Positions 1 to 50,414 of a stretch of DNA of 50,414 bases are shown in pieces (position 1 is the stretch's first letter; each line of letters starts with the position of its first letter). The translations under genes were made by a program, and so were the position numbers. Origin of the DNA: a virus (lineage: Duplodnaviria > Heunggongvirae > Uroviricota > Caudoviricetes); the IMG/VR virus record IMGVR_UViG_2718217859_000006, one strand, 5' to 3'. The notes beneath the pieces are model-generated. The model saw nothing but the letters and a program-made list of their open reading frames with translations. It ran no database searches and was not told where the DNA came from.

Positions 1-19
1 CTATTTGATAAATATTAAA

Positions 20-1315
20 TTAATTTTTCATTGCTTCGTTATGGGGCATGGTTGGGGCAAACTCGCTTAACTGTGTATTTAACAAAGCTACCTGTGCATT
101 ATTGTTTTCAGACATCCATTTTCCGTATACCTGAAATACCATTTGCGCATCTGCATGGCCCATCTGGTTTGCTATAAATGCCGGGTTAGCACCAGCTGTC
201 AGCGACCAGCAGGCATAAGTATGTCTCGACTGATATGATTTTCGATGGCGGAGTCCGGCACGTTTTATCGCTGCGTCCCACATCTGCCTTATTGAGTCAA
301 CGGTAAAATGGTCACCATAATTTTTTACTCTCGCTGACACTTCAGGTTGAAAAACAAAGGTGCATTTTTGTTTTTCTGTTCTGCCATACTCTCTGAGGTG
401 AACATCAATGATATGCTCTTTGCTCAGTCTCGTTAATGTCATCTGACTCCGGAGAGCGTCGATTGCTGGCTTAATAAGATGAATGACCCGATTGGTTCCC
501 GCCTGTGTTTTTGGTACCGTGAAACGGTCTTTTGCTAAATTTCTCCTGATCATCATTGTTCCATTTTTCAGATCTATGTCCTCCCATCCAAGTGCACACA
601 GCTCACCAGGGCGAACGCCAGTATAAACAGAAACACACCATAAATTTTTTGCTTGCTGATTTCTGCACGCATCGATAAGACGGATAAATTCCTCCCGCGC
701 AAGAGGATCCGGAATGGTTCTTGATTCCTTTAATGGCGAGATCCCCTTAAACGGATTATCTGCCAGGTAACCGTTATCAACACCAAACTGGAACACGGCG
801 TTAAGATTTGTCATGTAATTATTTACAGTTACAGCCGATCTCCCTGGTTGTGTAACAATATAGTTACTTTTGGGGATCTGGTATCCAGTCAGTAGCTCTT
901 TACGAACCTCCAGTAATTTTTCTTTATTAATCGATGAGGCAAGATTTTTTTCACCGATTATGCTCAGGATATTTTTGATGACGGCACGGTATGTGTTGAG
1001 TGATGTTTTGGCGACTTCAGTTTCTTTCAGTGCCAGAAATTTTTCAGCCAGTTCTTTTATGGTTAAATCTTGTCGGGCCTCACCAAATTTTTCCAGATTG
1101 CGTGAGGAGGGAAACTGTTTTGCATAGTCGAAAACACCAGTTTTTATTGCGTAACAAACAGAGGAGCGTAGTTCACCTGCAACGCGCCTGTTTTTTGCTG
1201 TGTCAGGAACCCCCAGATTTTCCCTGACTCTTACGCCTTTATAAACAAACCAGATACGTAATTTCCCTCCATGGTTTTCCACGCCTGTCGGATATTTCAT
1301 TTCAACTTCTCTCAT
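20..1315 (-). CDS. int: Phage integrase (tyrosine recombinase), full length
   Basis: 431-aa ORF at the prophage edge next to an excisionase-like gene; C-terminal region has the R..HxxR..Y-type catalytic motifs (RHTYACW, QMGH, VFQVYGKW). The second Met (MKYPTG, about 1300) has a better SD and may be the true start. Confidence 0.9.
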   Translation of the reverse strand: MREVEMKYPTGVENHGGKLRIWFVYKGVRVRENLGVPDTAKNRRVAGELRSSVCYAIKTGVFDYAKQFPSSRNLEKFGEARQDLTIKELAEKFLALKETEVAKTSLNTYRAVIKNILSIIGEKNLASSINKEKLLEVRKELLTGYQIPKSNYIVTQPGRSAVTVNNYMTNLNAVFQFGVDNGYLADNPFKGISPLKESRTIPDPLAREEFIRLIDACRNQQAKNLWCVSVYTGVRPGELCALGWEDIDLKNGTMMIRRNLAKDRFTVPKTQAGTNRVIHLIKPAIDALRSQMTLTRLSKEHIIDVHLREYGRTEKQKCTFVFQPEVSARVKNYGDHFTVDSIRQMWDAAIKRAGLRHRKSYQSRHTYACWSLTAGANPAFIANQMGHADAQMVFQVYGKWMSENNNAQVALLNTQLSEFAPTMPHNEAMKN

Positions 1316-1334
1316 TAGTTAGTGTGGCTTTTAG

Positions 1335-1586
1335 TCAAGTAAGATGACGTCTTGGTCTCGCTGATGCCTGGCGCTCAATCCAGCGATCAATTTCTTCCAG
1401 GTTGTAAAAGCATGGACTGTTATCCCATGGCATACCGTCATGAGCGACATGCTTATATTCCCTTCCTTCCATAAACGATTTTTCCCGGGCCTTTTTTAAC
1501 GTACCTTTTTTTATTCCTTTCAGCGCAATTAACTGCTCTTCGGATACCCATTTGCCGGGAGAGACAATCATGATTACTTCGCTCAT
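1335..1586 (-). CDS. Excisionase-like small DNA-binding protein
   Basis: 83-aa basic ORF immediately upstream of int on the same strand, the classic xis position. Confidence 0.6.
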   Translation of the reverse strand: MSEVIMIVSPGKWVSEEQLIALKGIKKGTLKKAREKSFMEGREYKHVAHDGMPWDNSPCFYNLEEIDRWIERQASARPRRHLT

Positions 1587-1658
1587 CGATTTCTTTATCT
1601 CTTACATCAGACGAGCGCCGGTTGCAGAATACCAGTCACAACCGGCGACAGTTGAACA

Positions 1659-4130
1659 TTAAGAATCAGCCTGACTCGGGATCAGTTTTTGCCAGATAAC
1701 TGAAACGTATTTTGCCTGGTAACGGGCGTCATCAAGTGCATTATGGCGCTCACCTTCGAATGGAATAGCCGTTCTGGCATCGAAGTCTATGGCTTTCCCC
1801 AGCTCAACGATTGTGCGTACATCGCGATCGTTGTAGTAACGCCACGGGCAGGGGATCCCCTGCCGTTCGTATGAACGGCGCAAAATCGTGTTGTCGAAGT
1901 TGGCTCCATTTCCCCAAACCTGAACAAAAAATTCACCGGAGTTTTCGTCGATAAATTCCCGCAATTGTAACAGTGCATCATCTAACGGGATTTCATCGGT
2001 CATAATGGCAGATTGCGCTTCGCGTGATTGCTTAAGCCACCATTTAATGGTGTCCCGATCAATGACTCCGCCAGCAGTTTCCAGATCGATAGTCTTACTA
2101 AATTCCGGTCCCATATCTCCGGTTTGCGGATCGAAAAATATTGCACCTATTGAGATGATCGGGGCATCAGGATTTTTTCCCATGGTTTCAAGGTCGATCA
2201 TTAGATGGTCACACGTCCTGCTGGTGGATGTGATTTCGTGATGACCGTTCACCTTAATTGGGTGATCTGCCGTCTCGCCAGTTTCATTATCGCTATTGTG
2301 ATGCTGATTGCCGCCAGTGTTCTCCTTGTGTGGATGTTCAGCGCCTTCCATTTCCTCCGGATCATCTTCCTGAACTTCAACCTGATACTCTTCATCGAAT
2401 GTTTCTTGGTATGTTGCGTCGCCCATCACCGCGCCACAATCAGGGCAGTTGCCGCCGCCGGTCTGACCGCAGGCGGTGCAGGCTTTTTCCACTTCCTGTT
2501 GCGCCACTGGTTCAGGCTGTTTCGTTTCTGGCTCGTTTTGTAACGCATTTGGACTGTTTTGTTCCGCTTTTTGGTAGTTCCGTTCCGATTCATGCTGGTT
2601 CTGGTTCACAGAATCGCGGGTCTGGATCCCCTTAACCCATTTCGGATCATTCGGGTCACTAATCCCTTCAACAAATTCACCACGTGATGCAGCAAGCAAC
2701 TTATCGGCGTCAGGCTGGCTGATATTGGCTGCCTGCATAATTTTGTTTACTTCGTCAGCGGTAACTTTTATCGGCTCTGGTTGTTCTGAATCTTCAGCGG
2801 TATCTACATTTTGCGGTAAGCCCGTGTATGTGCCATTTTTTCGGGCAAAATATTCTTCTTTTGTGATTTCAGTGGCGCCAGCAGCCAGTGCCTTATCCAG
2901 ACCAGAAAGTTTGTTTGCGCGACCGTATTTTTCTCCGTCCTTATCTGCGAAGAGGAAATAGAACGGCCCCTCACGCTCTACAGATGGTTCAGCTTCCGGC
3001 GCGGTTTCATTTTTTGGGATATCAGATACCTCAGTTTCCACTGCATCAGTTTGTGTTTCTGATGACTGGAGAACATCAACAGTGCCCAGGTCTGTTTCTT
3101 CATTCTCAAACACGCCCTTTGTCGTCAGGTATTCGCAGATATATTTGTTCAGTGCTACGGGATCTTTGTGAATGTCGATCGGACGCTCACGGACAAGGCC
3201 AAAAATAGTTTGGCGGTCGTAGCGAAGGGCATCAGGCTGTTTGCGCATTGATGCCGAGATACGCTTCCAGTCTTCGCGGTCGTTGTCGATAACTTCTTTT
3301 TTTGCCCAGCGATGGATGCTGCCGTCAATGTTTCCGGCATCCACATCACCAGGCCAGAGAGCGTAGGCCAGTTCGTCATCCAGTGTTTTCCATGTCTGCT
3401 TGTATTCGCGATGAATGGCAGCAATGACCGGGCTGATTTTTCCTGTTGAATTTTCAGTGTACTGTTGATTGGCTCTGGCGCGGGCGAGATCAACAACAGA
3501 CGTGTATTTTCCGGTTTCCTTGCGTTCACCTTCGCGACGTTTTTTCCAGATGCGCATCTCTGCCTGAATTTCGGGCCATTTAGCACCAGGAATACATTTA
3601 TGCTTAACCCACCCAATGGCGTGCAACTTAAGCTCCGGATACATGGCGTTAACTTCTGGCATTTTCATCAACGCTTCAACGATATGTCCGTCGAATGTTG
3701 CCATGTCTTCCTGCAACAATTCCTGTGCGCTAATAACCATATCAACGGTGATGTTTTCACATGTGTCGAACTTAACCATGACAGCGTTCTGTACTTCAGG
3801 GGCCAGCTTGTCAAAAGTGACGTTCATCGGATCGGATTCAGTCTCAACCGGGACAAAAGAAGCAGACTCCTCATCCCAGCGGTTTTCCTGCATATATTCA
3901 GCATCCCATGAATCGAGGGCAGGGCGGGGTATGCCAGGTTTATCCTCGCAGACAATAAATTTATAAGCGCAGTCCTGAGCAGCCGGATAATGTTCCAGGA
4001 ACTGCCAGTGAAATTTTGCTCGAGCACGGCGTTCGTCGCCAGCTTCAATGGCTGTGGCTACAGCCACAGCGCCTTCTTCCCTTGTTGCCAGTTCGTCAGG
4101 AATAGCGGCGCAAATAAAGACTTTACTCAT
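1659..4130 (-). CDS. Prophage exonuclease (exodeoxyribonuclease VIII-like), C-terminal DnaQ-like 3'-5' exonuclease domain
   Basis: 823-aa ORF with a GAGGT SD; C-terminal 180 aa carry DEDDh-type motifs (MIDLETMG, WGNGANFD, HNALDDA). Sits where the IS2-disrupted ydfE fragment lies in K-12 Qin. Confidence 0.85.
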   Translation of the reverse strand: MSKVFICAAIPDELATREEGAVAVATAIEAGDERRARAKFHWQFLEHYPAAQDCAYKFIVCEDKPGIPRPALDSWDAEYMQENRWDEESASFVPVETESDPMNVTFDKLAPEVQNAVMVKFDTCENITVDMVISAQELLQEDMATFDGHIVEALMKMPEVNAMYPELKLHAIGWVKHKCIPGAKWPEIQAEMRIWKKRREGERKETGKYTSVVDLARARANQQYTENSTGKISPVIAAIHREYKQTWKTLDDELAYALWPGDVDAGNIDGSIHRWAKKEVIDNDREDWKRISASMRKQPDALRYDRQTIFGLVRERPIDIHKDPVALNKYICEYLTTKGVFENEETDLGTVDVLQSSETQTDAVETEVSDIPKNETAPEAEPSVEREGPFYFLFADKDGEKYGRANKLSGLDKALAAGATEITKEEYFARKNGTYTGLPQNVDTAEDSEQPEPIKVTADEVNKIMQAANISQPDADKLLAASRGEFVEGISDPNDPKWVKGIQTRDSVNQNQHESERNYQKAEQNSPNALQNEPETKQPEPVAQQEVEKACTACGQTGGGNCPDCGAVMGDATYQETFDEEYQVEVQEDDPEEMEGAEHPHKENTGGNQHHNSDNETGETADHPIKVNGHHEITSTSRTCDHLMIDLETMGKNPDAPIISIGAIFFDPQTGDMGPEFSKTIDLETAGGVIDRDTIKWWLKQSREAQSAIMTDEIPLDDALLQLREFIDENSGEFFVQVWGNGANFDNTILRRSYERQGIPCPWRYYNDRDVRTIVELGKAIDFDARTAIPFEGERHNALDDARYQAKYVSVIWQKLIPSQADS

Positions 4131-4223
4131 TTTGTTTTAACCTCATGACAGATTTAAGGATGAACAAATCCCTGCCATTGCTGGCATATAAGAATGAAAC
4201 CGGATATTTATTACGGAACTGTT

Positions 4224-4415
4224 TTAAAGACCTGCCGGGATTTCGATATTATCCTGGTGAATAACTTTATCGACCGGGTAACAGTTACCGGGAATTTTCT
4301 GTTCGGTTGCTGCAGTCATACACTCCTGCATTGTCCTGTGAACACTGACTGCAATATCAACTGGCACTCCGGAAACAAGAAAAACTGTCAGAACAAGCGC
4401 AAATGCTGAATTCAT
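4224..4415 (-). CDS. ydfD: YdfD-like small lysis/membrane protein (63 aa)
   Basis: Protein MNSAFALVLTVFLVSG... closely resembles K-12 YdfD as recalled; start overlaps the dicB stop (ATGA). Confidence 0.75.
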   Translation of the reverse strand: MNSAFALVLTVFLVSGVPVDIAVSVHRTMQECMTAATEQKIPGNCYPVDKVIHQDNIEIPAGL

Positions 4416-4600
4416 TGTGCACATCCTTTTGGCATCAGACGTAAACGAGCCAGCATTGAAACAATGCATATTTTATTTAATAGCTCCCGTTCTTGTTTTC
4501 TCTTGTTAATGGCATCTTCAGTAAATACAGGGTTACTGATAGTGACACCAATTTCAAAACAACCTTCAGACGTATTAACGTTTGGTAATAACGTTTTCAT
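4412..4600 (-). CDS. dicB: Cell division inhibitor DicB (62 aa)
   Basis: Protein MKTLLPNVNTSEGCFEIGVTISNPVFTEDAINKRKQERELLNKICIVSMLARLRLMPKGCAQ matches DicB as recalled; lies just downstream of DicF. Confidence 0.85.
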   Translation of the reverse strand: MKTLLPNVNTSEGCFEIGVTISNPVFTEDAINKRKQERELLNKICIVSMLARLRLMPKGCAQ

Positions 4601-4774
4601 TATCGCGTCCTCAACAATGAATTTTGTGATGCAGTGCCTGGTGCCTCCAGGTGACGTTAACCAGTTAACAATTAACGTCGGATACAGAGAATCCACCCAT
4701 AACACTGTTTTTGGTTTTAACTGTTCCGCGTGCGCTTAGCCGTATTCACCGCATCACAAAATTCACTTTAAAAA

Positions 4775-4827
4775 GGGCGGCAGAGCAGTCACGGAGTAAA
4801 ACTGATACCGCCAAACGTCACCAGAAA
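4775..4827 (-). ncRNA. dicF: DicF small regulatory RNA (53 nt, anti-ftsZ), followed by a U-tract
   Basis: Reverse complement reads TTTCTGGTGACGTTTGGCGGTATCAGTTTTACTCCGTGACTGCTCTGCCGCCC then TTTTT, matching the DicF sequence as recalled; correct position between ydfC-like ORF and dicB. Confidence 0.85.
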
Positions 4828-5086
4828 ATTGATAACAGAGGGCGTTGCAGCGGGGTTGTCACTTAAGCGTATGGTCAACCTGACAACCCGGTGTCCTCAA
4901 CGGGGAAGGAATAACCCCGCCATACTTACCGCCGCGCCATTTTGCGGGTTGCCACAACCGGAAGCGCACGGTCGAATTAAATTTAACGACACCGTACAGT
5001 GAGACGAACTTCGCCGTGCGCTTTCGTGTTGTGTGCCTGCTTTTAACCACGTCAGGCGAGGTGGTATCCTTAAAATCACCACAGTT

Positions 5087-5662
5087 TTAAGGATTCATTA
5101 AGCAATGTCGCAACCACCAATAAATCCGCTTAAGAACATGAAAATTGATTACTGGTATAAAGCTCTTACAGTTGTTGGCGCTGCGTTGTTTGTCTTTAAT
5201 GGAACGTCTTTTTTTGACAGATATCCCGTTGTTCCATTGGGTTTTTTGTCCTCCGGCATCTTTTTTATTGGTTTGGGGGAGTGGATTAATCACCCTCTCA
5301 TAGTGAGATTTATTGGTCCTGGAGTTTGGACTCGTGGATATAATCGTTCTTCGTGCGCACTCGGTATCATCTTCGACATACTTGGTTGTTTCCTGATTGT
5401 TACAGGAGTCGTCAAGTTCTTCTGATGTAAAACCGCAAATGGGGCACGTAACGGGAATTTTGAAAAGCGTTTCTCCGGGTTCCAGAACAAAATTTTCTGC
5501 GGTCTGATTTTGCTTCTCATATTTGTGCTCCGCGTCATTGTGAGAGCACATTCTTATTCTGAGTGCCTGTTTAAACTCACTGAAGCTGAGAGCTTCTTCG
5601 CCTTCTGCAAGGCCTTCGAAGTATTCTTCGTAAGCCTTTTCCATGATTGTGTCGAAATCCAT
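5087..5662 (-). CDS. YdfB/YdfC-like ORF of the dicB operon (appears as one continuous 192-aa frame)
   Basis: Strong AGGTGA SD 5 nt before Met (MDFDTIMEKAYEEYFEG...); contains a CPICG zinc-ribbon-like motif; C-terminal 80 aa are low-complexity and overlap a plus-strand ORF. Confidence 0.4.
   Translation of the reverse strand: MDFDTIMEKAYEEYFEGLAEGEEALSFSEFKQALRIRMCSHNDAEHKYEKQNQTAENFVLEPGETLFKIPVTCPICGFTSEELDDSCNNQETTKYVEDDTECARRTIISTSPNSRTNKSHYERVINPLPQTNKKDAGGQKTQWNNGISVKKRRSIKDKQRSANNCKSFIPVINFHVLKRIYWWLRHCLMNP
5105..5425 (+). CDS. Hypothetical small membrane protein (2-3 predicted TM helices), antisense to the ydfB/C-like ORF
   Basis: 106-aa ORF with AGGA SD; strongly hydrophobic segments (ALTVVGAALFVF, GFLSSGIFFIGLG, GIIFDILGCFLIVTGVV). 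Only one of this and the overlapping minus-strand frame can be fully coding. Confidence 0.3.
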   Translation: MSQPPINPLKNMKIDYWYKALTVVGAALFVFNGTSFFDRYPVVPLGFLSSGIFFIGLGEWINHPLIVRFIGPGVWTRGYNRSSCALGIIFDILGCFLIVTGVVKFF

Positions 5663-5663
5663 A

Positions 5664-5819
5664 TCACTCACCTGAGTTTCTTTCCAGCCAGCGACGGGCA
5701 CCATTTTCGGTTTTAAACGTTTTGCTTTTGGTATACGTCATCGCGGTGAACGTGCCGTCCTGGTTGGGGAACACGCCACATACCAGAGATTCGCTGTTGC
5801 CAAGATCGATAGTATCCAT
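5664..5819 (-). CDS. ydfA: YdfA-like small protein (51 aa)
   Basis: MDTIDLGNSESLVCGVFPNQDGTFTAMTYTKSKTFKTENGARRWLERNSGE; first gene of the dicB operon, after dicA on the same strand. Confidence 0.75.
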   Translation of the reverse strand: MDTIDLGNSESLVCGVFPNQDGTFTAMTYTKSKTFKTENGARRWLERNSGE

Positions 5820-5895
5820 GCTGACCTCATTTCCCCTTAACGCCGGGGTAGCGGAACTGTTTGCTGAGAACACCGTGCGGTGTCTTGATGGAGGT

Positions 5896-5946
5896 AATTT
5901 AGTTTTCTCATTATTTTTCGTCAAGGTTTTTTGATGAGAAAACTCA
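5896..5946 (-). promoter_or_regulatory. Putative dicB-operon promoter (-35 TTGACG, 17-bp spacer, -10 TAAATT) flanked by inverted operator half-sites TGAGAAAACT
   Basis: Read on the minus strand: TTGACG-N17-TAAATT; a perfect 10-bp inverted repeat AGTTTTCTCA (5901-5910) and TGAGAAAACT (5935-5944) brackets it. Confidence 0.5.
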
Positions 5947-6011
5947 AGTGTTGGCGCAAGATAAAGCCAATACATTGAAATGTAAGGCTTTAAAATTTTG
6001 TGAAGGGATGA

Positions 6012-6419
6012 TTATTGATGCTTGTTGCGTTTGCGAGCCTCTAATAGCTCGGTGAACAGGCGATTAAAATTCTCAACGCGGGCGCGGAGTTCGCTGAGTT
6101 GTGCTTGTTGCTCTGATTTAGGAAGTGCGCGATACAAACGCAGCATCTCTAACTCATCTTCCGATAAGTCTAAGGCACTATCGAGTGAAACAGGGGGAGC
6201 TGGTGTTTTGTCCTCGTCGCCAAACAGTATCCAAGTTGGTGAACATTGCAATACCTCGGCGAGGCGATGCAAATTTTGCCCGCGCGGGGCTGTATGGTCA
6301 CTTTCCCATAATGAAATTGATGAGCCAGATACGCCAGCAGCTTTGCTTAAACCGTTTTGACTTAAGCCTACCTGCTTACGTCTTTCTCTAATGCGTTGAC
6401 CTAAAGTTTTCTCGTTCAT
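6012..6419 (-). CDS. dicA: DicA-like HTH (XRE-family) repressor
   Basis: From Met-18 of the 152-aa ORF (MNEKTLGQRIRERRKQVGLSQ...), 135 aa like DicA; ends LQCSPTWILFGDEDK...NFNRLFTELLEARKRNKHQ; divergent from a Cro-like gene. Confidence 0.85.
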   Translation of the reverse strand: MNEKTLGQRIRERRKQVGLSQNGLSKAAGVSGSSISLWESDHTAPRGQNLHRLAEVLQCSPTWILFGDEDKTPAPPVSLDSALDLSEDELEMLRLYRALPKSEQQAQLSELRARVENFNRLFTELLEARKRNKHQ

Positions 6420-6440
6420 ATTTAGATATCTTAATAACCC

Positions 6441-6484
6441 TTGACTTGAGATTCCTTGAGTGATTAGCATTGAGAAAACTCAAT
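6441..6484. promoter_or_regulatory. dicA/dicC divergent control region with operator-like repeat ATTGAGAAAACTCAAT and a -35-like TTGACT
   Basis: Same TGAGAAAACT motif as at the dicB promoter; TTGAG occurs three times within 45 bp; located between the divergent repressor genes. Confidence 0.45.
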
Positions 6485-6496
6485 ATTGGAGGTGCG

Positions 6497-6724
6497 ATGT
6501 TTAAATCAGACGTAATTAATTTTTACGGTACGAAAGCCAAAGTAGCGAAAGCTGCTGGCGTTGACCCATCTGCTGTTTCTCAATGGCAAGAGCTGGTTCC
6601 TGAAGGTCGCGCGATGCGTCTACAGGAGGCATCTGGCGGCGAGCTTCTGTATGATCCCAAGGTTTATGACGAATATCGTAAGACGAAGCGGGCGGGGCGG
6701 TTGAACAATGAAAATCACTCCTGA
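6497..6724 (+). CDS. dicC: DicC-like (Cro-like) regulator
   Basis: 75 aa from ATG with GGAGG SD (MFKSDVINFYGTKAKVAKAAG...EGRAMRLQEASGGELLYDPKVYDEY); divergent from dicA. Confidence 0.8.
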   Translation: MFKSDVINFYGTKAKVAKAAGVDPSAVSQWQELVPEGRAMRLQEASGGELLYDPKVYDEYRKTKRAGRLNNENHS

Positions 6725-7229
6725 ACAGGCTCGTGAGGCTCTGGATGCCTGGATATGTCGACCAGGAATGACACAGGAGCAGGCGACGATATTAATCACT
6801 GAAGCATTCTGGGCTTTGAAAGAGCGCCCGAACATCGATGTTCAGCGTGTCACAGATGAAGGTGGCGCGGTTGATCAGCGAGCACTTGGCGTTAATCGAG
6901 TGAAGATATTCGAACGCTGGAAGGCTATCGACACCAGGGATAAGCGTGAAAAGTTCACGGCGCTAGTGCCTGCAATTATGGAGGCTATTCGGATTAATGA
7001 TTTCAGGTTGTATCGTGAAATTAGTGACGGAAAAAGCATCACGTACATGATCGCCGGGTTAAACAAAGAATATGGCGATGTGGTGGAGTCCGGACTGCTT
7101 TTTGCTGATCCTGCCGTAGTGGATCGTGAAACTGACGAACTTATAGAAAAAGCAATTGCTTTCAAACTTGCGTATCGACAGCAATACCAACAAAAAGCTG
7201 GATGGAATTATGAGCCTTCTTTTTGCTGA
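6708..7229 (+). CDS. YdaT-like protein (lambdoid early-right operon)
   Basis: 173-aa ORF directly after the cro-like gene, the position YdaT occupies in Rac. Confidence 0.65.
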   Translation: MKITPEQAREALDAWICRPGMTQEQATILITEAFWALKERPNIDVQRVTDEGGAVDQRALGVNRVKIFERWKAIDTRDKREKFTALVPAIMEAIRINDFRLYREISDGKSITYMIAGLNKEYGDVVESGLLFADPAVVDRETDELIEKAIAFKLAYRQQYQQKAGWNYEPSFC

Positions 7230-8175
7230 ACGCCCACTGGTTATAAACACACAGCTTGCGATGAAGATTGGCTTAAATGAAGCCATTGTGTTGCAGCAGT
7301 TGCATTACTGGTTGAGAGATACCAATTCCGGCATGGAATGTGATGGTGTTCGCTGGATTTACAACACAACGGAACAATGGCTGGAACAGTTCCCATTCTG
7401 GTCAGAGTCAACGTTAAAGCGCGCGTTTGCAAGTCTGAAAACGCTGGGGCTTTTGCGTTGTGAAAAGCTCAATAAATCAAAGCGCGATATGACCAATTTC
7501 TACACGATCAACTACGGGAGCGAGCTTTTAGATGGTGGCAAATTGAGCGAATCCATCGGTTTAAAATGCGCCGCTCCATCAGGTCAAAATGACACGATGG
7601 AAGAGGTCAAAATGAAACGCTCCATTGGTTCAAAACGACCCAATGTCATCGGGTCAAAATGGCCTGATGATCTTACAGAGAATACAACAGAGATTACTAC
7701 AGAGAATAAAAACACTTTTCGTCCGGAAGCTTCGCAACCGGATCCGCAGACCGCTGAACAGGATTTTTTAACCCGGAACCCCGACGCGGTTGTGTTTAGT
7801 GCGAAAAAACGCCAGTGGGGTAGCAGGGAGGATTTGGCGTGTGCGCAGTGGATTTGGGGGCGGATCGTGAACCTTTACGAACAGGCTGCCAGCGACGATG
7901 GAGAGATCATGCGACCAAAAGAGCCTAACTGGACAGCCTGGGCCAATGACGTGCGCACAATGCGGATGCTGGATGGCAGAAGCCACAGACAAATTTGCGA
8001 AATGTTTGGTCGGGTACAGCGAGATCAATTCTGGGTAAAAAACATCATGAGCCCGTCAAAACTCCGCGAAAAATGGGACGAACTGGTCATCCGCCTGGGA
8101 CGTTCACCTGTAAAGCGTTGTGTGAATCATATTTCTGAACCGGATACAGAAATTCCGCCTGGTTTCAGGGGATAA
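7210..8175 (+). CDS. Putative replication initiation protein (winged-helix N-terminal domain)
   Basis: 322 aa from ATG 7210 (the track start at 7156 is TTG); N-terminal region LNEAIVLQQLHYWL...TLKRAFASLKTLGLL resembles phage replication-initiator DNA-binding domains; position after cro/ydaT. Confidence 0.6.
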   Translation: MSLLFAERPLVINTQLAMKIGLNEAIVLQQLHYWLRDTNSGMECDGVRWIYNTTEQWLEQFPFWSESTLKRAFASLKTLGLLRCEKLNKSKRDMTNFYTINYGSELLDGGKLSESIGLKCAAPSGQNDTMEEVKMKRSIGSKRPNVIGSKWPDDLTENTTEITTENKNTFRPEASQPDPQTAEQDFLTRNPDAVVFSAKKRQWGSREDLACAQWIWGRIVNLYEQAASDDGEIMRPKEPNWTAWANDVRTMRMLDGRSHRQICEMFGRVQRDQFWVKNIMSPSKLREKWDELVIRLGRSPVKRCVNHISEPDTEIPPGFRG

Positions 8176-8215
8176 GTGTTGATTTTAGGGTATAAAGTAA
8201 TGTTCAGGAGGACTT

Positions 8216-8635
8216 GTGGCAAAAGTTTTTACACAAGAAGAGCGGGAAAAAATTAAAGGGCAGGTGGTGGAACTCGTACGCCAGAGTGGGCGCGAGACGT
8301 TACGACAACTGGAAGCTAAAACTGGGGCAACAAGATATCTGATGAGCGTTCTGGCCAGAGAGCTGGTTGCCAGTGGCGATGTATACAGCTCTGGTTACGG
8401 GTTATTCCCGTCTGAACAGGCGCGTAAGGACTGGCAAAACGCCCGCAAAAAACTCTCGAGGGCAAAGGTGAAGAAACCTGCTGTGGTTGATCCGGACCTT
8501 ATCTGGTCATTACCTGACGGAGAAATACGTCGCTACGACAGTCGTCTAAACATAATCTGTCGCGAGTGCCGGAAGGCAAGGAGAAGCAGGCTATTGTTAA
8601 CATCAAGCTGTAATGTCCCCTTTGAACCATTCTAA
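8216..8635 (+). CDS. Hypothetical protein (GTG start with AGGAGG SD); 3' end may be altered by the adjacent IS
   Basis: 139-aa ORF; perfect SD caggagga 4 nt before GTG; runs into the region just upstream of the transposase gene. Confidence 0.45.
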   Translation: MAKVFTQEEREKIKGQVVELVRQSGRETLRQLEAKTGATRYLMSVLARELVASGDVYSSGYGLFPSEQARKDWQNARKKLSRAKVKKPAVVDPDLIWSLPDGEIRRYDSRLNIICRECRKARRSRLLLTSSCNVPFEPF

Positions 8636-10380
8636 AATGTCCCCAGACAATTCTCTGGGGGATTTTTCATGATCAAAGAGACTGTTACGATGAGTCATAA
8701 GGAACTCCACCGACTTCAGATTATTCAGGAGTCAATTAATCGACATATTACTCAGGAACAAGCTGCGGCACGCATTGGCATTTCTATTCGGCAGGTTAAA
8801 CGTCTGGTGCAACGGTATAGAAATGAAGGGCCTTCTGGTCTGGTTTCCCACCGACGTGGAAAGCGTCCTAATAATTCCTTTTCTACTGAATTCAGAGCAA
8901 CAGTAATTTCACTCCTCAAAGGCCGTTACGCTGATTTTGGACCTACGTTTGCGTGCGAAAAATTGCGCGAGATACACGGTTTATCTTTATCCGTTGAAAC
9001 TCTCAGAAAGTGGATGATAGAAGAGGGGTTATGGCGTGAACGCCGTCGTAAAATTGCCCGTATATATCAACGCCGCATGCGACGACCATCTTACGGTGAA
9101 CTGATCCAGATTGATGGCTCACCTCATGACTGGTTTGAAAATCGAGGCCCCAGATGTACACTGATCGTTTTCATTGATGATGCCACCAGTGCGTTGATGG
9201 CGTTGCGTTTTGTGCCTGCTGAAACAACCCGGGCTTACATGGAAACCCTCCGGGGTTACCTTAATGATCATGGCGTACCGCTCGCTCTCTACTCTGATAG
9301 ACACAGTATATTCAGGGTAAATAACCCAGAGCGGGAAGGTGAGCTGACCCAGTTCACTCGTGCGATAAAGACACTGGGCATCGAGCCAATCCATGCCAAC
9401 AGCCCGCAGGCAAAAGGGCGGGTAGAGCGCGCCAATCAGACACTACAGGACAGGCTGGTCAAAGAAATGCGGCTTCAGAATATCAGTGATATTGAAACAG
9501 CAAATGCATGGTTGCCGACCTTTATTGAAGCCTATAACAACCGGTTCGCTACGTCGCCTCGTACTACTGATAATGCTCATCTTGATGTGCACCATTCTGA
9601 AGAGGAACTGGGTTATATCTTCAGCCTACAGGCGAAGCGCGTTCTGTCTAAAAATCTCACTTTCCAGTACAAAAGCAGTGCGTTTCAGGTACGCAGTGAG
9701 GGCCGGGGATATCGACTTAGGCATTCGGTTGTTACTGTATGTGAGAACTTTGACGGTGAAATTAACGTTCTGTATGACGGGAAAGCGCTGGGCTGGGAAA
9801 AGTATGTTGATGGCCCGGAGCCTATACCACTGGATGATGAAAAGAGTGTCCATGAACGAGTGGATAATGCCCGTATTGATTTACGCTCAAAATACTATGT
9901 TAAATCTAAAGCTGACCATCCCTGGCTTACGCGCCGAACGCAAAGTCATCAGCAAGTTAAGCCCCCGAAGTTACCTAAAAAGAAGCCTGATCCCGATAAA
10001 ATAGATTGAAACCAAGATCGATTCGGTTGAGTGCATATCCATTCATAGGGTAGATTCTTAAGTCGCGTTTCTGGTGTTCATTTTCGGGTGGTTTGTTACT
10101 TGTTTTACCGGGGATATGCCAGAAACGCGCTGAGTCAGTCTGGGCGGTGCGCGTAATGAGGCGTTATGGTAAATAGCCTATGCTAATGTCCGCTAAGAGC
10201 AAGAAGCGGAAGTTGGCAGTTTTGTGGACTGTCCCCACAAAAGTGACTACAGAAATAGTTGCAATTCATAATTGATCATGGGTTGTCAGTTAAACTCGTG
10301 GCGATTTAAATAGACTAATTGGGAGTGCGTCCATTACTTATATCTTGTAATGTTAACTATCAGAAATGATACAAAGATAA
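8600..10380 (+). mobile_element. Insertion sequence with a single rve-domain DDE transposase (IS481-like or ISNCY-like); ends not resolved
   Basis: Single 446-aa transposase ORF flanked by non-coding DNA that interrupts the nin-like region; no clean terminal inverted repeats could be identified by eye. Confidence 0.5.
8669..10009 (+). CDS. DDE transposase (N-terminal HTH plus rve integrase-core domain)
   Basis: 446 aa; HTH segment IGISIRQVKRLVQRY; catalytic core with DGSPHDWF, LYSDRHSIF and HANSPQAKGRVERANQTLQDRL (D,D,E-type motifs). Confidence 0.85.
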   Translation: MIKETVTMSHKELHRLQIIQESINRHITQEQAAARIGISIRQVKRLVQRYRNEGPSGLVSHRRGKRPNNSFSTEFRATVISLLKGRYADFGPTFACEKLREIHGLSLSVETLRKWMIEEGLWRERRRKIARIYQRRMRRPSYGELIQIDGSPHDWFENRGPRCTLIVFIDDATSALMALRFVPAETTRAYMETLRGYLNDHGVPLALYSDRHSIFRVNNPEREGELTQFTRAIKTLGIEPIHANSPQAKGRVERANQTLQDRLVKEMRLQNISDIETANAWLPTFIEAYNNRFATSPRTTDNAHLDVHHSEEELGYIFSLQAKRVLSKNLTFQYKSSAFQVRSEGRGYRLRHSVVTVCENFDGEINVLYDGKALGWEKYVDGPEPIPLDDEKSVHERVDNARIDLRSKYYVKSKADHPWLTRRTQSHQQVKPPKLPKKKPDPDKID

Positions 10381-10445
10381 TATGTCTTTAAAGAAAAGGC
10401 TGATGGCGAAAAGTGGCCCGATGAGGGCCACAATACGGCTGTCAC

Positions 10446-10778
10446 TTAGACGTAAATATCAATGGTGCCAGCGGTATTTGTATCGTCTTTTTTCTCTTCT
10501 TTTTTATCAGGCTGAACTGTCGCGTCTTTATTCTTTTTCTCTGCCTGCTGCCTTAACAACTGCTCCAGTTGAGCCCTGAGGCTTTCAATTTGCTTCTGTA
10601 CCAATGCAGCCATTTCTTTTTTCTGCTGTGTCGTCATCCCCTCTTCCGATGAGATTTTCCCAAGCTTTTCAGTCAGCACCTGAATTTGTCTTGTGATTTT
10701 GGCTATTTCTGATGTTCCTTCCGGGGCGGAGTTGTTTGAAATAACGGTTGAGGTATTTCCCTGAATTGTGACAGACAT
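10446..10778 (-). CDS. flxA: FlxA-like protein
   Basis: 110-aa ORF MSVTIQGNTSTVISNNSAPEG...; coiled-coil, Lys/Glu-rich C-terminus; preceded by a sigma-28-type promoter. Confidence 0.85.
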   Translation of the reverse strand: MSVTIQGNTSTVISNNSAPEGTSEIAKITRQIQVLTEKLGKISSEEGMTTQQKKEMAALVQKQIESLRAQLEQLLRQQAEKKNKDATVQPDKKEEKKDDTNTAGTIDIYV

Positions 10779-10801
10779 AGATTTCTCCTTTTAAAAAAGC
10801 A

Positions 10802-10828
10802 CTATCGGCATGCACAAAAAAATCTTTA
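10802..10828 (-). promoter_or_regulatory. Sigma-28 (FliA)-type promoter for flxA
   Basis: Minus strand reads TAAAGATT-N11-GCCGATAG against the consensus TAAAGTTT-N11-GCCGATAA, about 25 nt upstream of the flxA SD. Confidence 0.6.
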
Positions 10829-11247
10829 ATCGTATTTCTTGTGTCATTAATTGTTTGATGTTCAGATTGTTTTCCTCGCGGGCTGGCGCGCCTCAGAAAG
10901 TAAAGCTTGTTGACAGGGGTAAACGTTCGGCAATAATTTTCTGCCGCATGCGGGTGTTGCATAAAACGTGCTACGTTCCTTTATCGACAGGTCAGGTCAC
11001 CGCTCACCCGCCGACGAGAAAGCAACACTGACATGCTAAAGCAAAAAATAGATGAATAAGTTGAGTTGTGCATATGTAGCCTGACCGTCACAAAGTATAT
11101 GGTGTCTGTACCAGTAAGATGATGGCCGGACTCTTTAAAAGCGAGCTGACCTGCACAATACAGGATGGACTTAGCAATGGCTGCTCCTGGCACAAAGCGG
11201 ACAGTGATCACCGTTCTTACGACTACTTTCTGACTTCCTTCGTGACT

Positions 11248-11299
11248 TGCCCTAAGCATGTTGTAGTGCGATACTTGTAATGACATTTGTAATTACAAG
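11248..11299 (+). promoter_or_regulatory. relBE promoter and operator (relO-like inverted TTGTAAT repeats)
   Basis: TTGCCC-N17-GATACT followed by CTTGTAATGACATTTGTAATTACAAG immediately upstream of the relB SD. Confidence 0.6.
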
Positions 11300-11310
11300 A
11301 GGTGTAAGAC

Positions 11311-11550
11311 ATGGGTAGCATTAACCTGCGTATTGACGATGAACTTAAAGCGCGTTCTTACGCCGCGCTTGAAAAAATGGGTGTAACTCCTTCTGAAGCG
11401 CTTCGTCTCATGCTCGAGTATATCGCTGACAATGAACGCTTGCCGTTCAAACAGACACTCCTGAGTGATGAAGATGCTGAACTTGTGGAGATAGTGAAAG
11501 AACGGCTTCGTAATCCTAAGCCAGTACGTGTGACGCTGGATGAACTCTGA
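11311..11550 (+). CDS. relB: RelB antitoxin
   Basis: 79 aa MGSINLRIDDELKARSYAALEKMGVTPSEALRLMLEYIADNERLPF...; overlaps relE start (ATGA). Confidence 0.9.
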   Translation: MGSINLRIDDELKARSYAALEKMGVTPSEALRLMLEYIADNERLPFKQTLLSDEDAELVEIVKERLRNPKPVRVTLDEL

Positions 11551-11837
11551 TGGCGTATTTTCTGGATTTTGACGAGCGGGCACTAAAGGAATGGCGAAAG
11601 CTGGGCTCGACGGTACGTGAACAGTTGAAAAAGAAGCTGGTTGAAGTACTTGAGTCACCCCGGATTGAAGCAAACAAGCTCCGTGGTATGCCTGATTGTT
11701 ACAAGATTAAGCTCCGGTCTTCAGGCTATCGCCTTGTATACCAGGTTATAGACGAGAAAGTTGTCGTTTTCGTGATTTCTGTTGGGAAAAGAGAACGCTC
11801 GGAAGTATATAGCGAGGCGGTCAAACGCATTCTCTGA
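11550..11837 (+). CDS. relE: RelE mRNA-interferase toxin
   Basis: 95 aa MAYFLDFDERALKEWRKLGSTVREQLKKKL...YRLVYQVIDEKVVVFVISVGKRERSEVY. Confidence 0.9.
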   Translation: MAYFLDFDERALKEWRKLGSTVREQLKKKLVEVLESPRIEANKLRGMPDCYKIKLRSSGYRLVYQVIDEKVVVFVISVGKRERSEVYSEAVKRIL

Positions 11838-11908
11838 ACCAAAGCATGACATCTCTGTTTCGCACCGAAGGTGACACTTCTGCTTTGCGTTGACAGGAGA
11901 AGCAGGCT

Positions 11909-12064
11909 ATGAAGCAGCAAAAGGCGATGTTAATCGCCCTGATCGTCATCTGTTTAACCGTCATAGTGACGGCACTGGTAACGAGGAAAGACCTCTGCGA
12001 GGTACGAATCCGAACCGGCCAGACGGAGGTCGCTGTCTTCACAGCTTACGAACCTGAGGAGTAA
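11909..12064 (+). CDS. hokD: Hok-family membrane toxin (51 aa)
   Basis: Below the 60-aa ORF-track cutoff; translated by hand as MKQQKAMLIALIVICLTVIVTALVTRKDLCEVRIRTGQTEVAVFTAYEPEE; directly downstream of relBE as in K-12. Confidence 0.8.
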   Translation: MKQQKAMLIALIVICLTVIVTALVTRKDLCEVRIRTGQTEVAVFTAYEPEE

Positions 12065-12133
12065 GAGACCCGGCGGGGGAGAAATCCCTCGCCACCTCTG
12101 ATGTGGCAGGCATCCTCAACGCACCCGCACTTA

Positions 12134-12160
12134 ACCCGCTTCGGCGGGTTTTTGTTTTTA
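12134..12160 (+). terminator. Intrinsic terminator after hokD
   Basis: CCCGCTTCGGCGGG hairpin followed by TTTTTGTTTTT. Confidence 0.6.
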
Positions 12161-12280
12161 TTTTCAACGCGTTTGAAGTTCTGGACGGTGCCGGAATAGA
12201 ATCAAAAATACTTAAGTAGCGCGCAGGGATAAGAGGGATGGTCCCTTAAAGGGGAGAGCTAATTATCCGGAAGGATTCTG

Positions 12281-12532
12281 ATGATGAACATCGAAGAACT
12301 GCGTAAAATTTTTTGTGAAGATGGCCTCTATGCTGTGTGCGTTGAAAATGGAAATCTTGTTAGTCATTACCGCATTATGTGTTTGCGAAAGAATGGGGCT
12401 GCGTTAATTAATTTTGTGGATGCTCGGGTCACGGACGGATTTATCTTGCGCGAAGGTGAGTTTGTCACTTCATTACAGGCATTGAAAGAGATCGGAATAA
12501 AAGCTGGCTTTTCTGCTTTTTCAGGAGAATAA
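12281..12532 (+). CDS. rem: Rem-like small protein
   Basis: 83-aa ORF MMNIEELRKIFCEDGLYAVCVENGN... in the position rem occupies in Qin. Confidence 0.75.
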   Translation: MMNIEELRKIFCEDGLYAVCVENGNLVSHYRIMCLRKNGAALINFVDARVTDGFILREGEFVTSLQALKEIGIKAGFSAFSGE

Positions 12533-12598
12533 ACTCATCTACAATCTTGCGCGGGGCTGAACTCCCGCTGAGTAACACCGTGCCACCGGAGAAAACCG

Positions 12599-12877
12599 AT
12601 GGCACGCAACGCAAAATATTACAATTCTGATAATTCGCCCGTTCTTGCCTGCACGCACGGGCGGTATTCTCACGCATTCAAGTCTGAATGGTTCCAGCAC
12701 CCTCCATGCACTGCAGAACAGGCCGAATGGCTGATTCATTCTTACCGCAGGCGCGGGTTCGAGGTTAAGAAAGCTCTCAGTCTCGACTATCGGCACTGGA
12801 TAATCTCTGTCAGGCTGCCTTATTCCGAACGCCCACCACGTGCGTCCCGCACTTTCCAGCAACGGATCTGGAGGTAA
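12599..12877 (+). CDS. Hypothetical protein, translationally coupled to ydfU
   Basis: 92-aa ORF with GGAG SD; its stop TAA lies inside the GGAGGTAACGTG start region of the next gene. Confidence 0.45.
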   Translation: MARNAKYYNSDNSPVLACTHGRYSHAFKSEWFQHPPCTAEQAEWLIHSYRRRGFEVKKALSLDYRHWIISVRLPYSERPPRASRTFQQRIWR

Positions 12878-12878
12878 C

Positions 12879-13928
12879 GTGCGGGTATTACTTAGACCTG
12901 TTCTGGTGCCTGAGCTTGGGCTGGTGGTCCTTAAGCCGGGCCGTGAATCCATACAGATATTTCATAATCCTCGAGTGCTGGTGGAACCGGAACCAAAAAG
13001 CATGCGTAATCTGCCATCCGGAGTCGTTCCTGCCGTTCGCCAGCCGCTGGCGGAAGACAAAACATTGCTGCCGTTTTTTAGTAACGAACGGGTGATTCGT
13101 GCTGCTGGCGGCGTTGGCGCATTGTCCGACTGGCTATTACGTCATGTTACATCCTGCCAGTGGCCTAATGGCGATTACCATCACACTGAAACAGTCATTC
13201 ACCGTTATGGTACCGGCGCAATGGTGTTGTGCTGGCACTGCGACAACCAACTGCGTGACCAGACATCGGAATCACTGGAGCTGCTTGCTCAACAAAATCT
13301 GACAGCATGGGTGATTGACGTCATCCGTCACGCAATAAGCGGTACGCAGGAGCGGGAATTATCTTTGGCTGAATTATCCTGGTGGGCGGTCTGCAATCAG
13401 GTGGTGGATGCACTACCTGAGGCTGTATCGCGTCGTTCGCTGGGATTACCAGCGGAAAAAATCTGCTCGGTGTACCGCGAAAGCGACATCGTACCGGGAG
13501 AGCAGACCGCCACCAGCATATTGAAACAACGCACAAAAAATCTTGCACCGTTGCCTTACGCCCACCAGCAACAAAAATCACCACAGGAAAAGACGGTGGT
13601 AAGCATCACCGTTGATCCAGAGTCTCCGGAATCTTTCATGAAGCTGCCTAAACGTCGCCGCTGGGTTAAGGAGAAATACACACGTTGGGTTAAGACACAG
13701 CCGTGTGCTTGCTGCGGTATGCCAGCCGACGATCCGCATCATCTGATTGGTCACGGGCAGGGCGGAATGGGAACAAAAGCACATGATCTCTTTGTGTTGC
13801 CTTTGTGCAGAAAGCATCACAACGAGCTGCATACGGATACAGTGGCATTTGAAGATAAGTATGGCTCCCAACTGGAGCTGATATTTCGTTTTATCGATCG
13901 CGCGCTGGCAATTGGCGTACTGGCGTAA
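12879..13928 (+). CDS. ydfU: YdfU-like protein with C-terminal Cys/His cluster
   Basis: 349 aa from GTG with GGAGG SD; C-terminal CACCGMPADDPHHLIGHG...CRKHHNELH; position upstream of Q. Confidence 0.75.
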   Translation: MRVLLRPVLVPELGLVVLKPGRESIQIFHNPRVLVEPEPKSMRNLPSGVVPAVRQPLAEDKTLLPFFSNERVIRAAGGVGALSDWLLRHVTSCQWPNGDYHHTETVIHRYGTGAMVLCWHCDNQLRDQTSESLELLAQQNLTAWVIDVIRHAISGTQERELSLAELSWWAVCNQVVDALPEAVSRRSLGLPAEKICSVYRESDIVPGEQTATSILKQRTKNLAPLPYAHQQQKSPQEKTVVSITVDPESPESFMKLPKRRRWVKEKYTRWVKTQPCACCGMPADDPHHLIGHGQGGMGTKAHDLFVLPLCRKHHNELHTDTVAFEDKYGSQLELIFRFIDRALAIGVLA

Positions 13929-13941
13929 GTGGAGAACGAGC

Positions 13942-14694
13942 ATGAACCTTGAAGCCTTACCAAAATATTACTCCCCAAAATCTCCAAAATTGAGCGATGA
14001 CGCTCCAGCGACAGGCACCGGTTGTTTAACAATTACGGATGTAATGGCAGCGCAGGGGATGGTGCAGTCGAAAGCACCACTTGGGTTGGCCTTATTTCTG
14101 GCAAAAGTTGGTGTTCAGGACCCTCAGTTTGCGATTGAAGGCCTGCTAAATTACGCGATGGCACTGGATAACCCGACATTGAACAAATTGAGTGAAGAAA
14201 TCCGGTTACAGATTATTCCTTACCTCGTGAGTTTTGCCTTTGCTGATTACTCCAGGTCTGCGGCAAGTAAGGCTCGCTGTGAGCATTGTTCAGGTACGGG
14301 ATTTTATAATGTATTGCGCGAAGTGGTGAAACACTACAGACGCGGGGAATCTGTAATCAAGGAAGAATGGGTGAAGGAACTATGTCAGCATTGCCATGGT
14401 AAGGGCGAAGCCAGCACAGCGTGCAGAGGGTGTAAGGGTAAAGGGATTGTTCTGGATGAAAAAAGAACCCGGTTTCATGGCGTACCGGTATATAAGATTT
14501 GTGGGCGTTGTAATGGAAACCGGTTTAGTCGTTTACCGACCACGCTGGCACGACGTCATGTCCAGAAGCTGGTACCAGACCTGACCGATTATCAGTGGTA
14601 TAAGGGGTATGCGGACGTCATTGGTAAACTGGTAACAAAGTGCTGGCAGGAAGAAGCATACGCGGAAGCGCAATTGAGGAAGGTGACGAGATAA
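13942..14694 (+). CDS. quuQ: Late-gene antiterminator Q (zinc-finger Q family)
   Basis: 250 aa from ATG with GGAG SD; Cys-rich (CEHCSGTG, CQHCHGKG, CRGCKGKG, CGRCNG); upstream of the lysis cassette. Confidence 0.85.
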   Translation: MNLEALPKYYSPKSPKLSDDAPATGTGCLTITDVMAAQGMVQSKAPLGLALFLAKVGVQDPQFAIEGLLNYAMALDNPTLNKLSEEIRLQIIPYLVSFAFADYSRSAASKARCEHCSGTGFYNVLREVVKHYRRGESVIKEEWVKELCQHCHGKGEASTACRGCKGKGIVLDEKRTRFHGVPVYKICGRCNGNRFSRLPTTLARRHVQKLVPDLTDYQWYKGYADVIGKLVTKCWQEEAYAEAQLRKVTR

Positions 14695-14800
14695 ATGATT
14701 TTTGCTGAAGATGGCGACATGATGTTTGCATTCTTCAAAAAATATGGATAAAATTTTTTCAACGATGGGCTTTGTATACCCGACGTTAAGAAAAAGTAGA

Positions 14801-14830
14801 AAACCCGCTGATGAGCGGGTTTTGTGCTTT
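14801..14830. terminator. Bidirectional intrinsic terminator between Q and cspF
   Basis: AAACCCGCTGATGAGCGGGTTTTGTGCTTT: a GC hairpin with A-rich and T-rich flanks, between convergent genes. Confidence 0.6.
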
Positions 14831-15115
14831 AAATGGGGCAATGGTAATGTTGAATCTCATCCCGGGACTCATGTCTGTTAACTTATTATTTAGCTGGTGA
14901 CTTGGTTATTTGCCTGATGTTTAAAATGTTTTCTTCCAGTACAATGTCCCTAAACACAATGAGTCTGCTTATTATATTATTAGCAGAGCTATTACGGCCA
15001 AAGTACAGCATAAGCTTTTAAAGCCAATCAACCAGTCATCAAGACAGACGGGGTTATTCATAAAAACTCTCCATGTGTGATCCGATGGGGCCTGAAATTA
15101 AAGCTTTAATATAGC

Positions 15116-15328
15116 TCATGAAAGGTAAACATTGGCAGCTGAAGGGCCACGCAGACCATTTATCCGGCAAAATTCCACGCGTAATCCGGTGGTAATTTCT
15201 TCTGCATCGCGGAGATTGAGCGCTGAAACATGAAGCTGGACATCGATACGACCATCGGATGGGGTGATAAGACCCTTGCCGCTTTTGCCGTCAAAGGTTT
15301 TGACAATTCCTGTCATTTTACGGGACAA
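15116..15328 (-). CDS. cspF: Cold-shock-domain protein, CspF/CspH type
   Basis: 70 aa [37 protein letters not shown]...; divergent from a cspB-like gene as in Qin. Confidence 0.85.
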
Positions 15329-15628
15329 AAAAATTCCTTAATACTGATAACTTGGCGCACTATACACACGTTCCTGAAGAAAGCTATAGTTTTTTGATGG
15401 GGTTGAAGATGGCTGGATGTCTAAAATAAACATTGCTTCATATGTTCAACTATGCGTTAATGATTGCGTCGGTTTGAAGAACAGACGATATACGAAGTAG
15501 TTTACTAAAGCAGTTCTCATTTCAGGTGTTATTCACTTATTCCTTCTTTGAGTCTCTCCAATTAAGTACGAAGTCGTTTCTGTTATGCAAACCATTTATG
15601 CCGAAAGGCTCAAGTTAAGGAATGTAGA

Positions 15629-15844
15629 ATGTCAAATAAAATGACTGGTTTAGTAAAATGGTTTAACGCTGATAAAGGTTTCGGCTTTATTTCTCCTGTT
15701 GATGGTAGTAAAGATGTGTTTGTGCATTTTTCTGCGATTCAGAATGATAATTATCGAACCTTATTTGAAGGTCAAAAGGTTACCTTCTCTATAGAGAGTG
15801 GTGCTAAAGGTCCTGCAGCAGCAAATGTCATCATTACTGATTAA
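15629..15844 (+). CDS. cspB: Cold-shock protein, CspB type
   Basis: 71 aa [38 protein letters not shown]... with RNP1/RNP2 motifs. Confidence 0.85.
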
Positions 15845-16125
15845 AATTCATCGCTCGTCTGTATACGATAACGAAGAAGGCTGATGCCTGAGTAGAGATA
15901 CGGACAGAGTAGTGAATATTGGATCTCTTTAATAAAAAGTAAGGAGGTCCAATACATGAAACAATGGCTAGCATATTTGGCAAAATCTTAATCAGGAAAA
16001 GTATGCTAACCATTGTGGTGAAGTGCAGGTTTGCTGCATGAATAGTTTTACAGCAGAAGCTAACTGCTGGCATGGCAAAACAAAGTGCGTAAGTGGATGA
16101 CTCCCACAAAAAGCACCACAATCTC

Positions 16126-16150
16126 AAACCCGCTCAGGCGGGTTTTTTAT
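16126..16150 (+). terminator. Intrinsic terminator
   Basis: AACCCGCTCAGGCGGGTT hairpin followed by TTTTTATT. Confidence 0.55.
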
Positions 16151-16207
16151 TATCTGCTTTAAATATATTATTAAAATATAAAAAATACTTGTTACTAATA
16201 AAATCAA

Positions 16208-16378
16208 TCAGGCTACAGCTTTAAGATTTGTCTGGAATACTTTGTTGCAATGAGGGCAGATCAAAAGGGCACCTTTTTGTACTCTTGAAAAACTGTGTTC
16301 TGACTCTTGGGTGCAGTTTGGGCAGGAACATTTAACGAGATAATTACGGCGTGATTTTGAGTTTTTACGTTCTGACAT
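16208..16378 (-). CDS. Small zinc-ribbon protein (56 aa, CxxC...CxxC), YnfU/YdaE-like
   Basis: MSERKNSKSRRNYLVKCSCPNCTQESEHSFSRVQKGALLICPHCNKVFQTNLKAVA, from the internal Met of a 73-aa ORF. Confidence 0.65.
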   Translation of the reverse strand: MSERKNSKSRRNYLVKCSCPNCTQESEHSFSRVQKGALLICPHCNKVFQTNLKAVA

Positions 16379-16597
16379 AGGCTTTTCCTGTATAAATGGC
16401 CGTATACAGTACACTAAATATGAAAACATTTCTCGTATTATTATTTTATATATGACTTTCTTTCAAAATAATTACCCACATTTTTAATGTGTATGTTTTT
16501 TTAGCGCCGTTGAGAACAACGTGTGCTGTCAAAACTACCCCGTAGACTCCGATCTTTTCAAACATATTGCACCATCCGTGTACATCGGGGTGAGGAT

Positions 16598-16813
16598 ATG
16601 AAATCAATGGATAAGTTAACAACAGGTGTTGCCTATGGCACATCGGCGGGTAATGCTGGTTTCTGGGCATTGCAGTTACTCGATAAAGTAACTCCGTCAC
16701 AGTGGGCTGCAATCGGTGTGCTGGGTAGCCTGGTTTTTGGCCTGCTGACGTATCTGACAAATCTTTATTTCAAGATTAAAGAAGACAGGCGTAAGGCTGC
16801 GAGAGGAGAGTAA
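16598..16813 (+). CDS. essQ: Class II holin (phage-21 S type) with dual-start motif
   Basis: MKSMDK start (Met-Lys-Ser-Met) with GGGGTGAGGA SD; two TM segments; first gene of the lysis cassette. Confidence 0.85.
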
Positions 16814-16817
16814 TCCA

Positions 16818-17125
16818 ATGACTCAAGACTATGAACTGGTTGTGAAAGGAGTCCGTAATTTTGAGAATAAAGTTACGGTAACTGTAGCCTTACAGGACAA
16901 AGAACGCTTTGACGGTGAAATTTTTGACCTGGATGTCGCCATGGACCGTGTTGAAGGAGCTGCGCTGGAGTTTTATGAGGCAGCAGCCAGAAGGAGCGTC
17001 CGGCAAGTCTTCCTGGAAGTAGCAGAAAAATTGTCAGAAAAAGTTGAGTCTTATCTGCAGCATCAGTACTCCTTTAAGATTGAAAATCCTGCCAATAAGC
17101 ACGAGCGTCCTCATCATAAATATCT

Positions 17126-17129
<4 letters not shown>
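16818..17129 (+). CDS. ydfR: YdfR-like protein
   Basis: 103-aa ORF between holin and endolysin, as ydfR in Qin. Confidence 0.7.
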
Positions 17130-18153
<1,024 letters not shown>

Positions 18154-18515
18154 GGTAATATTAAATCGGAACATTTACATCGCGGAATGTAAAATTTGAA
18201 TAAAAAGGACTCTTCCATGAGCCAAAATTCCTGAAATCTTAAGGGTAAGATAAAAGGTCTTAATCAGAATGACACGTTTTATTAATAAATAAAGCTATTC
18301 TTTCATTGCTGTGTTTTTCTTTACAAAAGTAATCCTTGCTATGGGTGGTTAATCATGCGTTAATGGTGTTCTGGTTTGTTACAAATTTATCTGAAGCAGT
18401 CATTGTTATAATTTTATTATTTGTACCTCTTGAGATTTCCTTGTTGGTTTTTCTCTCTGATATTTTTTTTCGGACCATTCTGCCCAAGGGCTAATTTCTT
18501 CAAAAGGTAATAATT

Positions 18516-18728
18516 ATGTCTAACAAAATGACTGGTTTAGTGAAATGGTTTAACCCTGAAAAAGGTTTTGGTTTCATCACGCCGAAAGATGGCAGCAAAG
18601 ATGTGTTTGTCCATTTCTCAGCAATTCAGAGCAACGATTTCAAAACATTAACTGAGAATCAGGAAGTTGAATTTGGTATTGAGAACGGACCTAAAGGTCC
18701 TGCCGCTGTTCATGTAGTGGCGCTTTGA
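18516..18728 (+). CDS. cspI: Cold-shock protein, CspI type
   Basis: 70 aa [45 protein letters not shown]... Confidence 0.85.
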
Positions 18729-18999
18729 GGTAGACAATATTACAAACCATATTCACTTTAGATGCCCGTGTTGTCATGGTTCCCAGTATAGAACATCATC
18801 TTTTGATGTTTCTGACATGAATCCTTTCGGGGCAAAATGTATCTTTTGTAAATCAATGATGATTACATTTGATAATATTTCACAATACTTAAATGCCAGC
18901 CGTCTGTCGTTGGATTTAAAAAAGTGAAAATGAAGGCTCCTTCGGGAGCTTTTTTGCTTGGTGTCTATTCGATGGATACTCACATACTACGGTAACATC

Positions 19000-19230
19000 A
19001 TGAAAAAAATCATAGTTTTTTTTAACTCTGAACCAGCAGTGGTAGTGCCAGCGATGACTGGAGTTAACACCATCATGCGTGAATATCCAAATGGCGAAAA
19101 AACACACCTTACTGTAATGGCCGCAGGGTTTCCATCTCTGACCGGAGATCATAAAGTCATTTATGTAGCCGCGGATCGACATGTTACTTCAGAAGAAATT
19201 CTGGAAGCAGCAATAAGGCTCTTGAGTTGA
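19000..19230 (+). CDS. Hypothetical small protein
   Basis: 76 aa from ATG (MKKIIVFFNSEPAVVVPAMTG...); weak SD. Confidence 0.4.
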   Translation: MKKIIVFFNSEPAVVVPAMTGVNTIMREYPNGEKTHLTVMAAGFPSLTGDHKVIYVAADRHVTSEEILEAAIRLLS

Positions 19231-19398
19231 TTTGATGCTATTGCATTGATAATTCAGGAAAATTCTCTTTGTCTGTTTGTGTAAAATTTAGACTATCGTA
19301 TGTTGATTATTGCGATGTTTCATCTTATCTTTTACACGTTTGCACCATATAATCGACTTACTGTGTAACTGGAAAGTCATAACAGACTAAAAGAGGAA

Positions 19399-19575
19399 AT
19401 GATGAATATTGAAGACTTAAAAACAAAAGCAGAAGCAGATATTTCTGAATATATAACAAAAAAAATTATTGAACTTAAGAAAAAGACCGGGAAAGAAGTT
19501 ACCAGTATTCAGTTTACCGCACGGGAAAAAATGACGGGTCTTGAAAGCTATGATGTCAAGATTAATTTAATCTGA
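19399..19575 (+). CDS. gnsB: GnsB-like small protein (Gns family)
   Basis: Below ORF-track cutoff; hand translation MMNIEDLKTKAEADISEYITKKIIELKKKTGKEVTSIQFTAREKMTGLESYDVKINLI with AAGAGGA SD. Confidence 0.7.
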   Translation: MMNIEDLKTKAEADISEYITKKIIELKKKTGKEVTSIQFTAREKMTGLESYDVKINLI

Positions 19576-19726
19576 TGTATTCAATAATAAAATTTATCCA
19601 TAAACCTCGTTTTTACGGGGTTTTGTTATATTTGAATGGTTCCGAATATCTAAATCACAATTGTTGATGGTTTTTATTAAACCAATGCAGTCCGGCTCAG
19701 GAGTGAGAGAAGCCGGACGTTATGGT

Positions 19727-20158
19727 TTAGCGTGGTAAGATCTGTGTAGTTTTCTGGATGCTTTCAGTAATTTTCTGGATGCTTTCAGTAAATAGTAATG
19801 AGTTATCAAAGGCATAGTAATATCTTTGGTGTTCCTGGATATTTGTAACCCATCGGAAAACTCCTGCTTTAGCAAGATTTTCCCTGTATTGTTGAAATGT
19901 GATTTCTTTTGATTTCAACTTATTATAGGAGGTCTCTATAAGATGTTTGTTTCTGGAGAATTTAACATTTACAACCTTTTTGAGTCCTTTTACTAACACT
20001 ATGTTGTCGTTTTCTAACACAATGTGAATATTATCTGTGGCTAAATAGTAAATATAAAGTGAGACATTGTGACGTTTTAGCTCAGAATAAAATAATTCAC
20101 AGTTTAAATCTTTACGCACTTGATCGAATATTTCTTTAAAAATGGCAGCCTGAGCCAT
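19727..20158 (-). CDS. ydfO: YdfO-like protein
   Basis: 143 aa from the second Met (GGAAGG SD); 3' end carries a 21-bp tandem duplication. Confidence 0.7.
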
Positions 20159-20458
20159 TGGTAAACCTTCCATGTGATACGATGGCGCGTAGTTAGCATT
20201 ATCGTGTTTATTGTTTCAATCTGGTCTGACCTCTTTGTGTTTTGTTGATGATTTATGTCAAATATTAAGCCTGTTTTTAATGAATAGTGTTGATTGCGTA
20301 ACAAAATTGAGCCTTGCTGGCATCCAGGAGGGATATGCAACCGACAGATGTATGTAAGGTCGATGTACTCAAACTTTCATACTTTTCCTCTTTTATGCAG
20401 TAAGATTTGAAGTAATATTTTAACCGCTAGATGACGAGCAAACGCATGGAGCGACAAA

Positions 20459-20665
20459 ATGAATAAAGAACAATCTGCTGATGAACTCTCGTTGGATCTG
20501 ATTCGTGTAAAAAATATGCTTAATAGCACCATTTCTATGAGTTACCCGGATGTTGTAATTGCATGTATAGAACATCAGGTGTCTCTGGAAGCATTCAGGG
20601 CAATTGAGGCAGCGTTGGTGAAGCACGATAAGAATTCGAAGGATTATTCCCTGGTGGTTGACTGA
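20459..20665 (+). CDS. ynfO: YnfO-like small protein
   Basis: 68-aa ORF in the ynfO position, between ydfO and the cos/terminase region. Confidence 0.5.
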
Positions 20666-21037
20666 GCACCATAACTGCTAATCATTCAAACTATTTCACC
20701 TGTGACAGAGTCAATATCGCATTCTGTCACTGTCAGGCTAATACAGAGCTGCAATTCAACTACTGCAATGTCCTCGTAATTAGGTGAATTTACAATATCG
20801 TCCTGTTCGGATGCCGGTTGCATTGCTGAAGATGAGGCATTTATGGTTCGCATATTTTCCCCTCATGCTCGTCAGTCCTGTGCGTAGGAAGAAACAGGAC
20901 ACTCACACTAATTTGTGTGGGCATGCTGTGATGTCCTTCTGAATTATTCCTATGCCATTATGTAAAGCGCTGTATCAGATGCTCATCACGGCTGTCAGGC
21001 TGTCAGGCTGTCGGGTCCTCCCGGTGGGGGCCCCTGC

Positions 21038-21058
21038 CACGGGGCGGGAGCGTCGCGG
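21038..21058 (+). promoter_or_regulatory. cosN-like cohesive-end site
   Basis: ACGGGGCGGGAGCGTCGCGGA is near-identical in pattern to lambda cosN (ACGGGGCGGCGACCTCGCGGG, as recalled) and lies about 200 bp upstream of the small terminase gene once the IS is subtracted. Confidence 0.6.
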
Positions 21059-21170
21059 AAAAAGGCTAGTTTTTGCATTTCCATGGCGGCGGCAGCATGT
21101 TTGGTAATTTATTGATAATTAAAAGTTATTTCTCTTTTTGCCTGTACAATATTTTTTTCTCCCTGTCATT

Positions 21171-21178
21171 AGACCAGT
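21171..21178. repeat. Target-site duplication GACCAGTT (left copy)
   Basis: Exact 8-bp direct repeat abutting the IS left end. Confidence 0.8.
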
Positions 21179-21232
21179 TGTAACCGGCTCATTTAAACCG
21201 TCTGGTCTGTTTCCTCCGGCTCTACAAAAATA

Positions 21233-21910
21233 ATGTCCATCATTTTTAATGGACACTATCGTATGAAACACCGGACCTGGATCACTGAAGCTTTACGTCT
21301 TCACTTTGAAGAACATTTACCCCGGGTTGTGGCCGGGCGTCGCCTGGGTGTACCAAAATCAACAGTTTGTAGTATGTTCGTGCGCTTTCGGAGAGCTGGC
21401 CTTTCGTGGCCTTTGCCCGCAGGCATGTCGGAGCAGGAACTTGATGCCTGCCTTTACGGACAATTTTCCACGGTACCAGTCGTACGTCCTGAAAGCACCG
21501 TTATATCCGAAGCCCCCGTGGTAAAAAAACGTCCCCGGCGGCCCAACTTCCCTTATGAGTTTAAAATCGCCTTAGTGGAGCAGTCACTGCAGCCCGGAGC
21601 CTGTGTGGCGCAGATCGCCCGGGAAAACGGAATCAACGATAACCTGCTCTTCAACTGGCGCCATCAATACCGGAAAGGTGGCCTGCTGCCTTCCGGAAAA
21701 AATATGCCGGCACTGCTTCCCGTGACGTTAACGCCGGAGCCGGATAATAAAATCCCGGCCCCCGCACAGGAACCAGAGCAGATAAATACACCGTCCGACA
21801 GTCTGTGTTGTGAGCTGGTTCTGCCGGCCGGAACTCTCAGGCTTAAAGGTAAACTGACGCCGGCGTTATTACAGACACTTATCCGCGAAATAAAAGGGAG
21901 CAGCCACTGA
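21233..21910 (+). CDS. IS66-family accessory protein TnpA (orf1)
   Basis: 225-aa ORF, first of three co-oriented IS ORFs. Confidence 0.75.
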   Translation: MSIIFNGHYRMKHRTWITEALRLHFEEHLPRVVAGRRLGVPKSTVCSMFVRFRRAGLSWPLPAGMSEQELDACLYGQFSTVPVVRPESTVISEAPVVKKRPRRPNFPYEFKIALVEQSLQPGACVAQIARENGINDNLLFNWRHQYRKGGLLPSGKNMPALLPVTLTPEPDNKIPAPAQEPEQINTPSDSLCCELVLPAGTLRLKGKLTPALLQTLIREIKGSSH

Positions 21911-22257
21911 TGATATCTCTCCCTGCAGGTTCGCGTATCTGGCTGGTTGCAGGTATCACCGATATGCGAAATGGCTTTAACGGCCTGGCATCAAAAGTTC
22001 AGAACGTCCTGAAGGATGACCCGTTCTCCGGACACCTGTTCATCTTCCGCGGACGCCGGGGTGACCAGATAAAAGTGTTGTGGGCTGACAGTGACGGACT
22101 GTGCCTCTTCACCAAACGCCTGGAGCGGGGCCGCTTCGTCTGGCCAGTCACCCGTGACGGCAAGGTGCACCTTACTCCGGCTCAGTTATCCATGCTTCTT
22201 GAAGGTATCAACTGGAAGCACCCGAAACGAACGGAACGCGCTGGAATCCGCATATAA
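21910..22257 (+). CDS. IS66-family TnpB (orf2)
   Basis: 115 aa MISLPAGSRIWLVAGITDMRNGFNGLA...; start overlaps orf1 stop (ATGA). Confidence 0.85.
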   Translation: MISLPAGSRIWLVAGITDMRNGFNGLASKVQNVLKDDPFSGHLFIFRGRRGDQIKVLWADSDGLCLFTKRLERGRFVWPVTRDGKVHLTPAQLSMLLEGINWKHPKRTERAGIRI

Positions 22258-22276
22258 CCCGTTGTAAAGTGAGGAT

Positions 22277-23848
22277 ATGGACACCTCACTTGCTCATGAG
22301 AACGCCCGCCTGCGGGCACTGTTGCAGACGCAACAGGACACCATCCGCCAGATGGCTGAATACAACCGCCTGCTCTCACAGCGGGTGGCGGCTTATGCTT
22401 CCGAAATCAACCGGCTGAAGGCGCTGGTTGCGAAACTGCAACGTATGCAGTTCGGTAAAAGCTCAGAAAAACTTCGTGCAAAAACCGAACGGCAGATACA
22501 GGAAGCACAGGAGCGAATCAGCGCACTTCAGGAAGAAATGGCGGAAACGCTGGGTGAGCAATATGACCCGGTACTGCCATCCGCCCTGCGCCAGTCTTCA
22601 GCCCGTAAACCGTTACCGGCCTCACTTCCCCGTGAAACCCGGGTTATCCGGCCGGAAGAGGAATGCTGTCCTGCCTGTGGTGGTGAACTCAGTTCTCTGG
22701 GATGTGATGTGTCAGAGCAACTGGAGCTTATCAGCAGCGCCTTTAAGGTTATCGAAACACAACGTCCGAAACAGGCCTGTTGCCGGTGCGACCATATCGT
22801 GCAGGCACCAGTACCTTCAAAACCCATTGCACGCAGTTATGCCGGAGCGGGGCTTCTGGCCCATGTTGTCACCGGGAAATATGCAGACCATCTGCCGTTA
22901 TACCGCCAGTCAGAAATATACCGTCGTCAGGGAGTGGAGCTGAGCCGTGCCACACTGGGGCGCTGGACAGGTGCTGTTGCTGAACTGCTGGAGCCGCTGT
23001 ATGACGTCCTGCGCCAGTATGTGCTGATGCCCGGTAAAGTCCATGCTGATGATATCCCCGTCCCGGTCCAGGAGCCGGGCAGCGGTAAAACCCGGACAGC
23101 CCGGCTGTGGGTCTACGTCCGTGATGACCGTAACGCCGGTTCACAGATGCCCCCGGCGGTCTGGTTCGCGTACAGTCCGGACCGGAAAGGTATCCATCCA
23201 CAAAATCACCTGGCCGGTTACAGCGGTGTGCTTCAGGCCGATGCTTACGGTGGTTACCGGGCGTTATACGAATCCGGCAGAATAACGGAAGCCGCGTGTA
23301 TGGCTCATGCCCGGAGAAAAATCCACGATGTGCATGCAAGAGCGCCCACCTACATCACCACGGAAGCCCTGCAGCGTATCGGTGAACTGTATGCCATCGA
23401 GGCAGAGGTCCGGGGCTGTTCAGCAGAACAGCGTCTGGCGGCAAGAAAAGCCAGAGCCGCGCCACTGATGCAGTCACTGTATGACTGGATACAGCAACAG
23501 ATGAAAACACTGTCGCGTCACTCAGATACGGCAAAAGCGTTCGCATACCTGCTGAAACAGTGGGATGCACTGAACGTGTACTGCAGTAATGGCTGGGTGG
23601 AAATCGACAACAACATCGCAGAGAACGCCTTACGGGGAGTGGCCGTAGGCCGGAAAAACTGGATGTTCGCGGGTTCCGACAGCGGTGGTGAACATGCGGC
23701 GGTGTTGTACTCGCTGATCGGCACATGCCGTCTGAACAATGTGGAGCCAGAAAAGTGGCTGCGTTACGTCATTGAACATATCCAGGACTGGCCGGCAAAC
23801 CGGGTACGCGATCTGTTGCCCTGGAAAGTTGATCTGAGCTCTCAGTAA
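22277..23848 (+). CDS. IS66-family transposase TnpC (orf3)
   Basis: 523 aa; N-terminal coiled coil, CxxC...CxxC zinc ribbon (CCPACGG, CCRCDH), DDE core. Confidence 0.9.
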
Positions 23849-23878
23849 ATATCAATACGGTTCTGACGAGTCGCTTAC

Positions 23879-23886
23879 GACCAGTT
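23879..23886. repeat. Target-site duplication GACCAGTT (right copy)
   Basis: Exact 8-bp direct repeat abutting the IS right end. Confidence 0.8.
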
Positions 23887-23944
23887 TACAATTAATTGAA
23901 ATATATAAATAAACATGATTTTCACCTGCCAGATGGAGTTGCTT

Positions 23945-24472
23945 ATGTCAAATGTGAGCGGGATCGGTGATGCTTATTACTGGAGTGTTTTTAAAATCGC
24001 TGAGGCCTTTGGGCTTCACCGGGACACAGTAAAAAAACGGCTTCTCGCGGCCAACACTCCTGTGGCTGCGACTGTCAGGGGGAACCCCGTTTACGCCCTG
24101 CAGCATGTCGGGCCAGCCCTGTTTAGTGTGAAGCATGAGGCAGCAGACTCTGTTCATGATCCATCCCGTATGGAGCCGAAAGAGAGAAAGGACTGGTACC
24201 AGTCTGAAAATGAAAGGATCAAGCTGGAAAAGGAGCAGCGAAAACTCATCCCCGTTGATGAAGTAGTCATCGTCTATTCGTCCATGAGAAAGGCTGTCGT
24301 CCAGGTTCTGGAGACAATTCCGGATGTTCTTGAACGCGATTGCGCCCTGACTCCTCAGGCCGTCGGCGTTGTACAGCAGGCAATTGATGACCTGCGATAC
24401 ACTCTTCAGGAAAAATCCTACGAGGCTTGTGCTGCTGAATTAATTCCTGATGAGGAAGGAGAGAGTCTCTAG
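23945..24472 (+). CDS. Terminase small subunit (Nu1-like)
   Basis: 175 aa from Met with GGAG SD; N-terminal HTH-like segment; immediately upstream of the large terminase. Confidence 0.8.
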   Translation: MSNVSGIGDAYYWSVFKIAEAFGLHRDTVKKRLLAANTPVAATVRGNPVYALQHVGPALFSVKHEAADSVHDPSRMEPKERKDWYQSENERIKLEKEQRKLIPVDEVVIVYSSMRKAVVQVLETIPDVLERDCALTPQAVGVVQQAIDDLRYTLQEKSYEACAAELIPDEEGESL

Positions 24473-24480
24473 GAGGAATA

Positions 24481-26580
24481 ATGGGTTTTTCATCAGCCCG
24501 AAATTTGGGAAGGGACATATCGGCAGGATTTTCCCCACCACGTCGCATGCCGATTTCGGAGGCTGTTAAAAAATTCATGCGTGTTCCCAAGGGGGCTGGT
24601 AACTCGGTGCCATGGGATCCTGAACTGACACCCTACATCATTGAGCCCATGAACTGCCTGGCATCGCGTGAATACGATGCGGTGATTTTTGTTGGTCCTG
24701 CGCGAACAGGGAAGACCATTGGTCTGATCGATGGATGGATTGTCTATACCATCGTTTGCGATCCTTCGGACATGCTCGTTGTGCAGATGACCGAAGATAA
24801 GGCCCGCGAGCATTCTAAAAAGCGCCTCGACAGAACGTTCAGAAGCAGTGCGGCGGTAAAGAAAAGAATGAGTCCACGTCGTAACGACAATAATGTCCAT
24901 GATAAGACGTTCAGGGATGGCTCGTTCCTTAAAATTGGTTGGCCCTCGGTCAACATTATGTCGTCGTCGGATTACCGGTTTGTCGCCTTAACCGATTACG
25001 ACCGTTTTCCGGAGAATATCGACAGCGAGGGTGATGGTTTCTCCCTGGCCTCAAAACGTACCACCACATTTATGTCCGCCGGGATGACTCTGGTGGAGAG
25101 CTCGCCGGGACGTGACATCTGCGACAGCAAATGGCGACGTAAGTCGCCTCATGAAGCGCCACCGACGACTGGTATTCTTTCCCTTTACAATCGTGGTGAC
25201 CGCCGCCGCTGGTACTGGTCATGTCCGCACTGCGGTGAATATTTTCAGCCAGCCATGGATGCCATGACCGGCTACCGTAATGAACCGGATCCCTTTAAAG
25301 CCAGTGAGGCGGCGTATCTACTTTGCCCGCACTGCAGCGGCATTATCACTGCGGAGAAAAAGCGTGAGCTCAATAGTGCAGGAGTCTGGTTGCGTGAAGG
25401 TCAGGTCATTGATCGTAACGGCAACGTTTCCGGTGAACCGCGCCGCTCCCGTATCGCCAGTTTCTGGATGGAAGGGCCAGCTGCTGCGTATCAGACCTGG
25501 GCGCAACTGGTTTACAAATTACTGACTGCAGAACAGGAGTATGAAGCGACAGGAAGCGAAGAAACACTCAGGGCGGTTATCAACACCGACTGGGGATTGC
25601 CTTATCTTCCTCGTGCCAGCATGGAGCAACGAAAAAGTGAACTGCTTGAGCAGCGGGCAGAGCCAGTTCCTTCCCGCAGTGTGCCGGATGGCATTAATTT
25701 CCTTGTGGCGACAGTGGATGTGCAGGCGGGACGTCATCGCCGTTTTGTGGTTCAGGTAACGGGCTATGGCAGTCGTGGCGAACGCTGGATTATTGATCGT
25801 TACAACATCACGCAGTCATTGCGCAGTGACTGCGACGGGGAGAGCCAGCGAATTGATCCGGCCAGCTATCCGGAAGACTGGGATGTCCTGCTGACGGATG
25901 TTTTTCATAAAAGCTGGCCGCTGGCCTCCGATCCTTCTCAACAAATGCGACTGATGGCAATGGCGGTGGACTCCGGCGGTGAAGACGGGGTCACTGATAA
26001 TGCCTATAAATTCTGGCGTCGTTGCCGTCGTGATGGCCTTGGTAAACGTATTTACCTGTTTAAGGGTGACAGCATCCGGCGCGCAAAACTGATCAGCCGT
26101 ACATTCCCTGATAACACCGGACGAACGGGCCGCCGGGCGCAGGCCGCAGGTGATGTGCCGCTCTGGCTTCTTCAGACGGATGCCCTGAAAGACCGGGTGA
26201 ATAACGCGTTATGGCGTGACTCGCCAGGTCCAGGCTATGTGCATTTCCCTGACTGGCTGGGGAGCTGGTTTTACGACGAACTGACGTATGAAGAGCGGAG
26301 CAGTGACGGGAAATGGAGTAAGCCGGGTCGCGGTGCCAACGAAGCTTTTGACCTGATGGTGTATGCCGAGGCTCTGGTCATTCTGCATGGATACGAAAAG
26401 ATCCGCTGGCCGGATGCACCGGAGTGGGCGAGCCGGGAAACCTGGCTGGAGTGTGTCCAGGACAGTACTGAACCGTCATCCTCACCGGAACCGGTATCCA
26501 CGCCTGTTAAAAAACAAAAACGGAAGAAAACAGTAACTGACGATGTTAACCCCTGGCTGACTTCCGGAGGATGGTTATGA
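24481..26580 (+). CDS. Terminase large subunit (gpA family)
   Basis: 699 aa; Walker A-like GPARTGKT; size and position typical of the lambda-family large terminase. Confidence 0.9.
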   Translation: MGFSSARNLGRDISAGFSPPRRMPISEAVKKFMRVPKGAGNSVPWDPELTPYIIEPMNCLASREYDAVIFVGPARTGKTIGLIDGWIVYTIVCDPSDMLVVQMTEDKAREHSKKRLDRTFRSSAAVKKRMSPRRNDNNVHDKTFRDGSFLKIGWPSVNIMSSSDYRFVALTDYDRFPENIDSEGDGFSLASKRTTTFMSAGMTLVESSPGRDICDSKWRRKSPHEAPPTTGILSLYNRGDRRRWYWSCPHCGEYFQPAMDAMTGYRNEPDPFKASEAAYLLCPHCSGIITAEKKRELNSAGVWLREGQVIDRNGNVSGEPRRSRIASFWMEGPAAAYQTWAQLVYKLLTAEQEYEATGSEETLRAVINTDWGLPYLPRASMEQRKSELLEQRAEPVPSRSVPDGINFLVATVDVQAGRHRRFVVQVTGYGSRGERWIIDRYNITQSLRSDCDGESQRIDPASYPEDWDVLLTDVFHKSWPLASDPSQQMRLMAMAVDSGGEDGVTDNAYKFWRRCRRDGLGKRIYLFKGDSIRRAKLISRTFPDNTGRTGRRAQAAGDVPLWLLQTDALKDRVNNALWRDSPGPGYVHFPDWLGSWFYDELTYEERSSDGKWSKPGRGANEAFDLMVYAEALVILHGYEKIRWPDAPEWASRETWLECVQDSTEPSSSPEPVSTPVKKQKRKKTVTDDVNPWLTSGGWL

Positions 26581-26789
26581 ACCAGAATGATATCGAAGCC
26601 ATGATTCAGCGTTATACGGAAGCTGAAATGGCGGTGCTGGACGGAAAATCCGTCACTTTTAATGGTCAGCAGATGACCATGGAAAACTTATCTGAGATCC
26701 GGCAGGGACGGCAGGAGTGGGAGCGCCGCCTTGCGGCTCTGATTACACGACGACGGGGGCATCCCGGGTACCGGCTGGCGAGGTTCTGA
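26577..26789 (+). CDS. Head-tail joining protein gpW-like
   Basis: About 70 aa; C-terminus ...ITRRRGHPGYRLARF resembles lambda W (...QRRRGPAGFYV); between terminase and portal. Confidence 0.7.
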   Translation: MNQNDIEAMIQRYTEAEMAVLDGKSVTFNGQQMTMENLSEIRQGRQEWERRLAALITRRRGHPGYRLARF

Positions 26790-28297
26790 TGGCAATTCTT
26801 GATGATGTGATTGGCGTTTTTTCACCAGGATGGAAAGCGGCAAGGCTGCGTTCCCGTGCGGTGATCCAGGCTTATGAGGCCGTAAAAACGACACGGACAC
26901 ACAAAGCCCGGCGGGAAAACCGAACTGCCGACCAGTTAAGCCAGTACGGGGCCGTGTCGTTACGTGAGCAGGCCCGTTACCTTGATAACAACCACGATCT
27001 GGTTATTGGTGTATTTGACAAGCTGGAAGAACGGGTGGTGGGGAAAAACGGGATTATTGTCGAGCCACATCCGGTATTACGCAATGGGGCCATTGCCCGT
27101 GATCTGGCAGCGGAGATACGCACCCGATGGAGTGAATGGTCTGTCAGTCCGGAAGTCACCGGGCAGTTTACCCGTCCGATGCTGGAACGTCTGATGCTGC
27201 GTACCTGGCTGCGCGATGGTGAGGTGTTTGCCCAGATGGTTTCCGGGCGCATAAACAGCCTGACGCCTTCTGCCGGTGTTCATTTCTGGCTGGAGGCGCT
27301 CGAGCCGGACTTTATTCCCATGACCAGTGATGAGAGCAACAGGCTGAATCAGGGCGTGTTTGTTGATGACTGGGGGCGTCCCGAAAAATATCTGGTGTAT
27401 AAAAGCCGTCCCGTATCCGGGCGGCAGATGGAAACCAAAGAAGTGGATGCAGAGCGAATGCTGCATCTTAAATTTGTTCGCCGTCTGCACCAGATGCGCG
27501 GGACGTCTTTGTTGTCCGGTGTGCTGATCCGCCTCAGTGCCCTGAAAGAGTATGAAGATTCTGAGCTGACTGCAGCAAGGATCGCCGCTGCTCTGGGGAT
27601 GTACATCCGGAAAGGCGACGGGCAGAGCTATGAACCGGATGGTAATGGCAGCAAGGAGAATGAACGCGAGCTTACCATTCAGCCAGGCATTATTTACGAC
27701 GATCTGAAACCCGGCGAAGAAATCGGAATGGTGAAGTCGGATCGTCCCAATCCTAACCTTGAAACTTTTCGTAATGGTCAGTTGCGTGCCGTGGCGGCGG
27801 GCAGTCGTCTGAGTTTTTCCAGTACGGCACGCAACTATAACGGCACTTACAGCGCCCAGCGTCAGGAACTGGTTGAGTCTACTGATGGCTACCTGATCCT
27901 GCAGGACTGGTTTATTGGTGCCGTCACCCGCCCGATGTATCGTGCCTGGCTGAAACAGGCTGTGGCATCCGGTGTTATCAGGCTACCCCGCGATCTTGAC
28001 CGTTCTTCACTGTATACCGCGGTGTATTCCGGACCGGTGATGCCGTGGATTGACCCTGTTAAGGAGGCTGAGGCCTGGAAAATCCAGATTCGTGGTGGAG
28101 CGGCGACAGAATCAGACTGGGTACGTGCTGGTGGTCGTAATCCGGATGATGTCAAACGTCGGCGCAAGGCCGAAATTGATGAAAACCGCAAGCTGGATCT
28201 GGTATTTGATACCGATCCGGCCAGTGATAAAGGAGGCAGCAGTGCCGCAACGAAACGACAGGAGCCGCAGCACACCGACGACCAGTCCGAAGAATAA
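26789..28297 (+). CDS. Portal protein
   Basis: 502 aa from ATG overlapping the W stop; size and position between W and the head protease. Confidence 0.85.
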   Translation: MAILDDVIGVFSPGWKAARLRSRAVIQAYEAVKTTRTHKARRENRTADQLSQYGAVSLREQARYLDNNHDLVIGVFDKLEERVVGKNGIIVEPHPVLRNGAIARDLAAEIRTRWSEWSVSPEVTGQFTRPMLERLMLRTWLRDGEVFAQMVSGRINSLTPSAGVHFWLEALEPDFIPMTSDESNRLNQGVFVDDWGRPEKYLVYKSRPVSGRQMETKEVDAERMLHLKFVRRLHQMRGTSLLSGVLIRLSALKEYEDSELTAARIAAALGMYIRKGDGQSYEPDGNGSKENERELTIQPGIIYDDLKPGEEIGMVKSDRPNPNLETFRNGQLRAVAAGSRLSFSSTARNYNGTYSAQRQELVESTDGYLILQDWFIGAVTRPMYRAWLKQAVASGVIRLPRDLDRSSLYTAVYSGPVMPWIDPVKEAEAWKIQIRGGAATESDWVRAGGRNPDDVKRRRKAEIDENRKLDLVFDTDPASDKGGSSAATKRQEPQHTDDQSEE

Positions 28298-28310
28298 TTC
28301 CTGGTTCAGG

Positions 28311-29687
28311 ATGCAGGCTGGTCACCAGAGTGACGCGGATATTTATATTTATGACGAGATTGGTTTCTGGGGTGTTACAGCGAAGCAGTTTATCAGTGAT
28401 CTGAATGCACTGGGCGATATCACCCACATTAATCTCCATATTAATTCACCGGGTGGCGATGTCTTTGAAGGCATCGCCATTTTTAATGCGCTGAAAACAC
28501 ATGGTGCGTCCATTACCGTTTATGTCGACGGTGTGGCGGCGTCAATGGCGTCGGTCATTGCGATGGTGGGAAACCCGGTCATTATGCCGGAAAACTCCTT
28601 CATGATGATTCATAAACCATTTGGATTTACGGGCGGTGATGCGGAGGACATGCGCACCTATGCCGACCTGCTCGATAAAGTTGAGGCGGTTCTGTTACCC
28701 GCTTATGCACAGAAAACCGGGAAAACCACCGATGAAATTACTGCCATGCTGGCGGATGAGACCTGGATGTCCGGTGCCGAATGTCTGGCACAGGGATTTG
28801 CTGATCAGGTGACACCAGCCGTTAAGGCAATGGCATGTATTCAGTCAAAACGTACAGAGGAATTTAAAAAGATGCCGGAATCCATTCGAAACATGATTAC
28901 TCCGCCACGCAACAGTGCTCCACGCGTACAGGATGATGAACCTGCAGCCTCCCGGACGCCAGTGCAGGCAGCAGCACCCGTGGTGGATGAAAACAGTATC
29001 CGTGCGCAGGTACTGGCAGAGCAAAAAGTGCGTGTAAACGGTATTAATGATCTGTTTGCCATGTTTGGCGGGCGTTATCAGACGCTGCAGGCCCAGTGTC
29101 TTGCCGATCCTGAATGTTCGCTGGAGCAGGCCCGTGAAAAGCTGTTGAACGAGATGGGGCGCGAGTCCACGCCATCCAATAAAAATACCCCGGCTCATAT
29201 TTATGCCGGTAACGGTAATTTTGTGGGGGAAGGGATTCGCCAGGCGCTGATGGCGCGTGCCGGATTTGAAAAAACCGAACGTGATAATGTCTACAACGGG
29301 ATGACCCTGCGTGAATATGCCCGTATGTCACTAACTGAACGGGGTATTGGGGTTTCCGGTTATAACCCGATGCAGATGGTCGGTGCGGCGTTCACACACA
29401 GTACGTCTGACTTCGGTAATATTCTGCTGGATGTTGCGAACAAAGCCATTCTGCAGGGCTGGGAAGATGCCCCTGAAACCTATGAACAGTGGACGCGGAA
29501 AGGTCAGTTGTCTGATTTTAAAATTGCCCATCGTGTGGGTATGGGGGCTTCAGTGCTCTGCGTCAGGTGCGTGAAGGGGCGGAATATAAATACGTCACCA
29601 CCGGAGATAAACAGGCCACTATTGCACTGGCGACCTATGGCGAGCTGTTCAGTATCACCCGTCAGGCCATTATCAATGATGATCTGA
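28311..29687 (+). CDS. Head maturation protease (ClpP/S49-like) fused to the N-terminal part of the major capsid protein; frame breaks near 29543-29547
   Basis: ClpP-like core (INSPGGDVFEG...MASVIAMVGN...MIHKP) then scaffold/capsid-like sequence; reading frame degenerates after a G5 run and the product continues in another frame. Confidence 0.7.
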   Translation: MQAGHQSDADIYIYDEIGFWGVTAKQFISDLNALGDITHINLHINSPGGDVFEGIAIFNALKTHGASITVYVDGVAASMASVIAMVGNPVIMPENSFMMIHKPFGFTGGDAEDMRTYADLLDKVEAVLLPAYAQKTGKTTDEITAMLADETWMSGAECLAQGFADQVTPAVKAMACIQSKRTEEFKKMPESIRNMITPPRNSAPRVQDDEPAASRTPVQAAAPVVDENSIRAQVLAEQKVRVNGINDLFAMFGGRYQTLQAQCLADPECSLEQAREKLLNEMGRESTPSNKNTPAHIYAGNGNFVGEGIRQALMARAGFEKTERDNVYNGMTLREYARMSLTERGIGVSGYNPMQMVGAAFTHSTSDFGNILLDVANKAILQGWEDAPETYEQWTRKGQLSDFKIAHRVGMGASVLCVRCVKGRNINTSPPEINRPLLHWRPMASCSVSPVRPLSMMI

Positions 29688-30268
29688 ATATGCTGACCGA
29701 TGTCCCGATGAAACTGGGCCGTGCAGCGAAATCCACTATTGCCGATCTGGTTTATGCCATTCTGACGTCTAACCCGAAAATCTCCACAGATAATGTAAGT
29801 CTGTTCGATAAAGCGAAACATGCAAACGTACTGGAGAGCGCTGCAATGGACGTGGCATCGCTGGATAAAGCCCGCCAGTTGATGCGCGTTCAGAAAGAGG
29901 GGGAGCGTCATCTGAATATTCGTCCTGCGTTCGTACTGGTACCGACGGCGATGGAGTCTGTTGCTAACCAGGTCATTCGCTCCTCAAGTGTCAAGGGGGC
30001 TGACATTAACGCCGGTATTATTAACCCGGTGAAAGATTTTGCGACCGTTATTGCAGAGCCTCGTCTTGATGATAACAGCCAGACCACCTTCTACCTGGCT
30101 GCGTCAAAAGGCTCCGATACGATTGAAGTGGCTTATCTCAACGGTGTGGATACGCCATATATTGATCAGATGGAGGGCTTCAGTGTGGATGGCGTGACAA
30201 CGAAAGTGCGTATTGACGCCGGTGTCGCGCCAGTTGATCACCGCGGTCTGGTGAAATGTACGGCGTAA
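29567..30268 (+). CDS. Major capsid protein, C-terminal portion (continuation of the previous gene after a 1-nt frameshift)
   Basis: Frame is open from about 29518; the two frames splice through a GGGGG run to give a continuous protease-capsid fusion. Confidence 0.65.
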   Translation: MREGAEYKYVTTGDKQATIALATYGELFSITRQAIINDDLNMLTDVPMKLGRAAKSTIADLVYAILTSNPKISTDNVSLFDKAKHANVLESAAMDVASLDKARQLMRVQKEGERHLNIRPAFVLVPTAMESVANQVIRSSSVKGADINAGIINPVKDFATVIAEPRLDDNSQTTFYLAASKGSDTIEVAYLNGVDTPYIDQMEGFSVDGVTTKVRIDAGVAPVDHRGLVKCTA

Positions 30269-30354
30269 ACGTCGCAGACAACAACTCTGATGGCCCGTAA
30301 GGGCTTTTTTTGTACCTGAAATCAGCCCCTGAACGGGGCTGTGCGGAGACAGTT

Positions 30355-30678
30355 ATGGCAAAGAATTTTGTAGAAGAAGGAAAAACGGTGGCGATTGTTG
30401 CCAGTGCAGCCATCTGCAGCGGAGAACTGGTGCAGGTGGGCGATGTTTTTGCGGTGGCGCTGACCGATATTCCACAGGGTGAAACAGGCGACGGCATGAC
30501 CGAAGGTGTGTTTATGCTGCCTAAGCTGAAAACGGATGACATGAAAACGGGTAAGAAGGTTTATCTGAAGTCCGGAAAAGTTCAGCTGACTAACAGCGGC
30601 TCTGATCCGCTGGTCGGGGTTGTCTGGGCAGATGCCGGAACCAGTGCAGAAGAAGTGCCGGTAAAACTCAATGTCTGA
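30355..30678 (+). CDS. Small phage head protein (possible decoration/head-completion protein)
   Basis: 107 aa from Met; position immediately after the capsid gene. Confidence 0.5.
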   Translation: MAKNFVEEGKTVAIVASAAICSGELVQVGDVFAVALTDIPQGETGDGMTEGVFMLPKLKTDDMKTGKKVYLKSGKVQLTNSGSDPLVGVVWADAGTSAEEVPVKLNV

Positions 30679-30946
30679 TCCCTTTTCCCGGCTGGCAGCG
30701 CGTATGGATGCTATCACGGTTAGAAAGATGGGAAAGACAGCCTCGATTAATGATGTCGATATGACTGTGATCCCGGGAGAAACACTGGCAGAGCTGAATG
30801 CTCTGTCCGGACCTGCGGTCTCTCTGGTGGTGTTTTCTTCGGGATACCGCCCACGGCGCGGGGATCGCGTTGTTTATGACGGACAACAATGGACGGTCAC
30901 ACGGCATGAACGCTTTAACGGTAAGCCAATGATCTTTATTGAGTAA
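30671..30946 (+). CDS. Head-tail adaptor/joining protein
   Basis: 91-aa ORF in the head-tail connector position. Confidence 0.55.
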   Translation: MSDPFSRLAARMDAITVRKMGKTASINDVDMTVIPGETLAELNALSGPAVSLVVFSSGYRPRRGDRVVYDGQQWTVTRHERFNGKPMIFIE

Positions 30947-30957
30947 AGAGGTGTGGG

Positions 30958-31536
30958 ATGAAGGGGCTTGAGAATGCCATCCGCAATCTGAACAGCCTTG
31001 ATACCCGTATGGTGCCACAGGCCAGCGCATGGGCGATAAACCGTGTGGCACAGAAAGCGGTCTCGGTTACCACCCGGCAGGTTGCCGGGAATACCGTTGC
31101 GGGAGATAACCAGGTGAAAGGGATCCCCCTGAAACTGGTACGTCAGCGTGTCCGGGTGTTTAAAGCCAGTCCGTCAGGAAAAATGACGGCCAGGATCCGC
31201 GTTAACCGGGGCAATCTGCCTGCCATTAAGCTGGGGACAGCCCGGGTCAGACTGGCCCGGCGTGGTGGAAAACTGCAGTACCGTGGCAGTGTGCTGAAGG
31301 TGGGTAAATATCTTTTCCGGGATGCGTTTATTCAGCAACTGGCGAATGGTCGCTGGCATGTGATGCGGCGTATTGATGGCAAAAATCGTTACCCCATTGA
31401 TGTGGTGAAAATCCCGCTGTCCGGACAGCTGACACAGGCATTTGAAGATGCCCGCGACCGCATCATTGCTGCGGAAATGCCGAAACAGCTGGGGTATGCA
31501 CTGAAACAACAACTGAGGTTATGGCTGACCCGATGA
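30958..31536 (+). CDS. Tail completion protein (lambda Z-like)
   Basis: 192 aa, the same length as lambda Z as recalled; position before the U-like gene. Confidence 0.6.
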   Translation: MKGLENAIRNLNSLDTRMVPQASAWAINRVAQKAVSVTTRQVAGNTVAGDNQVKGIPLKLVRQRVRVFKASPSGKMTARIRVNRGNLPAIKLGTARVRLARRGGKLQYRGSVLKVGKYLFRDAFIQQLANGRWHVMRRIDGKNRYPIDVVKIPLSGQLTQAFEDARDRIIAAEMPKQLGYALKQQLRLWLTR

Positions 31537-31934
31537 ACCGACATACACAAATCCGCCAGGTCGTACTGGCACGCCTTCGGGAACAGTGTAGAGACAGCGC
31601 CACGTTTTTTGACGGGCTTCCGGCATTTGTTGATGCGCAGGAACTGCCTGCCGTGGCGGTGTGGCTGAGTGATGCTCAGTACACCGGAAAAATGACGGAT
31701 GAAGATGACTGGCAGGCTGTTCTGCATATTGCTGTCTTCATCCGGGCACAGGCACCGGATTCAGAGCTGGATATGTGGATGGAGAGCACCATTTTCCCGG
31801 CCCTGAATGATGTACCAGCACTTTCCGGACTCATCGACACCCTGATCCCACTCGGTTTTAACTATCAACGTGATAATGAGATGGCCACCTGGGCGATGGC
31901 GGAAATCACGTACCAGATCACGTACACGAATTAA
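31521..31934 (+). CDS. Tail terminator protein (lambda U-like)
   Basis: 137 aa, immediately upstream of the major tail protein. Confidence 0.7.
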   Translation: MADPMNRHTQIRQVVLARLREQCRDSATFFDGLPAFVDAQELPAVAVWLSDAQYTGKMTDEDDWQAVLHIAVFIRAQAPDSELDMWMESTIFPALNDVPALSGLIDTLIPLGFNYQRDNEMATWAMAEITYQITYTN

Positions 31935-31944
31935 GGAGGTGGTA

Positions 31945-32688
31945 ATGACCACACCAAATCCACTGGCAAAAACGAAAGGTGCGGGAACGACGTTCTGGAT
32001 GTATACCGGCAAGGGCGATGCGTTTGCGAACCCTTTATCGGACACTGACTGGCTGCGTCTTGCGATGGTGAAGGATCTGCAACCTGGCGAAATGACCGCT
32101 GATGCAGAAGATGACACTTATCTCGATGATGAAGATGCAGACTGGAAAACGACAACCCAGGGGCAGAAATCCGTTGGTGATACTTCGGCGACGCTGGCCT
32201 GGCGTCCGGGTGACAGCGGGCAGAAAAAACTGGTTCAGTTGTTCGACTCCGGTGAAGTCTGCGCGTTTCGTATCAAATATCCCAACAGCACTGTTGATGT
32301 TTTCCGTGGCTGGTTGAGCTCACTGGGTAAAACCATTGCCTCAAAAGACGTGATGACCCGCACTGTGAAAATCAGCGGTGTGGGGCGTCCGTATCTGGCA
32401 GAGGAAGGCACTGAAACCGTGAGCGTTACCGGGCTGACAGTATCACCGGCATCTGCCAGTGTAAAAGTGGGAGCAACCACCACGCTGACCTTTACAGTAA
32501 AACCTGACGGAGCCAGTGACAAAGCGATCAGTGTGCATTCGTCAGATCCACAGACTGCCACGGTTACCCTGAACGGACTTGTGGCCACGGTAAAAGGCGT
32601 GAAGCAGGGCAGTGTCAGCATTGTGGGCATGACCGCTGACGGGAATTTTGTGGCTGTGGCTGCGGTGACTGTCAGCGCAGCAGGTTAA
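31945..32688 (+). CDS. Major tail protein V with C-terminal Ig-like (Big_2) domain
   Basis: 247 aa from ATG with AAGGAGG SD; C-terminal TVSPASASVKVGATTTLTFTVKPDGASDKAISVHSSDPQTATV is a Big_2-type fold. Confidence 0.85.
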   Translation: MTTPNPLAKTKGAGTTFWMYTGKGDAFANPLSDTDWLRLAMVKDLQPGEMTADAEDDTYLDDEDADWKTTTQGQKSVGDTSATLAWRPGDSGQKKLVQLFDSGEVCAFRIKYPNSTVDVFRGWLSSLGKTIASKDVMTRTVKISGVGRPYLAEEGTETVSVTGLTVSPASASVKVGATTTLTFTVKPDGASDKAISVHSSDPQTATVTLNGLVATVKGVKQGSVSIVGMTADGNFVAVAAVTVSAAG

Positions 32689-32708
32689 CAGGACGATACT
32701 CATCATTT

Positions 32709-32733
32709 GCCCCGGTTATTCGGGGCTTTTTTG
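32709..32733 (+). terminator. Hairpin with T-tract between V and G (possible attenuator)
   Basis: GCCCCGGTTATTCGGGGC followed by TTTTTTG, 20 nt after the V stop. Confidence 0.5.
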
Positions 32734-32745
32734 CAGGTGGAGAAC

Positions 32746-33135
32746 ATGATGTTTCTGAAACAGGACACGTTTAATTATGAAAAACAGTCCGTAGTGCTCA
32801 GTGAGCTGTCCGGGCTGCAGAGAATTGAATATCTGACGTTTGTTCAGCAGCGAACGGCAAAGTTTGATGCCGGGGAGGGAGAACTGCCGGAGGCTGAACG
32901 ACAGATTGCTTTTCTGCGGATGGGGATGGATATCAATGCCTGGCTGGTTTCCCGCTCACTGTGGAATGCGGAACAGTCTCAGGATGTTGAGACGCTTTAC
33001 GCATCCGTTATTACAACATGGTCGTATGATGCCCTGGGGGCGGGGGCGGAGATGGTTCTGTCGCTGAGCGGTATGGGGGCCATTGATAATGCCGGGGATT
33101 TGGAGCATGAGGTGCTGACGCCGGAAAAGTCCTGA
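32746..33135 (+). CDS. Tail assembly chaperone G
   Basis: About 130 aa; position between V and the tape-measure gene; followed by an overlapping -1 frame ORF (T). Confidence 0.8.
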   Translation: MMFLKQDTFNYEKQSVVLSELSGLQRIEYLTFVQQRTAKFDAGEGELPEAERQIAFLRMGMDINAWLVSRSLWNAEQSQDVETLYASVITTWSYDALGAGAEMVLSLSGMGAIDNAGDLEHEVLTPEKS

Positions 33136-33143
33136 CGCGGGAA

Positions 33144-33473
33144 ATGCAGTTTGTCATGCGGCTTGCCCGGGAGTTCCGGCGGGCAGACTGGCGGCGGATG
33201 CTGTCGGAAATGTCGGCCACTGAGCTTGGTGAGTGGGGCGATTATTTCCGGATGCAGAGCTTCAGTGATGTGTGGATGGATGCGCAGTTTGCCTCGCTGA
33301 AGGCATTGATCGTGAGAATGGTGTCCGGCAGCAGTGATGCTGCGGTGGCTGATTTCAGCCTTTTACCGGAAGAGAACGGGATACCGGAGCGAACGGACGA
33401 AGAACTGATGCATCTTGGGGAAGGTATTTCCGGAGGTGTGCGTTATGGACCAGATAGCCAACCTGGTCATTGA
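33144..33473 (+). CDS. Tail assembly protein T segment (expected to be made as a G-T fusion by -1 frameshift)
   Basis: The -1 frame is open across the G stop; conserved G/GT arrangement of long-tailed phages; T overlaps the H start. Confidence 0.7.
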   Translation: MQFVMRLAREFRRADWRRMLSEMSATELGEWGDYFRMQSFSDVWMDAQFASLKALIVRMVSGSSDAAVADFSLLPEENGIPERTDEELMHLGEGISGGVRYGPDSQPGH

Positions 33474-36183
33474 TTTGGGGATTGATGCGGCAGAGTTTAA
33501 AAATGAAATTCCCCGTATCAAAAACCTTCTGAATGGTGCAGCCAGCGATGCAGAACGGTCTTCTGCCCGTATGCAGCGTTTTATGGAGCGTCAGACTCAG
33601 GCCGCCCGGCAGACAACGCAGGCGGCGTCTTCGGCTGCAACAGCCGCATCCGTCCATGCGCAGACGGTGGAGAAGAACGCACAGGCTCATGAACGCATGG
33701 CCCGCGAGGTGGAGAAAACCCGCCAGCGTATGGAGGCACTGAGCCAGAAAATGCGCGAGGAACAGGCGCAGGCCATGGCTCTGGCGGAGGCTCAGGATAA
33801 AGCAGCTGCTGCGTTTTATCGTCAGATTGACAGTGTGAAACAGGCCAGTGCGGGGCTGCAGGAATTACAGCGTATTCAGCAGCAGATCCGACAGGCCAGA
33901 AACAGTGGCGGGATTGGTCAGCAGGATTATCTGGCGCTGATTTCTGAGGTTACGGCGAAAACCCGTGTTCTTACGCAGGCTGAGGAAGAGGCTACCCGAC
34001 AGAAAGTGGCGTTTATCCGTCAGCTTAAAGAGCAGGCAACCCGCCAGAATCTTTCTTCTTCTGAGTTGCTTCGTGCTAAGGCTGCCCAGCTGGGGGTAAG
34101 CAGTGCTGCAGAAGTGTATATCCGCAAAATGGAGCAGGCAGGAAAAGCCACGCATTCGCTGGGTCTGAAAAGTGCAGCGGCCCGCCAGGAGATAGGCGTT
34201 CTGATAGGTGAACTGGCCCGCGGCAATTTAGGGGCGCTGAGGGGATCCGGGATAACGCTGGCTAACCGTGCCGGATGGATAGACACTCTGATGTCACCGA
34301 AAGGCATGATGCTTGGCGGGGTTATTGGCGGTATTTCCGCGTCCGTCTATGGTCTGGGTAAAGCCTGGTATGACGGTCAGAAGGAGGGGGAAGAATTTAA
34401 CCGCCAGTTGTCGCTGACGGGGCATTATGCCGGAGTCACTGCCGGGCAGCTGTGGACGCTCAGTCGTGCTATTTCCGGGAATGGTATCACGCAACATGCT
34501 GCAGCCGGTGCGCTGGCTCAGGTGGTGGGGAGTGGTGCATTTCGTGGAAACGATATCGGTATGGTGGCGAGAGCTGCCGCACAGATGGAGCGATCGGTTG
34601 GCCAGTCGGTCAGCGATACCATAAATCAGTTTAAGCGGCTGAAGGATGATCCTGTAAATGCCGCGAAGGCTCTGGACAATGAGCTGCATTTTCTTACTGC
34701 CACTCAGCTTGAGCAGATACGTGTCCTTGGGGATCAGGGACGGTCCAGTGATGCTGCACGGATAGCCATGTCTGCACTGGCAGAGGAAACCGGTCGGCGT
34801 ACTGCGGATATTGATAATAACCTCAATGCGCTTGGCAGTACGCTGAAGTATCTGTCTGATTTGTGGAGTCGTTTCTGGGATGCGGCCATGAATATTGGTC
34901 GTGAAGACTCGCTGGATGAACAGATTGCCGCTTTACAGGAGAAAGTGTCGCGGGCGAAAAGACTCCCCTGGACGGCATCATCTTCTCAGGTTGAATACGA
35001 TCAGCAGCGTCTTAACGATCTTCAGGAGAAAAAACGCCAGAAGGATTTGCAGGATGCAAAAGAGCAGGCAGAGCGGAATTATCAGGAGCAACAGAAACGA
35101 CGTAATGCTGAAAATGCTGCACTGAACCGGATGAATGAAACGGAAGCAGCACGACATCAGCGTGAAATTGCGCGTATTAATTCCATGCAGTACGCCGATC
35201 AGGCTGTCAGGGATGCAGCGATACAACGTGAAAATGAACGTTACGAGAAAGCCCTGGCATCCGGTAAGAAAAAAACACGCGAAACCCGTAATGATGAGGC
35301 CACCAGGTTATTGCTGCAGTACAGTCAGCAACAGGCACAGGTTGAAGGACAGATTGCTGCTGCAAGACAGTCAGCAGGCATTGCCACTGAAAAGATGACA
35401 GAAGCGCATAAACAGCTTCTGGCTCTGCAGCAGCGCATCAGCGATCTGGACGGGAAAAAACTGACGGCAGATGAAAAGAGTGTGCTGGCCCGTAAAGATG
35501 AACTGATTCAGGCACTGACGCTGCTGGATGTAAAACAGCAGGAGCTTCAGAAACAGACGGCACTCAACGATCTGAAGAAAAAAACAATTCAGCTGACCAG
35601 TCAACTGGCTGAAGAAGAGCGCGCTCAGCGTCAGCAACATGACCTGGATATCGCCACGGTGGGTATGGGTGATCAGCAGCGGCAGCGATATCAGGTACAA
35701 CTGAGTCTTCGCCAGAAATACCAGCAACAGCTGGAGCAGTTGAGGCGGGATAGTGAGCAGAAAGGGACATATAACACGGATGACTACAGAAAGGCCGAGC
35801 AGGCGCTGACGGAGAGCCTGAACCGACAACTGAATGAGAATCGCCGTTACTGGCAACAGCTTGAAGTTGTGCAGGGTAACTGGAAAAACGGAGTCCTGCG
35901 TGCATTTCAGGATTTTACCGTGGATGCAGACAATACGGCAGGAACAGCAGAACAGGTGTTCTCGTCAGCCTTCAGCAACATGGGAAATGGCCTGGCAACT
36001 TTTGTCACTACCGGCAAACTCAACTTCAAATCCTTCACCTCTTCGGTGCTGTCAGATATGGCGAAAATCCTGGCGCAGGCAACCATGATGAAATCGATAA
36101 AAGGGATTGGCAGTGTACTGGGATTTGATCTCAGCAGCCTTTCCCTGAATGCCAATGGGGGATTTATCAGTCTGCTGATTTGA
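33445..36183 (+). CDS. Tail tape-measure protein H (frame breaks near the 3' end)
   Basis: 912 aa from ATG with GGAGG SD; long coiled-coil, Ala/Gln-rich; the conserved C-terminal motif GEAGPEAILPL sits in the next ORF in a different frame. Confidence 0.85.
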   Translation: MDQIANLVIDLGIDAAEFKNEIPRIKNLLNGAASDAERSSARMQRFMERQTQAARQTTQAASSAATAASVHAQTVEKNAQAHERMAREVEKTRQRMEALSQKMREEQAQAMALAEAQDKAAAAFYRQIDSVKQASAGLQELQRIQQQIRQARNSGGIGQQDYLALISEVTAKTRVLTQAEEEATRQKVAFIRQLKEQATRQNLSSSELLRAKAAQLGVSSAAEVYIRKMEQAGKATHSLGLKSAAARQEIGVLIGELARGNLGALRGSGITLANRAGWIDTLMSPKGMMLGGVIGGISASVYGLGKAWYDGQKEGEEFNRQLSLTGHYAGVTAGQLWTLSRAISGNGITQHAAAGALAQVVGSGAFRGNDIGMVARAAAQMERSVGQSVSDTINQFKRLKDDPVNAAKALDNELHFLTATQLEQIRVLGDQGRSSDAARIAMSALAEETGRRTADIDNNLNALGSTLKYLSDLWSRFWDAAMNIGREDSLDEQIAALQEKVSRAKRLPWTASSSQVEYDQQRLNDLQEKKRQKDLQDAKEQAERNYQEQQKRRNAENAALNRMNETEAARHQREIARINSMQYADQAVRDAAIQRENERYEKALASGKKKTRETRNDEATRLLLQYSQQQAQVEGQIAAARQSAGIATEKMTEAHKQLLALQQRISDLDGKKLTADEKSVLARKDELIQALTLLDVKQQELQKQTALNDLKKKTIQLTSQLAEEERAQRQQHDLDIATVGMGDQQRQRYQVQLSLRQKYQQQLEQLRRDSEQKGTYNTDDYRKAEQALTESLNRQLNENRRYWQQLEVVQGNWKNGVLRAFQDFTVDADNTAGTAEQVFSSAFSNMGNGLATFVTTGKLNFKSFTSSVLSDMAKILAQATMMKSIKGIGSVLGFDLSSLSLNANGGFISLLI

Positions 36184-36509
36184 GTCGTTACAGTGGCACG
36201 GTGGTTAACCGTCCGACGTTTTTTGCTTTTGCAAAAGGCGCGGGTGTGATGGGGGAAGCTGGACCTGAAGCCATTCTGCCACTGCGTCGTGGTGCTGACG
36301 GTAAGCTGGGGGTTGTGGCGGATATTGGTGGTTCAGGTATGGCGATGTTTGCCCCGCAGTACAACATCGAGATCAATAACGATGGCACGAACGGGCAGAT
36401 AGGTCCGGCTGCCCTGAAGGTGGTTTATGACCTTGGGAAAAAAGCGGCAGCGGACTTTATGCAACAGCAGGCCCGTGATGGTGGTCGGTTAAGTGGAGCA
36501 TATCGGTAA
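36180..36509 (+). CDS. Tape-measure protein C-terminal segment, separated from H by a 1-nt frameshift
   Basis: Contains TVVNRPTFFAFAKGAGVMGEAGPEAILPL; its frame is open upstream through the last ~10 codons of H; frames splice through a GGGGG run at about 36157-36161. Confidence 0.65.
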   Translation: MSRYSGTVVNRPTFFAFAKGAGVMGEAGPEAILPLRRGADGKLGVVADIGGSGMAMFAPQYNIEINNDGTNGQIGPAALKVVYDLGKKAAADFMQQQARDGGRLSGAYR

Positions 36510-36838
36510 TGGAGACGTTTCACTGGAAAGTGCGCCCGGATATGAATGTGGTATCAGAGCCGAAAGTGGTGACAGTGAAGCTGGGCGATGGTTATGAACA
36601 GCGTCGTGCGGCGGGACTGAATAACCAGTTGTCGACTTACAGCGTGACGATACGTGTTCGTAAATGTGAACACCCATCTTTAAAAGCCTTTCTGGAACGG
36701 CACGGTGGCGTCCGCGCATTTCAGTGGACGCCACCTTATGACTGGAAGCCGATCAGGGTGGTTTGTCGTAAATGGTCGGCAAGCGTGGGGGCGTTGTGGG
36801 TAACCATAACGGCAGATTTTGAACAGGTCGTGGCATAG
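36509..36838 (+). CDS. Minor tail protein M
   Basis: 109 aa, the same length and position as lambda M. Confidence 0.85.
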   Translation: METFHWKVRPDMNVVSEPKVVTVKLGDGYEQRRAAGLNNQLSTYSVTIRVRKCEHPSLKAFLERHGGVRAFQWTPPYDWKPIRVVCRKWSASVGALWVTITADFEQVVA

Positions 36839-36847
36839 GAGTCTCTG

Positions 36848-37546
36848 ATGCAGGATATTCCACAGGAAACACATCATGAGACGACACGCCTCACTCAGTC
36901 AGCCCAGGTGGTGCTCTGGGAAATCGATCTGACAGTGGTCGGTGGAGAACGTTATTTTTTCTGTAATGAGCAGAACGAAAAAGGTGAGCCGGTCACCTGG
37001 CAGGGGCGACAGTATCAGGCGTATCCCATTCAGGGGACGGGATTTGAACTGAACGGCAAGGGCAGTGCTGCCCGTCCGACACTGACGGTTTCTAACCTGC
37101 ACGGCATGGTCACCGGGATGGCGGAAGATCTGCAGAGTCTGGTCGGAGGAACGGTGGTCCGGCGTAAGGTTTACGCCCGTTTTCTGGATGCGGTGAACTT
37201 CGTCAACGGAAACAGTGACGCCGATCCGGAGCAGGAGGTGATCAGCCGCTGGCGCATCGAGCAGTGCAGCGAACTGAGCGCGGTGAGTGCCTCTTTTGTA
37301 CTGTCCACGCCGACGGAAACGGACGGTGCCGTTTTTCCGGGACGTATCATGCTGGCCAACACCTGCACCTGGACCTATCGCGGTGATGAGTGCGGTTATC
37401 ACGGTCCGGCGGTCGCGGATGAATATGATCAGCCGACGTCCGATATCACGAAGGATAAATGCAGCAAATGCCTGAGCGGCTGTAAGTTTCGCAATAACGT
37501 CGGCAACTTTGGCGGCTTCCTTTCCATTAACAAACTTTCACAGTGA
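36848..37546 (+). CDS. Minor tail protein L
   Basis: 232 aa, the same length and position as lambda L; C-terminal Cys cluster. Confidence 0.85.
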   Translation: MQDIPQETHHETTRLTQSAQVVLWEIDLTVVGGERYFFCNEQNEKGEPVTWQGRQYQAYPIQGTGFELNGKGSAARPTLTVSNLHGMVTGMAEDLQSLVGGTVVRRKVYARFLDAVNFVNGNSDADPEQEVISRWRIEQCSELSAVSASFVLSTPTETDGAVFPGRIMLANTCTWTYRGDECGYHGPAVADEYDQPTSDITKDKCSKCLSGCKFRNNVGNFGGFLSINKLSQ

Positions 37547-38295
37547 ATCCCATGACAGAGACAGAATCAGCGATTCTGGCGCACGCCCGGCGATGTGCGC
37601 CAGCGGAGTCGTGCGGCTTCGTGGTGAGAACACCGGAGGGGGAAAGATATTTTCCCTGCGTGAATATCTCCGGTGAGCCGGAGGAGTATTTCCGGATGTC
37701 GCCGGAGGACTGGCTGCGGGCAGAGATGCAGGGTGAGATTGTGGCGCTGGTCCACAGCCACCCCGGTGGTCTGCCCTGGCTGAGTGAGACCGACCGGCGG
37801 CTGCAGGTGCAGAGTGATTTGCCGTGGTGGCTGGTTTGCCGGGGGGCGATTCACAAGTTCCGCTGTGTGCCACATCTTTCCGGGCGGCGCTTTGAGCACG
37901 GGGTGACGGACTGTTACACGCTGTTCCGGGATGCTTACCATCTGGCGGGGATTGAGATGCCGGATTTTCATCGCGAGGATGACTGGTGGCGTAACGGTCA
38001 GAATCTCTATCTGGATAATCTGGAGGCCACAGGGCTGTATCAGGTGCCGTTGTCAGCGGCGCAGCCGGGCGATGTGCTGCTGTGCTGTTTTGGTTCATCG
38101 GTGCCGAATCATGCCGCCATTTACTGTGGTGACAGCGAGCTGCTGCACCATATTCCTGAACAACTGAGCAAACGAGAGAGGTACACCGACAAATGGCAGC
38201 GACGCACACACTCCCTCTGGCGTCACCGGGAATGGCACGCATCTGCCTTTACGGGGATTTGCAACGATTTGGCCGCCGCATCGACCTTCGTGTGA
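37543..38295 (+). CDS. Tail assembly protein K (NlpC/P60 plus JAB/MPN-like domains), C-terminally extended
   Basis: JAMM-like motif VALVHSHPGG; NlpC/P60-like Cys-His region (GVTDCYTLFRDAYH, HAAIY); overlaps gene I by about 100 nt. Confidence 0.8.
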   Translation: MNPMTETESAILAHARRCAPAESCGFVVRTPEGERYFPCVNISGEPEEYFRMSPEDWLRAEMQGEIVALVHSHPGGLPWLSETDRRLQVQSDLPWWLVCRGAIHKFRCVPHLSGRRFEHGVTDCYTLFRDAYHLAGIEMPDFHREDDWWRNGQNLYLDNLEATGLYQVPLSAAQPGDVLLCCFGSSVPNHAAIYCGDSELLHHIPEQLSKRERYTDKWQRRTHSLWRHREWHASAFTGICNDLAAASTFV

Positions 38296-38864
38296 AAACG
38301 GGGGCTGAAGCCATCCGCGCACTGGCCACACAGCTCCCGGCGTTTCGTCAGAAACTGAGCGACGGCTGGTATCAGGTACGGATTGCCGGGCGGGACGTCA
38401 GCACGTCCGGGTTAACGGCGCAGTTACATGAGACTCTGCCTGACGGCGCTGTGATTCATATTGTTCCCAGAGTCGCCGGGGCCAAGTCAGGGGGCGTATT
38501 CCAGATTGTTCTGGGGGCTGCCGCCATTGCCGGATCATTCTTTACTGCCGGAGCCACCCTTGCAGCATGGGGGGCAGCCATTGGGGCCGGTGGTATGACC
38601 GGTATCCTGTTTTCTCTCGGTGCCAGTATGGTGCTCGGTGGTGTGGCGCAGATGCTGGCACCGAAAGCCAGGACGCCCACGGCAGCAAGTACAGATAACG
38701 GCAAACAGAACACCTATTTCTCCTCACTGGATAACATGGTTGCCCAGGGCAATGTTCTGCCCGTTCTGTACGGTGAAATGCGCGTGGGGTCGCGGGTGGT
38801 CTCTCAGGAGATCAGCACGGCAGACGAAGGGGATGGTGGTCAGGTTGTGGTGATTGGTCGCTGA
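38193..38864 (+). CDS. Tail assembly protein I
   Basis: 223 aa, the same length as lambda I; Gly/Ala-rich membrane-like central segment. Confidence 0.8.
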   Translation: MAATHTLPLASPGMARICLYGDLQRFGRRIDLRVKTGAEAIRALATQLPAFRQKLSDGWYQVRIAGRDVSTSGLTAQLHETLPDGAVIHIVPRVAGAKSGGVFQIVLGAAAIAGSFFTAGATLAAWGAAIGAGGMTGILFSLGASMVLGGVAQMLAPKARTPTAASTDNGKQNTYFSSLDNMVAQGNVLPVLYGEMRVGSRVVSQEISTADEGDGGQVVVIGR

Positions 38865-38923
38865 TGAAAAACGTTTATGTGAAACCGCCTCCGGGCGGTT
38901 TTGTCGTTTATGGAGCGTGAGGA

Positions 38924-41900
38924 ATGGGTAAAGGCAGCAGTAAGGGGCATACTCCGCGCGAAGCGAAGGACAACCTGAAGTCCACGCAGTTGCTGAGTGT
39001 GATCGATGCCATCAGCGAAGGGCCGATTGAAGGGCCGGTGGATGGATTAAAAAGCGTGCTGCTGAACAGTACGCCAGTGCTGGACAGTGAGGGGAATACC
39101 AACATCTCCGGCGTCACGGTGGTGTTCCGGGCCGGTGAGCAGGAGCAGACACCGCCAGAGGGATTTGAATCCTCCGGCTCCGAGACGGTGCTGGGTACGG
39201 AAGTGAAATACGACACGCCGATCACCCGGACCATCACGTCGGCAAACATTGACCGACTGCGTTTTACCTTCGGCGTGCAGGCACTGGTGGAAACCACCTC
39301 AAAGGGGGACAGGAATCCGTCGGAAGTCCGCCTGCTGGTTCAGATACAGCGTAATGGTGGCTGGGTGACGGAAAAAGACATCACCATTAAGGGCAAAACC
39401 ACCTCGCAGTATCTGGCCTCAGTGGTGGTGGGTAACCTGCCGCCGCGCCCGTTCAGTATACGGATGCGCAGGATGACGCCGGACAGCACCACAGACCAGC
39501 TGCAGAACAAAACGCTCTGGTCGTCATACACCGAAATCATCGATGTGAAACAGTGCTACCCGAACACGGCACTGGTCGGTGTGCAGGTGGACTCGGAGCA
39601 GTTCGGCAGCCAGCAGGTGAGCCGTAATTATCATCTGCGCGGGCGTATTCTGCAGGTGCCGTCGAATTATAACCCGCAGACGCGGCAATACAGCGGTATC
39701 TGGGACGGAACGTTTAAACCGGCATACAGCAACAACATGGCCTGGTGTCTGTGGGATATGCTGACCCATCCGCGCTACGGCATGGGGAAACGTCTTGGTG
39801 CGGCGGATGTGGATAAATGGGCGCTGTATGTCATCGGCCAGCATTGCGACCAGTCGGTGCCTGACGGCTTTGGTGGCACGGAGCCACGCATCACCTGTAA
39901 TGCTTACCTGACCACGCAGCGTAAGGCGTGGGATGTGCTCAGTGATTTCTGCTCGGCGATGCGCTGTATGCCGGTATGGAACGGGCAGACGCTGACGTTC
40001 GTGCAGGACCGGCCGTCGGATAAGGTGTGGACCTATAACCGCAGTAATGTGGTGATGCCGGATGACGGCGCGCCGTTCCGCTACAGCTTCAGCGCCCTGA
40101 AGGACCGCCATAATGCTGTTGAGGTGAACTGGATTGACCCGGACAACGGCTGGGAGACGGCGACAGAGCTTGTGGAGGACACGCAGGCCATTGCCCGTTA
40201 CGGTCGTAACGTCACGAAGATGGATGCCTTTGGCTGTACCAGCCGGGGGCAGGCACACCGCGCCGGGCTGTGGCTGATTAAAACGGAACTGCTGGAAACG
40301 CAGACCGTGGACTTCAGCGTGGGTGCCGAAGGGCTTCGCCATGTGCCGGGCGATATCATTGAAATCTGCGATGATGACTATGCGGGTATCAGCATCGGTG
40401 GTCGCGTGCTGGCGGTGAACAGCCAGACCCGGACGCTGACGCTCGACCGTGAAATCACGCTGCCATCCTCCGGCACCACGCTGATAAGCCTGGTTGACGG
40501 AAATGGCAATCCGGTCAGCGTGGAGGTTCAGTCCGTCACCGACGGCGTGAAGGTAAAAGTGAGCCGTGTTCCTGACGGCGTTGCCGGATACAGCGTGTGG
40601 GGGCTGAAGCTGCCGACGCTGCGCCAGCGACTGTTCCGCTGCGTGAGTATCCGTGAGAACGACGACGGCACGTATGCCATCACCGCCGTGCAGCATGTGC
40701 CGGAAAAAGAGGCCATCGTGGATAACGGGGCGCACTTTGACGGCGACCAGAGCGGCACGGTGAATGGTGTCACGCCGCCAGCGGTGCAGCACCTGACTGC
40801 CGAAGTCACCGCAGACAGCGGGGAATATCAGGTGCTGGCGCGATGGGACACACCGAAGGTGGTGAAGGGCGTGAGCTTCCTGCTCCGTCTGACCGTAACA
40901 GCGGGCGACGGCAGTGAGCGGCTGGTCAGCACGGCCCGGACGACGGAAACCACATACCGCTTCACACAACTGGCGTTGGGGAACTACAGGCTGACAGTCC
41001 GGGCGGTAAATGCGTGGGGACAGCAGGGCGATCCGGCATCGGTATCGTTCCGGATTGCCGCACCGGCAGCGCCGTCTCGGATTGAGCTGACACCGGGCTA
41101 TTTTCAGATAACCGCCACGCCGCATCTTGCGGTTTATGACCCGACGGTACAGTTTGAGTTCTGGTTCTCGGAAAAACGGATTGCTGGTATCAGGCAGGTT
41201 GAAACCACAGCGCGCTATCTTGGCACGGCGCTGTACTGGATAGCCGCCAGTATCAATATCAGGCCGGGCCATGATTATTATTTTTACGTTCGCAGTGTGA
41301 ACACCGTTGGCAAATCGGCATTCGTGGAGGCTGTTGGTCAGCCGAGTGATGATGCATCCGGCTATCTGGATTTTTTCAAAGGCGAGATAGGGAAAACCCA
41401 TCTGGCTCAGGAGCTGTGGACGCAGATTGATAACGGTCAGCTTGCGCCTGACCTGGCTGAAATCAGGACGTCCATTACGGATGTCAGCAATGAAATCACG
41501 CAGACCGTCAATAAGAAACTGGAAGACCAGAGTGCGGCAATTCAGCAGATACAGAAGGTTCAGGTTGATACAAATAATAACCTGAACAGCATGTGGGCTG
41601 TGAAGCTGCAGCAGATGCAGGACGGACGCCTTTATATCGCGGGTATTGGTGCCGGTATTGAGAACACCCCTGACGGCATGCAGAGTCAGGTGCTGCTGGC
41701 GGCGGACAGGATTGCGATGGTTAATCCTGCGAATGGCAACACAAAACCGATGTTTGTTGGTCAGGGCGATCAGATATTCATGAACGACGTGTTCCTGAAA
41801 CGCCTGACGGCCCCCACCATTACCAGCGGTGGAAATCCACCGGCATTTTCCCTGACACCGGACGGAAAGCTGACCGCTAAAAATGCGGATATCAGCGGTA

Positions 41901-42406
41901 ATGTGAATGCAAATTCAGGGACGCTCAACAATGTCACGATTAATGAAAACTGTCAGATTAAGGGGAAACTGTCAGCCAATCAGATTGAAGGCGATATTGT
42001 CAAAACGGTCAGCAAGTCTTTCCCCCGCACGAACAGTTATGCCAGTGGCACCATCACGGTAAGAATCAGTGATGATCAGAAATTTGACCGGCAGGTCATG
42101 ATACCGCCAGTGTTATTCCGCGGTGGTAAGCATGAGAATTTCAACAGTAATAACCAACAGTCATACTGGTATTCAACCTGCCGGTTAAGAGTGACCCGCA
42201 ATGGTCAGGAGATTTTTAATCAGTCCACGACGGATGCTCAGGGCGTATTTTCCTCAGTTATAGATATGCCTGCCGGACAGGGGACACTGACACTGACATT
42301 CACCGTATCTTCATCAGGAGCGAATAACTGGACACCAACAACCAGTATCAGCGATCTGCTGGTTGTGGTGATGAAGAAATCCACAGCAGGTATCAGTATC
42401 AGCTGA
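38924..42406 (+). CDS. Host specificity protein J (tail tip / central fibre)
   Basis: 1160 aa, lambda J-sized, immediately after I. Confidence 0.9.
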
Positions 42407-42423
42407 ATTTTATAACCCATAAC

Positions 42424-42447
42424 GGGCGTCAGAAATGACGCCTTTTT
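42424..42447 (+). terminator. Intrinsic terminator after J
   Basis: GGCGTCAGAAATGACGCC hairpin followed by TTTTTTATT. Confidence 0.6.
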
Positions 42448-42472
42448 TATTGCAGAAAAGCGAGAGGTAATT

Positions 42473-43072
42473 ATGCGTAAACTTTATGCCGCCATTTTGT
42501 CCGCAGCCATTTGTCTGGCCGTATCCGGTGCGCCTGCATGGGCGTCTGAACATCAGTCCACGCTGAGCGCGGGGTATCTTCATGCCTCGACGAACGTTCC
42601 CGGCAGCGATGATCTGAACGGGATTAACGTGAAATACCGTTATGAGTTTACGGACACACTGGGGATGGTGACGTCATTCAGCTATGCAGGAGACAAGAAT
42701 CGCCAGCTGACCCATTACAGCGATACCCGCTGGCATGAAGATTCCGTGCGTAACCGCTGGTTCAGCGTGATGGCGGGGCCGTCTGTGCGCGTGAATGAAT
42801 GGTTCAGCGCGTATGCGATGGCGGGTGTGGCTTACAGCCGTGTGTCGACTTTCTCCGGGGATTATCTTCGCGTAACTGACAACAAGGGGAAAACGCACGA
42901 TGTACTGACCGGAAGTGATGACGGTCGCCACAGCAACACGTCTCTGGCGTGGGGAGCTGGCGTGCAGTTTAACCCGACCGAATCCGTGGCCATTGATATT
43001 GCTTATGAAGGCTCCGGCAGTGGCGACTGGCGCACTGACGGTTTCATCGTGGGTGTCGGTTATAAGTTCTGA
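42473..43072 (+). CDS. lom: Lom/Ail-family outer-membrane beta-barrel protein
   Basis: 199 aa with signal peptide (MRKLYAAILSAAICLAVSGAPAWA) and C-terminal GVGYKF; own terminator at about 43097-43124. Confidence 0.9.
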   Translation: MRKLYAAILSAAICLAVSGAPAWASEHQSTLSAGYLHASTNVPGSDDLNGINVKYRYEFTDTLGMVTSFSYAGDKNRQLTHYSDTRWHEDSVRNRWFSVMAGPSVRVNEWFSAYAMAGVAYSRVSTFSGDYLRVTDNKGKTHDVLTGSDDGRHSNTSLAWGAGVQFNPTESVAIDIAYEGSGSGDWRTDGFIVGVGYKF

Positions 43073-43130
43073 TTAGCCAGGTAACACAGTGTTATGACAG
43101 CCCGCCGGTTCAGGCGGGCTTTTTTGTGGG

Positions 43131-46100
43131 GTGAATATGGCAGTAAAGATTTCAGGTGTACTGAAAGACGGCACAGGAAAACCGGTACAGAACTGCACAA
43201 TCCAGCTGAAAGCAAAACGTAACAGCACCACGGTGGTGGTGAACACGCTGGCCTCAGAAAATCCGGATGAAGCCGGGCGTTACAGCATGGACGTTGAGTA
43301 CGGTCAGTACAGCGTTATTCTGTTGGTGGAGGGATTCCCGCCGTCACATGCCGGGACCATCACCGTGTATGAAGATTCCCGACCCGGTACGCTGAATGAT
43401 TTTCTCGGTGCCATGACGGAGGATGATGCCCGTCCGGAGGCTCTGCGCCGTTTTGAACTGATGGTGGAAGAGGTGGCGCGTAACGCGTCCGCGGTGGCAC
43501 AGAACACGGCAGCCGCGAAGAAGTCAGCCAGCGATGCCAGCACATCAGCCCGTGAGGCGGCAACCCATGCGACTGATGCTGCGGACTCAGCACGCGCAGC
43601 CAGCACGTCAGCCGGACAGGCCGCGTCGTCGGCTCAGTCAGCGTCTTCCAGCGCAGGAACGGCATCAACAAAGGCCACTGAAGCATCAAAAAGTGCTGCC
43701 GCTGCAGAGTCCTCAAAAAGCGCGGCGGCCACCAGTGCCGGTGCGGCGAAAACGTCAGAAACGAATGCGGCAGCGTCACAACAATCAGCCGCCACTTCTG
43801 CATCCACCGCGACCACGAAAGCGTCAGAAGCTGCCTCCTCAGCCAGGGATGCGTCGGCTTCAAAAGAGGCGGCAAAATCATCAGAAACGAGCGCAGCCTC
43901 GAGCGCCAGTAGTTCCGCTTCCTCGGCAACGGCGGCAGGCAATTCCGCGAAAGCGGCAAAAACGTCCGAGACGAACGCTAAGTCTTCTGAAACGGCAGTG
44001 GAACAGAGTGCCTCCGCAGCAGCAGGCTCAAAAACAGCGGCTGCGTCGTCTGCCAGTGCCGCGTCAACAAGTGCCGGGCAGGCCTCAGCCAGTGCCACCG
44101 CCGCCGGAAAATCGGCAGAAAGCGCCGCATCATCCGCTTCAACAGCCACAACGAAGGCTGGCGAAGCCACTGAGCAGGCCACGGCAGCAGCGAGGACAGC
44201 TTCCGCAGCGAAGACATCCGAAACGAACGCGAAAGCGTCGGAAACCCGTGCAGAATCCTCAAAAACGGCAGCGGCATCGTCCGCCAGTTCGGCGGCGTCA
44301 TCGGCATCATCGGCGTCTGCTTCAAAAGATGAGGCGACCAGACAGGCGTCAGCAGCGAAGGGCAGCGCCACGACGGCATCCACGAAAGCAACAGAGGCAG
44401 CTGGTAGTGCGACGGCAGCAGCTCAGAGCAAAAGTACGGCGGAATCTGCAGCAACGCGCGCCGAGACAGCGGCAAAACGGGCAGAGGATATTGCATCCGC
44501 CGTGGCGCTTGAGGATGCGAGCACGACGAAAAAGGGAATAGTACAGCTCAGCAGTGCGACCAACAGCACGTCTGAAACGCTGGCGGCAACGCCAAAGGCA
44601 GTAAAAGCAGCCTATGACAATGCAGAGAAACGTCTGCAGAAAGACCAGAACGGTGCTGATATTCCCGACAAGGACCGCTTCCTGAGTAACATTAATGTTT
44701 ACAGCAAAGGTGAAGTGGATCAGAAAAAGGGGATGCGATACGTTGTGGTAAATGCCCCGGCGGGTGTCCAGGAAGGTAAATATTATCCGTTAGTGATAAA
44801 AAGGAATGACAGCCATCGGGCATCCCGCGTTGTCATTTCAACGCCAAGTCGCTCAGCTAATCACAGAATGAATAATTGTGAGTTTAATGGTTTTGTTTGC
44901 GCAGGCGGCTGGACGGACCGGGGTAGCTATGCCTGTGGTATGTTCTGGGCTTATTCAACATCGGAACGCGCTATTCATTCCATTCTGATGAGTAATAAAG
45001 GCGATACCGTAGACAGCGTATTCTATATAGAAGGTGGGGCATTTCCCGTAGAGGTCTTTTTAGAAGAAGGTCTCTCCGTTACTGCACCTGCTTCTGATTA
45101 TATTGTTGCTGAAACGACTTATAAATTTGGCGCAACTGATCCTTATTCTGAATCAGTTGCGGTAAATTTAATTTTAGATTTTAAACAAGGTAATGGATTT
45201 TATAGTTCGTATCCTGTTTTGAGTAAGTCAGACATTAGCGGGAATAAGATTTACGCTAATGATGAAGTTATTGTCCGTAGTCAGAACGCGTTAAGGATGA
45301 TTGCAGGTGATTACGGTGTCATATGGCGAAATGATGGAGCAAATACTTACTTGCTCATGACTGATAAAGGCGACCAGTACGGTGGCTGGAACGGTCTTCG
45401 ACCATTTGCAGTAAATAACGCAACAGGTGAAGTGACGATCAATACACCACTTAATTCTCCTAAGGGGATTAAGGGAAATTCTGATACAGCTACGAAACTT
45501 CAGACAGCAATAAAAATATCTGGTGTTTCGTTTGATGGTTCTACTGATATCACTTTAACCGCTGCGCATGTTGCTGCTTTTGCCAGAAGAGCAACGGATA
45601 CGTATGCCGATGCGGATGGGGGCGTTCCATGGAATGCCGAATCAGGCGCTTACAATGTCACCCGCTCTGGCGACAGCTATATTCTGGTTAACTTCTATAC
45701 CGGAGTCGGAAGTTGCCGGACCTTGCAGATGAAGGCACATTACAGAAATGGAGGTCTGTTCTACCGTTCCTCAAGAGATGGCTATGGTTTTGAGGAAGAC
45801 TGGGCAGAAGTTTATACCTCGAAAAATCTTCCACCAGAAAGCTACCCAGTCGGCGCACCAATCCCGTGGCCATCAGATACCGTTCCGTCTGGTTATGCCC
45901 TGATGCAGGGGCAGGCTTTTGACAAATCTGCATACCCGAAACTTGCAGCGGCTTATCCGTCAGGCGTGATCCCTGATATGCGTGGCTGGACGATTAAGGG
46001 CAAACCTGCCAGTGGTCGGGCCGTATTGTCTCAGGAACAGGACGGCATTAAATCGCATACCCACAGCGCCAGCGCATCCAGTACGGATTTGGGGACGAAA

Positions 46101-46532
46101 ACCACATCGTCGTTTGATTACGGCACTAAATCCACGAATAACACTGGTGCGCATACCCATAGTTTAAGTGGCAGCACGAATGCAGCTGGTAATCACAGCC
46201 ATAGAGATGGCCGTCGATTTAACCCCAGTGTTTTTAAAGATACTTATCAATATGGTTATACAAGCTCAGGTCAAAATACCTGGGGTGTACAAGGCTCAGT
46301 AGGTATGTCTACGGGGTGGTTAGCTAATACCAGTACAGATGGTAATCATAGCCACTCACTGTCCGGCACAGCAGCATCTGCAGGTGCACACGCGCATACT
46401 GTCGGTATTGGTGCTCATACGCACTCCGTTGCGATTGGTTCACATGGACACACCATCACCGTTAACGCTGCTGGTAACGCGGAAAACACCGTCAAAAACA
46501 TCGCATTTAACTATATTGTGAGGCTTGCATAA
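43131..46532 (+). CDS. stfQ: Side tail fibre protein with Ala/Ser-rich repeat shaft and His-x-His repeat C-terminal tip
   Basis: 1133 aa; about 330 aa of repeats ([19 protein letters not shown]); C-terminal HTHS, NHSH, AHAH, AHTH, SHGH repeats; followed by a tfa gene. Confidence 0.9.
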
Positions 46533-47107
46533 TGGCATTCAGAATGAGTGAACAATCACGGACCATAAAAATTTATAATCTGCTGGCCGGAACTAATGAA
46601 TTTATTGGTGAAGGTGATGCATATATTCCGCCTCATACAGGTCTGCCAGCAAACAGTACCGATATTGCACCGCCAGATATTCCGGCAGGCTTCGTGGCTG
46701 TTTTCAACAGTGATGAGTCATCGTGGCATCTCGTTGAAGATCATCGGGGTAAAACGGTTTATGACGTGGCTTCCGGCGACGCGTTATTTATTTCTGAACT
46801 CGGTCCGTTACCGGAAAATGTTACCTGGTTATCGCCGGAAGGAGAGTTTCAGAAGAGGAACGGCACAGCCTGGGTGAAGGATACGGAAGCAGAAAAACTG
46901 TTCCGGATCCGGGAGGCGGAAGAAACAAAAAACAACCTGATGCAGGTAGCCAGTGAGCATATTGCGCCGCTTCAGGATGCTGCAGATCTGGAAATTGCAA
47001 CGGAGGAAGAAATCTCGTTGCTGGAAGCATGGAAAAAGTATCGGGTATTGCTGAACCGTGTTGATACGTCAACTTCACAGGATATTGAATGGCCAGCACT
47101 GCCGTAG
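46532..47107 (+). CDS. tfaQ: Tail fibre assembly protein (Tfa)
   Basis: 191 aa; start overlaps the stf stop (ATGG/TAATGG); typical Tfa position. Confidence 0.85.
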
Positions 47108-47204
47108 GGTAAAACATATAAATTCTATAATTAGATGTATCTTTCCATTTACGGCAAGGAAGGGGGCTTGGAAGACGTAAAGCATCTCACACCGAGATTA
47201 TTTT

Positions 47205-47795
47205 TTATATGTCAGGTGTCTGAAGTTTTGCTTTGGCTCTTAAAATGGTTTGCCGCGAGGTTTTGAATTCCCGGGCAATGGCACTTATACTTACACCTGA
47301 CTTAATTCGTTCGAATACCACCTGTTTCTGTTCTTCATTTAACACAGGTGGTCGACCAAAACGTTTCCCTGCGCCGCGGGCTCTTACTATCCCGGAATGA
47401 GTGCGTTCAAGTAAAAGGTCTCGTTCAAATTCAGCGACTGCTGAAATTACTTGCATCATCATTTTTCCTGTTGGACTGGTCAGGTCAATGCCCCCCAATG
47501 CTAAGCAATGCACTCTGATACCTGTTTCGGTCAGTTGTTCCACTGTTTTCCTGATATCCATTGCATTACAACCAAGGCGATCCAGTTTTGTCACAATCAA
47601 TTGATCACCACATTTCAGGCGAGCAAGCAACCGGTTAAAACCAGGACGCTCACTGGTTGCTGCTGAGCCGCTAATGTGTTCTTCGATTATTTGCTGAGGT
47701 TTGATTTTAAAACCTGCACTTTCGATTTCCCGGCGTTGATTTTCGGTGGTCTGATCCAGCGTTGATATCCGACAGTAAGCAAAAATTTGAGACAT
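47205..47795 (-). CDS. pinQ: Serine DNA invertase (Gin/Hin/Pin family)
   Basis: 196 aa [20 protein letters not shown]... with catalytic Ser in the CRIST motif and C-terminal HTH ([17 protein letters not shown]). Confidence 0.9.
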
Positions 47796-48111
47796 AGTGA
47801 GACTCTATACGAAATTGGTGTTCATATCATAATGCATCTCAGAAAATAATTATGATTATTTTTGTGCATATTTGTATGTACACGTTCGAAAATAAACGAA
47901 TGCGTATGCAACCCCGTAATTTTGGTGAGACCCAAAATCGATTTTGTGAAAAATGGCTTTAACTCGGTTTGTTTTTCGAGTTCCGGGCGGACTCAAGGAA
48001 GAAGAATAGTGTTGCGTGTTATTTTAACCAGATTTCAAGTTGTTTGGTCGTGGAAAAGTGGAGCAAAATGTTGTTAAAGTGGAAAAATGATAAAAAAGTA
48101 AGTTTATTATA

Positions 48112-48345
48112 TTACATTTTACCATTTAAATTTTGGTTGTCTTTAAGAACTGATATCGCTGTTTGTAATAATTCTTTGTTATCCAGCCATGATTTTTTCT
48201 TTATGTTTCCTTCAATGTAATCAAGCAATGTTCTGGTATTGATAGGTCTTCCCTGTTTTGCTACTTCCACTACAGCATCCCCTAGGATAATTCTTACTTC
48301 AGGAAGCTGCGCAGGGAACCACTTTAGGGTGTCTTTTGATTTCAT
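48112..48345 (-). CDS. ydfK: YdfK/YnaE-like small protein
   Basis: 77 aa from internal Met MKSKDTLKWFPAQLPEVRIILGDAVVEVAKQGRPINTRTLL... Confidence 0.75.
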   Translation of the reverse strand: MKSKDTLKWFPAQLPEVRIILGDAVVEVAKQGRPINTRTLLDYIEGNIKKKSWLDNKELLQTAISVLKDNQNLNGKM

Positions 48346-49130
48346 GAAGATATTCCTTAAAATATTATTGATTTTCATTGCGATATTGTATGTCTGATTC
48401 AGGATATGTTGACTTATACATCGGTTTTATCTGGGTTATTGGATATGCCAATCCCTAATTTTATTAGGGCATGACTAAAAATGCTGAATATGATAAGGAG
48501 AGATGTGATTATCAGTATGCTGTTCATATAGCCTCGAATTAGTAATGTGTTATATATGATATAGTTGACAATTTTTATCTTGGGTGTTCTTAAAGTTCGT
48601 AGATAAACATTGTCGTTTCAGGTATACAGGAATGCTAACAGGTGGCAGCAAAAATCAGGCGGTTTATGGCGCAAACTGAAGCGGCAACTGCAAACTATCT
48701 TATGCAGAGACTCTACACGGATTGGGTTTAAAAGTATACATAGATAACAGTTTTTATCTGAAAAAGAAAAATATCAAGGTGATATAGCCTATATGCCTTT
48801 GATGCGGAGGAATGAATGTGATGGGAGTGATGTATCTGAATAGTTGAAAAACCGCAGACACGCCTTATGCAAGAACGTGCTGCGGTTGGCTGGTAAATTT
48901 TTCGATAGTGTGAGTATTGAATGATTTCCAGCCGTTCTTGATTTTACGCATAAATCCATGAAAAAACTACTTATCTGTTGGGGAGTTTTTTTGGGGCATA
49001 TATGGGACAGAAATAGGCCCCAGATAGACACTGAGATCGAACTTAGGATGCTTTTTAAAAAATGCAACTATCTGAAAAAACCTAGAAAACGCCAAGGAAA
49101 CCACAGGATGGGAAAAAACACCTGTGAATT

Positions 49131-50414
49131 ATGGATTTCCAGTTATATTCGCTCGGCGCAGCGTTAGTGTTTCATGAAATATTTTTTCCTGAATCATCAA
49201 CGGCAATGGCGTTAATTCTGGCAATGGGAACCTACGGTGCAGGTTATGTGGCGCGTATTGTCGGAGCATTTATTTTCGGAAAAATGGGCGACAGAATAGG
49301 GCGTAAAAAAGTGCTCTTTATTACCATCATCATGATGGGGATCTGTACCACCTTAATTGGTGTGTTACCGACCTATGCACAGATTGGTGTTTTTGCACCC
49401 ATCTTGCTGGTGACGTTGCGTATTATTCAGGGGTTGGGTGCAGGTGCGGAAATTTCCGGTGCCGGTACGATGCTGGCGGAATATGCGCCAAAAGGTAAGC
49501 GCGGAATTATCTCCTCATTTGTGGCTATGGGAACTAACTGCGGAACCTTGAGCGCAACGGCAATCTGGGCCTTTATGTTCTTCATTCTCAGTAAAGAGGA
49601 ACTGCTGGCGTGGGGATGGCGTATACCGTTCCTGGCGAGCGTTGTCGTGATGGTCTTTGCTATCTGGTTGCGTATGAATCTGAAAGAAAGCCCGGTCTTT
49701 GAGAAGGTTAACGACAGTAACCAACCGACAGCAAAACCTGCACCTGCTGGTAGCATGTTCCAGAGCAAATCCTTCTGGCTGGCAACAGGGCTGCGTTTTG
49801 GTCAGGCGGGTAACTCCGGGTTAATTCAGACTTTCCTTGCAGGCTATTTAGTGCAGACGTTATTGTTTAACAAAGCAATTCCAACAGATGCATTGATGAT
49901 CAGTTCGATTCTCGGCTTTATGACCATTCCGTTCCTTGGTTGGTTATCCGATAAAATTGGTCGCCGGATCCCGTATATTATTATGAATACCTCCGCGATT
50001 GTGCTGGCATGGCCAATGCTTTCTATCATTGTAGATAAAAGCTATGCCCCGAGCACCATTATGGTTGCACTGATTGTGATTCATAACTGTGCGGTGCTGG
50101 GATTATTTGCTCTGGAAAACATTACCATGGCAGAAATGTTCGGCTGTAAAAACCGCTTTACCCGGATGGCTATTTCTAAAGAAATTGGTGGTCTTATCGC
50201 TTCCGGTTTTGGTCCTATCCTGGCGGGTATTTTCTGCACCATGACGGAATCCTGGTATCCGATCGCCATTATGATCATGGCATATTCAGTGATTGGTTTA
50301 ATCTCTGCGCTGAAAATGCCAGAGGTGAAAGACCGTGATTTAAGTGCGCTGGAAGACGCTGCGGAAGATCAACCGCGTGTTGTAAGAGCTGCGCAACCTT
50401 CCAGAAGTCTGTAA
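49131..50414 (+). CDS. ydfJ: MFS transporter (ShiA/ProP-like), 5'-truncated host gene at the prophage/chromosome junction
   Basis: 427-aa ORF runs to the window end; an in-frame TGA sits 2 codons upstream of the ATG, and the protein starts inside what should be TM1 (MDFQLYSLGAALVF, compare ShiA VVDWYDFLLYGITAALVF). Confidence 0.8.
   Translation: MDFQLYSLGAALVFHEIFFPESSTAMALILAMGTYGAGYVARIVGAFIFGKMGDRIGRKKVLFITIIMMGICTTLIGVLPTYAQIGVFAPILLVTLRIIQGLGAGAEISGAGTMLAEYAPKGKRGIISSFVAMGTNCGTLSATAIWAFMFFILSKEELLAWGWRIPFLASVVVMVFAIWLRMNLKESPVFEKVNDSNQPTAKPAPAGSMFQSKSFWLATGLRFGQAGNSGLIQTFLAGYLVQTLLFNKAIPTDALMISSILGFMTIPFLGWLSDKIGRRIPYIIMNTSAIVLAWPMLSIIVDKSYAPSTIMVALIVIHNCAVLGLFALENITMAEMFGCKNRFTRMAISKEIGGLIASGFGPILAGIFCTMTESWYPIAIMIMAYSVIGLISALKMPEVKDRDLSALEDAAEDQPRVVRAAQPSRSL

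Follow-up and report, generated by a model that had tools for sequence, protein, structure and literature searches.

The window, a stretch of viral DNA (Caudoviricetes) of 50,414 nucleotides, is an Escherichia coli Qin-locus prophage carrying relBE, hokD, cspB/F/I, essD, rrrQ, pinQ, tfaQ and a truncated ydfJ. Its tape-measure gene follows the G/T chaperone genes, precedes M-L-K-I-J and is of the lambda gpH type, sharing the domain set and the gene order V-G-T-H-M-L-K-I-J with mEp460 gp13 and other E. coli Qin-locus prophages; its DNA shares 99–100% identity with that of mEp460 and of many prophage genes in E. coli. Lambda gpH itself is 853 aa long versus 1021 aa in the window's relatives, with an overall identity of only ~25%. 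The N-terminal open reading frame (ORF) of the gene encodes 912 aa (33445–36183, + strand). Its start at 33445 agrees with the RefSeq/GenBank CDS starts in two relatives (L001 and L002), the mechanical ORF start being a TTG at 33415. Three Pfam domains scored above the gathering score in this fragment, TMP_2 (residues 228–426, 165 bits), TMP_4 (616–693, 63.5 bits) and Tape_meas_lam_C (811–885, 79 bits), and the same hits were obtained with the 1021-aa protein of a relative.

The 912-aa ORF terminates as ...SLNANGGFISLLI*, its stop falling seven codons past a run of five Gs (G5; 36157–36161, + strand) that is preceded by AAT (36154–36156) and followed by ATTT (36162–36165), and its out-of-frame tail reads FISLLI*. 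The run is six Gs long (G6) in all close relatives, so that the window carries a single-base deletion. In an alignment with E. coli AR_0077 and phage mEp460, the sole difference over 133 columns was G6 in both relatives versus G5 in the window, which bears out the proposal of a preliminary description of this DNA that a 1-nt frameshift in the G run breaks the gene and that one extra G restores it. The end at 36183, the frames and the join at 36154–36165 given there were likewise confirmed by the sequence and its ORFs. In the G6 relatives, the tape-measure CDS is 3066 nt long and encodes 1021 aa, reading ...NANGGIYQSADLSRYSGTVVN... across the site, and the last 116 residues of this protein correspond to the part detached in the window. 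A mechanical ORF of 109 aa (36180–36509, + strand), in a different frame from the 912-aa ORF, encodes ...SRYSGTVVNRPTFFAFAKGAGVMGEAGPEAILPL...; the true reading frame of this C-terminal fragment runs on from 36162.

The 109-aa ORF has no Pfam domain of its own, and it aligns to lambda gpH residues 788–850 with 54% identity (E 5e-19). The alignment covers the extreme C-terminus of gpH, which is continuous through the break point, and includes residues 818–842, described as a coiled coil in the tip lumen (PMC10721106). The window thus has no single continuous ORF reaching this C-terminal tip-binding helix, and the helix-homologous segment lies in a separate frame; in all close relatives the same segment is continuous with the rest of the protein. 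The earlier statement that the conserved C-terminus is found in the next ORF holds for this gpH homology but not for the Tape_meas_lam_C domain, which lies upstream of the break. An alternative layout, in which 36183 is the true end of the tape-measure protein and the 109-aa ORF stands as a gene of its own downstream, could appeal to a few records in which fragments of 109, 102 and 86 aa were deposited as separate proteins by gene callers. Against it, the ORF aligns with the final 63 residues of lambda gpH, all intact relatives have it contiguous with the gene, and RefSeq labels carriers of the G5 version ‘frameshifted’ pseudogenes. Among tape-measure genes of E. coli prophages, more than 1,500 of which are continuous here, no homologue was found that ends at the same point with a separate gene behind it. 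This continuity and the gpH alignment refute a separate gene, to which we assign virtually no probability, and the same applies to its variant, a phase-variable contingency tract, as the run length is essentially fixed at six in more than 1,500 genomes. Judged from sequence homology, the 109-aa ORF is the tape-measure C-terminus and not a separate gene.

As the preliminary description had reported, a second structural gene carries a G5 lesion. The ClpP-like prohead protease/major capsid fusion gene, a single 675-aa CDS in relatives, is divided in the window into an N-terminal part of 481 aa (28242–29687, + strand; Pfam CLP_protease) and a C-terminal part of 233 aa in a shifted frame (29567–30268, + strand; Pfam Phage_capsid_4, positions 57–261 of 262). 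The division is made by another single-base deletion, G5 at 29543–29547 (+ strand) where close relatives have G6, and both lesions are therefore one-base length changes, G6 to G5, within a homopolymer. Upstream, an IS66-family (ISCro1-like) element (21180–23878, + strand) is inserted just before a terS-like DUF1441 gene. It is flanked by an 8-bp target duplication, GACCAGTT (21172–21179 and 23879–23886), and two relatives (L003 and L008) show the empty site. The IS66 insertion is a genuine lesion of the prophage lineage.

We compared the window with assemblies of the same lineage and with close relatives. A draft contig of GCA_011948005.1 (L004) was reached through its exact 1160-aa J protein, a J seen in three samples. 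Its first base falls at about window position 23880, at the right edge of the IS66 element, whose end is at 23878; because of the exact J and of this contig start, we regard it as the same lineage with the same insertion. Over 14,000 bp (window 28926–42923), it showed zero substitutions, and the only differences were G6 at both break sites. Two features, the tape-measure G run and a mosaic tract in J, set another record (L016) apart from window 33138–50414, to which it is otherwise identical. In L008, window 12076–21179 is matched at 100% identity, and over 23875–36578 the differences are two substitutions and both G-run gaps. Relatives that share the J allele and the IS66 edge thus have G6 runs and neither lesion, which inherited decay would not predict. 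The preliminary description had held that the two lesions should be judged together, as either homopolymer error or real decay. Taken jointly, they favour homopolymer error, since both are private to the window and missing from an independent assembly that is otherwise base-identical.

The main competing explanation is that both lesions are genuine and very recent, arising by −1 replication slippage in G6 runs during the decay of an IS66-disabled Qin-type prophage. Runs of G are slippage hotspots, with an indel rate that grows exponentially with run length (PMC8510543), and with a bona fide IS66 insertion and its 8-bp target duplication already in the lineage, further decay would be tolerated. 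The window resembles decaying cryptic lambdoid prophages such as Qin and Rac in its IS insertions, and related Qin-type copies truly decay: the L gene of L003 is interrupted by a TAG stop, and in L015 a deletion joins the capsid gene to L. A real lesion here would be inactivating, as the detached ORF aligns to gpH 788–850 and so spans the tip-lumen coiled coil at 818–842. Lesions in such decaying prophages are inherited, however, whereas the two in the window are not common to its clonal relatives; independent assemblies of the same lineage, otherwise base-identical over 21.5 kb, are without either of them. Nor, once one structural gene is dead, is there selection for hitting another. We consider genuine slippage unlikely, while leaving it an appreciable chance.

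The spectrum of length changes bears on the same choice. With ~41.7 kb of the window aligned to L003, the only 1-nt indels inside genes were the two G-run deletions, and there were no insertions. Two of the five G/C runs of six were shortened, while none of ~80 A/T runs of 6–8 was altered, among them 16 of length 7 and four of length 8; that these longer runs are unaltered argues against slippage. The preliminary description had suggested counting other G/C runs of five, and none of 41 was altered relative to L003. The three retained runs of six are a G6 in a K-like gene (37841–37846, + strand), a G6 in an I-like gene (38569–38574, + strand) and a C6 in the pinQ region (47491–47496, + strand). 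A shared ‘AT’ to the left of the run was considered as a cause of G6 failure and rejected, since both lesions share their left context, AT GGGGGG, with the G6 at 38569, which is retained. Real mutation is also less expected because substitutions should accompany indels: mismatch-repair-deficient E. coli accumulated 30,061 substitutions versus 5,324 small indels (PMC8510543), and at this ratio two indels with zero substitutions have a probability of about 0.02. Two private indels with no private substitution are unlikely under either wild-type or mutator spectra.

Both G5 alleles are rare in public genomes. The tape-measure G5 version had an exact match in 3 of 1,540 RefSeq complete E. coli records, and the next-best matches listed for this query were all G6; the capsid G5 version had an exact match in 4 of 1,824 RefSeq records. 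No RefSeq record had both, and if the two arose independently, the expected frequency of the pair would be about 4e-6 per genome. That both are rare and never occur together in these records points to a cause common to one assembly. An exact-pattern scan for the tape-measure G5 gave no match in IMG/VR, GTDB representatives or JGI metagenomes, compared with at least 120 matches to G6 in IMG/VR, and a search for exact matches to the truncated 912-aa protein gave no record. In each of two RefSeq genomes with the tape-measure G5 (G749 and RM8995-C1), another tail gene, no more than 16 kb away, is likewise labelled ‘frameshifted’. The capsid G5 recurs in visibly noisy contigs with 5–13 one-base homopolymer deletions per 7–12 kb, and the identical 233-aa capsid product recurs in noisy, long-read-like contigs. 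The tape-measure run, on the other hand, is no general hotspot of error, since assemblies with very high noise (L142, L144, L146 and L151–L153) still retain it as G6. An otherwise clean contig from another lineage (L143, Logan SRR29354241) carries the tape-measure G5 with the 912 + 109-aa split. This allele may be a genuine mutation in that lineage, and its occurrence there lends genuine slippage some support.

We also considered whether ribosomal −1 frameshifting or transcriptional slippage at the G5 sites could still yield full-length tape-measure and capsid proteins. Re-reading one base offsets a 1-nt deletion, and AAT GGG GGA|ATT... would then give the wild-type N-G-G-I-Y; the base count fits at both sites. 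The tail cluster already employs programmed −1 frameshifting from G into T, as is known for lambda, and few tape-measure copies suffice per tail. This gpG/gpGT frameshift, directly upstream within the operon, likewise connects two frames (G, 32707–33135; T frame open from 33111). It is conserved in homologues, whereas the tape-measure break is not, and for that reason the break is better read as a deletion than as a decoding signal. Lambda and mEp460 have the gene in frame, as do more than 1,500 relatives from E. coli and at least 120 contigs of IMG/VR, and the identical-lineage assemblies carry G6. Moreover, T GGG GGA, with T as the preceding base, is not a canonical X XXY YYZ heptamer, and the major capsid protein is required in hundreds of copies, which low-level slippage cannot supply. 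Decoding at these sites is accordingly very improbable. An incipient recoding site, in which both G5 runs are genuine and low-level wild-type tape-measure protein comes from −1 ribosomal or transcriptional slippage, has a similarly slim chance.

Homopolymer miscalls in the source assembly are the probable explanation of both G5 breaks, and on this reading of the sequence comparisons the tape-measure gene would be intact in the organism. A G6 would have been recorded as G5 at 36157–36161, with the same kind of miscall at 29543–29547, most likely in a long-read-based consensus. PacBio-type chemistry is known to lose single bases from G/C runs of 5–6. In one study of PacBio consensus errors, 2,927 deletions were counted versus one insertion, ‘essentially’ in G/C homopolymers of 5–6, affecting only a subset of runs and showing no sequence motif (PMC7694296); in another, 205 residual indels were left after Quiver at 262x, and almost all of them fell in runs of G or C (PMC4832174). 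The residual errors of long reads are mainly homopolymer indels that result in frameshifts, and they persist in repeats despite short-read polishing (PMC8812927). By an alternative route, the two miscalls could be long-read residuals left unfixed by short-read polishing, prophage genes often being multi-copy. The window’s spectrum of deletions only, in a subset of G/C runs of 5–6, matches that of published PacBio-type consensus errors. The two share single-base deletions in G runs of six, a subset affected, A/T runs spared and artefactual frameshifts and pseudogenes, although the published cases come from high-GC genomes and the window’s platform is our presumption. It is from the observed deletions, their privacy to the window and their error-like spectrum that we infer this platform, and reads that would show G6. 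Raw nanopore error was rejected as a source: nanopore-like contigs of this prophage fail at A7, T7, A8 and T8 runs and at CCTGG sites, and the window has these intact.

The significance of the two breaks is mostly one of quality control, and neither outcome raises a new biological question. If they are real, they represent routine decay of a cryptic Qin-type prophage that would be unable to form capsids or tails; its tape-measure protein would be shorn of the C-terminal 116 residues, including the tail-tip anchor helix, which in lambda lies in the lumen on the gpI tripod. If they are assembly errors, the source assembly probably holds many similar false G/C-run frameshifts genome-wide, the pseudogene label would be wrong, and the head and tail genes of this prophage would be intact apart from the IS66 insertion.

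The window is a lambdoid prophage of the E. coli Qin locus. Judged by the annotation of OkiPb01676, the nearest relative in RefSeq, it has int/xis, relBE, hokD, cspB/F/I and essD-ydfR-rrrQ-rzpQ as well as a head and tail module that is complete, with pinQ, tfaQ and a truncated ydfJ at its right end. Its tail genes run in the order V, G, T, H, M, L, K, I, J. From 33111 onward the frame of T is open, overlapping the last codons of G (stop codon 33133–33135), with what we take to be the slippery site, G GAA AAG at 33123–33129, one base off lambda's G GGA AAG; the overlap (33111–33135) is a normal programmed frameshift and no lesion. Within gene L (36848–37546), position 36986 reads GAG in the window and TAG in OkiPb01676 (annotated ‘internal stop’, minor tail protein L), so the window's L is intact and that of OkiPb01676 genuinely broken. 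Two segments of 20 bp (8373–8392) and 8 bp (8587–8594) are absent from OkiPb01676, where DUF977 is annotated ‘frameshifted’, and the window's DUF977 ORF (8216–8635) seems to be intact; beside it lies the remnant of an ISEsa1 (IS1202-like) transposase (8669–10009). In the DUF1398 gene region (minus strand), a 21-bp direct duplication, TTTTCTGGATGCTTTCAGTAA at 19750–19770, is an in-frame length polymorphism present in the window, OkiPb01676 and a 5.2-Mb contig (L008) and absent from L005–L007 and L010–L012.

The tape-measure ORF begins at 33445, the annotated start in relatives, and ends ...SLNANGGFISLLI* at 36183, and the next ORF (36180–36509), in another frame, encodes ...SRYSGTVVNRPTFFAFAKGAGVMGEAGPEAILPL.... 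The two meet at AAT GGGGG ATTT (36154–36165), whose G5 occupies 36157–36161. Against E. coli AR_0077 and phage mEp460, both of which have G6, this is the single difference in 133 alignment columns, and the G6 version of the gene is 3066 nt long and encodes 1021 aa. The preliminary description had read this as a frame broken at the G5 run, and every detail held, coordinates and frames included. The 109-aa downstream ORF matches residues 788–850 of lambda gpH (of 853) with 54% identity (E 5e-19), the intact 1021-aa relative aligns to gpH end to end, and gpH 818–842 forms a three-helix coiled coil in the tail-tip lumen of the lambda virion, on the gpI tripod (PMC10721106). The ORF is therefore the tape-measure C-terminus; a separate downstream gene is ruled out by the gpH alignment, and neither gpH nor the relatives stop at the break with a separate gene following, the case that the preliminary description had named as refuting its reading. 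The Pfam domain Tape_meas_lam_C (residues 811–885) precedes the break, and no Pfam model matched the lost C-terminal segment.

A base-by-base comparison with OkiPb01676, in two blocks on either side of an IS66 insertion (~41.7 kb aligned), yielded only two intragenic 1-base indels, at 36157–36161 and 29543–29547, each G6 to G5. The latter, a second G5 lesion in a structural gene as first suspected, falls in the ClpP-like prohead protease/major capsid fusion gene (675 aa in relatives), which is split into 28242–29687 and 29567–30268. Two of the five length-6 G/C runs counted in OkiPb01676 are thus shortened in the window, with G6 at 37841, G6 at 38569 and C6 at 47491 kept at full length. None of the ~80 A/T runs of 6–8 or of the 41 G/C runs of 5 has changed, and the census found no insertion in the window over the aligned ~41.7 kb.

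The G5 lesions are not shared with relatives of the window. The capsid site is G6 in 10 of 10 long-contig relatives fetched through terminase, and the tape-measure site in all nine terminase-fetched relatives whose retrieved DNA reaches it; at least 120 IMG/VR contigs also have the tape-measure G6. When the window's exact 1160-aa J protein was looked up, just one draft contig came back (L004, GCA_011948005.1), present in 3 samples. Over window positions 28926–42923 (14,000 bp) this contig shows no substitutions, its sole differences being G6 at both sites. Its first base corresponds to ~23880 and the IS66 ends at 23878, so the break in the contig coincides exactly with the edge of the IS, and the contig very probably belongs to the window's own lineage and shares its insertion. 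Another draft (L016) is identical over 33138–50414 save for the tape-measure G run and a mosaic tract in J. This tract (39842–40528), with 27 substitutions in ~690 bp relative to L003 (OkiPb01676), L015, L016 and L017 and identical flanks, is shared exactly with L004 and resembles a recombination patch within the host-specificity protein. L008 is 100% identical over 12076–21179 and differs over 23875–36578 by two substitutions and the two G-run gaps. Among RefSeq complete E. coli genomes, exact matches to G5 numbered 3 of 1,540 records for the tape-measure and 4 of 1,824 for the capsid site, and none carried both; the tape-measure G5 pattern had no match in IMG/VR, GTDB species representatives or JGI metagenomes.

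The preliminary description had called for judging both lesions jointly, as systematic homopolymer error or real decay. Taken together they are probably an assembly error, homopolymer miscalls and not biology: G6 runs at both sites would have been miscalled as G5, with a PacBio-type consensus error spectrum. Were the two alleles independent, they would occur together at ~4e-6 per genome, which argues that a cause specific to the window's assembly struck both sites. We consider it unlikely that both are genuine, the product of a very recent double slippage. The window's private changes are two deletions and no substitutions across >30 kb of otherwise identical sequence, and the ratio in mismatch-repair-deficient E. 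coli (30,061 substitutions versus 5,324 small indels, PMC8510543) gives ~0.02 for two indels without a substitution. Indel rates also climb exponentially with run length (PMC8510543), and despite this no A/T run of 7 or 8 has changed. The observed spectrum (deletions only, in G/C runs of 5–6, some runs only, no motif) is that of PacBio-type consensus errors. In Thermus thermophilus NAR1, PacBio compared with Illumina gave 2,927 deletions and 1 insertion, ‘essentially’ in G/C homopolymers of 5–6, with 1.64% of such runs affected and no context motif (PMC7694296); a Quiver-polished Streptomyces assembly at 262x retained 205 indels, which with few exceptions lay in G or C runs (PMC4832174). Residual long-read errors are mainly frameshift-causing homopolymer indels that outlast short-read polishing in repeats (PMC8812927), and some E. 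coli genomes hold up to 3–6 copies of these phage genes.

Other assemblies of this prophage also bear on the question. The RefSeq carriers of the tape-measure G5, G749 and RM8995-C1, have tape-measure genes annotated ‘frameshifted’, each with a second frameshifted tail gene nearby. These second frameshifts (window-equivalent 41020 in G749 and 42955 in RM8995-C1, one within J, the other within lom) each stem from loss of the A in one shared context, GCGTGGGG-A, in different genes and assemblies, and so look like context-specific sequencing error. The capsid G5 recurs in noisy contigs L148–L153, which have 5–13 one-base homopolymer deletions per 7–12 kb, in A7, T7 and A6 runs and at CCTGG; two uncorrected-type assemblies (L142, L146) have 11–27 one-base indels per 10 kb. 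Relative L006 (GCA_045583645.1) lost a C in CCTGG/CCCTGG (Dcm sites) at window-equivalent 27204, 19834 and 20652, splitting the portal gene, a typical methylation-associated nanopore error that contrasts with the window's G-run-only pattern.

Several observations speak for real mutation. The window is far cleaner than the noisy contigs, with all A7, T7, A8 and T8 runs correct, and the tape-measure run is G6 even in those contigs, so it is no generic error hotspot. An otherwise clean contig of another lineage (Logan SRR29354241, 98.6% identical) shares both the tape-measure G5 and the 912+109-aa split, which may be a real mutation there. The prophage was already damaged by an IS66-family (ISCro1-like) element (21180–23878; 21172–23886 with target duplications), with terminal GTAA(C/G)CG inverted ends and an 8-bp target duplication, GACCAGTT. 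It lies between the lysis/accessory region and a terS-like DUF1441 gene and ends 36 nt before that gene's first in-frame ATG (23915) and 66 nt before its annotated start (23945); the empty site is present in OkiPb01676 and L008. The head and tail genes are probably cut off from the late promoter by the insertion, and cos may be affected as well. Real lesions also exist in related Qin-type prophages, namely the TAG in L of OkiPb01676 and, in GCA_021754645.1 (L015), a deletion that joins the capsid gene with L. The latter, ~6.9 kb from window-equivalent 30042 to 36958, takes out the tail tube, chaperone, tape-measure and M genes, is called as a 796-aa fusion product and is clear real decay in a short-read draft.

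Two functional readings of the G5 sites are not supported. For programmed frameshifting the arithmetic works, a -1 slip after GGA restoring N-G-G-I-Y, but the two-frame layout is not conserved, the heptamer is non-canonical and the demand for capsid protein exceeds what slippage gives. Nor is the run a phase-variable tract, since >1,500 genomes show essentially one length, 6. Either outcome for the paired lesions, which are probably miscalls, would be ordinary: an artefact, or the routine decay of a cryptic prophage.
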